A stretch of 64,000 nucleotides of DNA, taken from assembly GCA_965649825.1 (NCBI GenBank), contig OZ287705.1, positions 248,001-312,000 on the forward strand. The letters run 5' to 3'. Source of the DNA: Penicillus capitatus (taxonomy: Eukaryota > Plantae > Chlorophyta). Made by a program: the position numbers and the translations under genes. Below, in pieces: positions 1 through 64,000 of this stretch. The stretch's first letter is position 1, and each line of letters begins with the position of its first letter. The notes beneath the pieces were generated by a model. It worked only from the letters and a program-made list of their open reading frames with translations. It ran no database searches and was not told the origin of the DNA.

Positions 1-493
1 TCTTCAAAATCCGTCTTGATTTATGATTACACACGTTTTGCCTTTGAACGTGTGCCACTTGTTCCATCAAACATCATTGCTGTTAGATTCTCTCCAGCTG
101 TCTGTGCGCGCCGTTCGTTTTCTTCGCGTCGCAACGGGAAGTGCATTCAAGTGTCTGATGCAGAACTGCTGACTCTTTATGATAAACATCTAATCGGCCT
201 CGCGTCACTGACGACATTGACCATGATGCATAGAGGGCTTATAGGGCTTCAGTACCACGAACAAGAAAACGACACAATACGTACAGGCGCCGACTACTGT
301 TGATGTCATATGCCTTAAGAAATTGAGACAGGCAGCTGTGTCTTTGCCTTTTATCCTACTGCCGGCCAAAAGAGGAACGCCCCTGATGAGGGACCATGTT
401 TTATAAAAAACATATCTGCCAGAAACCAAATAGGAGATCCGATGACGACGTGTCCCCCGTCAGAACAAGGATAAAGAATAACCGTCGCTGCTT

Positions 494-2338
494 CTACGTA
501 TGACGCGATGACTGCGGCTTAGAGAAAGTGATCTTATGCTTGGCAGCGCGATCCCTTAATGCCTCTCTGGCTTGCTGCTGCCTTCTACGTATTTCTTTCT
601 TCGTCACGAGCATCCCCAGCCACTTATACAGGCGTAAACGATTATTGGGATAGATGAGCTTGAAATACAGAGGGTGATGCAGTTCACATTCGAGAAGGAA
701 GCTGTCACTGAGCTGCAGTTGCGTGCAGATCGTCACTTGTACATACTTCTTGTCCGTCAATCCGAAGGTCGGCGAGATGGAGTTCAGTCGATCAGAGGGG
801 ATCCGTTTTGGATCAAACGAGATGAGAGCCGTCGCCGATCCGATCTCGATCGACTGGGCGATATCCAGCGATTGCTCTTCGGCATCTGACACCTTCACAA
901 CGACCGACGCGAATTTCTCGATGGGCAGCGGGACCTGCGGATCCCATGACAGTTGCAGCCGAAGACGGCAGCTCTCGCCAAGTTTTAGCAGGTACACGGG
1001 ATCGTGCTCGAGATAGTCATCGAAGAAAGCGGCCGCCTCATTGGTTGTTCTTTTTTCGAACGGAAGCGAAGGATTGCTTTCTTCAGTAAAAAGCTCGACA
1101 TCGAAATTGATCGTCAGCTTCTCATGAATGTGATGCAGCAAAGACCATCGTTGCAACGACGGATCCAACGCTGGACACAAGTGCCTGAGCGTAAACTGTA
1201 GATAAGCTGTATGTTGGAGGGGAATATGTCTGGGTCGTGGCTGTACTTTGTGGAATGAAGTGAAGGGAGGTTCTATCAATAATGCTGTCGCCGTTTTTCG
1301 CTCTGCTTTATTTTCCAAAAGGCATGCTTGGATGCATCGAAGGGTCTGTTCCTCGAGCGGTGCACCGTGTCCATACAGATCGTTGGCTGAGAGCCATGTC
1401 TGTGGAGCGTCGCTCTCCGTGGACGACGGTGCTTCCGTAAGTTGTCTGTTCAGTAGCTTCTGAATTCCGTCCACGTCCGTAGCAGAGGAACCTACGTACG
1501 ATGCACCGATCGATCGATCGTGATCGGAATCGCGATCGCGATCGAGCAGCGATTACGGGTGAAGACTTCGAACGCGATGACGCCGAGGGCCCATATGTCC
1601 ATCCGAGGCTCCATCCAAATCTGGTCTCGTAGTTTCTGGACCATTTCTGGACGGCGATACGTGCTGCCAACATTCGGTAGGACGCGACAGGCGTCTCCAA
1701 TCGACGTCGCCGCCGAAAGGCTGATGACTTTCCAAGTGAAGTCCCCAGAAAACCACATGATATGCGACGGATGCAGATTGCCGTGAACGATGCCCACATC
1801 GTGCATGGACTGCAGCGCTTCCAAAACCTGAACAGCAGGCCACGATGGCATCTGCCATACGCTCAGAGCTGAACGCACTGAATAGACGACAGACTTCTGT
1901 TCGATCGAAGACATCTGTCGTCCAGACATAAATTCGACAAGTGTGAGGCAGCCCCTTTCTAACACGATAAAGGGAGGCAACCCTTCGATGTCTTCTCTGC
2001 TTTCGATCATGCTGTCGTCGAGGTGTCAGTATCGGAAAACAGAATGCCGGGAGACATGCTTACCTGCAGACGTGAAGACGGGCCTCCCGTAGATCACGAT
2101 GTGCCCGAACGGCGTTTTTGAATTCTTGTGGACGTCCTGGAAAGAATTTGATAAAGACTTCTCGGCCAGTCAACGTGTCCACCGCACATCGACCATGTCC
2201 CATTCCCGCAATCTTCTCCAATTGGATGACATACCTAAAGCAATGCAGATCGTATAGAAGCAAACGGTCGAGATCTCTCTGCCTGTCAGCGATGTAACCG
2301 TCCAGAGGAGTGTCCATGAGGTGCGTGTCGCTGCCCAT
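494..2338 (-). CDS. Pseudokinase A1: protein-kinase-like domain plus C-terminal beta-rich domain; about 6 exons
   Basis: Hand-spliced from ORFs 2060-2338, 1492-2010 and 494-1474. Introns: 2235-2282 (GC-AG, 48 nt), 2012-2063 (GT-AG, 52 nt, joining HVC-S-MIE), an in-frame 51-nt intron before VLEAL, one near 1494-1557, and probably a 51-nt intron near 1197-1247. Kinase motifs VFIKFF, IVLERG, HGNLHPSH, RRPE, DIWALGVIAFE. The HRD Asp is Asn and DFG is SLS. Confidence 0.85.
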
Positions 2339-3752
2339 ATGTCTTGCCTCTATCTTTGAAGATGGATATGGGATGTGATGATGATGGGTGACTGGGAGAT
2401 CATGAGGTGTGTTCCGTCCTACACTGAAGACAGACTCCTTGAGCTGGACCGTTACGGAAGGGCCAATGCCACGCGCCTGTGTTGCTGAACCGTCTGCTTA
2501 TGTGTATGACACGTCGGACTTGCACCGTCCATTTGGGTGGTTATAGATTCATGCCCAGAGGATGCTGTGGGACTCTTATCTGCGCAGTGTCTGTCAGCAC
2601 CGCCAGGCCAAAGGGCGCGTGATAGAGAAAGAAACGCATGAGGCGAAGAAGAAGGTTCGTCAAAGGGACACGAATGCCCGCCGCCTCGTCAGCATACGAC
2701 GACTGTTTTTTCGCGGAGGTCATAAATGGTATGTCTCTCAAGCGGCACGGACACGGCACGCGTTTTGTCACCGAAACGGAGTATGTTCGTTCGCTGACGG
2801 GAATAAGAACGAGGGGGCACCATCGCATGAGCGATAGACCGTTGTCGCAGCTCCTCGTACCGTGATATGGGCTGGTTGGTAGCATCTTAGAATACAATGA
2901 ATGAAACGCGTGTGTCGTCGTTCTCGACGCAGGAACGACCTGCGATACGATTTCTGAAAGCGTTCGTTTACCAAGAACGCAGAAGGAACAATGCAACCGC
3001 ACGCCAGGTGGCCGCGCTTGGCGTTTATGCTATTGGCGTCAGCGTATCGTTTTTTAGAACCGTTCATAGGCGGCGCACGAAGTTCATTACGAGGAGGGAC
3101 GCCGACGACAGGCTTACGTCGACCCGACTCGCCTGCTTTCGTGCGCGACAGCTCATGTCGACGTATGGGACAAGGGCCTCGCGTCTCCAGTTATCGCATT
3201 GGTACAACGCCTTTGCGCGACCACTTTCTTACCCAGCACGCTGAGATCAGGACAAGCCATGATATGATCATGAAGAGCTAGCTGTATTGTTACATGATCC
3301 CCAGAGCAGTCCATGTTACTTGTTCTTTACCATAAGGAAATCAGACAACGGATATCGTATACAGCCAAATGCCCTTCCCTATCGAAAGACAAATAACAGA
3401 ACGCGGAATTCAGGTGAATGCGTTTTCATCCACAGTCAATTGTCGAACGCTCTTTCTAGTGAAGGCTGCCTGCCTCATGGAAGTCACGGTCTAGGTGGGT
3501 GGTGGTTTCATCAAGCCTAGCACTGCCTCCGTCATTCCTAAGCGTGTCCATGTATGAAAAGATGGAAATACCGCCTCATTGATTTGTAAGCTTTCACCCC
3601 CTTTGACAAACGTAACGCTGATAAATCGCCAAATCTTCACGGGAACAAGGTAAGAGTGATCGGGTTTCATGATCGTCGAATGCCGGCATGCGATACGGAT
3701 ACGTATCTCTGCACATTCGATGCACATTCAACCGCTCATTTTTCAGCGACTC

Positions 3753-5063
3753 TCATGGAATGTTGGACGAATGTCTCGTCAATAGGCGTTTTAAAAAGGT
3801 ACATGCAGATGTCTTCCGTTTACGTAGCATGCGTATTGCAGTTCGAAAAGATTGGGGGAAGCACTCGCAAAAGAACTGCAAACGCGAGCGTCGTGGATGT
3901 CCCGCGCAACTGCTCGGTGAAGGTATCGATACAATGTGTACGAGCATGCGCGAATTTTGGAGGAAAGGACCCATTGAGGAGGGCTCATCCCTCTGATAGG
4001 TAACTGTGTTACGATCGGCGTCGAACGTCGTCATCGCCCCATCGACGACGATCGCTCCATCGATATCAAGATTCGCTGCGATTGAGCTGACCCACGTGCG
4101 AATCCAGTTATCGATCGACGTGTATTCGACGACATGCGGGGGAGGTCTTAGCAGGGCGACAAGGAAAAGACGGCCGTCGATTAGGTGGATCCGACCTCCG
4201 TCTAGCCGCTGGTAGACGTCAGCCTTCGGCAGACCATTCCAGGGAGACTGGAAGAGACCGTCGAGAGCGTGGCAGTGCGGATGACGCACCAACAGAACGT
4301 AGCTGCACGCGATGTTTATCCCATCTCGGTGTCTTCCTTCAATCACATTGTCCAGGTTACGCTGAGACATAGCAGTTCTGTTCTTTGGCGCGTTCTAAGA
4401 GACACAGACCGTACTTGCGTCAGACGATCTTTAACTGACTTCCCGTCGAAAGGACCTACTTTTCTGAAGAAGGTCGAAGTACACTCGTCGTTAAAGTCGG
4501 CAACGGAAGTTTGAAGAATAGAAACTGAGAAAAGCCAACAAGATGCGGTCAGAAGAAAGATTTTTTTGGGAAAAGAAAACGCGTTCAAATAGCAGAGCAA
4601 AGAACCGTCCGTAAGTACTTCGGTACTCGATGCGGCAGTCCATGGCAGCGTTTCTTTGTAGCTATTGGGCAACATGATTCGTATCGCCACCGTACGTCGT
4701 ATTGCAGAACACGTGGCTTGTATCCCTGATATCCAGTTTTGCACGTCGACCCGTCCCTTGGGTCATTTGTCAAGCTATTGGACCAGCGATGCCGTGCTCA
4801 AGAATGATATTCTTTGTCACGGTCACGGCAGCTCAGGATAGACGATAGAGATGGAATGGAGGAGAGCACAGGGCGAAGAACCGTGTCGGAAAGTGGACAG
4901 CAACAACGCGTTCGTTGCGCCCCGAACGTGTACCGAACGTCAAACCGTTGACGCCAGCAAAGACAGGGTCGTTTGCCTGTCTACCGCAAAAAAGACGATA
5001 CGAAGGTTCGCCGTTGGATGACGTCAGGCGCCGTCGATCGTCGATCGGTACGATGCGAAGCAT
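3753..5063 (-). CDS. Probable multi-exon hypothetical protein gene; boundaries approximate
   Basis: ORFs 4833-5066, 4343-4744 and 3753-4370 lie collinear on the minus strand. A plausible GT-AG intron joins KDRLTQ to RNLDNVIEG. No family recognised. Confidence 0.35.
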
Positions 5064-5624
5064 CAACGCCTCTGCGGTGTCGCGGGAGAATCGCCCAATC
5101 GATGGGCGTTTTGCAAGGAGAGTGCATCTTTCACACCATACGTGGCGTACAGTACATGTTGTTGGTCGTCTTTGTGTTTCTTGCCGAAAGGTATCTCCTC
5201 ACATCAATCAATGACACGGCCATATCTGCCACCCCTTTCTGATATAACACCCATCCGATCGCCGCGGACGCCGCCATTGTGGCCTCCGCGTTCCGATCGT
5301 TGCTCAAATGGTTTTGGCTTCGGAAAAATGCTAATGGTCAGTAGGTACGTACGTAGGTAGGTAGGTACACAATGAACATGCGGACGACAGAAAAGAGACA
5401 AAACCAACGCATCACTTCATTATATACGTATCGATCGATGATCGATCGACGCGCAATTACGAAAAACAGAAAGGTGTTTTGAAGGGCAAGCTCAGTCACG
5501 CACATCGATTTCGTAGCTAACGAACATCACAGACAACGAAAAACCCCCTGTTGCTAGTCCCAGACAGATTCCGTTCCAGAAGCGTTTTTTCGAGGACGTC
5601 GGAATGAAAACAGACAAAGAATGT

Positions 5625-7458
5625 TCATTTCTGATCAAGGGAACGACGCAGAGCTTCGTCGTGTTTGACCATACCCATAAATCTGTGCAGTCTCAGTTTG
5701 TTGCTCGGAGCGATCATCTTGCAGTAGATAGCCTTGTGGAACTCAAGGTCACGAGACACCGGTTTTCCGAAAAGGAGTTTGATACCCACCTCCAATCGCA
5801 CGTACTTTTCTTCGATCGCTCCCCAGTGCGTCGAGATCATCTGCAGTCGCTTCGATCCGAGTGTCGACGGTTGGAATAACGCCGATGCGACGATCTGATC
5901 GTCTTGACTGTGCTGCTTGACAGCGAGTGCAACAGCATCGCTGTCCGGCGGCTTTACTGATACGGAGAGGATTCTCTCAACGACGAGGCCGGATGCCGAA
6001 TCCGGTACCACTCGGATGCGAAATCGATACGTGTGACCGACGTTGATATAGTGGACAGGATGCAGCGGCAGATCGCTATCTCGATAGGCCCAGGAAGGTT
6101 TGCCCATTTGCTGATCGAACGGCAGATTCCCGCCCGTCCCTTTCGGCAGATACTCCACATCGATGCCGAACTGCAATCGATCGGCGATGCCAACCGTCCA
6201 GACCCAATCGGGCATCTCGGCCTCGTTCGGCTCTTCCAATACGCCAACGGGACTCTGCTGGAAATGAGCTGTCGGATAGGGGATCCGTGCAGAAGGGGCT
6301 TACGTTCTCTTGACTGTCCATGCGTTGATAGAGATCCATAGCCGATCGAAAGAGAGGATCGCCCAAGGCATCGGCGGCCGTTCGCCTTTCGTCGGGATTC
6401 TCGTGGAGGAACGTCTGGATGAATCGGAGGTTATACTCTTCGACGTTTCCGCTGAATATGCGTCCGCGTGGATTGGCCGATAGCCATCTCTGTACCGTCC
6501 CGTCTGCATCGGCCGACGTCTGCTGCAGTCTTCTCTCCATATACTCCAAGATGCCGACGGAATTGATGACGGCGGAACCTGCGCGAGCAAACAGAAATCG
6601 GATCGGAGATGCGGAGCGAAAACGCACAGGTCAAGATCTCGAAGGCGATGATGCCGTAGGACCACATATCTGCGGCAGGCGTAAGGTGTACCGCCGGTAT
6701 CTCCGTGTCTTCTCCCTCCTCAGAGCTGTCCGAAGCGGCATCCTCTGTGTCCTCCTCGGACTGCTCGACGTTTGGCTGCTGCGCGCTTTGGACGGCGTAC
6801 TCGAGGCCGCCTAGCTTCCACGTGCGCTCCGCTTCGAACCAGAGGATGTTGGAGGGCTTGAGATGGCCGTGTGTGATGCCCAAGGAGTGCAAGTAATGGA
6901 GGGACTCGAGGACCTAAGATGCGTGACACGTTGCCGGTCCTATCCGTGCAGAGTGGCGGCGCTACTGAATAGAGAAGGGCTTTCTGATCCATCGGTGTCA
7001 TCGACTGACGCTTCATTCGGTGCGAGAGATCGTCCTCTCCTCGCTCAAAGATCAGACACGGCGGAAAGCCATGGATGTTTTCGATGCTCTCCAGCAATCT
7101 GCGCATAAAACACGTGAGCAGCCGCCGGCCATCGATGACGCTGCACGCACCTGCTGACAAACTTGTTCTCGGGCTCCAGCGCTCGGTGGATCTTGAGAGC
7201 GTTTGCGAATTCGGCAGATTCCCGGCGAAAGAATTTGAGAAAGACGCGCTGACCCGTTCGCTCGTTGATTGCATAACGACACTGTGGCTTTCCTTGGATT
7301 CTCTCAGACTCGATCTTGTACCTGCCAGCAACGGTGTGCCTCGCTGAGAGGCGATGGGGGTGGTGGTACCTTCCGGCGAACAAGACACCCTCCTTGAACG
7401 AGCACAACTGCATATAGAACTCCATGCTGCGCGCATCCTTCTCATCGAGGGATGGCAT
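5625..7458 (-). CDS. Pseudokinase A2 plus C-terminal beta-rich domain
   Basis: ORFs 7045-7458, 6720-7445, 6431-6892, 6076-6627 and 5625-6239 join through GT-AG introns of about 46-52 nt, mostly at the same positions as in A1. Motifs VFLKFF, LIFERG, HGHLKPSNILW, WKLGGLEYA, DMWSYGIIAFE, ENPDERRTA. Confidence 0.85.
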
Positions 7459-7841
7459 CGTTGCTCGTGCTGCCTGTGATACAGGTGATGTGACAGGTCA
7501 AAGGCAGAGGGGGTGCTTAGCTGCTTACCAACATCGGCGGCAAACTGATGGTGCGCATCGGCGGTGGTGCAGACGGTGCATTACGTGACATGGTGTTTCT
7601 CTTGAGATCGTCCTTCTTTTCTGCTCACACATCGGCACGACTGACCCATGTGCCGACCATGACCCATGCCGTACTTAATGAGAATGAACCAAAGGCGTGG
7701 GCAGGGATCGATGAAGGCGGTCTCAGCATTCGAACGGAGACGGTTTTTCGCGAGTGCGAGGACTGCGATGCTTGCTGTCGTGGTTTGCCAGCCGATCGAC
7801 GGGAAAGGCGTTTCTGCGACATCGTACCGCTGCGAAACAGT

Positions 7842-9245
7842 TTAAAGCGTCCGCTCTTCGTCTCCAGCGACTGGTAATCCATCAGCCGACTCTCGCCGCC
7901 TTTGACAGAGGATGATGGTCCGAGGTGGTCGCACACCAATCGGCGCCACGACTTCGACGTTTCCATTTGCGAAGCGCTGGGTCAGCGAGGAGGACGAGCC
8001 TAAGGGGACAGGACCGTTCAGCGGTGTCTTTTTCGCTGTCTTGTTGACTGCCTCGAAAATCGGAGGCTGCGCTGTGGCGTCGTACCGTAATGGAAGGTGG
8101 GAGTGTGGGTCACTCTTTTTTTGTCTGAGGTCACGGGTCAGAATGGAACACGTTCTGCGCGAATAAAGTAGGCTCTTGCGCGAAAAATCGTACCTCACCA
8201 ATGACGGTATCATGCAGACAGCATTTGGAGGATGCTAAAATGTCTCCCGCTGCATCGTTAATGACATTTTCATCATGAAGTTCCTAAAAGATCGGTATCT
8301 GACGCATATCGGCTCGATATCTTCGTTAACGGCCGCCAGCTGTGTCGCTCGGCAGAAACGGATAGACGTGGCTGTGCGTTCGTTCGCTGTGAATCAGGCA
8401 TACCGGTGATGAGCATCTCCCTCTGTTCTCGAAGCACTGAGCTGTTCAAGCACGGTGGTCTCGAAGCACAGGAGAAAGGCACTTGTGCAAGAGCCATCCA
8501 TAGGCGTGGACGACGTTGTGTGTGACGGCGACAGTCCATCTCGCCTGCCACTTCCTGTGTTCTGTGGGATCGTCCTGTGTCATGATACACTCCATGAACG
8601 CAGACCTCCATTTCCAGGAAGGGAGGTCGGATGGGAAGCGGGGTTCCATCAGCAGCTCTTGGGAAAATGTGGCCTGTAGACATCCGTTGCCCGATTTGTC
8701 GGTGGAGTGCCCATCATGCGATGACGCGTGACGATCGCTTGCGATGTGACGTGCCATCGACAGAAGCTCATGGCTGAGATACACGCTCGTCCCGGCTGAT
8801 CTTGTCACGTATCCTTCCATGGCATATATCCGGACGCCCTTTCAGCGTCTGCGTAACACGAGATAACAGACACATCACTCAAAGGCAACTCCATGTTGCC
8901 TGTCACGTTGCCTCTGGGATCGATCCGGTCGGGTAGAGGGACGGACTGCATGCGAAATCGGATGTCCGATAAGCTTGCATGTGTACGATTGCCCGTTGTC
9001 CGTCGTAAACAAGGCTTGTCCTTCGCACGAGTATTTTTTCGATCCGAAAACGTGCTTTTCGTATGCGATATCCGCGCGCGTCGATCGCATCCGAAACCGA
9101 TCACGATACGCTTTATCGTCTTCTTCGCCATCGTTAGTCTCCCATTCGCTCGCCAGACACGCGGCAAATTATCTGTCGTACTCGCACGCCGCTTGCGGAC
9201 CACGGTTTCACCTACTCGAAACGCGCCGCACTGCTTCCTTACCAA
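7842..9245 (-). CDS. Possible multi-exon hypothetical protein gene, divergent from A3; boundaries approximate
   Basis: Exon-like ORF segments MQSVPLPDRIDPRG...GYMPWKDT (8805-8950), ATFSQELLMEP...WLLHK (8460-8680) and 7842-8213, with GT/AG-like borders. No family recognised. Confidence 0.3.
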
Positions 9246-9379
9246 TCTCTTCCTCGGACGTCCACGTCTTAAGCACAGAGCAGACGCTCAGACATGTTCC
9301 ATAAGAAACAGATTCCCGTCGTTTTCGTGAATTTCGTCCTTCCTTCCTTCTGTCGCCCTTGTTTCCCTAATCTTTAGTC

Positions 9380-11761
9380 ATGCGGCGACCTCTCTGCTCG
9401 ATTTCTGTTTCCTCTCGTGCCATCGACGGCACCGAAAAGAACAAGGCATCTGCTTACAGAGTTTCGACCCCTGCGAAGAACGCCGATGCGACAGGCGCGG
9501 CGCCGTCTCCGACGACAGCAACGCGAGACGCCGTCGGCTCGAACGGCGCCACGTCGACGGCTTCCCGTCGGCCATCGTCTGACCCATCAGCTGACCCGCG
9601 CGTCGCTCGGCCAGGAACACGGGAAACGATTCTTGGCCGCGTCTCAAGACAGTTACGGCGGCGACGTATTTTCCGTTTCGGCGTTGAAACTCAGGAGAGC
9701 GCGTCGGAACTGAGACCTGCTGTCGACCGCAACCTGTCGAACCGGACGCAGTACGTCTCCTTCTCATCACTTCGTCGTACGTCTGTCGACCGATCATCTC
9801 CCATCGAACGAAGCTTGACATCTTGGTCGTGGACAGGAAATCGGAGCCAGGGAAGCATCGCCTGCTCTTCCTTGGCTGAACGCAGAACGTGTTCTGCTGG
9901 ACGAGTCACATCATCCTGCGCCAGTTTCTATTCAGTCAATGAAGACGACGCCCCCTTCGTTTACGAAAGGGATACGCACGGCTCGACCTCGCAGACACCG
10001 GAAACGCAGAGAAACGATCGCCTGATAGCTGATAGGTACGCCCACGCTCACCTCTGTCCGTAAAAGCGAACGGGAGAACTAACGGCCAATGGTCAACGCA
10101 GATTCGAGGTGGAGAGCGATACGATTCCGGGAAAACCGTACTGCCACTACGGTCGAGATACCCAAACGAACAGAAAAGTATGGATCCAGTTTCGGCCCGA
10201 TCGCACGATCGATGGCCATCGCGATGTCGAGATGCATCGACGGCTCGAAGGCAACAACCACATCTGCAGGCAAACCACCCGTAACGCAAATTGAGTGCCT
10301 GACATCGTCCGTTGATCAGAATGATCCATTGTGCTGACAGCGACAGCCGCCAGCCTGCGTGCGTGGTCTTCGAGGCTGGAGATTACACCCTGACAGACAT
10401 ACTCGCACACGACGCACTGCACCACCCATTCCACCAGCGCGTTGCTCTCCGTGACGTAAGGCGACCGTCACGTGTGTAGGCATCTCAGTTGGACTTGTTT
10501 GCCAGGTGGCCGAGGCGCTTGAGTCGATGCACGAGCAGGGGATCGTGCACGGTGATCTGACTCCTTCGAATGTGGCGTGGTTCTCATCGGACTTCCGTTG
10601 GAAGCTGACCGGTTTGGAACACGCGTGTTGCGCTGGCGAAGAAGCTTCTTTGCCGTGCGCCGACAGTAAGTATGTGGCGCCAGAAATCCGACAAGCGCGG
10701 TGCGACGGTCGATCATCTTGCCGTCGCGAAACGTCCGAAGACATGTGGTCCTTCGGCATCATTGCTTCGGAGGTCTTCAAAGGTACGCCGCTCTCTTTTC
10801 TCCGCCGCCGTTCTTGACAGCACTGTCTACAGTTGTGACGTTAGCAGACGTCCCTGGCGGTATCGATCATCTGCACCAGACGTCACATCAAGTGACGCAT
10901 CCGTTGCGGCGAGAAGAGACGCAAAAATATCTTTCGGTCAATCCGCGTGGCAGAGAGCATGCGTGCGAAGACGCGCAGGCATTGAGATTCGTCCGATCCG
11001 TTCTCCATCTGCGTCCTGAAAGCCGACTGACGGCGACGCAGTCTCTCGAGAACAGCATCTTTCACTGCGCCGCCGATTTCTCCGCTCGTGCTGAGAAACA
11101 AGAATCTATTAGCCCAATACAGGAGGCGCTGATGAAGGCCACGATCGCCGCCAATGTGAAACTCTCTGTCGCTCTTTGGCGCTGCGAGATGCAGACAGAT
11201 CGCGATGCTCTGCGCCGACTGAGCAAGAGGAAAGGAAAAGAGGTGCCGTCGATTCACGACGAGTACTTGTCAAAGGAGCGTCCAGTCCATCTGCTGAGAA
11301 TCGGCGAGACCTACTGTCTGCGTCTTCGCATAGAGAGCAGGAATGGTTTCTCTGTGACGTTCGACGACGTCATCGGCATTTCTGTCCGGCCGCCAGACGC
11401 AGATGCCCATCCCCTAAACGCCGATCAACTCGAGTCTGGCGACAGTGTCGAGGCCTTCGCTTTGTGGCCTCTGGCGGAGTGCGACTCCGACAAACTCAAT
11501 TCCGTTTCTCCTCGCTTCGGAACACCGCAGCGCAAGTATACAGAAATCAAAGTCGCGGTGCAGGTGCGCGTCAGGGAGCCGCCATTGGAGATCTGTCTCG
11601 AAGAGAAGATCCACTGTCGAATGATGGATTCCGAAAGACACCTGAGCTGCTATCGACTCTATCGGAAAATCAAGGGAGCCTGGATCGCCTTACCGCCAAT
11701 CAGTCGCAGTTTTACGCGCTGCTTTGTCTCGGCGGCCGAGATCGCGGCAGGAGCCGCCTGA
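9380..11761 (+). CDS. Pseudokinase A3 with long Ser/Thr/Arg-rich N-terminal extension and C-terminal beta-rich domain
   Basis: ORF 9380-10063 splices after LIADR to FEVESDTIPGKPYC. A 50-nt GC-AG intron (10270-10319) gives ICR-MIHC, then the frame continues through 10506-10817 and 10700-11761. Motifs VWIQF (beta3 Lys to Gln), HGDLTPSN, WKLTGLEH, YVAPE, DMWSFGIIASE. Confidence 0.82.
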
Positions 11762-12726
11762 GCGCCGATCTCTGGAACAACAGCCAAATGCATTTCTGTA
11801 CCGATGACGAATCATTGAAATTCCTAATAGAGGAATGGATATACAAGATCAATCTTTCCTAATAAAATCTGCAGAGGCCATTCAAGAACTTCGCCGAGAA
11901 GAGGCGAATCGAGCGTGTTCTGTTGGATGGACAGTTTTTTGCTGGAAGCTTCGCAGGCAGGATGCCTTAAACTATACCCCAGCGACGATTCTTTACCGAA
12001 CTGTACTTAAGTATGCGCCTTTGGCGTGCAGAACGTTTCATTTCGTTAATAAAGTCGTCAACTTTATATGGACGGATTGTACTTGTTATCTCGAACCCAT
12101 AAGAATCACTCTTCTTTCATGTTCGCACTTAATTTGCAAAAAAACTCGCAAACATGAGCCACTATCTGCAGAAGTCTGCATTTTTGAACGAATGATTGAT
12201 GGTAGATCTGAGGAATGATCAAGAAGAGGAGACTGTGAGAACGTTGAAAATATATTGTCATCGATAACACTTTAAGACAGAAACGCCGCCGGCGGCGCCA
12301 TACCTATCTTGTTCTCGCGACGGTCCGTCTTCTCAACGGTCAACGGCATTTGAATTGGAATCGTCGTGACAAACGAAGCCGAGAGAACCGATGCGCGTGT
12401 GCAGCCGTCAAATAGAAACCGCTTTTCCGTTTGGCATCTCGTAAGAGATCGAACCGTTAGAAAGGAAAACGCATACGGCGTTCTTGAGGGAACGCTCTTT
12501 GAATGCAAGCGCCGAACGTGTGCTTCGTACGAACGGTAAGTATTTAGGTCTCATTTGAGAGGAACGATTTCATTTGACACAAAGGTTCTCGCCGAAGTTC
12601 CAAAACGGTAAGTGCGTCCTCCAAATCTGTATGCGCCTAAGCGACTGAACCACGTACGCCAAACGGAGAAGTTGAAAACCGCTACTGTGAGAACGTAATC
12701 CCAAATTGAACGACCCTTCAACAGTC

Positions 12727-13137
12727 ATGGCAAATGACGACTTGACGAAGAGTGCTTCGTCAGAGAAGAGACGAAAAGAACCTCGAGGCACTCGTCAGCG
12801 AGCGCCTCTCGCCACCCAGGCGCTCGATGAAAAGGACGAAGCCTGCCAAAATGATAAAGGCAGTCGTGAAGAACAAAGGGCTGCTATGGTGTCAGAGCCT
12901 GACAGTAGCCGGGTCAGAATTCAAGACATGAGACGTTCTGGCCATCATGCGATCGAACCTGGATCTCCAGGAATCAGAAGGGGGCGACCGAGAGCCGGCT
13001 CGCGGATGGCATCTTTGTGGCAGTTTCTCCCACAGTCCACAAGGACTGCGGTACGCCAGGTGGCTGGCCTTCCTTCAAGGGCGTTCGTGGCTCTCCGCAA
13101 CGGCGTCCAGAAGATCCGCCGCAGGCGGACACCATGA
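12727..13137 (+). CDS. Hypothetical charged/disordered protein with basic amphipathic C-terminal tail
   Basis: Open frame from ATG 12727 (MANDDLTKS...) ending ASLWQFLPQSTRTAVRQVAGLPSRAFVALRNGVQKIRRRRTP. The tail resembles the C-terminal tails of the A and E families. Confidence 0.45.
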   Translation: MANDDLTKSASSEKRRKEPRGTRQRAPLATQALDEKDEACQNDKGSREEQRAAMVSEPDSSRVRIQDMRRSGHHAIEPGSPGIRRGRPRAGSRMASLWQFLPQSTRTAVRQVAGLPSRAFVALRNGVQKIRRRRTP

Positions 13138-14163
13138 TGCCCAGAAAGCGCGCTCGTCCTGCAAATAAGTTGGCGCATGAGACTATAAGGACGGCATCCG
13201 AATAAGTCGAGAGCACAGGCAATAAGGCGCTCAAACGACAGCCAATATCTCCCTGATGTGCCCGTTATTCCCGAAGAATCTGAGCGAGTATGGAAAAGGT
13301 TTATGCATGCGGAAGGGAAAAGCGTGAAACTGAGAGATCCGGGCGCCGCTGCCTGCCCTGTTTGAGCAGCTAGTCCTTAGGCCTCCCGCACGCATTCAAT
13401 GTTACGGTCCCGGTTGGTGCTTAAAAAACAAACATGAGAAACGATCTCGACAATGAGAATACTGCTGCTGTGTTTCATAAGGCAGTCAGCACTTAGTCGC
13501 CGTTCAACAGGATCTTATAAAGGCCCAATCAGCTTATGAAAAAGGCGAAACGCCTGCGATGCCGACGAAGCGCTCTCGGGGTCGATGGACTGACAGGTCC
13601 TTCGTTGCTGACCCTCACTCTTCGTAGAAGTCGTCGAGAAAACGATTCCACTCCCAGACGACGTGTCATTCCCATTCCGCTAAGTACACGAATCCTGAGA
13701 TAAGGTAGGATTGAGGTTGGATTGCCAGATTCTGTGAATGCTGTGTGACTGTCCATCAGCTTCACCGCTTGATGTGACGCTCCATCGCAGCTCAAGTACA
13801 GGAAGCGTGAAGGAATGGGCCGGCACAGCACTCTTGTGGGTGACGTCGATCGATAGATCGAATCAAAGGACTCGCCGTTGTTCGCCACTGCCTCGAGATC
13901 CGTCTTGCGATGCGAAACGCACTCGGGCGATAAAAGGAGAAAGGGCTGAGCGAATGCTCACACGGGTCGTCTATGCGATCGGCGATCAGCACGTGTGCAG
14001 ATCTGGTATCCCGTCGCCCGTGGTTGGCTTCTCCAACGCTACTGCTGCCATCGTCAGTGTCATAGATGTCCTTCATGTTGACGCCGGTGCCCGCGCCGAT
14101 ACGCGACGAAGACAAATGACAGGACGCTCCGTCAATGGTCCGTCGTTTACAACATCTGGAGGC

Positions 14164-15534
14164 ATGGCGCCTGGACTGCAGCATGACGACGTCAACGACA
14201 CGGACGCTGCTGAAGAACAGAGCGAGGCATGCGAGAAAGTGCGACTCGTAGAAGAAGGACAGACAGAGAACGCGGCGCCGACAAGTGCGAATGTCCGCCA
14301 TCTGTAACGCGTCTGACCGTTGCGTCCACGGGCAGAAGACAACGACGTTGCCCCCGCAAAGACCATGACAGTAAGCGGAAAAGTGCAGGACTGGGCCAAG
14401 CAGTTCATCAGGCAGGCTTTCTGGTACGAGTGCTGGCGGATCAGATGGATCAGTGTTTTAGGTTCTACATCGACAACTATGTGCTGCTGGCGCTGACGGG
14501 ATCCGTGGGCATCGCGCTGAACGTTTCGAGCGTCAAGATTCTGTCAGCACAGGTGTCGGTGATGGAGGTGGCGGCGGGGAGATCTTTCATCTGCACCTTC
14601 ATTCTACTGGCCATGTGCCAATGGTCCGACACTCCGTGGAGCACCTACCGCTCCAAACTGCCGCTCATCCTTCTGAGGGGCTTTCTCGGCTCGACATCCT
14701 TCCTGTCGCAATCCCTGGCCACCTCTGTGCTCCCTCTCGGAGAATCGGCTTTCATCTTCAACAGCTACCCAGGTGCGATGCCACCTCTTCTGTCCTCTCG
14801 CCCTGAGGGTATCTGTCTCGCAGTTTTTACCGCACTGTTGTCTTCACTGTTCGGTATGGAACGCCTCAGCGTCTTTGCGTGGTGCGGAGTGATCGGCTGC
14901 CTACTGGGCAATGTGCTGCTCGCACATCCGCCTTTTCTGTTCGGCGGGCATGGGGAATGGGGAAACGAACGGATCGTCGGTATTCTGTTCGGCCTCGCCG
15001 GAACGATCCTCATCAGCTTCATGTTCATCGTCTTGAGGTCCGCCCCGTTTGCTAAGTGTGATGATGGACTGAGTGTGTTCGTGCCGTAGACATGTGGGGA
15101 AGAGTGTGAGCACTCTCGTACTGACGGTCAGCATGAATACGTTCGCGGTGCTGATCAGTGTGCCGTGCGTGGCCGCGGGCTATCCCGTGGCTGCAGGTCT
15201 GCCTGCCAGCTGGTTGTACATCTTCCCGTTCCTGATGACCGTTATCTCGGGCACCGCTGTGATGTGCGCCCTGTCACGTGCTTTCCAGATCGGCCCTCCG
15301 TCGAAAGTGACGGCCATTTGCATGACAGGCACGTTGCTGGCCGCCGCCATCGGTGTCTTCGGCCTATCCGAGAAGATGACGTGGATTTCCGTCATCGGTG
15401 CCGCGACCATAATGCTCTCCGTTCTGCTCGTCCAGACGCCAAGCTCTGCAAAGAGTGCGAAGGATCCGTACCAGGCCGTCGATACTGAAGAACCCAAAGA
15501 GACCGTAGAAATGTCCATCCAACCGAGAATTTGA
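14164..15534 (+). CDS. EamA/drug-metabolite transporter (DMT) superfamily membrane protein, SLC35G-like
   Basis: About 10 hydrophobic segments in two EamA-like halves (LILLRGFLGSTSF, LPLGESAFIFNSYP, FTALLSSLFGMERL, AHPPFLFG, RAFQIGPPSKVTAI, GLSEKMTWISVIGA). ATG 14164, intron 14285-14335, a second intron ending at 14461, and further introns near 14773-14823 and 15038-15089. Confidence 0.88.
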
Positions 15535-16412
15535 GATTCTTACGCCGCCTTCTTCGACAACGAACGAAGCCAGGCAGTGTATCATTGCAGTTTGACATGA
15601 TTTATGTTTAGCATTCTTAGCACAAGTCTCACACTTCCAGAACCGAGAGACAATCTCAACCTGATCACGGAATGGCGCGAAGGATGTCCTTCGGTATGTT
15701 CAAACAAAACTGTCTTGTAACGAAATCGATAGGTTGAGAAGGGGGACAGAAACTGTGCATGCGCGATCCGTCTCTTCTGCAAAGAGTCGAGACAGCGTGA
15801 CAGATTGACGAACCGAGTCACTGTGTGCCTTCGCCGCTTCGCGATGATCGCTCGATCAGTTTCGTGCGTATTGAAGAGCGACCTATCTCGCTGCAGAGGT
15901 CGTCGAAGCGCTTCCATTGCCCGTGATCTGTCGAATCGAACGCGCCTCTGCGCGAGTGCGTGACGAAATGGTGCGAACAAGAGTTTCTCTTACACAACTG
16001 AACGCCGACATTCGCGGCGAACTTGACAAATGTTTGTAGAGTTGGACATTGTTTGTTGGATTCGTTCCGCTCGGACAGAGCGAGAAGAGAGAAGAACGAA
16101 AGCCATTCGAGCGGCGCGACAAGCGCTGCTCGTGACAAGAATGAAAACACAGGCAATCATGCGGCAACGGTTAGTTGGCCATCGAGGACATGAAAGCCAA
16201 AAGAACGGAAGGAAATTAAAAAGACTGGATATCGAACAAGCCGGCACAACATCAGGAACGTTGACAACAGCAGCCGCCAATAATCGGAACTCGACTCGCG
16301 GTCATTCCGGGCGTCTGCTGCAGCATATGCACAATTGGATGATCCGTTAAGGACGTCGACGACGACGCATCTTAGCGGAAAACAGAAAAAAGAAACTGCG
16401 TGGTGTGGCTGG

Positions 16413-17014
16413 CTACTCAACAAAGGAAGCACTTAGATCAAAGGGAAAGGGAATCGACGGCACGATGATTCCGCCGAGTGTACGCACTCCAGTACCCACC
16501 ATGCTTGTCTGGTTGACCACGGACCAGAGGAACGAAACCATCGTGTTCGTGCTGTTGATAATGAAGGAGCCCGCGAATACACACGTCGTCTCGTTGAATT
16601 GCGCCACGACGGTGAGAGGAATCGAAACGTTACGTTGAAACGCAGTCGTAACGAAACCCGTCCCTGGGATAGAAATGTTAGCGTCAGCGAATGGTAGAGA
16701 TGCGAGTACCGTTGTACACGCCTTCCGCCACGGTAGAGATGTTGAAGTCGTAGATGAGACTGCCGACCGGATCGACGGTCGCACTCCAGTTGCCATTATT
16801 CGGAGGCTCGCACGGCGGTGCGTCGAGCTCGGCAGGAGGTGCCTTAAACCACCAGTTACTCGGCACTTCGTCAACCACGTACGCTTCTGCAGCCGTCCAC
16901 AAGGCGGCGGCCGTTACGAGGGCGACGAGGAAAACTACACAAAGAGAACGTTGCCTCGTCGGGTTCGACAGCACAGGGTGCTGCGAAGTTCGCCTCACGT
17001 TTGCAAAGAGCCAT
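16413..17014 (-). CDS. Small secreted beta-rich glycoprotein (about 165 aa precursor), family unknown
   Basis: ATG 17014 plus a 64-nt GT-AG intron (16935-16998) gives the signal peptide MALCKLFLVALVTAAALWTAAEA. A second intron after VYNG joins to ORF 16413-16874. At least six N-x-S/T sequons and alternating beta-strand patterns. Confidence 0.75.
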
Positions 17015-17146
17015 GACGGTCGTTTTCGGAAAGATGTTTCGTGCGACAGCTGTGCTGCGAAGAAAGCAGAAGTGTTCGGTCTTTGAGGCGGAGGAGAAAG
17101 ACGAACGCGCGTTTGAGGTTCAGACGTGAGGACACCTCCGTCGGCG

Positions 17147-17154
17147 CTTATATA
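17147..17154 (-). promoter_or_regulatory. TATA box (TATATAAG) for the secreted-protein gene
   Basis: The minus strand reads ggctacTATATAAGcgcc, about 135 nt upstream of ATG 17014. Confidence 0.55.
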
Positions 17155-17207
17155 GTAGCCCTTGCTATTTGTGACGTGCGCGTCATGTGGTCGGCATGCA
17201 TTGTTGG

Positions 17208-17465
17208 GCGGCGAAAGGACCACACGACCGTGCTGTCGACATCGTTACCTGGGTTGCGTGTGGTCGACAAGCACGGCTGGCTGGCGAAAGGACCACATGA
17301 CCGTGCTGTCGACGGCGTTACGTAAGTTTTATGTTATGGAAATGCACGATTGGCTGGCGAAAGGGCCACATGACCGTGCTGTCGACGGCGTTACGTGATC
17401 TGCACGTCATGGAAATGCACGATTGGCTGGCGAAAGGGCCGCCTGAGAGCGTGCTGTCGTCGACG
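17208..17465. repeat. 73-bp tandem repeat, about 3.5 copies
   Basis: The core (c/g)(t/c)GGCGAAAGG(a/g)CCACA(t/c)GACCGTGCTGTCGAC starts at 17208, 17281, 17354 and 17427, an exact 73-nt period. The last copy is degenerate. Confidence 0.92.
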
Positions 17466-19439
17466 CATGCTGTGGCTGTGAGATTCGAACTGAAGGGACA
17501 CATTTACCTACAGCAGGCGACGCAACATGTCTCCTGACGTGTGCTGACTCCCTGCTAGGACACCAGGAGCTAAACATTCTGTCTACAGGTGGTTTTCTCT
17601 TACCTGGTCCCACATGAGAAGGATAGATGCGCAGGAGTGTATCCCTGGGAGCCAAGACTGCTGCAAGATGCTTCTTAGCCCTAAAGAGTGAGACGGAGTA
17701 GACTATACAGACCACTCAGCTGAGCAGCGAGGATTCATCTGTCATGGAATGGAGGGACTGTCTTGCTGTTCAGCACAGTCAGCTTGGTTACCTGTTCCAC
17801 TGGCTTGGACATCTGTAAGCGTTCCAAGCTGTGCTGCAGCCTGTGCTGTCTGCAGGTCTGTCTTTCATCCAGTCTACAGTAATCTGCCAAAGTGACGTCG
17901 AATGGACAGGTGCTGGCATCCTCTGCTGCGTCCTCATGTAGACATGAAGGACCCGCAGAGCATCGCACTTTCGAAAACGACCCGCTGGCGCCGTTTACTC
18001 GGACAGTCAATCGTGTGGGTTCGTTTCCTGAACTACGAGAGCAGAAGAGGCTGCCAAAGGTCGTAGAGTCCATCCACAGAGCAGATGACGCTAAGGGCGG
18101 CGGCAGACCTCCATCAAGGCACGGAATGGACAGTCCTCGACATCCTTTGCCGTCGGCTCCATACCAGACCCGATGGGGCAGTCGTATCTGTCGCATGTGC
18201 ACAGCAAGAGTCGTCGGAAATGACGGTCGACGACAACTGGAATGACAAGACGCTTGCGTCGGTCCGCCGCATGGCCGGCGTTTCTTACTTCTGTCATCAC
18301 AGATCGTTTCGGCGGCTGTTGTTTCTTGTATCAAAGCGTTGTGATAGGGCACTTTCGAAGCGCGGCTGGCAAATCCAGTTCAATACCTATGGCTCTCTCT
18401 CTCTGCCGTTTGTGAGATTGACAGCGGCGTGTCGATTCTTAGGTCGTTCGACGAAGTGGAATATACATCTTTGGCGTCGAAAGCAAAAGTATGCGCTTTC
18501 TGTCGATCGTGTCTTCTCGTTTGGCGACAACAACCTAAAACTTCTGCCCTTTGCTCACAACAATCATTTGAGGAACTCGAGGACGACGAGGGATCACACA
18601 CGAACCACTTCGCATGTTGTTCGAAACAAGACCGCATCTGTTGTCTGCGACATCACCACTGCACGATATGGAATAACTCTCGACGGGCTAGACTTCAAAT
18701 GGTCAATGCGATCTAGACAGATCCATAGAAAAACTTAAAAATACATATCTTCTGCCCCACAAGATCCTAGTCCCTTTGGGTATTGTTCCTCGCCTGAAAG
18801 CGAATTGTCCGCGTGAGTTTGTGTGGGCGTATTTCTTTGGATACCGTGCAGGACGGGAGGCGCTGTTGAATTGCTAGATAGGTACATTACCTTGTTGCTT
18901 GAACGTGCCGGCGCATTCTTCCTAACACTCTTTTCCGGTTCATCGTAGCTGTTGACAATCGCGCAAAAACAGAAAACAATGGTATTGTGTTCACCGACTC
19001 ACTTTGACTCAAATCTGGATGTGGCACGACGCAATCTCGGCCAGTGGAAATGTCCTCCTTCCTCTCAGAGAGACACGAAGGGGAAGATCTGCTGACGGGA
19101 GTCTATGAATTTAAAATTGAACACACAACTCGCTTAAACTAAGAGTATTGTTCAACATAGGAGAGCAGATGAGAAGGGGATGTTGTATCGGCGAGCATGC
19201 TTGGGTGAATCTCCATTTGGAGGCTAAGAGGAAGCACGCGGTGGTCACCGCTGTCGACATCTTGGTCAGAAGCAGGCATGTGGATGGTTCATGAATGGAC
19301 AAATGTTGACATCTTTGACTTTATAAACAGATATCACGCCTTCTACTTCAGTCGGAAGCTGTGCACAACGCAAGAACTAGAGACCTGTCCGCAGCTGCAA
19401 GATGTCCGAGTGGTCTGCACAGGCTTGTCACAGCTCTTA

Positions 19440-19917
19440 AGCACTAGGAGCTTCGATAGTGCAAGACACCTCGAGAGAAAGAGACAGAGGCTGAAAGCAA
19501 CATAGATAGTGTGATGTACTCGCCCCTGGCCGCCGGCGGCCAGAGGCGCTGAGATGCTTACTCTGATTGGCAGTGATGAAGCTGTGCTGCGATTGCAATG
19601 AAAGCAATAATCATTGAGAAGACGATCTCGTTCTCGTAATACGGTCGAGGGCGTCGTATGCGTCGAAATGTATACGGCGTCCTCGGCCGTACTTGCTTTC
19701 CATGCAGGCGCGTTACACTTGTGCCTCAGCGACACGCGACTTCTCGGTTCTCGACACTCGAGCAACGGTTTAACGTACCCTCTTCGACGTCGGATAGCAG
19801 GTCTCCGAAGATGTCTTTTCGTAGTGTCTCAAGCAAGGAGCTGCCCTCCGCAGAAAGTTGCCAGTCTTGGTCGACGTCTGTCTCCGCGGTCGACTTTAGG
19901 TTATCATAGCGCCTCAC
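19440..19917 (-). other. Conserved segment C1, possibly a small intron-containing gene or remnant; reading frame ambiguous
   Basis: Homologous to 33640-34105. One frame reads KCNAPAWKASTAEDAVY...LLNDYCFHCNRSTASS, then a gtaagc...cag intron, and ends at a TAA shared by both copies. The upstream part differs from copy 2 by a 1-nt indel. Confidence 0.35.
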
Positions 19918-21306
19918 TGCACCTGTCGATTTTTAACACGATTGTAAATTTGTCTGTTCATCCAGAATGCATGAGAAACACGAGAAAAGCGGCTATACAC
20001 GTCGGCTTAAGAAACGCCGCTTGACGATTTCGTCGTCCATTACAGTGTTCGCCGACACACAAAGACCAATCATTAGATTTCACACACAACAAATACAATT
20101 CCACAGGAGCGTTAGCCCTAAATGCCTCTGGCAATGGGCTTTAAACAATCATTCACACACAGGAGCGTTGATGCTCTGCACCGTCTGCAGATAGGTTATA
20201 CATAAAGCAATTACGCCCACACATCAGGTAAGGATCACAACAATACGTCATCCGTTTGTCCACTCTGAGCATCGGGGGCGATTCTTATATTCAGCTAAGG
20301 ATGTTACGAACGTCACTCCTGAGTGATAAAGAGAGTTGCTGTCTCTGGACAGTTCACTGTAACAGAATGGTCATCGTTGCGTAGAAGTGCTCGGCCACCT
20401 TCCTGTCAGAAAACAGGTAACAAAGGCAACAACAAACTGAAACATAGTCATCTCACGATCTATTGGTCAGATGCGTCGTTCCTCAACGTATCTACCGAAT
20501 CGCGCTGCTCTCCTGTACTCGAAACAAGAGTCCTCGAATCACGCTGAGCGACGAAGTAGGCAAAACCGTCGCATAGAGGATATCATTCGTCAGCGAGGAC
20601 AATACGTCCCTCCAAAGAGCGTCTCGTAAGTGTCCTTTCAATCTACAGTATAGACGTCGTCATTGTCAGGTATGATTTCCACGAGCTGCGAGCTGCGTAG
20701 GTAGATAACAGAACCTGACGTCTACATGGAGTTTACAATGCATCTTGAAACTACAGAACAATTGGCCAGTTGATCGGAATGATCTGTCGTTTCTTTTACA
20801 GCGTTGAGATGGTTGGATGGATGACGGTGACGCTCTTGCTTCTACAACCGGACGATTGGACGATGCGTTGAACGAGGCGGAATCTTTTGCGCACAGTGAG
20901 CCAGAGAGAGGGAGATGAGATCACAGGCTCTCCTCACTCTATCACAGTATTCGATTCGCGAAAGACGCACAGTATAGAACCTCCTGATCAGATTAAACTT
21001 ATAGATCGAACAACACCATCTTCCACTTCATCCAGTTTGTCAACCAGGACAGGAAAATCGGTCATTCTTTACGCCCTGATTTAATCGGGCCTGCCACATG
21101 TGCCAAATCGTGACCAACATTCAACAGAAGCTCTAAAACTCTAAAGACAGAGAATGCCAATCTTAGTTCGCTGGCGTGCAAAATAATGAACCCTCCAATG
21201 ACGTTCCTTCTTCATATGAGACAAATTGTAAGACTTCAGCATTCCACTCTACTTATTGCAAAGTTCTGCGTGGGCGGAAACATGATGGAAAAAAGAATGC
21301 ATGTGT

Positions 21307-24300
21307 TCAGGGAAGCAAGTCCGCGCTCTCGCTTCTGCGCAGCTTGCATGGGTGATCAACGTCCGGATCGTTTTCCACGGATAGCCCTCCAGCGAAGCTC
21401 TTGCATCTGCGCAGTTTTGAGGTGTTCACATCGACCGATGCATCGGAGATGGGGATCTGTTCGACAGCGCTCTTGCACCTGCGCAGTCGGGAAGGGACCT
21501 TGTCATCCAACACCTCCTCGATAGCAATCTGTTCCAGATCTTCGTCGTACATGAGACTCTCTGTCGTCCTTCTAACGGCCGTTTCTGACGGCGGCAACTC
21601 TCTGGCGAGCATGGCGCTCTTGCATCGGCGCATTCCTAGACTCTTTCTCTCGTCCAAGTTGTCTTTCATGACGATCCGATCCACCACTTCTCGACACACC
21701 GGGCACCTGATCGCCTTCCCTGTGCGCAGATTGTCCTTCAACACGCTCAGCGCACAAGTGTTGCAGTAGCACTTGTGTCTCCTGGTGTAGCAGCATACGA
21801 CATTAGAATGGATAGTAGGAATTGCTCTTACGTGTCTCCATGGACGGCAGAGCATGTGGGGATTTCTGCTTCTTGGTCAGGATTTGTTGCCTTGGACGAT
21901 GCACCTTTGTTTTTCTTTGTAAAAACTCCTGTCTTGCTGTTTTCTTTCTTTCCCTTGGGAGCAAAAGTTTTTGTTGTCTGTGGACGGTCTGTTGCCTTGG
22001 TGGCCTGTCCCTTCTCCTTTGCGGTTGAACCTTTAGTCTGCTGCGTGTAGTCTGCTGACTTGCTAGCATCTTCCTTCGCATCGGGAGCAGAGTTCTTTGT
22101 TTTTCGTGTGCGGTCGGTTGCCTTGGTGCTCTCTTCCTTTGTCTTTGAGGTTAAACTCTTGGGTTTCTGTGTGTTGTCTGCTGACTTGCTAGCTTCTCCT
22201 CTCGTCATAGAGGTTGAACCTTCAGTCTTCTCTGTGTTATTTGCCGACTTGCAAGCTGTTTCTTTTGCTTTGGAGGTTGAGCCTTTGGTCTTCTGCCTTT
22301 GTTCTGCTGCCTTGATGGCCTTTTTCTTCACCTTGCAGGGCAGGCACTCCTTGATCTCTGCTTCGACAGTTCTTGGCTTCCAAGGAGCGGCGTTCATGAT
22401 GACGCGATCGACTTGCTTACGGCAGAATGGGAAAGGACACACACGTGTTTCCCCGCCCTTCAACTTCCTGACGATCCTCTTGTTACAGCCCTCGATGCAG
22501 TAGCACAGATGCCTGTTGCAGCAATGTTGAAGTGCAACAACACAGTTCGTCAGACGAGAAGAGACGCACCTGCTTTCAAGATCGTTGTCTAGGGACGTTT
22601 GGCAGAACGGACATCGTTTATCCCATGAAAACGTTGCACTCTCACATCTGCGCAGCAGCGGGACTTGTGGTAGAGTCCATGTGTCCACGAAAACAGTCTG
22701 ATTGGATGGCGCCTGTTGGATTGGATTCTCGACGGTACTGTATGCCTTGACCGCCTCATGTAGCTTATTGTAAGCAAACAGGGCCTTCTTATACGTACGG
22801 TTCGTTAAGTCTCCCCACCATGTGATCTGTTTGGCTTTAGCAACGGTCTGACTCATCGACTGCCGGTGTCGTGGGATCTCAGACTCACTTTTTCCCAACA
22901 ACTCCTCTGTTATTTTTTCTAAAGCGCACATTGCTTCCTCACACAATCCCAGCATTGAGTACGTCTTCAGGTTCTGTTCGGCTTCCTTAACCGTCTGGCT
23001 CGATGGCTCTTCCTGAAGTTGGACCTCTGCTCCATCGTCGTCCATGATCGCATAAGCTAGTTTTCTAAAGACGGACAATGCTTCCACATATCTGCGCCGC
23101 GTTAAACTCCTCTGCGTGATCTGTCTTGTTTCGGCAACTGTCTGTCTGGATGACCCTTGATAACCTGGGACATTGGCGCTGTAAGCAGCTGGAGTTTTCT
23201 CCAGTAGCTTTCCTATTGCAGATATTGTTTCGTTATATCTGCGCACCACCAAGACTCTCTGCGTATTCCGTTTGTTTTCAGCATCGGTCTGGCTCGATGA
23301 CTCTCGTTCTACTGGGACCATAGCTCTACAAACGACAGAAATCTCCTCTTCCAGCATCTCTCGAACAGTCGCTGCGCTCTTGCATCTGCGCAAAGCGGGG
23401 ATTCGCTCATCGTCATCAGCATCTTCGACGACGATGCGGGCCGCCTCTCTCTGACACACTGGACACTTGTGCTTGCACTTCTTTTCAAGCACCTTCGCAA
23501 ATTCTTTGCACGCACAGAGCTGGCAGTAGCATGTGCATTCCCTATACATCAACGTGAGCAGAAACTCATTGACCGTTATGTGATCAGACGAGTATCTATG
23601 CAGCACTGAGCAGGTCGGACCGTCAGCACCACACACAAGGCATTCTGATGTCGTCTTCTTGCAGGTCGATATCTTCTTTGGGCCAGCCTTGCTGGCGACG
23701 CAGTCTTGAATAACTCTTCCTCTCAGTCTCCTGGCGAGCTCTTTGCCGCAATCCGTGCAGTAGCAGAGGTGTTTCCTGACACAGCATGATATTCGGTAGA
23801 ACGCGTGCTGAAGACATCGCTACGTGTTGCCGTGTCTGACGGCGCAGGTGGGATCGATGAAGCATGTGGGACATCGTTCGAAGTAGGGACCGTCGTTCGT
23901 GATGACTCTCTCCACCAACTTCTCGCACACAGGGCACTTGATCTCCTGCTCATCAAGCAGCGCCTCCTTCAGTTTCTTGGCGCATTTGGTGCAGTAGCAC
24001 AAATGCTTTCTGGGAGTTGGGCATTGGTGGGTCATGAATGAGGAAGGAGTGTCTTACGTGTTGCCGTGACGTACAGAGCACGTCGGGTCAATTCGGCAGT
24101 ACCCGCATTGCTTTACGTGATCGACATCGAGGAGGATAACTGTCGCAGTCAATGTGACCCAGCCCCTTTCCAGGAATCCGAGTGACTCGTCCGCCAACTG
24201 GTCACTCGTTAAGAACTTGCGAAAGCCGCAGCCTGTGTCTGCTTTAATGCTTCCGGCGAATTCTGTACAATCTCTTCAGCAATAAATGTTGACTGAATAC

Positions 24301-27300
24301 GATGCTGACTTTCAACTCTGTCTGCAGAAGTCTTCATTGTCGATTTGTGATTTAATGCGCGGAACTCATTTTTCACGCGAACAGAGTGATCTTGACAGTT
24401 CCGTAGGTAAAGACTGATGTTGTCGGAGTTCGAGGTATTTCCCTTCGGCTCAAGTACCAACCTCCTGCATAAACAAACTCGCATGTAGCTCGATAAGGGT
24501 GAACCCGGGAGATGTCGTATGTACCATTTAGTTTCTCTAATGGTGAAGATCTCCGAATACAATACTGATGGACATAGACTTGGCAGTCCCCTCAGCTTCC
24601 ACTACGGATACCAACTGTCAAAGTGCTTCGAAGGAGAAGTGGAATATACGGTGCATGTGGCTGTCTTTCGTTTGACTGAGACTGTCCAGCGCTCATTGTC
24701 CTGGAGCTTGAGTCTTATCTCTGCACGCACGCGGAAGAAGCCATTCTTCATGAATCCATTCCGCCAATCGTTCACTTCCGCAGCAGGGTAGAGTGAGAAG
24801 CCTAAATAGTCTTTGCACAAAGCAGGAAATAACTCTTCAAAGCATCCTTCAGATAAACACAATTTCGATAGGTTACTATCTGTAAGAAATCTACCACCTC
24901 CGAATTCACTCTTGGCATCTGCTTTATTCACGACGGTGAAAGCGATATGAGCCGTTGCCCTGGTCGTGCCCTCGTTCCACAGGAAAGCACAAAGGTTTCC
25001 ATCAAAGCGGTGCAAAATCTCCATACGCCTAAAAAGATCCACCGTCTTCAGGTAGGTCGTCGATGATCACTGATTTGACCATTCTCTGCCATCTAGATCG
25101 AACGGATTGGTACTTAAACTCACGTTCCTCGTCAGAAGCAATCTTCGTTGTACTCTACACTGTGAAAGAGAAGGAAAAGATTACTACGCAGAAGAGGTGA
25201 TGTTTGGCAGAAGAGACCTCGTATGTGGCGTAGTACTTGTACTTGTTCAAAACGGAAGTGTAAGGAATGCCATCGTCTTCTCCACTTCCCTCTGCACTCA
25301 GTGACCATCGAAGCAGAAGATAGACATCGTTTGAAGACAGACCTTCGACGCGCATCAGTTCGCGAGGATCAGGCTCCTTCCATCGACAAGGCACCCGCTC
25401 CCGAGGTCTTGATATGCGCCTGATCTCCTCATCGAACTCTGCTTCATCAAACAGCGTTATCTTGATTTCAAACACCGTCCAGCCATCTTTAACAAAGCCC
25501 AAGCCTTCGTTATCCAGCGGACGCGGAGTGGACAGATCGACTATTTCCCTTTCATCGTTCTGACGGATTACGTGATGGCAGCCTAAACTGTACTCTTTGA
25601 TGCAAGCGAGACACAAGAGACAGACGAACTTATCAATCTGACTTTCTTGCAGTCGTCCCAATGATTAAGAAGTTTGATTTCCAAAAACATTCGAATGAGT
25701 TTTTCTGTGCTCTGTTTTTGAATGGAAATGATCGGAAAGCTCCAACCAGTTATGCCGTTGGCATAAAAGAACACTTGCCTACTCACAAAGAAACTCCAAA
25801 CGGGCGCCGCGATACCTGGAAGACACTCACAATGCCGAGTGTCCAATTCTGATGGTTTCAGTGGCAACGTGCCATGGACTCATTTCTCTCAGGAATCTCG
25901 ACCTCCACTAAACTCCAGCTTTCATGTGAGACAATGCACCGAAACGTAGAATAAAGATACCTGACAGGTCGCAGTTTTCCCGTCCACGATGACCTCACAT
26001 GATTCATTGTTTTCTTGTTTCACTCTCATATCCAAACGAACAAGAAAATAGTCATCCCTCAGAGATCCATTCCCCGATGACGATATCTCGGCGTATGGAA
26101 GAAGTCTGGCTTCGTAACAGTCATCGATGCACGAAAACTCATGAAGAGATCCTAACAAAACACCACTCCGCCTCGAAGACTCTCCTGAATCCGTTTCCTT
26201 TACCGGTACGTTCGCTGCGATCGTCGTTGTAAGGATGCACCAACTCGAATCCAAACTGCACTTTAACTCGAGCTTCATTCTTCGATGAAAGACAAGCAGT
26301 GAGATATCCGTCTTCAGCGCGCTTCATTCCAATACACCTTGAATACGTCAGATCATTAGAAATACGAAACAGTGTCTTCTTTGCACCATAGTCGGTCTTC
26401 CACCTCGAACGCATTTGTCCAGATCTGTGAGGTACCATCACGCGGAAAGAATCGGTACACGAATAACTGTCCGAACACAAATTGCCACCGCAGTGAGATA
26501 GACATCTTGGATCTCTCACTTCATAGCGTGCGAACCACTCGTTTCTTGCCAGCCTGTAGCAATAATCGATTTCATCAACCCATCCAACGCCCCCTGTCGA
26601 AAGGTGATCCCAAGTGATTGCAGTTCTTAGAAATCTGTTGGTACTTTGATGTAGGACTCTAGTGCTACTATCGATTTGGGGAAGACGATGCCTCGAAAGT
26701 CGTCTGCAGAATCGAGGCACTGCTTTTTTTAAAGCCCGATGGTTAATCAGGCTGATCTTCATAGACATATTCAACCAACCATCCTCCATGATCGAAGAAA
26801 GGTCGTCCGCTAAATCCTTATCTCTGAGGTATCGGACCCATCCTTTAGCAGCGCCAGCGTTAATCTGCTCTGCAAACTCTAAACAGAGGGGTTAGAACAG
26901 ACCGATAACGGCGTAAAGAACTCGAGATGCGGTTGTCTGAAGAGGAACCTGTTATGAGGCTGATTTTACCCTTAAAACAAGCATTCGAGCTGCCCATATT
27001 CGCAATCAAAACGCTCAGACCATCTGCACCGAAACCGCCGCCTTCCTTGCATAGCCTCAACTCCCTGTGCAGTAGACATGAGATCCATTGTCACAGAACG
27101 AAAGGCTGCATTGTCCACAACTCACATGTCCTGGTCTCCGATTCTGAAGTGATCCGTTCTTACGACAGGTGGACTCATCTCCCATAGATATTTGACGTTC
27201 CACTGACACCATCCACTTTTCGGCGATTAAAAGGGCTTTCTTGTTACTTACTTCACACAACACTGTCCTTTTTCCAGGAAGAATCCTTCGCCGAATGGCA

Positions 27301-28654
27301 AATGTGGTAGATTCGTTTTCTGGACACCTAATCCTTAATTCCAATCGCAACATGAACCAGTCTTCTGTTAGGTATTCAAGTGAGATATCCTCGGCGGTCG
27401 ATGCCATACAGAAGGGATCGACCTCCTGGGGACTGCTATCTTGGTTCTGACGATCAAAGAACGACGCTGCAGGACACACACGTCTCTTCAATGTATTTAA
27501 CGACGTCATGCCTCTATACCTCTGACAAGATTCTTCCTTTCGTCTTCATGGTTGACGAGCGTGAATGAACAGTGAGCTTGGACCGGTGAAGACGTTGCTG
27601 ACTGTAAACCAACGACCAATTTCTGATTGCCTTGATGGTCGGCGAGAATTTTCCTGGCAGAGCAAAACGAATGAAGGCCGCCGGTCATTGCTCTCGACCT
27701 CACCATTCCTCGCCGCCGATGTCAAATATGTTGGACTCTATCTTCCGATTCTCCTCGTCGAAAATAGAACGGTGTACACGCCACTGCGGCAGAGAGGATG
27801 GTTAGGATTATGACAGCACAAACGAAGAAGGTTACTTCATAGACCCCATACCACAAATAACTGCTCAGAGTGAAAGAGTACTCCACTCCATTCGACGACC
27901 CGCGTCCCTCTGAAGCGTCGAGTCCTGGAACCGTAACTTGAGAAAGGACGAACCTGTAACTTGCATGAGGGGACGTTCAGACTCCATTCGAGAGACTGAA
28001 ATAACGCTGCGATGAAGCAGCGGTCGAAAAACAGGGAAAACAGGCAGTGTTCGCGAAGATTCACCGGAAAACTCTTCAAAACGTTTAAATGTGAAAATTG
28101 CTGACGTGACACTTGGTCCAATTGTCTCTGCCATGAAGCGGTGCCAGCGAGGACTTGAATCTGCAGAGAAGTGCTGACGGTAACGAAGACGAAACGCCAA
28201 GCGAAGAAGAACAGAGACTGGTCCCCTAGTGTCTTCCAAAAAAGACACAGTGCTCCGTGCAGATCGTGGGAGCATTCGGTGCATCGTCCGTCGTTCTGTT
28301 CAGAAACCACGAAACCATTCAAGTGTACAGGTCGAGCCGTTTGTTGCACATAGGCTTCCTTTCTCGGAACTCCAGGAGCGCTATCTTTGCGCACAATCCT
28401 GTATAGGCAGCGCATTGGGCACATCCCAGTTTGTCACTGGTCATTGCCTTCTAACTCATCTGCCATCAGATTGGCTTGAGCGATCTTGTTGGGAGAGAAT
28501 GAGGTGCTGTCGAAGATATCCTCCAATTTGCAATGGATTTTACCTGGTGAAATACGAATGAGATGTTCTCCAATCGCATTCCACAGAGAACCACGATGTC
28601 AAACGGTGTGAAAAGTAAGAGACCGACAGGCTGCTGTCTACCCTTGTTAACCAC
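21307..28654 (-). CDS. B1: multi-MATH/TRAF (6 domains) plus 5 MDM2-type RING modules; putative E3 ubiquitin ligase; 5' end unresolved
   Basis: Spliced frames give MATH signatures, e.g. ESNIFDIGGEEW-KI...FTLVNHEDERKN (27.8-27.5 kb) and WKLRGLPSLCPSVLYSEIFTIRETKW-RLVLEPKGNTSNSDNISLYL...GFLERGWVTLTATVIL (24.6-24.1 kb). The last MATH is followed directly by CGYCRIDPTCSVRHGNT-RKHLCYCTKCAKKLKE...CPVC. Introns of 44-57 nt recur at equivalent positions in each module, and I met no frame break at the junctions I checked. Confidence 0.85.
21872..22292 (-). repeat. Coding 63-bp (21-aa) Lys/Thr/Ser-rich tandem repeat in B1, 6 copies plus a partial
   Basis: KTKGSTSKAKETACKSANNTE / KTEGSTSMTRGEASKSADNTQ / KPKSLTSKTKEESTKATDRTR / KTKNSAPDAKEDASKSADYTQ / QTKGSTAKEKGQATKATDRPQ / TTKTFAPKGKKENSKTGVFTK. 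Confidence 0.85.
22694..23315 (-). repeat. Coding ~147-bp (49-aa) repeat in B1, 4 copies plus a partial
   Basis: Units begin PVERESSSQT, PGYQGSSRQT, QLQEEPSSQT, PRHRQSMSQT and PIQQAPSNQT at 49-50 aa spacing. Each of the four full units continues into an amphipathic helix (e.g. RRYVEALSVFRKLAYAI). Confidence 0.8.
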
Positions 28655-29896
28655 CGTCTCTGCTTATGCTACTGAATCTTGATTCCGCCTAGTCAGTCAG
28701 CGAGAGTGGGATCTGCAGGGAGGAGGGCAGCGTCTGGAACACATGATGGTGCAAAGCAATGGTAGCAGGCGCTTCTGTCATCCCATCTGTTGGCTCAGCG
28801 AACTGTATGCGTGGATGAGCGGTGACGATCAACACTAGAGATCGTCATCTGGTGGATTTGGCGCGTTGAGAAAAGGAAAATAAGTATCCAGACGAGCAAT
28901 CATATGTGTTCATCTGACACAGTCTCGAGCTGCATCCGTGCTTTCAACAACCTTGTGTGTTTCCCCAACTTCAGATGACAAACCAATTATGGACTTCATC
29001 ATCGAAAGCGATTCCTTATGTTCTGCCGATTTAGGTAAAATGATACGAACGCGCTGACGATGGAATCCGATTCGACCGATTGCCTCCCCGCGGTGCAGTC
29101 TTCGCTGATGACGACCTTTGCTGAGTTCTTCTTCTTCAACCACAGGACAACCGTTTTAACGGACTTCATGCATTTTCTCTGTGCCGTACGCCTTTCGCTC
29201 AGCTGACGGACAAACGTCAAGTCTCTGCGCTTCGATCAGCCGCCGCCCTCGTCGATCAGCAAAACTTCCCAGCGGTCTCGTCCACTTCTAGCTGCACAGA
29301 ATTGTCTTCGGGCTTAAGAGACGCAGACGAGGAAGAAAGGTTTATCCCATAACGGCACATTCACTGAGCTATCTACGGGGCATGCATTCTGGATGCAGAT
29401 ACACGGCCATGACAAGCCGAAACACAGAAGCAAAGAGGTCGCATGCGTCCCAACGCCATATACCTCACAACGTGCGCAGAATCGCCGTGTTAGTGACGTA
29501 CCAGGAATCGACGTCCGTTTTCGCTGTCGTCTTATCCATCGGTGTCCACTCGCCTCAAGTCCTCGTCAGACGCAATGATGATCTGTGAGAACTGTCCACT
29601 TCAGAATCTCCGGCGAAACGTTCGCGAACATGACTGACGTGACCGTATTGCGCAAGGAGAGCCACTTATCCTAGACAGCCAGCGTTTCGACTTCTCAGCA
29701 GTATCCGCACAAGTCGGCGGCACCTAATTATATAAGCGGGTTAATTTTGCACTACCGCGCACTTGTTTTCGTAATTGCTTTTCTCTGTAAATATGTCTTC
29801 CCTGAAAACCCCTTTCGAACAAAAGATATTTCCAAGTAAAAAGGCTGTTGCACAAGGCATTGACTGAACGAGAAATCCTCATGGTCCAGGGGACGA

Positions 29897-32069
29897 ATGG
29901 ACGACGCATGGTCGCAACGGTCGCTTCGCCGCCGACGGCTCAGGCAAGCAAGCCCCTTCAAACCCTTGCCGAACAAACAAACTGATAACGTGTTTGAAAA
30001 TGAAGGGATGGAACGCACGGAGCACGACGAACGGCACGCGCTGCTCTCTGGCTGCCTTACTTCGTCGACGGGATTGCTCCGCGAACTGCTGATTAGCTCT
30101 TCACACGAAGATGACCCTTCTGGCAGGTACACGAGCGCCGTCTGTCGTTTGAAGTAGACGGCTTGTGACGCTCGTGCTGCGTCTAGAGTGGAGGCGTGTC
30201 AGACAGGCGACCCGTTAGCTGTGCTAGAATCGCTCGCACCCGGATTCGTGTTCGCCCAGCGGTGACATCCATGGTATCATTTAAGTCCTTCTTTGTCATC
30301 CATCCTCTTGTCATTAGATATGAGATTCAGCGAGAGAGTGATAAACTGGAACCGCATCGTCGTTATGCCCACGACTGCAAGACAGGAAAGAACGTTGTTC
30401 TGAATTTTTTTGCAAGCCACTCGGATTTCGTGGAGTCCTGTCGAAATCACATCATCCTGCGGGGCGAAAAATGCATGAGCAGGTTGGGTCCTTTCATGCA
30501 ACGTCGCTGCGTAACTGTGTGAGTGTGTGCTAGCGTGGTGGATGCAATCGACAATCATCTGAACTTCCCGTCCTGCATCGTCGCCGAACGCGGCGACATG
30601 CTCCTCTCTGAAATGCTGTCGACCATGCTGGACTGTACAGCCGCCGAGCTCAAAGGCCAGCTCTCTTCGGTAAGCCCACATCAATGCCTCCCGGATCGAC
30701 ACAGTATCGCTTGCTTTAGATACTCCGAACTGTGGAGAGGCTTCACGGCAAAGGTTTCGTCCACGGAAGTCTACATCCCGATAACATCTCTTTCTTCTGT
30801 GCCGAAAATCGCTGGAGACTGATCGACACTGGAAGCATGGGGAAAAGCGGCCAACGATTCGTCGCGCTTCCAGCCGATGACAAGTATGCGGCACCGGAGA
30901 TCTCGGCGGCGAGGAAAGCAGGGACGACGCACATACGCCTGAATCCGACATCGGACATGTGGTCCTTTGGTCTCATCGCTTTCGAAGTCTTAACATGTAC
31001 GGACGCTATACCCCAACGATTCGAAGGTTTCGAGAATGCCTCTCTGCCGATTTCTAGGTTCGCGTATTCGTGACGTGGATGGCGTGCAGAACCTCGTGGA
31101 TCCTATTGCGGCAAGCTCCCTCTGTCAGCAAGTTACTCTGCGTCTCTTCGTCGGCATCAGAAAAAGCCCCGCGTTCAATCTGGATCCCCAGACGCAGCGG
31201 TTCCTGCATACTCTACTTCGCAGCCGAAGAAGCATTCGAGCTACAGCGTCTCGTGCCCAGAAGCTGCTCAACGCTCCGCACATTTTCCGTCCTTGGCCGC
31301 GCCTGGATCGGATTCTGGACGTACATCCGATGCAAGACCAATTGATGCAAAACGATTGAATTTGTTTCTGTAGATGCGAAAGCCCCATGCCACGATGACG
31401 GAATCCGACGTTTGCAGAGAGATCCTGTGTCAAATGCAGCAAAGTCGACTGACCTTCTCGATCAGGATCGAGGATTTCAAACCCTTCGAAGGAGAACCCG
31501 TCAATTCTGGAACGTTTCACAACGTTCGAGCAAAATCGACGCTGATGGCCCAAGACAGCCTCGTGAAGAAAGAATCCATCTATATACTCAACGCAAGAAC
31601 ACCGTACCGTCTGAAGATCGCGCTGGGCCAGCAAGATAGAGCCGAGAGCAAGATCGAACAGGTGACGGCTGTCTCCATCAAGACGCCAGAAGGGGAATTT
31701 GTCAAGCTCGAACACCGGACGGACGACTCTTCCAGCGACAACACAGTCTTGGCTTTCATTGATCCAGAGAGGGAAAGGGGTTTGGAGGCACTTCGACATC
31801 CATGTCGGTTGTTTGGCAACGTGGATGAGAGATTCATGCCCCTGACTGTGAAGATCGAGGTCGTGTTTGAAGGACAGCCGAAACCAGCAATCTTTGAGCT
31901 GCCCATCCGGTGCAGAGTGGTCCGGCACTGCAGAAGACTCCTTCGTCGAAGGGCGGCACGATTTCTGCAGGAGAGCGTGGCCAAACTGCCCACAACCGTT
32001 CGAAAGATTGGCAGAAACGCGATTCGATTCGTTAAAACTCTAACAAAGCATCTCGTTGGCCTGGGATGA
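29897..32069 (+). CDS. Pseudokinase A4 plus C-terminal beta-rich domain, head-to-head with B1
   Basis: ORFs 29897-30157, 30196-30522, 30523-30822, 30732-31073, 31036-31359 and 31374-32069 join through GT-AG introns of about 50-60 nt. Motifs VVLNFF (Lys to Asn), HGSLHPDN (Asp to Ser), LIDTG, YAAPE, DMWSFGLIAFE. Confidence 0.85.
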
Positions 32070-32155
32070 AGCTCGCTAATCGGTAGAACAGTAGAAGGAT
32101 CAAACTGGCCAGTCTGCGAAGGAGTGGAATTCACGTTTCTCGTTGGCATTCACCA

Positions 32156-32240
32156 CATCCTCCATCTCCAATGTATGTATTTTTATTGCATCCTCCAACT
32201 CCGGTGTGTGTATTTTTATTGCATCCTCGATCTGCAATGT
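32156..32240. repeat. 33-bp tandem repeat, about 2.6 copies, downstream of A4
   Basis: CATCCTCC...GTATTTTTATTG units start at 32156, 32189 and 32222. Confidence 0.8.
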
Positions 32241-33639
32241 CGATTTCGATACCTCTTGTTGTGCGTGTGTTTGCACAGATTTCTACTTTTGAGATATATG
32301 CTCGTTTACTGTATTCGATTTTCCATAGAAAGCCGAATGAACAGTAATCAAGGCGTTGCTTGATTAAACGATAGTTCTCGACTTTAAAGACGATCGGTTA
32401 TCTATTGCCTCTCTGGGTCGGGCGCGTTCGGATCTCGGCATAACGGAATTCAACGTCCCGTTAAACGATTGCCTTCTCTGGCCGTGTTTGCGCGTTAGCA
32501 GCGAGAAATTGTCGTCCATCTCGACACGAACTTAGAAGGATGTCATGGATATATCCTGTACCAGAGAGGATACTGTGGAAGATCAGTACGTCATGCGGAT
32601 TGAAGGTGAAGCGCGTCGTCGGAAAAGGAGCAGAACAATCAGATGTATAGCAGCTTCCCCTCTGGAAACCCTCGACAGTATCTGTACCCAAACAGACCTT
32701 CGTCTCGGTAAGTATGCGATCTTCTTCAGAGCGCCTCTGTGTTTCTCGCTGCCACCGTGTGTTCCACTGGAAGCAAGGTCTGGACGAAAGCGACGTATGT
32801 TCGCAACCCGAACGCTGTTTGTTGACTTCAAGACTGGAAATCAGGGTACATCAGTTGCTGCAGCTATGGAACGCTTAGGCTGGAGTTGGCAAAGGTACTT
32901 TCATTTCAGGACCAAGCAACCGGCTTGAGTTTGATGTTGTCTGCGATATCACACCGCACGTTGGGGAATCATCCCCTACGGGCTAGACTTCAAATGGTCA
33001 ATGCGATCTGAACAAATCCATAAAAAACTTAGAAATATCTACCTGTTGCCCCACAAGATCCTAGTCCCTTTGGTTTCTTGTTTTTCGGTTGAAAGCGAGT
33101 TGTCCGCTCGTCTTTTGTGTGAGGTATTTCTTTAGATACCGTACAAGACGCGAGGTGCTGTTGAATTGTACACAGGTGCATTACCTTGTTGCTTGAACGT
33201 GTAGGCGCATTCTTCCGCATACTCTTTGCCGTTTGATCGTAGCTATCGACATTCGCGCGTAATAAAAACATTGGTGTTGTGTTCGCCGATTTTTTTAACT
33301 CAATTTTCGATGCGGCACGACGCTATCTTGGCCAATGGGGATGTCCTTCTTACCTTCAGAGAGTCATGAGTTGAAAAACTGAACACACAACTCGCTTCAA
33401 CTAAGAGCATTGTCTAAGATGGGAGAGCAGACGAAAAGGGGACGCTGTATCGGCGAGCATGCTCGAGCGAATCTCCATTTGGAGGCTAAGAGAAAGCATG
33501 CAGTGGTCAGCGCTGTCGACATCTTGGTCAGAAGGAGGCATGTGGATGGTTCATGAATGCACAAATGTTGATCTCTTTGACTTTAGAGACAGATGTCACG
33601 CCTTCTACTTCAGTCTGAGTGGTCTGCACAGGCGTGTCA

Positions 33640-34105
33640 CAACTCTTAAACACTAGAAGCTTCGATAGTGCAAGACACCTCGAGAGAAAGAGACAGAGGC
33701 TGATAGCAACATAGATAGTGCGATGCACTCGCCCCTGGCAGCCGGCGGCCAGAGGCGCTGAGATGCTTACTCTGATTGGGGGTGATGAAGCTGTGCTGCG
33801 ATTGCAATGAAAGCAATAATCATTGAGAAGACGATCTCGTTCTCGTAATACGGTCGAGGGCGTCGTATGCGTCGAATCGTATACGGCGTCCTCGGCCGTA
33901 CTTGCTTTCCATGCAGGCGCGTTACACTTGAATCTACACGCAATGCGACTTTTCGGTTCTCGACACTCGTGCAACGGTTTGCGGCATCTTTTCGACGTCG
34001 GATAGCAGGTCTCTGGAGATGTCTATCCGCTGAGTCTCTCAAGGCGACGGCACCTGCAGAAAGTTGCGCATGTTGCAGCGGAGTGGCGTAACTCTGGTCG
34101 GACAC
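33640..34105 (-). other. Conserved segment C2, paralog of C1
   Basis: ORF 33528-33974 matches 19343-19765 almost residue for residue over KCNAPAW...DYCFHCNRSTASS. Confidence 0.35.
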
Positions 34106-35160
34106 TCTCCGACTGCGTCTATCGCAACCACGGTGATCTCTGGCGACGAGGAGTTAAGGTAGGTTTCTGGTGGTCGGGCTGCACTATGAAATCTGCAATC
34201 TTGATTCGGCAAGGTTCAGCGGCTCGTTCTTCGCGTTGTACAGATAGTCCATGTTCGGGCGCTACCTTTTTGGGTGCACCGAGTGAGTGTGTGTATGTAT
34301 TCAGTGATGCCTTCTGACAAGGTTCTGTGTGATTTAAGCGTCACGCGGCGAACACATCAACTGATCCGAGGTGCTCTGTCACGGCTCGAAAGAAGTCCTC
34401 GGCTTCTGTTGAGCGATGAAAAGGGCGAGGCCGCGCAGAAGTACTTTCTTCGACGAGGACAATTCGCGGTTCTATAGTAATCTTCTCACAAGCATCATTT
34501 CAGTCTGTCGCAGTTGAGACGACGCCACCATCTTGTATGGTCTCGGAGAGTTTCGTTTTGCCACACCGATGAACACACTCTACGTCAACGATCTCGTAGG
34601 ATCGCCTAGAATTCAATGTACGGACACTCGACTGGACTTAAAATATGTTCAGTCGTTTCTTCGCGGCAATAAAATGGGTAGATGACGGAGACCTTTCCGT
34701 GTCTGACACAAATGCTTGAACATGCGCCACTGACGCAGCTCAGTCCTTGTATGGGTGGAGGGTTTTGGGAATATTGCGTTAAGATTTCCGGGTCTAACCT
34801 ACTATTGCATGCGATAGACGAGAGATCAAGGAAAGAGGACCTTTCTGTATTAAAAGGACAAATGCACAATGTTAGGTGTCACTATAATAAGAATTGGCGT
34901 AAATGACTGAAGAACACATTCGTTTCTTAAGAATAGAATGAAATGTGTTGGAGGTGTCACCGTGGGATCATTACTTCAAAAGAGCCAAAAACTGATGACG
35001 ACAAAACATGTATCTATCAATACAGCGTCATACAGATAATGAACCTGTGAAAAAACTTTGCTTCTTGGTTGGAGAGATAATGTACGAGTGTGTGCGTTGT
35101 GCTGCCTCCCACAGCCAGGTTTGAAATGAATTGTCAATTGATGAAAGTGAAAGAGGGTGT

Positions 35161-38100
35161 TCAGGAAAGCAAGACTGCGCTCTCGCATCTGCGGATCTTG
35201 TATGGACAGTCATCATCCAGATCGTTTTCCGAGGTAAGCCCTCCTGCGTAGCTCTTGCATCTGCGCAGCTCTGAGACGTCTGCCTCGTCCGATGCATCGG
35301 AGATTTCGACAGCGCTCTTGCACCTGCGCAGTCGGGAAGGGACCTTGTCATCCAACACCTCCTCGATAGCAATCTGTTCCAGATCTTCGTCGTACATGAG
35401 ACTCTCCGTCGTCCTTCTGACAGCCGTTTCTGACGGCGGCAACTCTCTGGCGAGCATGGCGCTCTTGCATCGACGGATCCCCAGACTCTTCCTCTCGTCC
35501 GAGGTGTCCTGTATGATGATCCGATTGACGACTTCTCGACACATCGGGCACCTGATCGCTTTCCCTCTTCGCAGATTGTCCTTAAGCACACTCAGCGCAC
35601 AAGCATCGCAGTAACACTTGTGTCTCCTAGTGCAACACATACGAGATTAGAATGGATAGTAGGAATTGCTCTTACGTGTCTCCATGGACGGCAGAGCATG
35701 TGGGGATTGGTGCTGCTTGGTCAGGATCCGTTGCCTTGGACGATGCACCTTTGCTTTTCTTCGTAAAATCTCCTGACCTGCTGTCTTCCTTCTTTGCCTT
35801 AGGAGTAGATTTTTTTGTGTTCTGTGAACTGTCTGCTGACTTGGCACTATCTTTCTTTGTCTCTGGAGCAGAACTTTTTGTTCTCTGCGCACTATCTGTT
35901 GTCTGGGTGGCCCTTTCCTTTGCCTTCGAGGTTGAACTCTCGGCCTTCCGTGTGCCGTCTTCCGCCTTGTTAGCGTTTGCTTTTATCGTAGAGGTTGAAC
36001 CGCTAGTCTTCTGGGTGCTGTCTCTCGACTTACTATCTGCTTTCTTGGCCGCGGAGGTTAAACCTTTAGTTTTCTGCGTTTGTTCCGCTGTTTTGATGGC
36101 CTCCTTCTTCACCTTACACGTCATGCACTCCATGATCTCCTCTTCAACAATTCTTGGCTTCCAAGGAGAGGCGTTCATGATGACGCGATCGACCCGCTTA
36201 CGGCAGAATGGGAAAGGACACACGCGTGTTTCCCGATACTTCAACTTCCTGACAATCTTCTTGCTGTAGCTCTCGATGCAATAGCACAGATGCCTGTTAC
36301 AGCAATGTTGGAGTGCAACACAGTTCGTCAAAGGAGAAGAAGCTTACTCGCTTTCCTGGTTGACGTCTCTGGTCATCTGGCACAACGGACACTGCTTATC
36401 CCAGGAGAACATCGCACTATCACATCTATGCAGCAGTGGGACTTTTCTCAGAGTCGATGCGTCTTCGACGACAGTCTGATCCGATAACGCTTGATTGAGC
36501 GAAGACCGGACTGTACTGTAGATCTTGATTTTTTTCTTTAACTTTAGGAAAGTGGACATTGTTTTTTGATGTTGACGCTTCCTCAAGTCTCCCCTCCGCT
36601 TGTGCTGTTTGCCTTCAGCAACTGGCTGACTCGTCGACTCTCGGTGACCTGGAATTTCGGCGCCACGTTTGCCCAACAACTCCTCTGCTGTTTTTTCTAA
36701 AGCGGACATAGCTTTCTCACATAATCCCATCACTGCGTATGTCTGCGCGTTCTGTCTGCCCTTTGCAGGGTTTTGACTCGAAGGCTCTTGCTGAAGTTGG
36801 ACCTTGGCTCCACAGTAGTTCGAAATTGCATCGACTAGCTTCTTAAAAGCTGACAGTGCTTGCACGTATCTGCGGAGCGTTAAACTCCTCTGTGTGTTCT
36901 GTCTTTTTTCGGCAACTCTCTGACTCGATAGCTCTTGCTGAAGTTGGACCTCGGGAGCTCGTTTGTCCGAAGCCGCATCAACAAAGTTCTTGAGAGCGGT
37001 TATCGCTTTGTTACATCTATGCACCACGAATTCTCTCTGCGTACTCTGTCCGCCTTGAGCAACGGTCTGACTCGATGATTCTCGCTGGATAGGGACCACG
37101 ACTCTGTGCATGCCAAGATTCTCATCCTCCAGCTTCTCCCGAACGATCACAGCGCTCTTGCATCTGCGCAGAGCTGGGACTCGTTCATCGTCAGCAGCTT
37201 CCTTCACGATGATGCGGTCCACCACTCTCTGGCAAGCTGGACACTTGAGCTTGCACTTCTTGCCTAACACCTTCGCAAATTCTTTGCATGCACAGACCTG
37301 ACAATAACACGTGCATTCCCTGGACATTAACGCATGCAACAAGCTATTAGCGTTTCTGTGATCGTACGTGGATCCGTGCAGTACTGAGCAAGTTGGACTG
37401 TCGGCACCACACATATAGCATTTCGATGTCGTTTTCCTGGCAGGCGATATCTTCTTTGGGCCTGCCTTGCTGACGACGCAGTCCTGAAAAACTCTCCCTC
37501 TCAGTCTCCTCGCAAGCTCTTTGCCGCAATCCGTGCAGTAGCAGAGGTGTTTCCTGACACCACGAGACGTGCAGCAGAGTGTGCAATGATGGCAGCACTA
37601 CGTGTTGCCATGTCTGACGGCGCAGGTCGGATCGATGAGACACGTGGGACATCTCTCGAAGTAGGGACCGTCGTTCAAGATGACTCTCTCCACAACCTGC
37701 TCGCACACAGGGCACTTGATCTCCTGCTCATCAAGCAGTGCCTCTTTCAGCTTCTTCGCGCACTTGGTGCAATAGCACAAGTGTTTTCTGGCAGTAGGCA
37801 TAAGTATGTCGATGCGAGGAAGTAAAGAGTGTACGTGTTGCTGTGACGCACAGAGCATGTAGGGTCCTTTCGGCAGGACTCGCACTGTGGCACGCAATCG
37901 ACATCGAGGAGGGTGACTTTCGCAGTCAATGTGATATAGCCTTTTTTCAGAAACCCGAATGACTCGTCCACCAACTGGTCGCTCGTCAAGAACTCGTGAG
38001 TGCCCCGGCTAGTGTTCGCTTCAATGCTCTCGGTGAAATCTGTAAAAAAACGTTCACGGGCAAGCGTTCACTGAAAAGCGTACTGACTTTCAACTATGTC

Positions 38101-41100
38101 TTCGGAAGGCTTTGTCGATTTGTGATTCACTGCGCGGATCTCAGTTCTCACGCGGACATAATGATCCTGACAATTCCAGAGGTAAAGACTGATGGTGTCG
38201 TAGTTCGAGCTGTTTCCCTGCGGCTCAAGCGCCAACCTCCTGCAGTATCAAAGACGCGTACAACTCAACATGGATAGAGCCGGAAAATGTCGTAAGCACC
38301 ATTTGGTTTCTTTGATATTGAAAAACTCGGAGCACAGTATCGATGGACACAGACTTGGCAGTCCCTTCAGCTTCCACTACGGATACCAACTGTCAAAGTG
38401 ATTCGAAGGAGAAGTCGAACGTACGGTGCATGTGGCTGTCTTTCGTTTGACGGATACCGTCCAGCGCTCATTATCCTGGAGCTTAAGCCTGATCTCTGCG
38501 CGCACGAGGAAGTAGTTATACTCCAAGAACCCATTCCACCGATTGTTCACTGTCGCAGCAGAGCAGAGAGAGAACCCTAACTTGTCCTCGCAGACAGCGG
38601 GAAACAACTCTTCGACGGTTCCTTCGAAAAGAACAGGCTTTGAATGACTACTATCTCCGGTGGATCTATCACCTGCGAATGCACTCATGTAATCTTCTTC
38701 GTTTACGATACTGAAACAGTAGTGAGCCGTTGCCCTGGTCGCACTATTGTTCCACAAGTAAACAGCCAGGTTTCCATCGAAGAGGTGACAAATCGACAAA
38801 ATCCTAAGAGCATTAACCGTCTTTAAGCAGGTCATCGACGATTACAGATCTAACCATTCTCTGCAGTCCAGATTAAACGGATTGGTATTCAAGGTCCTGT
38901 TCCTCTCCAGCAGCAATCTTCGATGCACTTTACACTGTGAGAAAGAAGAGATCATGACGCGGCGACGGTCATGGTTTAGCATAACAGACCTCGTACGTGG
39001 CGAAGTACTTGTACTTGTTTAGAATAAAAGTGTAAGAAATATCTCCGTCTTCTCCACTTCCCTCTGCACTCAATGACCATCGAAGCAGATAGACATCGTT
39101 TAAAGACAGACCTTCGACGCGCATCAGTTCGCGAGGATCAGGCTCCTCCCATCGATGAAGCTGCCGATCCAGAGGTCTTGCTATGCGCCTCATCTCCTCA
39201 TCGAACTCTGCTGTATCAAACAGCTTTATCTTGATCTCGAACGTCTTCCATCCGTCTTTGACAAAGCCTAAGTCTTCGTCCTCCAGTTGACTTAGAGTGG
39301 ACAGCCAGGCTATCCCCATTTCTTGGGTTCGACGAATTACACGATGACAGCCTAAACTGTACCTTGTGGCGCGAGGCAGAAGAGACGAAGAAGGTACTCT
39401 TCAATTTGACTCTCCTGGAGTCGTCGGCATGATTGAGAAGATTGATTTCCAAAAACATTCGAATTAGGTATTCTGTGCTCTGCTTTTGAATGCAAATGAG
39501 TGGAAGGTTCGAAAAGCTCAGACCGTTGGCATAAAAAAACACTTGCCTACATACAAAGAAAACTCAAACGGACGCCACGATACTCGAGAGACACTCACAG
39601 TGCTGAGTCTCCAATACTGATGGTTCTGGTGCCAACGCGCCATGGACTCATTTCTCTCAGAAATCTCAACTCCCACTGAACTCCATCTCCAGTGTAAAAA
39701 GCAATGCATCGACCATAGAGGGAAAGATAACCTGACAGGTTGCTGTTCTTTTCTTCACGGTGACACTGCAGATTTCATTATCTTCCCGTTTCACTCTCAT
39801 GTCCAGACGAACAAGAAAATGGTCATCTTTAAGGAATCCATTGTCTGGTGAAGCTATCTTGCTGCGTGGAAGAAGTCTGGCTTCGCAGCAGTCGTCAATG
39901 AACCTGAACTCACGAAGGGTTCCTGTAGGCGCCAGCTTAACCTTACAGTCTACGCAGAATCCGTCCGCCTTACCAGTGCGTTTACTGTACTCTCTGTTCA
40001 AATTCACTAGCTCGAATCCCAACTGTACTTCCACGCGAGTCTCATTCTTTGATAGTAAGCAAGCGGAGAAATACGTGTCGTCATTACGCTTTATGCCAAT
40101 ACACCTCAAACATATCGTCAAGTTATCGGAAGAACGGAGAGGGTGTCTTCTTCGCACCATAATCGACCTTCCACCTCGAAAGCATTTGTGAAGATCTGTC
40201 CAGTCTTATGCAGAAAGAATTGATGCACAAACAACTGTTCGAACACAGGCCACCATCGCAGTGAGATAGACATCTTAGATTTCTCACTTCATAACGTGCA
40301 AACCACTTGTTTGTTGTCAGCCTGTAGCAATGATCGATCATATCATTCCATCCAACGCCCCCTGCCGTAGAGCGATCCAAAGTGATTGTAGTTTTTAGGA
40401 ATCTGTCGGTACCTTGATATTGCACTTCAGTGCAACTATCGATTTTGGGAAGACGATGCGTCTGAGGTTGTCTAAGAATTGGAGAGAGTAAGTTTCTAAA
40501 ACCCTCGTAGCTGACCAGGACGATCGTTGCAGAAATGTTTAACCAGCCATCCTCCACGACCGAAGAAAATTCCTTTGACAAATCCTTTCTACTGAGGCAT
40601 CGGACCAATCCCTTAGGAACGCCAGCGGTAATCTTCTCTGCAAACTCTGACCAGAAAGGATGGACGAGACCTACAACGGGTAAAAAACTTGAAATGCTTT
40701 CGTCTAGAAAGGGATCACTTCTTCCGATACTAATTTGAGCATAAACGCAAGCAGTCCAGCGGCTCATATTAGCCAGAAGAACGCTCAGACCATCTGCACC
40801 GAAACCTCCACCCTCCTTGCACAACCTCAACTCCCTGCGTGGCAGACACGAGATCGATTGGTATGGAACGAAGGCTGTATTGTGCACAACTCACATATCT
40901 CGGTCAGCGATTTTGAAGTGATCAGTTCGTAGGACAGATGGGCTCATCTCCCACGCATGTCTGATGTTCCACTGACATCGTCCACTTTTTCACGATTGAA
41001 AGGCACTTTCTCGACATTTACTTTGCAGAATACTGTCCATTCATGAATGTCGAATGTGACAGATTCGTTAGATGGGCACTTAATCCTCAATTCCAATCGC

Positions 41101-42387
41101 AGCATGAAGAAGTCTTTCTTTAGATATCCGGAGAAGGACTCCTTGATGATCGATGCCATGCAGAAGGGTTCGATTTCTCGAGCGCCACTGCCATTACGCT
41201 GCAGACGATTAGAGAAGCTCGCTGTGGGATGATCTCTTTAATAGATACTAAAGGCGTAGTGACTTCATACCTCTGACGAGATTCCTCTTTTCGTCTGTGT
41301 GGTTGACAAGAGAGAGTGCGAAGTGAGCCTTGACTGGTATAAACGACCACGACTGCAAGTCGGCTATCAACCTCTGTCGGCCGAGATGCCTTGCGAAGAT
41401 GCACCTAGGCAGACAAAATGGATAAATGGAGCACCACGCATTAGTCTGTCGCTGCACTGACCATTTTTCGCCACCTACGGCAAAGTTGCTCGAGAATATC
41501 GCCCTTTCCTTCTCGAAGATGGAGCGGTGTATTCGCCACTGCGACAGAGACGGAGATTAGTATTCTGACAGCACGAATAAAGACAGCGACCTCGTAGACT
41601 CCATACCATTGATGCGTGCTTAGTGCGTATGCATACTCCACTCCGTCAGATGACCCGTATCCCTCTGCAGCACCGATGCGGAAACCGTAACTCGAGAAAG
41701 ACGACGAACCTGTAACTTGCATGAGAGGACGTTCAAACTCGCTTCAAGAATCAAGTAAACTATACGATGAAGTCGTTGTCGGAAGAACGGCGAAACTCCA
41801 ATGGTCGTGAAAACTCGCCGAAAAACTCTCTTCGCATCGTTTAAATGTTAGAATGCTGACGCGACACTGTGACCAATTGTCTGTGCCATGAAGCGGTGCC
41901 AGCCAGGATGAGTATCTACATGGAAGCGCGGAGATTGAGAAGCCAAAACGCCCAGCGAGGAGAACAAAGAATCACCCTCCAATGCCCTCTCGTGCAGGCG
42001 CGGCTCGGCGCGGCGCGAATCGTGAGACCATTCGATCCATTGCGTTCTATCGAGGACAACGAACGATGTCTGCCCATTCAAAAGCACAAGGCGAGTCGTT
42101 CTTTGAACAGAGTGATTTTCTCAGAAGTCCAGGAGGTTGTCCGTGGGGCAATTCAGGATGGGCAGCGGCTCTCACGCATCTCCGAATCCATCATTGGTCC
42201 TTTCGTCTAAACAAACCTCGCTACAGAATCGTTCGAGCCAGAGGGTTGAAGAGAGAACAAGGTACTGCAAACGAGACGCCTCTCAGTTTGCCCTGAATCA
42301 ACGGTCAATGCGACAAGACTGATGTTCTCCACTCGAATCCGCAGAGAACCACGATGCCAAACGGTGCAAAAAGGGATGCGCCGCCAT
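35161..42387 (-). CDS. B2: multi-MATH plus 5 MDM2-type RING protein, paralog of B1; 5' end unresolved
   Basis: Same architecture as B1. RING exons lie in 37598-37989, 36344-37414, 35672-36331 and 35161-35640. MATH exons lie in 38.0-41.7 kb (e.g. RLALEPQGNSSNYDTISLYLWNC, HFALSLVNHTDEKRNLVR). Intron positions are conserved with B1. Confidence 0.85.
35716..36073 (-). repeat. Coding 21-aa repeat in B2, 5 copies plus a partial
   Basis: KTKGLTSAAKKADSKSRDSTQ / KTSGSTSTIKANANKAEDGTR / KAESSTSKAKERATQTTDSAQ / RTKSSAPETKKDSAKSADSSQ / NTKKSTPKAKKEDSRSGDFTK. Confidence 0.85.
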
Positions 42388-43728
42388 GGGTGTGCTGTCT
42401 GTATATGTTAACGCTTCTACCGATGATGCTCTGAGTCTTGAGTTGCCCCATCACTCAGTGAGGGGGATGGATCTGTAAGGAAGAGGAGTGCGGCGTTGGC
42501 CGTTCATCATTGTGCATGACAATCACAGCAGGCGCTTCTGTCATCTCATCTGTTGGCTCAGCGAAACCGGATGCATGGATGTATGGCGGCGATTAACACT
42601 AGAGATCGTCATCTGATGGATTTGATGTAGTCAGTCTGTGTGTGCAGGAGAAAAGGGAAGGAATCCAGACGAGCAATCAAATGCATTACTTTGAGACTGT
42701 ATCGGGCTGAAATCTTGCTATCGTCAGTCTTATGTACTTCACTCAATGCAGCGAAATGACGAACTGGGCCAAGAATGATTCTTTATGTCAGGCCGATTCA
42801 AGAAAAATGATGAAGATGTTGACGATGCGAATCCGATTCGGCTGATTGCGCCTTCCGCGGTGCAGTCTTCGCTGATGAAGACCTTTGCTGAGTTCTTCTT
42901 CAAGCACAGGACAGCCGTTTTAGCAGACTTCATGCCCTTTGCGTTCAGTTAAGTCTCTGTGCCGTACGCGGGTCTTCCGCTCAGTCGACAGTCATACGTC
43001 GAATTTTTTGGGCTTCGAACAATTAACTTCCATCCTTGTCGCTCAGCAACATCTTACGAACGGTCCTCTGCCTACTCCGTTGTCGGATGACAGCAACGGC
43101 GTTTTCGTTCAGTTCCAACTACCGGACTGCAGTCGAGATTAGGGGATGCAGACGCAGATGTCAGGTCCCCTTTGCAACGACACATTCACTGAATTCTATC
43201 TACAGAACATGCATTCTATGCAAACGCACGACCATAATAAGCCAAGACATAGAAGGAAGGAAGTAAAATGCGTTTGAACGCTGTACGCCTCACAGCGTGC
43301 GCAGATTCTTCGTGTTGCTGACGTACCAGGCATTGACGTCCGTTTTTGCCGTCGTCTTATCCACCGGTATCCACTGGCTTTAGGTCCTTCGTCAGACGCG
43401 ACGATGATCTGTGAGAAGTTTCCGCCTCGGAGACACCGGCGAAACGATCGCGAACATAACTGACGTGGCCGAATTGTGCAAGACGAGCCACCTGTCCCAG
43501 ATGACCGTACAACTTCGCAGCTGCATCCGGACAACTCGACAGCACCAACCTATATATGTGGACTGTTTTGGAGTTCCGCGCATTCGTTTTCGTCGTTGCT
43601 TTTCTCTGTAGACATGTCTTCTCGAACAACCCCTTTCGACCAAGGGATATTTCCAAGTAAAATGGCAGCTGTATAATATATGGACTGAATGCGAAATCCT
43701 CGTGGTCCAGGGGACGAATGGTCGACGC

Positions 43729-45898
43729 ATGTCCACAACGGTCGTTTCATCGCTGACGGCACAGGCAAGCAGCTCCTTCACATCCTTACCGAACAAACAA
43801 ACTGATGACGTGTTTGGAAACGAAGGCTCGGAACGCACGGAACACGACGACCAGCATGCGCCGCTCATTCCTCCTGGCGCCCGTTCATCGGAGAGAGGAT
43901 TGCTCCGCCAGCTGCTGCTTAGCCCTTCGCATAACGATGACCCTGCTGACAGGTACACGAGTGCCGTCTGTCGTTCGGAGTGGACGAGTATGACCGTCCG
44001 TGTCGTGTCTAGAGTGAAAGCGGGCCCGACAGGCAACCCGTTAGCTGTGCTAGAATCGCTCTCACCCGGAGCCATGTTCGCCCAGCGGTGACGTCCATGA
44101 TATCATTTATTTCCTTCTTTGTCATTTTCTGGTCATTAGATACGAGATACAGCAAGAGAGTGATCCACTGGAGCCGCATCGTCGTTATGCCTACGACTGC
44201 AAGACAGGAAAGAAGGTGGTTTTGAATTTCTTTGCAAGCCACTCGGATTTCGTGCAGTCTTGTCGAAATCACGTCATTCTGCGGGGAGAAAAATGCATGA
44301 GCAGGTTGGGTCCTTTCACGCATTATCGCTGCGTTGTTAACTGTGTGAGCGTGTGATAGCGTGGTGGATGCGATCGACAATGACCCGTGCTTTCCACCTT
44401 GCGTCATCGTCGACCGCGGAGACACACTCCTCTCCGAAATGCTATCGACCATGCTGGATTGCACAGCCGCTGAGCTCAAAGGTCATCTCTCGGCGGTACG
44501 CCCACATCAATGCCTCCCTGATCACACGATGAGTGTCCGTTACTGTAGATTCTCAGAACTGTGCAGAAACTGCACAGTAAAGGCTTTGTCCATGGGAGTC
44601 TGCATCCTGACAACATCTCCTTCTTCAATGCCGAGAATCGGTGGAAACTGATCGACACTGGACGCATGGGGCAAAGCGGACAACGATTCTACATCTCTCC
44701 AGTCGATGACATATATGCAGCTCCGGAGATCGCGATAGAGTGGAAGAGAGGGACGCCGCACATGTGCCTGAAACCGGCGGCGGATATGTGGTCCTTTGGC
44801 CTCATTGCCTTTGAAGTCCTCACACGTATGGACACTACACCCATCGATTCAAGGGTTTCGAGACCGCGCCTCTGCTGATTTCTAGGTTCACGTATTTACG
44901 ATGCGGATGGCGTGCAGAATCTCGTCGATCCTGTCGCAGCGAGCTCCTGCCGCCAGCAAGTTATTCTGCGTCTCTTCGTCGGCATCAGCAAAAGCCCCGC
45001 GTTCAATTTGGACCCCCAGACGCAGCGGTTCCTGAATACCTTACTTCGCAGCCGAAGCATCCGAGCAACAGCATCGCGTGCCCAGAAACTGCTGAACGCT
45101 CCGCACATTTCACGTCCATGGCCAAGCTTCGATCGCATTTTGAACGTGCGTTCGATCCGAGACCCATCAATCACTGCGAAGTGTCCAGATGTGTGTCCGT
45201 AGATACGGAAGCCCCCAGGCGTCCTGACGCCATCCAAGCTTAACAGAGAGATGTTTGGTCACGTGTTGCAAACTGGACTGGCCTTCTCCATAAGGATCGA
45301 AGATTTCGAACCCTTGGAGAACGAATCCGTCGATCCTAGAACGTTTCACAACGTTCGAGCAAAAACAACGCTGATGGCCCAAGACAGCCTCGTGAAGAAA
45401 GAAGACATTTATATTCTCAACGCAAGAACGCCGTACCGTCTGAAGATCGCTCTGAACCGACCGGATGGCGCCCAGAGTCGGATCGAACGCGTGACTGCTG
45501 TCTCCATCAAGACTCCAAAGGGAGAATTTGTCAAACTCGATCACTGGACGGACAACTCCTCGAGTGACAACAGAGTCTTCGCTTTCCTTGATCCAGAGAA
45601 GGAAGAAGGTTTGGAGGAACTTCGGCGTCCCTGTCCGTTGTTCGGCGATGTGGACAAGAGATTTCTGCCGCTGAAGGTGAAGATCGAGGTCGTCTTTGAA
45701 GGACTGTCCAAACCAGAACCATCTGAGCAACTGATCCGTTGCAGAGTGGTCGGCCGTTACCGAAGACTTCTCCGCCGCAGGGCGGCACGCTTTATACAGA
45801 AGAATATCGCCAAGCTCCCTGCAGGCGTTCGAAAGATCGGCAAAACGGCGATTCGATTCGTTAAGACTCTAGCAAGGCGTCTCGTTGGCCTGGGATGA
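43729..45898 (+). CDS. Pseudokinase A5 plus C-terminal beta-rich domain, paralog of A4, head-to-head with B2
   Basis: ATG 43729 (MSTTVVSS). Exon/intron structure matches A4; motifs VVLNFF, HGSLHPDN, LIDTG, YAAPE, DMWSFG. The C-terminal exon (ORF 45251-45898) ends LVGLG, as in A4. Confidence 0.87.
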
Positions 45899-47432
45899 AC
45901 ACGCTAATCGGTAGAACAGTAGAGGGATCGAACTGGCGAGTCTGCGAAGGAGTGAAATTTACGTTTCTCGTTGGTATCTATCACTCAACGCGATCTTCAA
46001 TGTAGCTTTATGATATCTTCGATCTCCAATGAACTCTTGTTGTATCTTCTAGACGAAAATCGTGATTCTCATGCCTCTACCTGTGCCTGCACGAGCACAG
46101 ATTTCTTCTCGTGAAATACACGTTCGTTTACGGTATTCGACTTTGATGGAAAGCCTAATGAACAATGAATAATCAAGGCATTGCTTGATAGATCAGTGGG
46201 TCTCGATTTTAAAGAATCAGTCGATCGATTATGTACACGCATGTCTGTCTCTCTCGTGGAAATCGCCTCTTTTGTTCGTTTACACCGGTAACCTTCGCCA
46301 GCAATCCTACTGCATGCACCATTCGCGGCACTCCTCTCTCGTCTGTCGTCTATGGCGTTTCTCGAGTCTGGCCCGCAGATCTCGGCATGGACTGAATTCA
46401 GAGTCCCATTGACGATTGCTTCCTCAAGCCGTGTATGCGCGTTAACAATGATCGGAATCGACATCTTTTTCTTCGACCCCTTCGAAGCTGACGCACCCTC
46501 TTGCACGTTTTCTCCGTGAAGTCCTTGACCTCGACGGAATTGGCGAAGAGTGCCGCTCTGTCGACGCACGTTGACCAGAGGACTTCCATTCCGAACGCAA
46601 ACGGACGAGCGGATGGAGGAGAGAGACCAACAGAGAAAGTCAGGAACAGAAGTGCTGATGTGGAAGGCATCTAGGATTATGAATAAATGAGATGGTGTCC
46701 TTCGGATTTCTGAGTTTAACGCGGACGCTGATATGACATGCAGTGCAAAGAGTGTTCGCGTTGCGCAGATTCGAATTCTAACGGCGATCCTGAGCCTTAC
46801 GCTCAGCCGTTATCTACATTCCCTGCTGGATGATGGCGTACAATGACGATGCTCTCTGCTTGCGTCAGTGCAGGGAACGAACTCGTGGAGATTTCACAGC
46901 TAGACGCATGACTGCGCTCTGTAGGAAGAAAGAAACCAGCTGCAGAATGCGTCCGGTGCAGTACGGGTGGAAAATGCGAGACATCGTTCTACTTTATGGG
47001 GCGCGGTTCTTGGGCATCATCAACAGTAACAAGACCTGAAATGGAGGAGAGATCGTCGATCGGAGGAAAGGCACGGCGTCAACATCGACCCTGACGGATG
47101 GGGTCATTACCTGAACGAGAAGACATACGGAAGCAAGTTTCACATCGCAGTCGTTAGACACGCTCTGTGGGATTCGTTTATGGGGTTTCTCTTCCACAGT
47201 CTTTTACAGTCGGGCACTCATGACAACACAGGAAGCAAAGCAGAGGATGCAGGCGATCGGTGAGGACAAACTGGGTTGCATAGACTGACTGACCTTACGG
47301 TGCCTTTACGTAAAGGCTTTTCGGTGTCATGGGTCCATCAGCGTACGAGGCACACGTGTAAAAGAAACCATTGCACTGAACGTTTGTCGATTTCGCGTTC
47401 GGGCTCCGTTTTTTGCGCGGCGACCTTGAAAG

Positions 47433-48892
47433 ATGATAAACTACGGGCTCCAATGCGTTCTGTTCTGGCTTTTGGTTTACGGGCCGGGTTCGTCGGTCGC
47501 CAGTCACGGTCGGCGAAGCGTACATTATTCGAAGCTGGCTCTTTTTCGTGCTTTATCAGCACATAGCACCGACATCTTGTCTGAAACGTTCGATAGGTGC
47601 GACGCCACGGTAATCTTCTCCTGTCATCGTTCAGCATACGGCGACGTGCTGTGTGTGCCTCACCTTCAGACAGATAAAGAAACGCCTCCCGGTAGAATCT
47701 TCACTGTGCTCTAAGGCGCGACGCTGCCTGGTTTTGCAGGCGGCAAATTCGCTGCTTCGCGCAACGATGCCAAAACGAAAACGACGGTACGGTTGTCGTC
47801 GCACCAACACGGTTTTGGTAGGTGCTCTTCCTTTTTCAGGTTCCTGCAGACGACGAAGCAAACCACACTCCGCCAAGCTCTAAACAAACAGAACTTCACG
47901 AGGCCACGAGGAAGGGAAACAAGCAGAAAGTCAAGGCGAGCGTGTGACGCATTCGATGATCATTATTCGATCCGTCTTCTGTCTCCAGACCCTCCTGGAC
48001 GGCGGGGCGTATGTTGACGCCGTCGACGGATACGGATCGACCCCACTTCACTACGCAGCGTTTAACGGATACACAGCGATCGTCCAAGTGAGCATCGGAC
48101 GCGTTTCCTTCGTTCGCTCAGTCCATCTCGTAAAGAGTCTCCTGACTCACGGAGCGAATGTCAAGGCCACAGACAATGGCGGATGGACACCGCTGCACCA
48201 ATCGGCCTTTTCAGGGCATACAGATATCATCTGGGTGACCATCCGACGCATTTTCTTCGTCCACTTGGCCGGGCTCGTGTTTTTAGAGGCTGCTGGCTCA
48301 TGGGGCAAACGTCAACGCCGCAGCCAACGACAGAACAACACCGCTTCACTGTGCAGCGTTTCGTGGGCATACAGAAACTGTCCAGGTGACAATCCGACGC
48401 CTTTTTCTTCGCCCACTCGACGCTTAGGCTCTTCTGGTTTACGGAGCAAATGTCAATGTCGTCGTAGACGTAATCAACTGGACACCACTTTACCATGCAG
48501 CGCATAGCGGACATTTAGATACCGTATGGGTGAGAGTCAAACGCGTTTTTCGCCGCTTAACCGTCGCGTTAAGGCTCTGTTGACCCACGGAGCGAATGTC
48601 GACGCCACGGACAATTTCGGATGGACACCGCTGCACGCCTCAGCATATGGCGGCTACCTCCAAGTTGCAACAGTGAGGCATCGATCGATCTTCGTTCACT
48701 ATACGAATATCTTTCCAGGTTCTCGTAGCCGCCGGAGCATCGAAGTCAAGTGCAACGATCTCTGGCAAAAAGCCTGTAGATCTCGTCTGCGCTTATTATG
48801 AGGACACTGCCACTCCTTTGTTTGACAATACTTGTTCCGGCTGCACCCGATCCTTGCTCATTGAGCTGCTGACGCCTAGCACTTCTGCTTAG
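47433..48892 (+). CDS. Ankyrin-repeat protein (about 6 repeats), possibly with signal peptide; 5' exons tentative
   Basis: Phase-0 exons 47840-47935, 47989-48087, 48136-48234, 48287-48385, 48428-48529, 48574-48672 and 48719-48892 give LHEATRKGNKQKVK-TLLDGGAYVDAVDGYGSTPLHYAAFNGYTAIVQ-SLLTHGANVKATDNGGWTPLHQSA... (TPLHxA, GANV consensus). A hydrophobic N-terminus starts at ATG 47433. Confidence 0.88.
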
Positions 48893-49727
48893 GCATTTCC
48901 CGAATCTGCGGTGTCACTCTGTCTGTCGATAAGATATCTGTCACATTCTAGGCATCAGCGGTTGAAAAGTCCTTCCGATCGGCGATTCAAAAGTGTGGAG
49001 AAACTGCAACCTTTGCCAGTCTGTTAAAAGTGTATCAGGTGTTCTGTCAGTATTCGACGTTTTCGTGCGAGTGACAACACAATGGCTTAAGCGTCATCGA
49101 CATTTGGCGACGGATCCTCGTTGTGAAGAGTCTTCGTGCATCTGCTCGTACCGAACGCATCGTCCCACTCACTTCCGTTCCTGTTTCTCAACCAACGCGC
49201 TCGGGAGGGGCAGATTCCGAAGGAGAATTTCAGTCCTCCGGATTGTGTGCATCTAGACAGAATCAAAGTCTACTAAGGGGTCATCCATTATTGCCGGAGC
49301 GTCACGCATCGCGACTTCATTCTCGACTTAGATTCTGACAACAGTGAATTATTCTATCAGGACGGAGACGTTTGAACGCATTGATGGCATCTTTGAATCC
49401 AACCACTGTGTCACATCATCTCAACCGTATATAAACTGCTTTTCATGGCTCTCTGTGCATTGAAAACGATCCGTTATGTCGTGCGCGCGGCGCGCTGCGC
49501 CGGGCGCCGTCGGCGCGCATGCGGATGCGAGGCGGCTGGAGAAACGGTGGGCGAACGCGGATTAATGATTAATTGTTCGATGTCTTCGATTCTGCAGACT
49601 AGTCTCTGACTTGCCGTCGTTTCAGTCCATCACGTTATAAAACAAAAAAAAAACACAACGACCGCGCTCTAGCCTGTTCGGCAAAACGTTTTACTGAGCC
49701 TCTTCGCAACAACCTCGTTGAAAAAAG

Positions 49728-51042
49728 ATGCCTTCTGTTACCGCTGGTCGCTTTTGCCGGGGACGCAGCGTCTACAGGAGGATGTTGTTGACTTTAGGCC
49801 GTCCAACGTCATTGTCGAAGCGTTCGTCTTTTAACGCCAGCAGCGTTCCTATAACCGCCACGTGTGCCGCAGGAAATAGCAGATGTCCCTCGGACGGGTC
49901 AGTACTCTCAGACAGTTCAGAAGGTTGGATGAACAATGAACACGGACGTCGGATGGACGTCGTCCCGTCGGCAACATCAGGCACTTCTTCGCAGAGGACG
50001 CCGACAAGACGTACGTCGACGAACAGCGACCGTCAGGCTGCAGCCGAGACTCCGACAACAGACGGCACTTCTGTCGAGAACATCGATGGACAGAACGCCA
50101 TTCCTGCGTTTCTCAGAGAACACAGTACGTTCTCTCACCCTTCTCAAGTTAGCATCACAGTGTGTACCCTTCCAGATCGTGGACATGACAACGTAAGGGA
50201 CATTGCTTATTCGCGGCTTCAGGGAAACGCGGTAACAACCCCAGACGTTCTCGTTTACGATCGTCTCTCTAACACAAAGGCATGTTCAGATTGCTGCCGC
50301 AGCAGAGTCCTCTGAACATCGCGTCCCTGTCGCCGCGAGGCAGATGTTCGAGGAAACGGTCATGATTAAGATCTATCCCGCTGTAGAGCTCTTTACCAAG
50401 AGTAACAAAAATAGGGATTGCTTTTGGCTGAGAGAAGCAAAACGAGCTCAATTGGTATGTGTGCAAGACGTACCGGAAGATGCCTATATATTTCAAATGA
50501 ATATCGGCGCCACTGGAAGACTTGTTTTGAATTGTGATATACATGGCCGTGCGATGTCAGGAGACGGTCGGATAGAAGAATGCCCGGAGATTTTTTTGCT
50601 GGCGTCCGACGTGGCCATCAACGTCAACAGAGGTGATTGGCACAAGCTGGAATTTGAGCAAGGCTTGAATCCGGAGAATCCGCGAGAGATCGTGGCGCAT
50701 CTTACCCAGGACGCTTTCTCAGTGAATGCTATGCGCAGGCCCTGTCGCGCGGATGGCGACACTTTGTCGCGAAGGTTTGCCCGCATAGACATCAAGGTTC
50801 ACTTTGATATCGGAGAAGAGCTTATAACCACGAAAAAAGCAAAGGCCAGGATGCACTGCAAAGTGTGCTTGGGAAATCTTCGGAAGTACGTCAAAGATAA
50901 AGCCTCGGGGCTTGGTGAACAGCCGCCGCAATTGGCGAGAACCTTGGCTTCAAGGCTTGGTCAAGGAACGCAAGCTGTTGGGAGAGGGGCGCTCAGACTG
51001 ATGAACTGGCGTACTTGGAGAAGCGATCGTACGCACAACTGA
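49728..51042 (+). CDS. E1: kinase-less protein carrying the pseudokinase C-terminal domain, with a disordered N-terminal region
   Basis: ORF 49728-50315 plus two short introns joins to 50344-51042. VAINVNRGDWHKLEF, NAMRRPC, RFARIDIKVHF and MHCKVC align by eye with VSIKTPEGEFVKLEH, EALRHPC, RFMPLTVKIEVVF and IRCRVV of A4. Confidence 0.75.
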
Positions 51043-51539
51043 ACGACTGTGTAGGACGATCGGATCCAGTACACAGCATTCTCGGTTGAAGTTTGATTCG
51101 AAAGCAACAGCAATATTCTGGCGGATATTCCACGACATCGTTACAGAGCATGAAAAGTGCATGGCGCTTCGGACGCTGCGTCGCAGAGTGTGACGTCTCT
51201 TTGATATGGAATGGACGAGGTTGAAAGATCCAATAACAACTTCGTGATGTACATTCCGTAAAGCTTTTCTAGGAACAGAGATACCCTACGGGCGCTTCTA
51301 TTACACGTCTAAACGTGCAATTATATATTTTCCAACCTATATTTGATGATTCTTCGAATCTGTCAACGACACGCGTCGCTATCCGCGAAAGATTCTTTTC
51401 TCGACGCAGAATATATTCCGTCAACCCGCTTCGCTTTTGTGTCGATGCCTCTCTGTCAGAAGCCTGCTTATTTCTGTGATGTGTGAGATTATTCGTTTTG
51501 AACGCACTGCTTCTTCTTAACGCCGCCATCTCGACACCC

Positions 51540-51720
51540 ATCTTCGATGAGGTGCAGATCGAGACCAACGAAAGAATGAGGTGCGTTTTTTGCGACAAAT
51601 GAGAGATTTCATGACTGCTCCAAATGACGGCGCACGATCCGTACTCACCTCTATGGTATCGTCTACACCGGCACTTCAGTTCTCTCTTTCGGATCATGGA
51701 GCTGAACGAAACGATTCCTG
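51540..51720. repeat. Conserved ~180-bp apparently non-coding block downstream of E1, second copy at about 54855-55035
   Basis: CTTCGATGAGGTGCAGATCGA(g/a)ACCAACGAAAGAATGAGG and ACCTCTATGGTATCGTCT(a/t)CACCGGCACTTCAGTT...TTTCGGATCATGGAGCTGAA are shared between the copies. Confidence 0.8.
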
Positions 51721-52954
51721 CAGCTTTGCGATTCGATTGTCTCTTTATTTGTTAAGTGCTTGAATTTCACGACGAGAAGATCGCTGGCATCTTAGTTGGT
51801 TGCCGGTTTTGATCCGGCCGATGATATGGTTATACGCCACGCTCTTCGCGACTGCCATTCGGGATAGAGACTCGTTCCAACGGCAGCCGCTGTCTCTTCT
51901 GCCGTGGCAAGATTTGTGCAGATGTCATTATTCATTGCGGATCTTCTACAGCACAGGACAGACGAACAAGCTTCACTGGCAAGATGTGTGGAGATAGATC
52001 TGCGAGTATCGACAAGCAGCGTCAAATCTATGGACGCGGAGACTCTGGCCATAATACGGAAGACTTGAACCTTCGCGGTTTGAACAAAGGGACGGACGAT
52101 TGAGCGTAAGTAACCGTTTTCGATAAAGCCTCATACCCCCGCAAGTTTCTCCCGCGTAGCACCTGCCTGCTTATTTAGAATCGATACAGGTACAACGAGT
52201 TGGAGAAGACGCAATAAGAACTGAACGGCGCTTCTTCAGTCGCAGGCAAACCAAGAGAGAGAATCGCACGAGATCCCTACAAACACGCAGCGAGCAGTGT
52301 CGCAGCGAGATTCTGAAACAGTTCGCGATGATTGACAGCTGGCCTCGAGGGGATAGACTTGAAACTGATGTCATGGTCAGCATCCCGCCTGCGCTTCGTA
52401 TTCGCACGACTGCCGCTCAGGTCGTTCTCGTTCATGACGTGCCTTGAATCCGAGATCCGTTAGGTAAGCCGAAAGCGCCACCATTCAAAACACGTTCATC
52501 GCTGTTCGATAACGGCCAGATCGATCGACGTTGAGCGACCTTTCAGAGATACACACGTCACATCCGCTTAAAGGGGTCCCCCTTACTCGACGGAAGGGTG
52601 CTCAACTTTACTCGACGGAAGGGTCCGCAATCTGCAGCAGCGCTACGCACGTGTTTTCTTCGAGCAGCTCTTTGCTTACAAAAGACGCTCCGTCGACATA
52701 ACGCTGCATCGAAGATTTCTGCAGAGCACCGTCGCCAACCCTTCTACCGTTTTTCTTGACGCGCCGTAGCGGAATCTGTTATCAGCTGTATCATAAAGGC
52801 GTCGTGCATTCGCCTCTTATCTTCTTCTATTATCCACCACCCCCTCTGCATCCTACCGTCGACTGCACGTACACGAAGCGCGTTACTTGCCGAGTCAGCA
52901 AACGACTGAGCGCTCCAGTTTCCGACAAGTAATTCCAGTATTGCGCTGAGCGTC

Positions 52955-54352
52955 ATGGCCGTCACAGACTCTGTTGCAGCATCGACGGCTGTAACCATGC
53001 GTCTCCTCCACGGAGTAGCCCGTTTTCTCCTAAGACGCTCGGCTTCTCGTCGCTCAACGTCATCCCCACACCGTACGTATGCGATTTGACGCGCGGTATT
53101 CGTCTGACCGCGTCTTGTTGCGCAGAAAGCAGCAGCAGTTCCCCGGACGTGACAGCAGCAGCTGCGGCGGAACACGCTGATGGCTCAAGGGGTCAGACGG
53201 ATGATGAACGCGAAGATCTTACGGGCGCTGCTGAACCTTCAACGTCACGAAATTCTCTGCAAAATGTAGCGACAAGAAGCGGTCCGTCCGAACACGAGAG
53301 TCCAGCGGCCGAAGCTCCGACGACGGGCGATACTTCTGTCGCGAACAGCGACCCGCAGAACGCAGCTTCGACGTCCATTGGAGAAAGCAGTGCGCCTGTT
53401 ATGCTTCTTAAGTACATTCACCCTTCACTGCTTGTGTCCCTCCTAGCTCAGGGACATGACAACGAAGGGGACACCGTCCAGTTAGCGTGTCAAGGAAACG
53501 CGGTACGATTCCAGCTGTTCTCCTTTGTGATCGTTTCCTCTCATGTGCATGTATGATCAGATCTCTTGTGGAGGGGGATCGTCAGGAGGGCGCCAAGTCA
53601 TTCAACGCATCATGGAGGAGATTGTCACGATTCACCTCGATCCTGCGGTAGAGCTCTTCAAGAAAGACAGCAACGCGGAGGATCCCTTCTGGGAGAGAGA
53701 GACACGGAAGACGCGGACGTTGCGAGATCGAATCGCACCCGATGTCTACACATACTACATGAATATCGACGAGACCGGTAGACTGATTCTGAATTGCCGC
53801 GTACAGGGCTGTCAGACACCGGGAGAGTGTCAGCTACCACAGTGCTGCAGCATTCCATTGCGAGCGACGGGCGTGGGGATCAAGGTCGATAGGCATCCTT
53901 GGCACAATCCGGTTTTCAAACAAGGCTTGAATCCGGAGAATCCGCGGGAGATCGTGGCGCACCTCACCGAGGACGCCTTCAGAGTCGATGCCATGGAGGA
54001 GGCCTGTAAACACGGAGGCGCTCAGTCGAATAAATACGTCCGCATCGGCGTCAAGGTCCTTTTCGATATCGAGAATGCGCCGCATATCAACAAAGCAGCA
54101 GAGACGGAGATGCACTGCAGAGTTTGCTGCGGAAGTCTCCAAAGGTTCGTGGGACAGAAAATCTCAGCAATGCATGCCCGCCTGCCACAGTTAGCGAGAG
54201 GCGTCAACTCATATGTTGATGAAGGGACGCGTGGTATCGTGAAATTGCCACTTAAGGTGCTGAAATGGCGTCCCCGAAGGCAAAGGGATCGTGGACGTAT
54301 GCGAAGGAGTGATCGTGGGCGAGCCCAGACGAGCGATCGCGCACACAGCTGA
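52955..54352 (+). CDS. E2: paralog of E1
   Basis: ATG 52955, an intron before QSSSSPDV, then AAEAPTTGDTSV and GHDNEGDT...QGNA exons homologous to E1, then ORF 53543-54352. It shares the identical FxQGLNPENPREIVAHLTxDAFxVxAM segment with E1. Confidence 0.78.
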
Positions 54353-54854
54353 ACATTCACCATCGAGTAATTTCATTTAGCGCAAGAAACTTTACCGGTC
54401 GAAGTGTGACCCGAGACGCCATGGACCCATTCTGGCTGGCACTCAGCCACCTTGTCACACCGAATAGAAAAACTAGATGATTTTTCAACCGTCGCGTCAC
54501 TCATGGGAAGAACCACATTCTCTAACGCGATTCAAGCCCGACGACATCAGATCTTCACATAGGAATATTCATTATATGACACCGACATTATTTCACATCT
54601 TCTGTCGCAAGATCGAATTCAGGACAGTTGGCTACTTAGTGCCCTCTTCATGTATATTGTGTATATGCTTTAGTATCCGTCAAAGCTGTTCTGTTCAGAG
54701 AAGAGGTCCTTATTCAACAAGCTCGTTCTGTAAACATTGTTTGATTTGTGTCGACTCGTCATTTCGAATCCGACTGTTCTGTCCAAGTCTTGATAAGTAA
54801 AATTGAAGTGTTTGTCAATGCACTGCCTCTAATGTCGCCAATCCGATATCCTTC

Positions 54855-55035
54855 TTCGATGAGGTGCAGATCGAAACCAACGAAAGAATGAGGAGGTGTG
54901 ATCTTCTGCGGTAAGGGAGAGATTTCAGACGGCTTCGAATGACGGCGCTTGATTCGTACTTTACCTCTATGGTATCGTCTTCACCGGCACTTCAGTTCCA
55001 TCTTTCGGATCATGGAGCTGAAAGAAACGATTCCT
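54855..55035. repeat. Second copy of the conserved block downstream of E2
   Basis: Matches 51540-51720. Confidence 0.8.
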
Positions 55036-55646
55036 CTAAAGTGTGAGATTTCTCGTCACAGAAGGACCAGATTCGAGACGTGTGTTGCTCATAACCCTCA
55101 CACCACTTACAGGACATACAAACATGACACAGTCAATCACATTCCCAAAGTTCTTGTCTAAGAATAATCGAGGTGTGTCGACAAAACAGCAATTAGAAAC
55201 TGACGAAATCAAAACACGGAAAACTATGTCGCTTAGAGAGCACACATGGATCAGATGCTCTTCATAGACAATCATGGGAATGGCAGAGGATACGCATTGG
55301 TATGCATTCATCTGCACACACGAATCCACAGCGCCTAGAACTGTTATCGAACGTATCGACCGCACATTCAGTGTCTCGTCGTTCATGGACAGTGAATCTA
55401 TCGACAAAACGGATTTTGCTTCAAACTTGAACAGATACGGAGGAAAGAAAAACAAGGAGGAGAATCGTGTCTGCAAGTGTTGTGTATCTTTGTTGTTACC
55501 GTTCAGACACTGCCAATGAACCCTAATCGCTGAAAGAGGTGTTCGAACGCATTGCCCCTGTCATTCCTTGCCGATGTTGCCCGTCCTCCTGTCTCAGATC
55601 GCACCCATGTCGAACGATTCCTGCAGCCCTCTGTGGCGGATGCTTT

Positions 55647-58108
55647 TCAGTCTGACTCGAACGGTCGACGCGCGATGCCCTTGTTCATCACCATCTTCAG
55701 TAGGTTCTGCAGTCTGAGCTTGTTCTTTGGATCGACCACTTGGCAGTAGATGTTCTGTATCAGATCGACTTCTCTGTCGATGCTGCCCCCGATCGCAACC
55801 TTGACCAGCAGTTGTACATTCACGTACTTCTCTTCGATCGTACCCATCTGCGGAGACTTCTTCTCGAGCCTTCGCGAATTCAGTTGCTTGGATCCGAACA
55901 GCGCCAAGGCCACGGCTGCGTCGTCCTTGTAGTGCTGCTCGATGTTGAGAGGAATGGACTCGCCGTCCTGTGGCCTGGCAACGACAGAGACGATTCTGCG
56001 GACCGTCAAGCCGCTTTCGTCTGTCGGCGTGATGCGAATGCGAAGGCGACAGGTACTCCCGAGTTTGAAGAAGTAGACTGGGTGATCCAGCAAATACTCA
56101 TCACGGAACGCCCATGCTCTCTCTCCCGTCCTCAGGAACAGTGGCAAGTCCGATGACGTGTCTTCGGGTAGATACTCCAAATCGACGAAGAGATCCAGGT
56201 GGTGGTTCAGTGCGACCATCGAGATGATTTGACGCGTCCCGGCTAGATGATCTGGCTGTGCCGTCGCGTCCGTCTCCTTTGTCCACAGATGCAGCTTTCG
56301 GAAGATGCAGAGAACTTACAGGAGCTCACCATCGATTGCTGATTGGTTTTCTGGCTGACGATGGAGACGGATCGGAACAGGGCGTCGTGCTTAGCTCGGG
56401 TTGCTGTTCTCCTCTCGTCTGGGTTCTCTTGGAGCAGGGACAAGACGAATCGGAGATTCTGTGCTTCGGTGGCCTGTCGGTTACGGTCTTTTCGCTCGGC
56501 GGAAGGGGATTCCTGTGGAGAGCGGTCGATAGTGGCGGCTGGCAGACTCAGTTTGCGATCGATTGCCTCTCGAATGGCCCCGGCGTCGATGACAGAGGAC
56601 CCTGAGAGAACAGACTCGTGCTGGAAGGACACGTCCAGCATCGGCGACGCACTTGTCAAGACTTCGAAGGCGATGACGCCAAACGACCACATGTCTGCTG
56701 CAGGACCAAGAGCCATCGCCTCCTTTCCACGCCTCTTCGATTGAATGACCTCTGGGGCCGCATAAGGACGCGACCAACGATGACGCGCAGCCTCGCCCTC
56801 TTTCGGCGCGTACTCGAGACCAGCGAGCTTCCAAGCAAACTCCGTCGTGGACCACACGATGTGAGATGGTGTCACATGTCCGTGCGTGATGCCTTGGGCG
56901 TGGAGATACTCGAGGGCTTCCAGCACCTGGCGACCAGTTGGCGATCGGTTTCGAACGATGAGGAGATGATCTACCTGATAGAGTGTGGCCAGTTGCTCCG
57001 TGGAAGACATCGGTCTCCCCGCCGTTCTATCCGAGAGTGTATGCCTCCCTCTCTCAAGCACGAGACACGACGCAAAGTCCTCGGCGTTTGAGATGGCATC
57101 AATTATTCTGCTCAACACGTAAAGTGTTAGACTGTGATGTGACTGACGTCTCGAACGTAAGGTACCTGCAGACGTATCGCTGTCCAGGGGACAATCGGCG
57201 ATGCATGGCGACAGCGTTCGAGAATTCGGAAGAGTTCAGAGGAAAGAACTTGAGCAAGACGCCCTCGCCGGTGGATCTGTCGATGGCCCAGCGACAGTGA
57301 GGTATTCCGCGAACGTCCTCCGTCTCGATCTCATACCTACAGGCATAACGAAGGATGCGCATCGAGTCCGACAACATTTATCTGTGCCTACCTTCCGGCA
57401 AAGAGAAAACCTTTCGTCGCCGCAGACAACGACGCTAAGAATGCTGCCCAGTCTTCATTTGACTTTTCGATCTCGGAGACTGAGTTTTGTGTCTCACTCT
57501 GAGGACAAATAAAACAGAGTGAGCACTCTCCATTCTGCTTCTGCTTGTTGTCGACTTTCACCTCGATGGGATGTGACAGGATGTTGGACTGTGTCCTAGG
57601 CGTTGTCTCATTCTCTTCAACACTCGGCCCTTGCCCTGCTCACACTCTTATCTGCGTTCTTCGTTGGCGGAGATGTACCTAGCGATGATGATGTGTCGGA
57701 CGGGCGTGAGCTGCATAGTTGAGGCAGAGAAGCTCGTCGAGGACGGGTCCATCTTGTCGTTCGTGCTTCGTCTGAACGGCAACGCCGTCTCACGGACGTT
57801 CTGCTTTGCGAAGAGGGACCCCTCCCGCTGGACAGCGCCCATCTGATGGACTTCCTTCCCGATGTCTTCGTATCGAGTGTGAGATTTTCGTTGGCATCCG
57901 GAGACGAAGGACGACTGCCGTTTAGAAGGGACACCCTGCGCGGTCTCAGTCCGCTCGGCGAAAGTCTCCTAACGTTTGCGTTTTCCAATCGATTATTCGC
58001 AGCTAAACGCACACGACAACTGAATACCAACTTCAAGGGACGTGACTTGGAGAGTTCGAGGGATAGAGACTCGAGTGCCTTACCAGTAATGGACGAAATC
58101 TCTGTCAT
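55647..58108 (-). CDS. Pseudokinase A6 plus C-terminal beta-rich domain, probably with a long Ser/Arg-rich N-terminus; 5' exons tentative
   Basis: ORFs 57099-57377, 56243-57118 and 55647-56219 join through family-conserved introns (FLFAGR-YEIE; QQSM-ETDA, 53 nt). Motifs VLLKFF, HGHVTPSH, WKLAGLEYA, YAAPE, DMWSFG, ENPDERRTA. Upstream ORF 57617-58108 starts at an ATG. Confidence 0.82.
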
Positions 58109-59370
58109 GGCGGTCGTACAGACTCTTCTGCGAGCTCAGACAGAGCGAAAGCACCCAGGTCAACGTTACAGGCGATAAGTCTTGGGCGGTCCAGTGCAAG
58201 ATACCTTCCGCGTTCGTCGAGGAGAAAGAGAGCTTCGGTCTCTGGAGTACGGCGCGCCAAAAAACGATGTGAAGCTGGTCCGCTATACCTTGTCTTCAGA
58301 ACTTCTGCTGCGAGCCTAGAACGCACATTTATACACACACGGACGGTGTGAGAATATCATTTGGATAAAGTGTGTTTTGGAAGAAGCTGCCATATTATTA
58401 CTTCGCTGACGTGTCGGCAAAAAAGAGCCGTTATCTATCCGATCTTCCCCTTTTGATGCTTTTCATCTTCGGACCATCAATACCATCCGTCCTTATGATC
58501 AGAGCTCAGTGAGGCGGATCCGCCAGGTGCGTCTCCTACGGCGAACAGACGTCGTCAAAGTGAACTGTGTTCTTGGAGAGGAATGGCAGGGGCACAGTAA
58601 AGGCCGAGAGTGTTTCTATCTCTCTTGCGCTGGACTGATCGACACGTGGCAACCGAAATCTGTGTCAGCCATCGGCTCTGAGGCAAGAACTGCGTGAATG
58701 TCTGGTTTCGGCCACCCCTTGTTCGTAGACCGACTGACGGAACAAGAGTCCTGCATTGTTCGGCAGTTGCATGGGTGTCTTGTCTGCCTAACCGTTCCCT
58801 CGAAAAATGGAATTCATTATACGTCCTCTGCGTGGACAGGACTACTTACCCTTCCTTCGGCACTCCAGATCCCATGCTTATTCGAGTCGCTGCGCGAGGG
58901 ATGCGTATCAGATGCGTGAGATCGGAGGAGAGCTAGACGGTGGAGGCGAGAACCACTCGCGCCTCTTGCGCAGTGGATCTGGAGTCTTTGAACGCTGTCG
59001 CCGGATGGACAGGAATGCGGTCGATGTCATTTGCTTGGCCGTTTCTCCGAGCCCGCATTCGAGTCTACGAAGAAATGCCCTCTGCGTTGCGTGATGCTGC
59101 AGGCCGTTGCTTCGTCGTCCACTGACTAGAAAAGGAAACCATCCAGTTGCAATCCCCTGGCGAATGAAGAACATCTTAAGGACGAAGCCAAAGAGAAGGG
59201 CCCGTCCTCTTCACTCCATGGTGTTGGATATCGAGATGCCCTCCTGCTGTCAAAGGAATGACATGTGCATTCTGTAACTGGCCCCTTGACTCCATCTTAT
59301 GTCTGACATCCGTCAATGACGCTCTCTTTGTTTTGACGCTTCTGTTTTTGAAGGCGCGTGCACTTCGCAA

Positions 59371-59865
59371 TTGCTGACAAAGACTGACGTGTTTATTGCT
59401 GGTATTGTAAGACTTAAGGAAAGGGCGTCTGCGGAGACGCGCTGCCGTCGAGGTCAGAAAACGAACATCATCGCTGAAGAGTGCAAAGAATGCGACAGCG
59501 GGGCCTTCGAGTGTTCTCCCTCCGAATCTGACCGCATAAGGGATGAAGGCCCAGCGTATGAGAGTCCCACGTCGTTTCGGGCACTCGACGAATCCTTTGC
59601 CGTCGACATTGGAGACCACAATGAGCCTGCAGTGGGAGACAGAGACACTCAGGTGTTCGCTGCTGCTGACGTGCTGCAAGGACGCGGGTCGACGAAACCG
59701 TCTACGGTGAGCTCCCTTTCAGCTTGTCTGATTCATCAGAAACGCGTCCGCAGGACCGCGTGCGACCAGAGAAGGCGAACTACCTTGACGTCTTCTGTCT
59801 GCATTGGAAAAACGGTCACTCTTCGAATCCGATCTCAGTCTCTGCGCAATAATAGCGTTGGGTGA
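59371..59865 (+). CDS. Possible exon of a hypothetical acidic/disordered protein
   Basis: Open frame with a protein-like acidic stretch (EECKECDSGAFECSPSESDRIRDEG...). No family recognised and gene structure unresolved. Confidence 0.25.
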   Translation: MLTKTDVFIAGIVRLKERASAETRCRRGQKTNIIAEECKECDSGAFECSPSESDRIRDEGPAYESPTSFRALDESFAVDIGDHNEPAVGDRDTQVFAAADVLQGRGSTKPSTVSSLSACLIHQKRVRRTACDQRRRTTLTSSVCIGKTVTLRIRSQSLRNNSVG

Positions 59866-60850
59866 TGGAACGTTTCAGAGGACATGATGATCACCGCGAG
59901 CCACATCTGTCGCCCGGCGACCGTGCATAGCACGGCGTCTCCGTCTGCATGCGTCTGAGCGACATCCGCCATGCAAGTTGCCTGACGACTTCTGAGTACT
60001 CCGAGCCACCGGCAAGCAGCCATTCGGTCTCTCTATCTCGTCTAACGGATGCGCTTCTAACAAATAAAATCCAGACCTTACATGATTTCAACCAATGATC
60101 CAAACCTAGTGCAACCGTCCAACGAGAATAAGATCGACAAAACGTAAAAATGCTTCTCAGCTGCACAGCGAGGTAAGAAATCACTTGATGAATTTATGTT
60201 GAAAAATCCACCTGGTCTATGCAATGCTTGCACCCACCCCGTCTTCACGAATCGCAAATGGTAAGGTCAGTGAAAATAATCTCATCCGACATAGACCTCG
60301 ACAGAGCATAGATGAACAATCGCAACACAGTTTCTCTTTTGATGGGGTGTCTGTTGCCGCGAAACCAATGGATTTGCTTCCCGAATTCGATTCTTCGACC
60401 CTCCTTCCGCATTTAAAAATGCCAAGTCGTGTGGTAACTGTCGCCTTTCAGCATTTCCTTTCGATCGATGCCATCTCTCCAGTCTGGCAACATGCGTTCA
60501 CTTTTTTACAGAATCCCCCATCGTCGAAAAAACTTTAGCAATGAGACCACACCTCTCAATTGAGATGTGTACGGTCTCCGCAAACATGTTGACGAAATCG
60601 GGAAAGCCAGATCCGGTGATTCAGGAATCGGCGATCACATCAGTTTCCCACACAGCTCAAACTTGAATCTCACTCTCAGATTCCCTCACTACGATAACCC
60701 CCACACTTATGCTACCGAACGATGTTCACTTTGTTTTCGATCGCTTAAGATGAAAACACGTGAATGCATCGCACAGCCAAAGGTAAGAAGACGGATATCA
60801 GCTTCGCTGTCGTTTCCATACAGTCTCAGCAACAGTAACAGATTCTTGAA

Positions 60851-61603
60851 TCATGGCAGAACCGAACGTACAGATGCACATCGTTTGGCAGCGTACCGAA
60901 CTCCCATGCAATCGAGAGTCATCGCTTTGTGGTGTTCGTTCTGCTTCAGACGAAAAACTTTTTCGATGGCACTTCGCAAAAGTTGTGGCAAGCGGGCCAT
61001 GATGCCAGATCCTAACCGTCGGCAAAGACCACCTAACATATGCGTCATGCACACGATCGTTTTCCATGAGATCCTGTAGCAGAGCTCAACCACTCGATTC
61101 GATTCTGCCAGGAGGCCAGTAATGATCATATAAAAAATGGTATCGTCGTCCTTTGGTCTTTTGTGCTTTGCTGACGCCTCATTCGCCATTGTCTGGACCT
61201 CTCTCAGATCGAGGACAGCATCCAACTCCCACAGAATTGGCGAAGTCTTGTCGAGATGGATGTCCGCTTCGTAACGAGCTCCATTCGTCCAGTGGATGAA
61301 GTGGACGGACAAAACATCGACCAGAGGGAGACCGAGATGGTTTTCGCTCTCGAAAGAGAGGTGCAGCGTGGCCCAGGCGTTTTCTAGCGAAACGGAAACG
61401 GATTCTTCTCTTGTGTGACGCCGAAATGGGAATACGTATCTATTGTTGATAAAGTGCATCGTACGCCGCAAAAAAGGAACGCGTGGTCTAATGGACTTAA
61501 ACTGCGCACGCAAACGAAATGCTTCTTTTAGGGGTGAAAGGTCAGCGTCCGTCACGGTCGTTGTCCTCTTGCATTGGTAGACCGACTGAACAATGAAGCG
61601 CAT
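60851..61603 (-). CDS. E3: divergent kinase-less member of the C-terminal-domain family
   Basis: ATG 61603, 250 aa. LGLPLVDVLSVHF resembles SGLVVERILSVSV (A2), VELCYRISWKTI resembles LEFHKAIYCKMI, and ARLPQLLR resembles ARLPQLAR (E2). Confidence 0.6.
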   Translation of the reverse strand: MRFIVQSVYQCKRTTTVTDADLSPLKEAFRLRAQFKSIRPRVPFLRRTMHFINNRYVFPFRRHTREESVSVSLENAWATLHLSFESENHLGLPLVDVLSVHFIHWTNGARYEADIHLDKTSPILWELDAVLDLREVQTMANEASAKHKRPKDDDTIFYMIITGLLAESNRVVELCYRISWKTIVCMTHMLGGLCRRLGSGIMARLPQLLRSAIEKVFRLKQNEHHKAMTLDCMGVRYAAKRCASVRSVLP

Positions 61604-63257
61604 TTAGAGCTTTAGGTCACGGAAAGCTTACCGACGCCGCCGAAGCGTCCTCTAATTCTCGCGGCACGGCGCCCTCCATGAATTTTAAGATTCGCAAGCA
61701 GAGTAAATTCGGTTGCTACTGGTCGTGACGAAAGGCTCGACGAAGACGCAATGCAGAATCACTGGCTGTAGACGCACGAAGACCAACGATCATTATCTGC
61801 TTCAAAAATGCATGCTGTCGTGCACGTTGATGTGACGTTAGACGATCTTGACGTACTGTCGAAGGGATCTGGCTGTCATATCGTGACTGCCTAGATTTCT
61901 GAGGGTTCTGTCTTCGAAGGGGCGCTTACACGACGACATGTCATGTCACCTGTGGCATATAAAGACATGACCGTGGACACATGTGGACCCTTTTCTCTGT
62001 AAGCGTGAAAGCTTTCCTTTGACACGTACACGGATGCTATCATTGTTTTGCCGTCATGCAGATGGAGAGAGAAAACAATGCCATGGTCGAAGATACCCAT
62101 CTTTCGCAGCAGGGCTTAGAGTCGAAACGTCACGTCAGTAACATCGCACAGTCGTCAGCCGCTAAAGTACTGCACGCTCCCTTCGTCGTGACGCGAAAAG
62201 ATAAAGCATTTCGATACCGAAAGTCGGATGGAAACCTCAAAAGTCTGCTGTCCACTAAGTCTGCTCTTTCGTCGGAAATTCCTATCAAGTCATCTGCCTC
62301 TTTGCCAATGACCCTATGAACGACGCACGATAGCAAAAATCGATATGAGAGGGACGGTTCGACTCTCACGCATTGGGTGTTCCGCAGAGGCATCCTCGTA
62401 CATCATGCATCCAGACGGAGCGCAGTTTCGTGTCGGCGAATGGCGGCTGGAGATCGGGGGATATACACACAGCGCCTGTCTTTGTTCGTGCACTCCATTT
62501 AAGCCCATCGGATACGACAAAGATCCACTCGTGTGGAGGCGATTGTCCGAGTCGCGGTCGATACAGAGAATATGAGCAGAATAGTGAAGTGCCTTCTGCA
62601 GCGTGGCGCAGCGAGACAAGTATTCCGACGCCGCCACCTCCTGCTACATCCATCATGTCTAGGCATCGTACGAACTGACAGTAAACGTCCTGTACGATAT
62701 AACGTATAGACAAGGAGCCTGCAACCGACAAGTCACACGGACTGCATGGACGTGACGGCCAACGTTCAAGTCACGTCGACGGTCCGTCCACCACACGTCT
62801 GACAAACTTCGCAATGTCGATGAATAACACACGCGCTCCGTCGAGATATCGAAAAGATCCCTGAATGCTTCAAAATCGTGAACCGATCGATCGATCGCCT
62901 CAATCGCGAACCGATTCGGCGACGGTGCTGTCTCCGCAATGCCGAGGACGCAGCGATGCATTGTGGCGTCACCAGACGGACAGCAGTGCTGTGCACCTCT
63001 GAGCGCATCCATTCCTGTTTTGTAACTGCTGCCTGCTGGATAACGTCATCCTCGGTTCAGTCGCGTACAGACGCACGTTTCTTCATGCTCCCTCCCATGC
63101 CGACGTTGAGCACATCAGATCCCCTTGCCTGAAGATAGTCAGCGCACTGTGTGCACGTGCCTTTCGTCATCGGTAAAGACAAGCAGCACCAGAACACGTG
63201 TCCACACTTCGTATGACGAAAGAACGCGCGTGTGGACGTCGCTTCTTCGATGGGTTC

Positions 63258-63607
63258 CTGTCGCCAAGATTCGTCATGTCGATGCGACTGCCTTGTTCTG
63301 TGTGGGTCACCTGGTGGGAAGGACGCTTATTGTCACATCAGGAGGGCTTCTTTTTTGTAAAAGGGTCCTTTCTTCTGGCTCTGCGTACAGGTTGACTCAT
63401 ATGCTTAGAAAGTCACCTCACCGCGCGCATACATAATGAACATTCTAAACCATTCAGACACCTTGCTCTGAGCACTTGTCGAGACTTCCGCCGTTTTACG
63501 TTTTGCGTCCGACCCGACTGACGACAGTGTGACAACAAGCGTCCTTTCCACCAGGTGACCCACACAGAACAAGGCAGTACAAATGCCATGACAAATCTTG
63601 GCGACAG
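63258..63607. repeat. Inverted repeat: 80-bp arms (63258-63337 and 63528-63607) with a 190-bp spacer
   Basis: Arm 1 and the reverse complement of arm 2 differ at 9 of 80 positions by my count. They share a perfect 31-bp core, ACTGCCTTGTTCTGTGTGGGTCACCTGGTGG. Confidence 0.92.
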
Positions 63608-64000
63608 TTCCATCGACAGGACGCATCGACCGTTTGATTCGTTCCAGACCCTTTACCCGTAAGCTGCCTCTTCGAATCAAGCGTTTTTCCGTACAGCCGA
63701 ACGAAACGTTGTGCTCACGGCACACCGCTTATTGTCTTGTTTTTTGTTTGAGCCCTGCAATCCGCTTCAAATTCTTTTACGCGCCGTCCATATCTGCACC
63801 ACGTCACCGTGCCGTCTTCGTTCACTTTTTCGTCAAAGCTGCTGAACCCATTTTGCCGCCGCCGTTTGACTGGCAACGCCTCGTTTCTGATAGACAAACC
63901 ATTCGATTTCGAAGAGGGCAATGGATTTTGGCATGATACATTGTGGAACTTTGTCTCTTGAGGAAGGGAGTCTCACGAGAGACTCAGCGACCAGAGAGCC

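Follow-up and report, generated by a model that had tools for sequence, protein, structure and literature searches.

INTRODUCTION

The single-chain proteins known to unite a RING with a MATH domain are the TRAF family and TRIM37, which serve as E3 ligases or adaptors and carry one domain of each kind, with the RING placed first. A TRAF protein carries its RING at the N terminus and its one MATH domain at the C terminus, with TRAF-type zinc fingers and a coiled coil in between; the MATH (TRAF-C) fold is an eight-stranded antiparallel beta-sandwich. The C2H2C4 type of RING has, to our knowledge, so far been described as particular to Mdm2 and Mdm4. In its octet, C1, C2, C5, and C6 bind one zinc, while H3, H4, C7, and C8 bind the other (PMC6372010). 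MATH-only proteins of plants and nematodes contain tandem MATH domains, commonly in pairs and with up to four reported (PMC3664471), and MIB1 ends in an array of three RINGs, of which only the last provides the activity (bioRxiv 10.1101/2024.03.01.582834).

Here, we analyze two tandem genes, B1 and B2, in a window of 64,000 nucleotides (contig OZ287705.1, assembly GCA_965649825.1, Penicillus capitatus), the window being the whole stretch of DNA under analysis. Compared with TRAF proteins and TRIM37, the predicted B1 and B2 proteins show the reversed order (MATH N-terminal, RING C-terminal), have both parts multiplied to six MATH and five RING modules, and appear to carry a different, Mdm2/Mdm4-type RING.

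RESULTS

Gene structure and overall architecture

The initial annotation had proposed the order of six MATH domains, RING1–3, four repeats, RING4, a split RING5, and a tail, together with a mirrored copy. All of these elements were found as proposed on the minus strand (Table 1), and gene B2 repeats every one of them. RING5 is interrupted twice, once by an intron and once by a 158-residue stretch of low complexity inserted into its first loop. Two counts of the initial annotation needed refinement, since R2 and R4, present like the other three RING modules, lack zinc ligands, and the four repeats measure 48–51 residues instead of a uniform 49. The region does not code from 28654, as had been delimited; coding probably begins at ATG 27966.

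Table 1. Positions of genes B1 and B2 and of the elements of B1 in the window
Feature	Position	Strand	Residues	Remarks
Gene B1	21307..27966	minus		25 exons; CDS 5433 nt; 1811 aa; stop TGA 21309-21307; no in-frame stop
B1 exons 1-6	27966-27954, 27909-27836, 27783-27704, 27653-27520, 27466-27252, 27202-27126	minus
B1 exons 7-12	27064-26922, 26878-26520, 26466-26387, 26337-26204, 26151-25961, 25907-25831	minus
B1 exons 13-18	25778-25630, 25582-25218, 25159-25080, 25028-24898, 24846-24650, 24601-24525	minus
B1 exons 19-25	24464-24310, 24262-24058, 24009-23824, 23775-23590, 23541-22570, 22512-21832, 21781-21310	minus
Probable start codon and mini-exon 1	27954..27966	minus		M-Q-V-T, donor ACAG|GT; kept in B1, B2, L001, L002
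MATH-A1	27324..27886	minus	13-148	Pfam MATH_2 28.9 bits in B1, 34.1 in gene B2
MATH-B2	26739..27320	minus	150-292	hhalign to B6 E=1.7e-11, to B4 E=2e-7, nearly full length
MATH-A3	26015..26570	minus	349-482	hhalign to A1 E=3.9e-13
MATH-B4	25443..26014	minus	483-622	hhalign to B6 E=2.1e-13
MATH-A5	24704..25268	minus	681-815	hhalign to A1 E=2.6e-14, to B6 E=1.7e-3
MATH-B6	24120..24703	minus	816-958	Pfam MATH_2 (PF22486) 54.8 bits, MATH (PF00917) 25.0, both above cut-off
Exon 20	24058..24262	minus	911-978	C-terminal half of MATH-B6 straight into first half of RING1
RING1	23901..24107	minus	963-1015	Complete C2H2C4; zf-C3HC4_3 26.6 bits, E=5e-6
RING2	23700..23873	minus	1025-1066	Degenerate, without C7-x2-C8 pair; partial Pfam match 11.2 bits
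RING3	23427..23642	minus	1086-1141	Complete, Cys in place of H4
REP	22626..23423	minus	1143-1408	Four repeats of 48-51 aa between RRCKS/RRCES motifs
RING4	22395..22613	minus	1413-1466	Degenerate, without H3 after intron 23 removal
CLPC	22335..22346	minus	1483-1486	Likely first Cys pair of RING5; C-x2-C-K kept in paralogues
RING5 loop-1 insert	21861..22334	minus	1487-1644 (158)	Lys/Thr/Ser-rich low complexity; ~21-aa repeats
RING5 remainder	21667..21860	minus	1645-1692	H3, H4, C5-C8, Arg after C8; zf-C3HC4_3 24.2 bits
Conserved tail	21310..21675	minus	1690-1811	Four RR[CS][KE]S motifs
Gene B2	35161..41722	minus		Tandem paralogue; 25 homologous exons; 1778 aa; 65% aa identity to B1

The final gene models were read by eye from the two-copy alignment of B1 and B2, guided by the periodic exon sizes, in which A-type MATH units combine an 80-nt exon with one of 131–134 nt and B-type units open with a 77-nt exon. 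Initial joint dynamic-programming models were discarded, as they skipped exons or read through introns and placed MATH-A3 and MATH-A5 in the wrong frame; the 80-nt exon of MATH-A3 was recovered in frame, reading TNAFEVEDRLW. The B1 introns are all of the GT-AG type and 43–61 nt long. Across B1 and B2, the 48 introns are GT-AG without exception (48/48), span 42–61 nt, and occupy homologous positions, with a pyrimidine at −3 in 44 of them. An open chain of 25 exons lies far beyond chance expectation. The coding start was assigned to ATG 27966 because this ATG and its donor are conserved in four copies and the upstream frames differ between copies. The ORF extending upstream from ATG 28134 was considered as coding sequence and rejected, being broken in B2 and frame-shifted in L001, and it probably represents the 5' untranslated region. 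Neither intron 16 nor intron 22 contains a stop or shifts the frame, which leaves the exact sequence of the protein uncertain at both points. Intron 22 (48 nt, 23589–23542, within RING3) is open in all five copies examined, and its retention is therefore possible. Rfam and tRNA scans returned no matches.

The MATH half

The N-terminal half of the protein is composed of three double-MATH units, (A-B)×3, and two or three introns interrupt each MATH unit. At the Pfam MATH_2 cut-off of 32 bits, three units pass, namely MATH-B6 in both copies (44.9 bits in gene B2; model positions 2–136 of 136 covered in B1) and MATH-A1 in gene B2, while MATH-A1 of B1 and MATH-A3 of gene B2 (28.4 bits, E=2.2e-6) fall just under it. 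The MATH-B2 unit has no direct Pfam match. Unit-to-unit hhalign comparisons within each type gave E values of 2e-7 to 3e-14, with the A1–A3, A1–A5, B2–B6, and B4–B6 alignments extending over 127–138 columns; taken alone, the link between A-type and B-type units is weak (E=1.7e-3 at best). A profile of all 12 units matched the MATH domain of SPOP over its full length (E=4.2e-9) and that of USP7 (E=6e-3), and the narrow profiles of A3+A5 only or B2+B4 only did not reach the PDB MATH domains by themselves. By these profile comparisons, all six units are homologous to a Pfam-recognised MATH unit, MATH-B2, MATH-B4, and MATH-A5 classify as MATH only via homology to their sister units, and SPOP is the nearest relative of the MATH domains. 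The MATH identity given in the initial annotation is thus supported by profile searches.

The junction between the two halves lies within exon 20, which reads open throughout (...GWVTLTATVILLDVDHVKQCGYCRIDPTCSVRHGNT) in both genes. Since this one exon, uninterrupted in B1 as in B2, encodes the last part of MATH6 together with the first part of RING1, the MATH and RING halves are parts of the same gene, in agreement with the single protein originally envisaged.

The RING half

The C-terminal half consists of five RING modules (R1–R5) of an MDM2-like C2H2C4 pattern. R1, R3, and R5 possess the complete set of eight ligands, and R2 and R4 are degenerate; none of the five reaches the Pfam zf-C3HC4_3 cut-off of 27 bits, which R1 misses narrowly. 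When a profile of the RING modules was compared with the PDB, the 17 best matches were all MDM2 or MDM4 (E=1.6e-4 to 1.7e-3), the only significant ones, with the MDM2/MDM4 chains aligned over positions 3–59 of 63 and the eight ligand columns matched. The next family was TRIM5 (E=0.044), and no match to MIB1 was found at E<=1. Judged by these alignments, the RINGs are of the MDM2-like C2H2C4 type and not TRAF-like.

RING1 aligns with MDM2 ligand for ligand. An alternative RING1 donor after C-S, which gives the canonical C-x-H, was rejected: it is inapplicable to RING2 and RING5, and the MDM2-like H-x4-H would be lost. RING3 has no Pfam match. RING4 reaches 21.5 bits for zf-C3HC4_3 in its spliced form only, and its C6 is missing in gene B2 and the paralogues. 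The unspliced form of RING4, through which B1 would gain H-x4-H, was not adopted; in the paralogues that stretch is broken by a stop or a frameshift, and intron 23 is therefore a true intron. RING5 has a complete octet provided that CLPC 1483–1486 represents C1/C2, and in a distant relative (P0011) the corresponding stretch is contiguous (CHYCKADVPTC), with the insert absent. Self-matches of the RING5 insert are offset by 63 nt and by 126 nt, and B1 and B2 differ by an indel of 63 nt. The Arg after C8 is found only in R4 and R5 and is missing from R1 and R3. In the sequence, ligase function is hinted at by the CP-x-C-R motif that R4 and R5 share and by a hydrophobic residue lying between C1 and C2.

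The REP stretch has no Pfam match, and SPOP/TRAF degron consensus motifs do not fit its repeats. An AF2 model of the R3-REP-R4 stretch rendered REP as helical, but with a pLDDT of 37 it is unusable. The tail contains long invariant stretches among the four other copies that were compared with B1.

Duplication, selection, and the wider family

B1 and B2 lie in a duplicated unit (18639–32404 and 32935–46235). Comparison of the two genes gave a dN/dS of 0.41 overall, 0.43 for the MATH region, and 0.20 for RING1–3, the strongest purifying selection, with 2.5 in one linker. The MATH domains are 56–73% identical between B1 and B2, versus 71–90% for the RINGs, and in raw windows the bias of MATH-region mismatches toward third positions is small. 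The spliced CDS of 5.4 kb contains no stop or frameshift in either gene. At least three further full-length collinear copies (L001, L002, and L003), in which all domains match collinearly, were found on other contigs in two ENA metagenome assemblies, and ORF fragments of the family occur on at least 10 contigs. The same architecture is present in the independent assembly ERZ26696514 (1.8-Mb contig, 116x), and no relatives were found in the JGI metagenome contigs scanned. Both B1 and B2 are intact and belong to a lineage-specific, multi-copy gene family.

The surmise that no described protein has this combination of domains has held: none was found among the databases and literature searched, nor among the published MATH families (PMC3664471). 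Word-indexed searches of 5.8 billion proteins gave no NCBI or UniRef match, those with a 2313-aa concatenation of ORF pieces and with the B1/B2 alignment matched nothing at all, and a literature search for the six-MATH/five-RING architecture found none.

DISCUSSION

Comparison with known systems

The RING modules share with MDM2 and MDM4 the pattern C-x2-C-x9/10-H-x4-H-x3-C-x2-C-...-C-P-x-C followed by a hydrophobic strand, as well as their location at the C-terminal end, and the motif V-x-H-G-x-T-x-H-L-x-x-C-x-x-C-A-K-K-L differs little from that of MDM2. MDM2 and MDM4 differ in carrying one such module, whereas B1 and B2 carry five in tandem, two of them degenerate. Pfam searches of the whole protein gave no match to the p53-binding SWIB domain, the acidic region, or the RanBP2 zinc finger, which is why we do not class it among the Mdm proteins; since the similarity is modest (E about 1e-4), common descent with them is not established.

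Structurally, the MATH units have their nearest relatives in SPOP and the MATH-BTB substrate adaptors, and like the MATH domain there they would bind the substrate for a ubiquitin ligase. Their divergence outpaces that of the catalytic part, a trend shared with other MATH families. Of the SPOP groove residues, only some are retained, and MATH-B6 is the one unit with the G-F-[RK]-K-F motif. SPOP and other MATH-BTB proteins differ from B1 and B2 in having one MATH domain instead of six, and in B1 and B2 the putative ligase module (RING) is fused directly; no BTB domain was matched by Pfam in the whole protein, which argues against a CUL3 route. Neither zf-TRAF (at E<=0.1) nor a B-box was matched there. 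The multi-MATH proteins of plants and nematodes resemble B1 and B2 in their tandem MATH domains and lineage-specific expansions but are without a recognisable second domain, whereas B1 and B2 add a RING array. MIB1 similarly places substrate-binding modules at the N terminus and RINGs at the C terminus, with a coiled coil ahead of its last RING, but its substrate-binding domains (MZM/REP/ANK) are unrelated, and the resemblance concerns layout, not family membership. What is new is the arrangement; the ubiquitin-ligase parts themselves are known.

Proposed function and alternatives

We consider it fairly probable that B1 and B2 each encode one polypeptide of ~1,800 residues that is most likely a multivalent RING-type E3 ubiquitin ligase, an activity that we infer from the sequence. 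The six diverged SPOP-like MATH domains, (A-B)×3, would bind short motifs in one or several targets in a multivalent manner and constitute the fast-evolving specificity part, and the MDM2-like C2H2C4 RING array would recruit the ubiquitin-charged E2. Given its full octet of ligands and its Arg after C8, RING5 would be the likeliest catalytic module. RING1 and RING3, complete but without this Arg, and the degenerate RING2 and RING4 may act as intramolecular partners, comparable to inactive MDM4 with MDM2, or to MIB1, which has three RINGs and relies on the last one alone. The putatively helical REP could serve as a spacer or a self-association element, and the six conserved L-R-R-C-K-S motifs may have a regulatory role, for instance as targets of basophilic kinases.

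The protein might instead be a non-catalytic scaffold or pseudo-ligase, in which the RING-like modules are structural or dimerising and the partners bound by MATH are delivered to another enzyme or sequestered. The degeneracy of R2 and R4, the lack of the Arg after C8 in R1 and R3, the RING scores, every one under the Pfam cut-off, and the precedent of MDM4, the same RING type without intrinsic activity (PMC6372010), would all fit such a role. We nevertheless regard it as unlikely, given that RING5 retains its eight ligands, CP-x-C-R, and the hydrophobic C-terminal strand and is 79% identical between B1 and B2, that its second half and the tail are 74–90% identical to B1 in the four other copies, and that purifying selection is strongest on RING1–3. 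Production of separate MATH-only and RING-only products through internal promoters, early polyadenylation, or alternative splicing, with the full fusion rare or absent, seems improbable to us. The MATH6/RING1 boundary falls inside one stop-free exon in B1 and B2, and the 25-exon frame is open in both copies with domain matches collinear in three more, a pattern that would be difficult to account for without translation of the fusion; the in-frame and hence retainable introns 16 and 22 speak for separate products.

We disfavour, as very improbable, decaying tandem-array pseudogenes or artefacts of metagenome assembly. The metagenomic source, with contigs at 9–23x, the small third-position bias in raw MATH windows, and the linker with a dN/dS of 2.5 could be taken in their favour, but the stop-free and unshifted spliced CDS with all splice sites kept in both copies, the overall dN/dS, and the recurrence of the architecture in ERZ26696514 argue otherwise.

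Returning to the ligase reading, an extension that we put forward tentatively, and hold to be rather doubtful, is that the family represents fast-diversifying giant ligases, spread by tandem duplication and gene conversion, in which a MATH array of changeable specificity is wired to RINGs that pair within the chain. An active RING5 may then pair with pseudo-RING partners, and the family would form a recognition and ubiquitination system, for example in defence or in the control of the co-expanded pseudokinase families that adjoin it. On this reading, RINGs of the C2H2C4 type, which have been described as unique to Mdm2/Mdm4, would also exist beyond the Mdm proteins. If active, the protein would be a natural case of a multivalent array for substrate capture joined to a catalytic module of its own, and it would offer a test case for the cooperation of tandem RINGs, some degenerate, within one chain. 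The family also illustrates that large eukaryotic gene families missing from annotated protein databases sit in long-read metagenome assemblies.

Gene structure of the MATH–RING locus

Our analysis shows one intact gene in which six MATH domains are joined to five MDM2-like RING modules; it has at least five full-length copies. The gene under study (B1) and its paralogue (B2) lie in a tandem duplication of ~13.8 kb: on the same strand, 21303-32404 and 35157-46235 share 74–80% nucleotide identity, and an additional block, 18639-19861, matches 32935-34067. The window sequence is eukaryotic, with ~50% G+C and very short introns; Rfam and tRNA scans of it gave no matches. Pfam signals from raw ORFs were weak. 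To build the gene model, B1 and B2 were aligned and exon chains were sought that keep an open frame in each of the two and have GT-AG boundaries at aligned positions. The chain was then adjusted by eye, guided by stops and frameshifts differing between copies, recurring exon sizes, and MATH motifs. The B1 model consists of 25 exons with a CDS of 5433 nt encoding 1811 aa, and B2 mirrors it, as the initial annotation had proposed, with 25 homologous exons encoding 1778 aa; both are stop-free. All 48 introns of the two genes are GT-AG and 42–61 nt long, with a donor consensus near GTAAGT and a pyrimidine at −3 in 44. A stop or frameshift occurs in at least one copy for 22 of the 24 introns; the exceptions are introns 16 and 22, which stay in frame and open in B1 and B2 alike. 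The exon sizes are periodic: A-type MATH units are encoded by exons of 80, 131–134, and 191–215 nt, and B-type units by exons of 77 and 143–155 nt followed by a long exon continuing through the linker.

The six-MATH, five-RING layout described initially was confirmed, and its 5′ end was corrected from 28654, which lies in an indel-dense region with no consistent frame. Both B1 and B2, as well as the copies on two other loci (L001 and L002), keep the ATG at 27966 (M-Q-V-T, then the donor ACAG|GT), and the reading frames upstream of it vary among copies; the coding region therefore starts at 27966. The L001 copy has ~70% identity to B1 over the upstream region (27943-28413, ~470 nt), which matches the paralogous regions in B2 and on a third locus (L003) at ~68%. 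This region contains a very conserved block at ~28080-28144, its frames are inconsistent among copies, and it is probably a promoter or 5′ untranslated region.

Features of the window, RING modules, and family copies on other loci
Feature	Position	Description
B1	27966-21307 (−)	MATH–RING gene under study
B2	41722-35161 (−)	tandem paralogue
Tandem duplication unit	18639-32404 and 32935-46235	~13.8 kb; MATH–RING gene and upstream plus-strand gene
RING1 (R1)		zinc ligands complete; no Arg after C8
RING2 (R2)		single Cys in place of C7-x2-C8; no Arg after C8 (site absent)
RING3 (R3)		zinc ligands complete, Cys replacing H4; no Arg after C8
RING4 (R4)		without H3 once spliced; C6 lost in B2 and paralogues; Arg after C8
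RING5 (R5)		zinc ligands complete, if CLPC 1483-1486 is the first pair; Arg after C8
L001 copy	5841-13247	ERZ25074695, 22.7-kb contig
L002 copy	about 5569-12323	ERZ26696514, 1.8-Mb contig at 116x
L003 copy	4838-12485	ERZ25074695, 512-kb contig
~190-aa-domain ORFs, minus strand	494-1474, 5625-6239, 55647-56219	blastp
~190-aa-domain ORFs, plus strand	10700-11761, 31374-32069, 45251-45898, 50344-51042, 53543-54352	blastp
Ankyrin-repeat ORF	47944-48636	Pfam Ank families, up to 58 bits; internal nucleotide-level repeats
EamA-type transporter ORF	14229-15089	

The MATH half

Residues 13–958 form six units of ~135–143 aa each, in the order A1, B2, A3, B4, A5, and B6, with linkers of 64–67 aa ahead of MATH-A3 and MATH-A5. 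On Pfam MATH_2 (cut-off 32 bits), MATH-B6 scored 54.8 bits in B1 and 44.9 bits in gene B2 over the full model length, and MATH-A1 of gene B2 reached 34.1 bits; MATH-A1 of B1 (28.9 bits) and MATH-A3 of gene B2 (28.4 bits) fell slightly below the cut-off, and units MATH-B2, MATH-B4, and MATH-A5 had no direct match to this model. Comparison of the units by hhalign linked the A-type units (A1-A3 3.9e-13, A1-A5 2.6e-14, A3-A5 1.1e-12) and the B-type units (B2-B4 2e-7, B2-B6 1.7e-11, B4-B6 2.1e-13), with all pairs spanning 116–138 columns, and A-type against B-type matches were weak (best 1.7e-3). Judged from these alignments, the units are clearly homologous within each type. A 12-unit profile matched the SPOP MATH domain (E=4.2e-9, positions 22–138 of 140) and USP7 MATH (6e-3; 8e-3 with the A-type profile alone), and profiles of only A3+A5 or only B2+B4 had no PDB match on their own. 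On the Pfam, hhalign, and profile results together, the proposed six MATH domains therefore stand and make up three double-MATH repeats.

The RING half

Five RING modules follow, each with a phase 2 intron directly before a [KR]-H-x-C-Y-C stretch, and the 10 spliced modules of B1 and B2 are alignable. Searched against the PDB, their profile matched only MDM2/MDM4 RING chains (17 sequences, best E=1.6e-4, positions 3–59 of 63) with all eight ligand columns aligned; the next match was TRIM5 at 0.044. The module pattern C-x2-C-x9/10-H-x4-H-x3-C-x2-C-...-C-P-x-C is the C2H2C4 octet, which has been called unique to Mdm2/Mdm4 (PMC6372010). On Pfam zf-C3HC4_3 (cut-off 27 bits), R1 (26.6), R5 (24.2), and R4 (21.5, in the spliced form only) scored slightly below the cut-off, R2 matched partially (11.2 bits), and R3 had no match. 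All five modules claimed initially are present, with R2 and R4 lacking some zinc ligands.

In R5, the CLPC pair and P-T-C are parted by a Lys/Thr/Ser-rich stretch of 158 residues (1487–1644) with ~21-aa repeats. In the distant relative P0011 this part is uninterrupted, reading CHYCKADVPTC, which indicates that the low-complexity stretch is an insertion. The 63-nt (21-aa) repeats of the insertion lie at 21926-22256, with one extra unit in B1 compared with B2, a 63-nt indel at 22054. Intron 23, in R4, contains a stop or frameshift in paralogues and is therefore a true intron. Intron 22 (23542-23589, 48 nt, in RING3) is in frame and stop-free in all five copies examined; its ends are splice-site-like and conserved in all copies, with ACG-TAC (T-Y) around the donor and YAG|G, within an AGG codon, as the invariable acceptor. 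It may be a retained intron yielding two RING3 isoforms.

The segment between R3 and R4 (REP) consists of four repeats of 48–51 aa without a Pfam match, and an AlphaFold model of R3-REP-R4 from eight sequences was helical with a pLDDT of 37, too low for conclusions. Repeat expansions in this segment are lineage-specific among paralogues: P0001 (L001 10001-12694) carries ~seven copies of the 33-aa unit RNRESLSQTSAGGSRSRLIDLATRTSNERRPAR, and P0005 carries ~ten copies of MEGGRNIV. Six RR[CS][KE]S motifs, mostly L-R-R-C-K-S, are located after R3 (one), before R4 (one), and in the tail (four). Conservation is highest in the tail and the second half of R5, where the four other copies compared have 74–90% identity to B1 and long stretches are invariant.

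An isolated family

Neither the crude protein nor the B1/B2 alignment gave a match in a word-indexed search of 5.8 billion proteins; the MATH profile returned 22 ORF fragments there, on at least 10 contigs together, all from ENA metagenome contigs save those encoded by the window itself. The contiguous R2b-R4 stretch, searched exhaustively with HMMER against 1.84 billion representatives, gave 14 matches. The top matches retrieved (P0001–P0006 and P0008) represent the same large exon of paralogues, called at the ORF level. P0004 corresponds to B2 and places the window on contig ctg340041_12x_l (234 kb) of the ENA metagenome assembly ERZ25074695; P0011 is related more distantly. Scans of JGI metagenome contigs gave no relatives. 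Published MATH families comprise TRAF, TRIM37, meprin, USP7, MATH-only, MATH-BTB, and MATH-filament proteins (PMC3664471). Neither the protein searches nor the literature searched yielded a described protein with the six-MATH/five-RING layout, in agreement with the initial view that none had been described. Features that define TRAFs, Mdm proteins, and MATH-BTB proteins were looked for and not found, so the MATH–RING protein belongs to none of these families.

Gene integrity and predicted function

Separate products for the MATH and RING parts are improbable. Exon 20 (24262-24058), stop-free in B1 and B2, encodes the last MATH-B6 strands, nine more residues, and the first half of RING1, and tblastn with the B1 protein matched every part, in the same order, on L001, L002, and L003. 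This common exon and the collinear matches place both parts in one gene, as first proposed. That the copies are pseudogenes or an artefact is very unlikely: dN/dS between B1 and B2 is 0.41 over the full length, with 0.43 in the MATH region and 0.20 in RING1–3, and thus purifying selection acts on both. The MATH–RING protein is a predicted RING E3 ligase. The multivalent, substrate-capturing ligase suggested initially is plausible and supported in part, with weak RING scores; a non-catalytic scaffold is the less likely reading, though the least improbable of these alternatives. As a ligase, the protein would capture targets multivalently through its MATH array, with RING5 as the likely catalytic module and, by analogy, the other RINGs as possible partners within the same chain. 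Precedents for such roles are the MDM2-MDM4 pair, which requires dimerisation and includes an inactive partner (PMC6372010, PMC6465955), and MIB1, where only the last of three RINGs, with its coiled coil, is needed (bioRxiv 10.1101/2024.03.01.582834). Identity between B1 and B2 is 56–73% in the MATH units and 71–90% in the RINGs, suggesting that the MATH array evolves faster.

Linker L3 (26547-26738, residues 293–356, before MATH-A3) has a dN/dS of 2.5 between B1 and B2 (dS 0.14, dN 0.35), compared with 0.41 for the gene as a whole; relaxed or positive selection may account for this, as may local gene conversion lowering dS. The 24 introns differ between the copies by a Jukes-Cantor distance of 0.24 (79% identity), below the synonymous dS of 0.51, which is unexpected if introns are neutral; constraint on near-minimal introns, gene conversion, or an overestimated dS are possible explanations. 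L003 also carries the beginning of a second copy (18357-21335), whose upstream region shares 96% identity with that of B1. Exon by exon, identity to B1 here is a mosaic of 54–100% and includes 72 consecutive identical residues, a pattern suggestive of gene conversion within the family, or of a second or divergent haplotype.

Neighbouring genes

At least eight ORFs in the window share a ~190-aa domain without a Pfam match (blastp E 1e-4 to 1e-101). The plus-strand gene upstream of the MATH–RING gene belongs to this family, and its duplicates (31374-32069 and 45251-45898) are 71% identical in amino acids. In at least two cases (494-1474 and 55647-56219), the domain lies directly downstream of a protein-kinase-like ORF with an altered catalytic loop, HGNLHPSH or HGHVTPSH rather than HRDLKPxN. 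These ORFs seem to represent a second expanded family, one of possible pseudokinases whose C-terminal domain is new.

Follow-up and report, generated by a model that had tools for sequence, protein, structure and literature searches.

A family of five-unit MATH-RING genes, probably from a siphonous green alga, whose first RING carries the MDM2/MDM4 ligand pattern

Results

In the 64,000-nucleotide stretch of DNA that we analysed (the window), two neighbouring minus-strand paralogues, genes A and B, each code for a MATH domain with five RING-like units (RING1 to RING5) after it, and the first of these units carries the C2H2C4 ligand pattern of MDM2 and MDM4, the animal regulators of p53. Judged from the sequence, this domain anatomy and its origin by repeated duplication of an intron-containing unit are probable. 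MATH domain, RING and tandem duplication are familiar parts in a new arrangement and do not amount to a new kind of system; the genes form a lineage-restricted and probably ligase-type family, for which a search of 1.84 billion representative proteins (E <= 0.001) gave no annotated relative. The original prediction was placed at 23440-24107; RING1 to RING3 do lie there (minus strand, 24107-23421), but RING4, RING5 and all of gene B are outside that span.

Genes A and B are carried by a tandem segmental duplication of about 13.8 kb (Table 1). Against PF22486 MATH_2, whose gathering cut-off is 32 bits, the MATH domain of gene A scores 43.5 bits (E 4.8e-11), and 40.5 bits as part of the long model; a single open exon, 24238-24058, holds the end of this domain together with the N-terminal half of RING1. 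Further MATH-like segments spotted by eye upstream had no Pfam match and only weak internal similarity. Splice-aware chaining of open reading frames gave a model of 2,286 aa whose N-terminal third is unreliable, and coding support is limited to exons from about 27.5 kb downward (dN/dS 0.36-0.59). Across relatives, the linker between RING3 and RING4 varies from 256 to 326 aa and that between RING4 and RING5 from 140 to 205 aa. About 117 more residues follow RING5, and no unit stands at the C-terminus. Rfam and tRNA scans returned no matches.

Table 1. Positions in the window of the segmental duplication and of the features of genes A and B
Feature	Position	Strand	Description
Tandem duplication	19100-45500 (copies 19100-31700, 33375-45500)		20 direct-repeat families, spacing 13.7-14.3 kb, identity 66-96%
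Gene A MATH domain	24108-24601	-	directly N-terminal of RING1; putative 62 nt intron 24300-24239
Gene A RING1 and tail	23877-24107	-	phase-2 intron 24057-24010 (48 nt); eight ligands, C2H2C4
Gene A RING2	23691-23873	-	phase-2 intron 23823-23776 (48 nt); ligand 8 is Ser; hydrophobic tail gone
Gene A RING3 and tail	23421-23642	-	phase-2 intron 23589-23542 (48 nt); eight ligand positions filled, ligand 4 is Cys
Gene A RING3-RING4 linker	22614-23420	-	about four copies of a ~49 aa repeat (SSQTV...RRY..AL.AF.KL); two LRRC[KE]SA motifs
Gene A RING4 and tail	22371-22613	-	phase-2 intron 22569-22513 (57 nt); lacks ligand 3; terminal CPFPFC (C-x4-C)
Gene A RING4-RING5 linker	21861-22370	-	Lys/Thr/Ser-rich; ~21 aa (63 nt) repeats, repeat family D1
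Gene A RING5 and tail	21661-21860	-	phase-2 intron 21831-21782 (50 nt), CAGGAG tandem acceptor; C1 and C2 absent
Gene A C-terminal tail	21307-21660	-	three LRRCKS motifs, last LRRSES, then stop codon
Gene B RING1-RING5	35506-37884	-	five units, each with a phase-2 intron
Gene B RING1	37884-37655	-	phase-2 intron 37834-37788
Gene B RING2	37651-37469	-	phase-2 intron 37601-37554
Gene B RING3	37420-37199	-	phase-2 intron 37367-37320
Gene B RING4	36391-36152	-	phase-2 intron 36347-36294
Gene B RING5	35704-35506	-	phase-2 intron 35675-35627

We compared the zinc ligands unit by unit across eight five-unit genes, namely genes A and B and the relatives L001-L006. RING1 follows the pattern C-x2-C-x9-H-x4-H-x3-C-x2-C-x15-C-x2-C, and, read directly, its ligands are C,C,H,H,C,C,C,C in every one of the eight genes and in a further paralogue, L008. 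The RING1 string given originally contained one surplus Arg (HGNT-R-KH, that is H-x5-H); the sole GT-AG solution yields HGNTKH, so that the correctly spliced unit reads H-GNTK-H-LCY-C-TK-C, with H-x4-H as in MDM2. The spacing H-x4-H-x3-C-x2-C recurs in RING2, RING3 and, if splicing takes the first AG of its tandem acceptor, RING5. All eight ligand positions are kept in both RING1 and RING3, at odds with the proposal of one canonical and several degenerate RINGs. The Cys reported at the second His position of RING3 holds for the window genes and is shared by L001 and L006, but the other four of the six relatives (L002-L005) have His, making RING3 a full C2H2C4 unit in half of the eight genes; such alternation of His and Cys would be expected of a metal ligand.

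The remaining units have each lost ligands. RING2 retains C7 and, as predicted, lacks a normal final CxxC, C8 being Ser in the window genes and N, K or R in relatives, never Cys. RING4 is without ligand 3, again as predicted, and in most genes also without C6, which had been missed; it ends in C-x4-C. C1 and C2 are missing from RING5 in each of the eight genes, a loss that the original prediction did not mention. The tails of RING4 and RING5 show almost no variation. An MDM2-like C2H2C4 RING is expected to hold two zinc ions, one through C1, C2, C5 and C6 and the other through H3, H4, C7 and C8. The algal units have in addition two conserved cysteines with no counterpart among the MDM2 ligands, one in PTC and the other the first of the C-Y-C motif (the latter invariant in 33 of 33 units), so that zinc may in fact be bound otherwise than in MDM2.

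Every one of the ten window units is interrupted by a GT-AG intron of 47-57 nt in phase 2, the codon being cut after its second base. This agrees with the same-point intron originally described for all five RINGs of both genes, except that the split codon of RING4 lies one codon nearer the conserved His, its phase unchanged. A phase-2 intron stands at the shared site in every unit checked of the six five-unit relatives, and site and phase are common to all units of ten genes. An in-frame stop, or a length not divisible by three, is found in six of the ten window introns. The 48 nt RING3 intron is open in both window genes; as coding sequence this in-frame stretch was ruled out because it measures 49 or 53 nt in five of the six relatives. 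On this genomic evidence, we take the ten predicted introns to be real.

RING1 to RING3 repeat with an exact period of 234 nt, made up of a 186 nt exon and a 48 nt intron, and in seven of the eight genes the exon between introns 1 and 2 and that between introns 2 and 3 each measure exactly 186 nt, with an intron 2 of 48 nt. Tandem Repeats Finder missed this period because the units are too diverged. RING1-RING3 exons share only 41% of their bases, and introns of different units within one gene are no more similar than shuffled controls; we therefore infer duplication from position, phase and period. The original suggestion that an intron-marked module was internally duplicated draws support from the shared site and phase in ten genes, the 186 + 48 nt period and the existence of relatives with three units or one.

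HG-x-T-x-H is common to units 1, 2, 3 and 5 and would therefore have been present in the ancestral unit, which probably read C-x2-C-x9-H-G-x-T-x-H-x3-C-x2-C-x15-C-P-x-C, split by a phase-2 intron just ahead of the second His. Each internal exon comprises the C-terminal half of one RING, a linker and the N-terminal half of the next. Since all units are split in the same phase, such an exon is a multiple of 3 nt, so that recombination can add or remove whole units with the frame intact. Unequal recombination in or near the introns probably built the array, and would explain the three-unit and one-unit relatives.

Related genes have five, three or one unit. L008 has three, and L007 consists of a single unit in which the tail of RING1 is joined to that of RING4. 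In a neighbour-joining tree the units grouped by position, with bootstrap support of 100% for RING2 to RING5 and 71% for RING1, and the five-unit array is therefore older than the divergence of these genes. The tree did not recover the order of unit duplication (RING3 with RING5, 53%; RING1 with RING4, 37%), and the Mdm RINGs had no supported grouping with any unit. Purifying selection acts on all five units (dN/dS 0.12-0.29; RING2 0.17, RING4 0.25), as compared with 0.41-0.50 in the linkers (0.50 between RING3 and RING4) and 0.36-0.59 in the N-terminal exons; the first part of the C-terminal tail gave 0.22. A word-indexed protein search with the RING1 profile yielded only 11 candidates. An exhaustive HMMER scan of 1.84 billion representative proteins at E <= 0.001, a threshold past which MDM2 itself would fall, found no intermediate relatives and returned only family fragments and two low-complexity false matches, P0018 and P0020.

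The contig of the relative L004, which is about 75% identical in nucleotide sequence to the window gene, encodes a uL30 protein that has 81% identity with its Caulerpa lentillifera counterpart and 63-69% with those of other green algae. Indirectly, from this relative's contig, the genes are probably of siphonous green-algal origin. Given a Caulerpa-like green alga as their source, they are not orthologues of MDM2 or MDM4.

When RING1 was compared with 177,635 distinct PDB sequences (phmmer), the only significant matches were MDM4 (E 5e-5) and MDM2 (E 1.5e-4 to 4e-3); TRIM5 (E 0.12) and MUL1 (E 0.9) came next among the RINGs. A RING1 profile built from the eight orthologues (hmmsearch) again matched only MDM4 and MDM2 significantly, other RINGs scoring E >= 0.1, and the RING3 and RING5 profiles placed MDM2/MDM4 at or near the top of the RINGs in the PDB, at scores short of significance. 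The likeness of RING1 to these proteins is modest, at 25-27 bits and 34% identity, eight of the identical positions being metal ligands. The ligand pattern and these matches support the original assignment of the RINGs to the MDM2/MDM4 (C2H2C4) ligand type. AlphaFold2 models were too poor for ligand geometry or RING-RING packing (pLDDT 45 for RING1-3 from 15 rows, 62 for RING1 from the ten window units). Foldseek with the low-confidence RING1 model found nothing in the PDB at E <= 0.001; its top four hits were MDM2 RINGs at E of about 0.2, which is not independent evidence.

PF13920 (zf-C3HC4_3), a class that includes the RINGs of IAP, MUL1, MGRN1 and MDM2, is the best and only Pfam RING model for units 1, 2, 4 and 5. 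RING1 scores 26.3 bits (E 6e-6) against a curated gathering cut-off of 27 and spans model positions 3-49 of 49; RING2, RING4 and RING5 score 11.6, 20.8 and 23.9 bits, and the whole C-terminal half 25.4 bits against the same cut-off. An orthologous fragment, P0011, carries a precomputed PF13920 match. The algal units depart from the class in having His as ligand 3 and a four-residue spacer, where the class has C-x-H. A cross-brace with His at ligands 3 and 4 and Cys at the other six is described as unique to Mdm2 and Mdm4 and as conserved among metazoans (PMC6372010). In 26 papers with the term C2H2C4 it was used mostly for MDM2 or MDMX, and in none of them for a non-animal RING.

The algal units share with the MDM2/MDM4 RING the order C,C,H,H,C,C,C,C, the spacings H-x4-H and H-x3-C-x2-C, the motifs HG-x-T-x-H-L and CPVC (with CAKKLK in RING1 only), and a hydrophobic, beta-strand-like tail past C8 that leads to aromatics (YF in RING1, W in RING4). 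They differ in several respects. The loops are x9 and x15 rather than x10 and x10, the aromatic pair lies three residues farther from C8, and RING1 is acidic at the linchpin. In MDM2 and MDM4 the only RING sits at the very end of the protein, with about 13 residues left past ligand 8, whereas the algal proteins have five units, none of them C-terminal, each with an intron inside the RING. When the N-terminal model (940 aa) and the C-terminal half (892 aa) were scanned with Pfam (E <= 0.01 to 1), the only matches were MATH_2/MATH and zf-C3HC4_3; there was no p53-binding SWIB/MDM2 domain, central acidic region or RanBP2 finger.

In active RINGs C2 is preceded by a hydrophobic residue and ligand 8 is followed by an Arg/Lys linchpin (PMC13061254), and the helix residue L468 of MDM2 is a key E2 contact (PMC9119546). 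The position matching L468 is L, F, I or V in all five units. Ahead of C2, RING1 has Y or S (Ser in five of the eight genes), RING2 T or M, RING3 V, M or A and RING4 F, L or I, a position that RING5 lacks. At the linchpin, RING1 has E or D (Glu in gene A) and RING3 has Q (R in L001), while RING4 and RING5 have R. None of the five units of gene A combines eight ligands, a hydrophobic E2 contact before C2 and an Arg/Lys linchpin; RING4 and RING5, which have the Arg, are missing ligands.

Discussion

Each gene probably encodes one large protein, in which a fast-evolving N-terminal part ends in a TRAF-like MATH domain and runs straight into five PF13920-class units. MATH is the usual substrate- or partner-binding module in MATH-containing ubiquitin ligases, and the likeliest function is that of a putative MATH-targeted RING ubiquitin ligase, with RING1 and RING3 as fully zinc-loaded RINGs and RING2, RING4 and RING5 as conserved RING-like modules that may support, pair with or regulate them. 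We lean slightly towards the protein being an active ligase; we infer this activity, as we do the identity of the E2-binding unit and any RING-RING pairing. The TRAF family, TRIM37 and SIAH likewise combine a MATH/TRAF-type domain, the presumed recognition module, with one or more RINGs. In the algal proteins, however, the order is reversed, with MATH before RING, the RINGs are of another subtype and five in number, and TRAF zinc fingers, a B-box and a coiled coil are all lacking. Several PF13920-class RINGs in one polypeptide are also found in MIB1 and MIB2 (Mind bomb), where not all are expected to be catalytically equal. The MIB RINGs are of C3HC4 type, two or three in number, and clustered at the C-terminus after ankyrin repeats and MIB/HERC2 and ZZ domains, and are not known to be joined to a MATH domain.

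That the units might instead be zinc-binding scaffolds or interaction modules for protein or RNA, with E2 activation lost, strikes us as distinctly unlikely. It would suit the invariance of the extra cysteines, the conservation of three of the five units despite missing ligands and the failure of any gene A unit to carry the full set of active-RING features (PMC13061254). Yet RING3 and RING4 are hydrophobic at both E2-contact positions, RING4, RING5 and the RING3 of L001 have an Arg linchpin, and MATH with RING is a recurrent ligase architecture (TRAF, TRIM37). Loss of one to three zinc ligands in RING2, RING4 and RING5, together with a frameshift in RING2 of L003 and the truncated copy L007, could also suggest that these three units are decaying, functionless relics of duplication. 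This reading is disfavoured and very improbable: the three units evolve at dN/dS 0.17-0.29, below the linkers, each of the eight five-unit genes has the same ligand losses fixed, and the RING4 and RING5 tails hardly vary.

As to ancestry, a generic PF13920 RING in the green-algal lineage may have acquired the His at ligand 3 and the four-residue spacer independently, so that likeness to MDM2/MDM4 would say nothing about descent; we put such convergence at slightly less than even odds. It fits a source that is probably a green alga when Mdm genes are described in metazoans only (PMC6372010). It also fits the low bit scores, the restriction of the AKKLK run to RING1, the absence of any other MDM2 domain by Pfam and the lack of intermediates in the HMMER scan at E <= 0.001. 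Against it, HG-x-T-x-H is likely ancestral to the array, MDM2/MDM4 outrank all other solved RINGs for three unit profiles, and both the ligand change and the spacing would have to be reproduced. Common descent, by which the C2H2C4 RING would be an ancient PF13920 subtype passed to both the metazoan Mdm genes and the algal family, could account for MDM4 and MDM2 being the sole significant PDB matches and for the shared H-G-x-T-x-H-L, C-x2-C-A, CPVC and tail of [IV]-x-x-[IV]-[IV] followed by an aromatic. We nonetheless think it unlikely, as the Mdm RINGs do not group with any unit with support and the large protein library held no intermediates at that same threshold. The vertebrate MDM2 RING, moreover, lies within the last exon and therefore would not share the algal intron. 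In the mouse protein, L466 is encoded in exon 12 (PMC9119546).

A bolder scenario, which we regard as a long shot, is that the C2H2C4 RING was not an animal invention but an old subtype surviving in a siphonous green alga, where split exons let units come and go. The array might then fold, as the original prediction also suggested, as intramolecular pairs of RING and pseudo-RING (RING1, for example, whose YF tail runs without a linker into RING2), a single-chain equivalent of the active/inactive MDM2-MDMX heterodimer.

A green-algal family with the MDM2 ligand pattern and spacing would be the first example outside animals, and would let the contribution of the two histidines be tested in a natural setting. 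The array also clearly exemplifies domain amplification by way of same-phase introns lying within the domain, as genes with five, three and one unit coexist in related genomes.

A phase-2 intron splits all ten RING-like units of the window

Genes A and B, two minus-strand paralogues that each encode a MATH domain and five RING-like units (RING1 to RING5 from the N-terminus), lie in eukaryotic sequence of ~50% G+C with short GT-AG introns and are carried by a tandem segmental duplication. The original prediction had correctly spotted a real feature at 23440-24107, but this span takes in no more than the first three units of gene A. Outside its most similar stretches, the duplication is 66-89% identical; the 96%-identical stretch at the edge of the duplicated block possibly reflects gene conversion or a younger repeat element.

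All ten units of the window are interrupted by a phase-2 intron (GT-AG, 47-57 nt), which splits a codon after its second base. In-frame stops occur inside the introns of units 1 and 2 of gene A and units 2 and 4 of gene B, and intron length is not a multiple of three in unit 1 of gene B and unit 5 of both genes. The RING3 intron is 48 nt and open in genes A and B, and 49 or 53 nt in five of six relatives. The proposed introns are real, and their common site holds for 10/10 units, with the split codon of RING4 shifted by one codon, so that it abuts the His, and the phase unchanged. Splicing at RING1 (donor AAC AC/GTAAGA, acceptor CCCAG/A AAG CAT) yields H-G-N-T-K-H; the string first read, HGNTRKH, contains one extra residue and would give H-x5-H, whereas the spliced product has the H-x4-H spacing of MDM2. 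All eight five-unit genes (genes A and B and six related loci) share a tandem NAGNAG acceptor, [CT]AGGAG, at the RING5 intron. Use of its second AG would drop an Arg, shortening the spacing of ligands 3 and 4 from H-x4-H to H-x3-H, and could be an alternative-splicing switch.

Table. Features of the locus and its relatives. Positions are those of the window unless a locus is named; dN/dS values are pooled Nei-Gojobori estimates among eight genes.
Feature	Position	Strand	dN/dS	Remark
Tandem segmental duplication	19100-31700 and 33375-45500			~13.8 kb; carries genes A and B
Stretch within duplication	19404-19703 vs 33613-33912			96% identity
Stretch within duplication	19113-19356 vs 33375-33618			89% identity
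Gene A RING region	24107 to stop codon 21309-21307	-		
Gene B RING region	37884 to about 35161	-		
RING1			0.12	
RING2			0.17	
RING3			0.24	
RING4			0.25	
RING5			0.29	
Linkers between RINGs			0.41-0.50	
N-terminal exons (gene A)	27545-24302	-	0.36-0.59	
RING3-RING4 linker (gene A)	23420-22614	-		~49 aa repeats
RING4-RING5 linker (gene A)	22370-21861	-		~21 aa repeats, Lys/Thr/Ser-rich
RING5 acceptor	21782-21790 (gene A), 35627-35635 (gene B)	-		
[LM]RRC[KE]S[AF] sites	about 23400, 22650, 21640, 21490, 21420, 21330	-		
EamA-type transporter fragment ORF	14229-15089	+		E 7e-10
Protein-kinase domain ORF	56243-57118	-		E 2e-16
L003 RING2 region	L003:9580-10000			
L008, distant paralogue	L008:7700-8600			three units
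L007, truncated paralogue	L007:7700-8480			one unit

The units are of MDM2/MDM4 ligand type

We numbered the zinc ligands along the MDM2-type pattern (C1, C2, H3, H4, C5-C8). RING1, C-x2-C-x9-H-x4-H-x3-C-x2-C-x15-C-x2-C, has all eight. RING2 retains C7 and has lost its hydrophobic tail; Ser stands at the ligand 8 position, where relatives have N, K or R and in no case Cys. All eight positions are filled in RING3, where ligand 4 is His in four relatives (L002 to L005) and Cys in the other two (L001, L006) and in genes A and B, the behaviour expected of a metal ligand. RING4 lacks ligand 3 and, in most genes, C6, and ends in C-x4-C. The abnormal final CxxC of RING2, the Cys at the second His position of RING3 and the missing first His of RING4 had each been anticipated; the loss of C1 and C2 from RING5 in all genes had been overlooked. 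Two further cysteines have no MDM2 ligand counterpart, that of PTC, before the first His, and the first of a C-Y-C motif, invariant in 33/33 units, and the details of zinc ligation could therefore depart from those of MDM2.

Pfam assigned PF13920 (zf-C3HC4_3) to units 1, 2, 4 and 5; RING1 scored 26.3 bits (E 6e-6), just under the curated cut-off of 27 bits, and the whole C-terminal half 25.4 bits. Among all solved structures, significant matches to RING1 were confined to MDM4 (E 5e-5) and MDM2 (E 1.5e-4 to 4e-3); the next RINGs were TRIM5 and MUL1 (E 0.1-0.9), and IAP RINGs were absent from the matches. A profile of the eight RING1 orthologues again ranked MDM4 and MDM2 first, and RING3 and RING5 profiles placed MDM2 at or near the top among RINGs, though not significantly (E 0.01-0.1). 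The C2H2C4 cross-brace has been called unique to Mdm2 and Mdm4 (PMC6372010), and a 2026 survey of human E3s counts RING-C2H2C4 among its six ligand types (PMC13061254). The MDM2/MDM4 assignment is thus supported for the RING subtype, on ligand pattern and sequence matches to solved structures, but not for the protein: Pfam scans of the gene A product found no SWIB domain, acidic region or RanBP2 finger, and there are five units, none C-terminal. We infer that the units are RINGs of MDM2/MDM4 ligand type, multiplied with their intron, in a gene family that is not an MDM2 relative.

Amplification and constraint of the intron-containing unit

In seven of the eight five-unit genes, intron 2 measures 48 nt and the exon on either side of it (between introns 1 and 2, and introns 2 and 3) exactly 186 nt, giving a 234 nt period. 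The exception is L003, whose RING2 reads as frameshifted: introns 1 and 3 are separated by 419 nt instead of 420 nt, and the usual site offers no open GT-AG solution; this would be a frameshift in the unit or an error of assembly. The internal exons of gene A (186, 186, 972 and 681 nt) are all multiples of three because the flanking introns share phase 2, so each exon-plus-intron block gained or lost changes the array by exactly one RING. That the array grew by amplification of an intron-marked module is supported by the common phase-2 site, the period and the unit number, which ranges within the family from five to three (L008) and one (L007). Between the two 186 nt exons, 41% of bases and 19/61 residues are shared, and introns of different units are no more similar than shuffled controls; judged from sequence, the unit duplications are old. 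A tree of units grouped them by position (bootstrap 71-100%) and did not recover the duplication order.

Unit 2 of L008 joins a RING2-like N-terminal half to a complete CPFC with a VIMNAAPWK tail, suggesting that ligand 8 was formerly present in RING2. In unit 3 the final CxxC is missing, and so is a GT-AG intron at the usual site. L007 encodes a MATH domain and one degenerate RING, in which a RING1-type tail (VIMNDGP) is fused to a RING4-type tail (WKPRTVEEEI), and stops after Lys-rich repeats. It looks like a recombination product between units, with RING2 to RING4 deleted.

The RING-like units, including the ligand-deficient ones, are the gene's most constrained part (Table).

Protein architecture and likely function

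The gene A MATH_2 domain scores 43.5 bits (cut-off 32), and its end shares an exon with the start of RING1. Collinearity with relatives reaches ~28.6 kb, indicating a large, faster-evolving N-terminal part, whose exons are coding and 47-74% identical in amino acids to relatives at ~75% nucleotide identity. By eye, this part possibly holds extra divergent MATH-like repeats (GF..DGW...I.L endings), weakly supported; Pfam gave no match for these segments upstream of MATH_2. Both repeat-bearing linkers vary in length among relatives, the RING3-RING4 linker being 256-326 aa long and the RING4-RING5 linker 140-205 aa. The motif [LM]RRC[KE]S[AF] occurs five or six times in the gene A protein, behind RING3, ahead of RING4 and, in three or four copies, beyond RING5; it looks like a basophilic-kinase or docking motif. 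The gene A protein ends ...KLRRSESADLLP. We also note protein-kinase ORFs near the RING gene in the window and several related loci (adjoining it in L001, L002, L006 and L007).

Active RINGs combine an Arg/Lys linchpin after ligand 8 with hydrophobic residues at two sites, before C2 and at the helix contact (MDM2 L468 equivalent) (PMC13061254, PMC9119546). All units are hydrophobic at the helix contact. In RING1 the linchpin residue is Glu or Asp, and Ser precedes C2 in 5/8 genes; in RING3 the residue before C2 is Val, Met or Ala and the linchpin residue Gln, or Arg in L001. RING4 and RING5 carry Arg at the linchpin but are short of ligands. The aromatic tails of RING1 (YF) and RING4 (W) recall MDM2 Y489/F490, which are used in trans (PMC7190642). 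The RING1 tail joins C1 of RING2 directly, with zero linker, an arrangement that would be compatible with the intramolecular RING pairing originally proposed. Two structure predictions were of too poor quality for use.

A lineage-restricted family

The contig of L004 shares ~75% nucleotide identity with the window over ~7 kb and carries a uL30 (RPL7) gene whose protein is 81% identical to that of Caulerpa lentillifera, against 63-69% for other green algae and land plants. Indirectly, by way of a relative's contig, this makes a siphonous green alga of the Bryopsidales or a near relative the most likely source. Searched exhaustively by HMMER with the RING1 profile, 1.84 billion representative proteins yielded only unspliced ORF fragments of the MATH and five-RING family, all from ENA metagenome assemblies ERZ25074695 and ERZ26696514, and no annotated protein. 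The family is lineage-restricted. The combination of MATH and RING in one protein suggests that the gene A and B products are putative substrate-targeted ubiquitin ligases, and the family is a new variant built of known parts, not a new kind of system.
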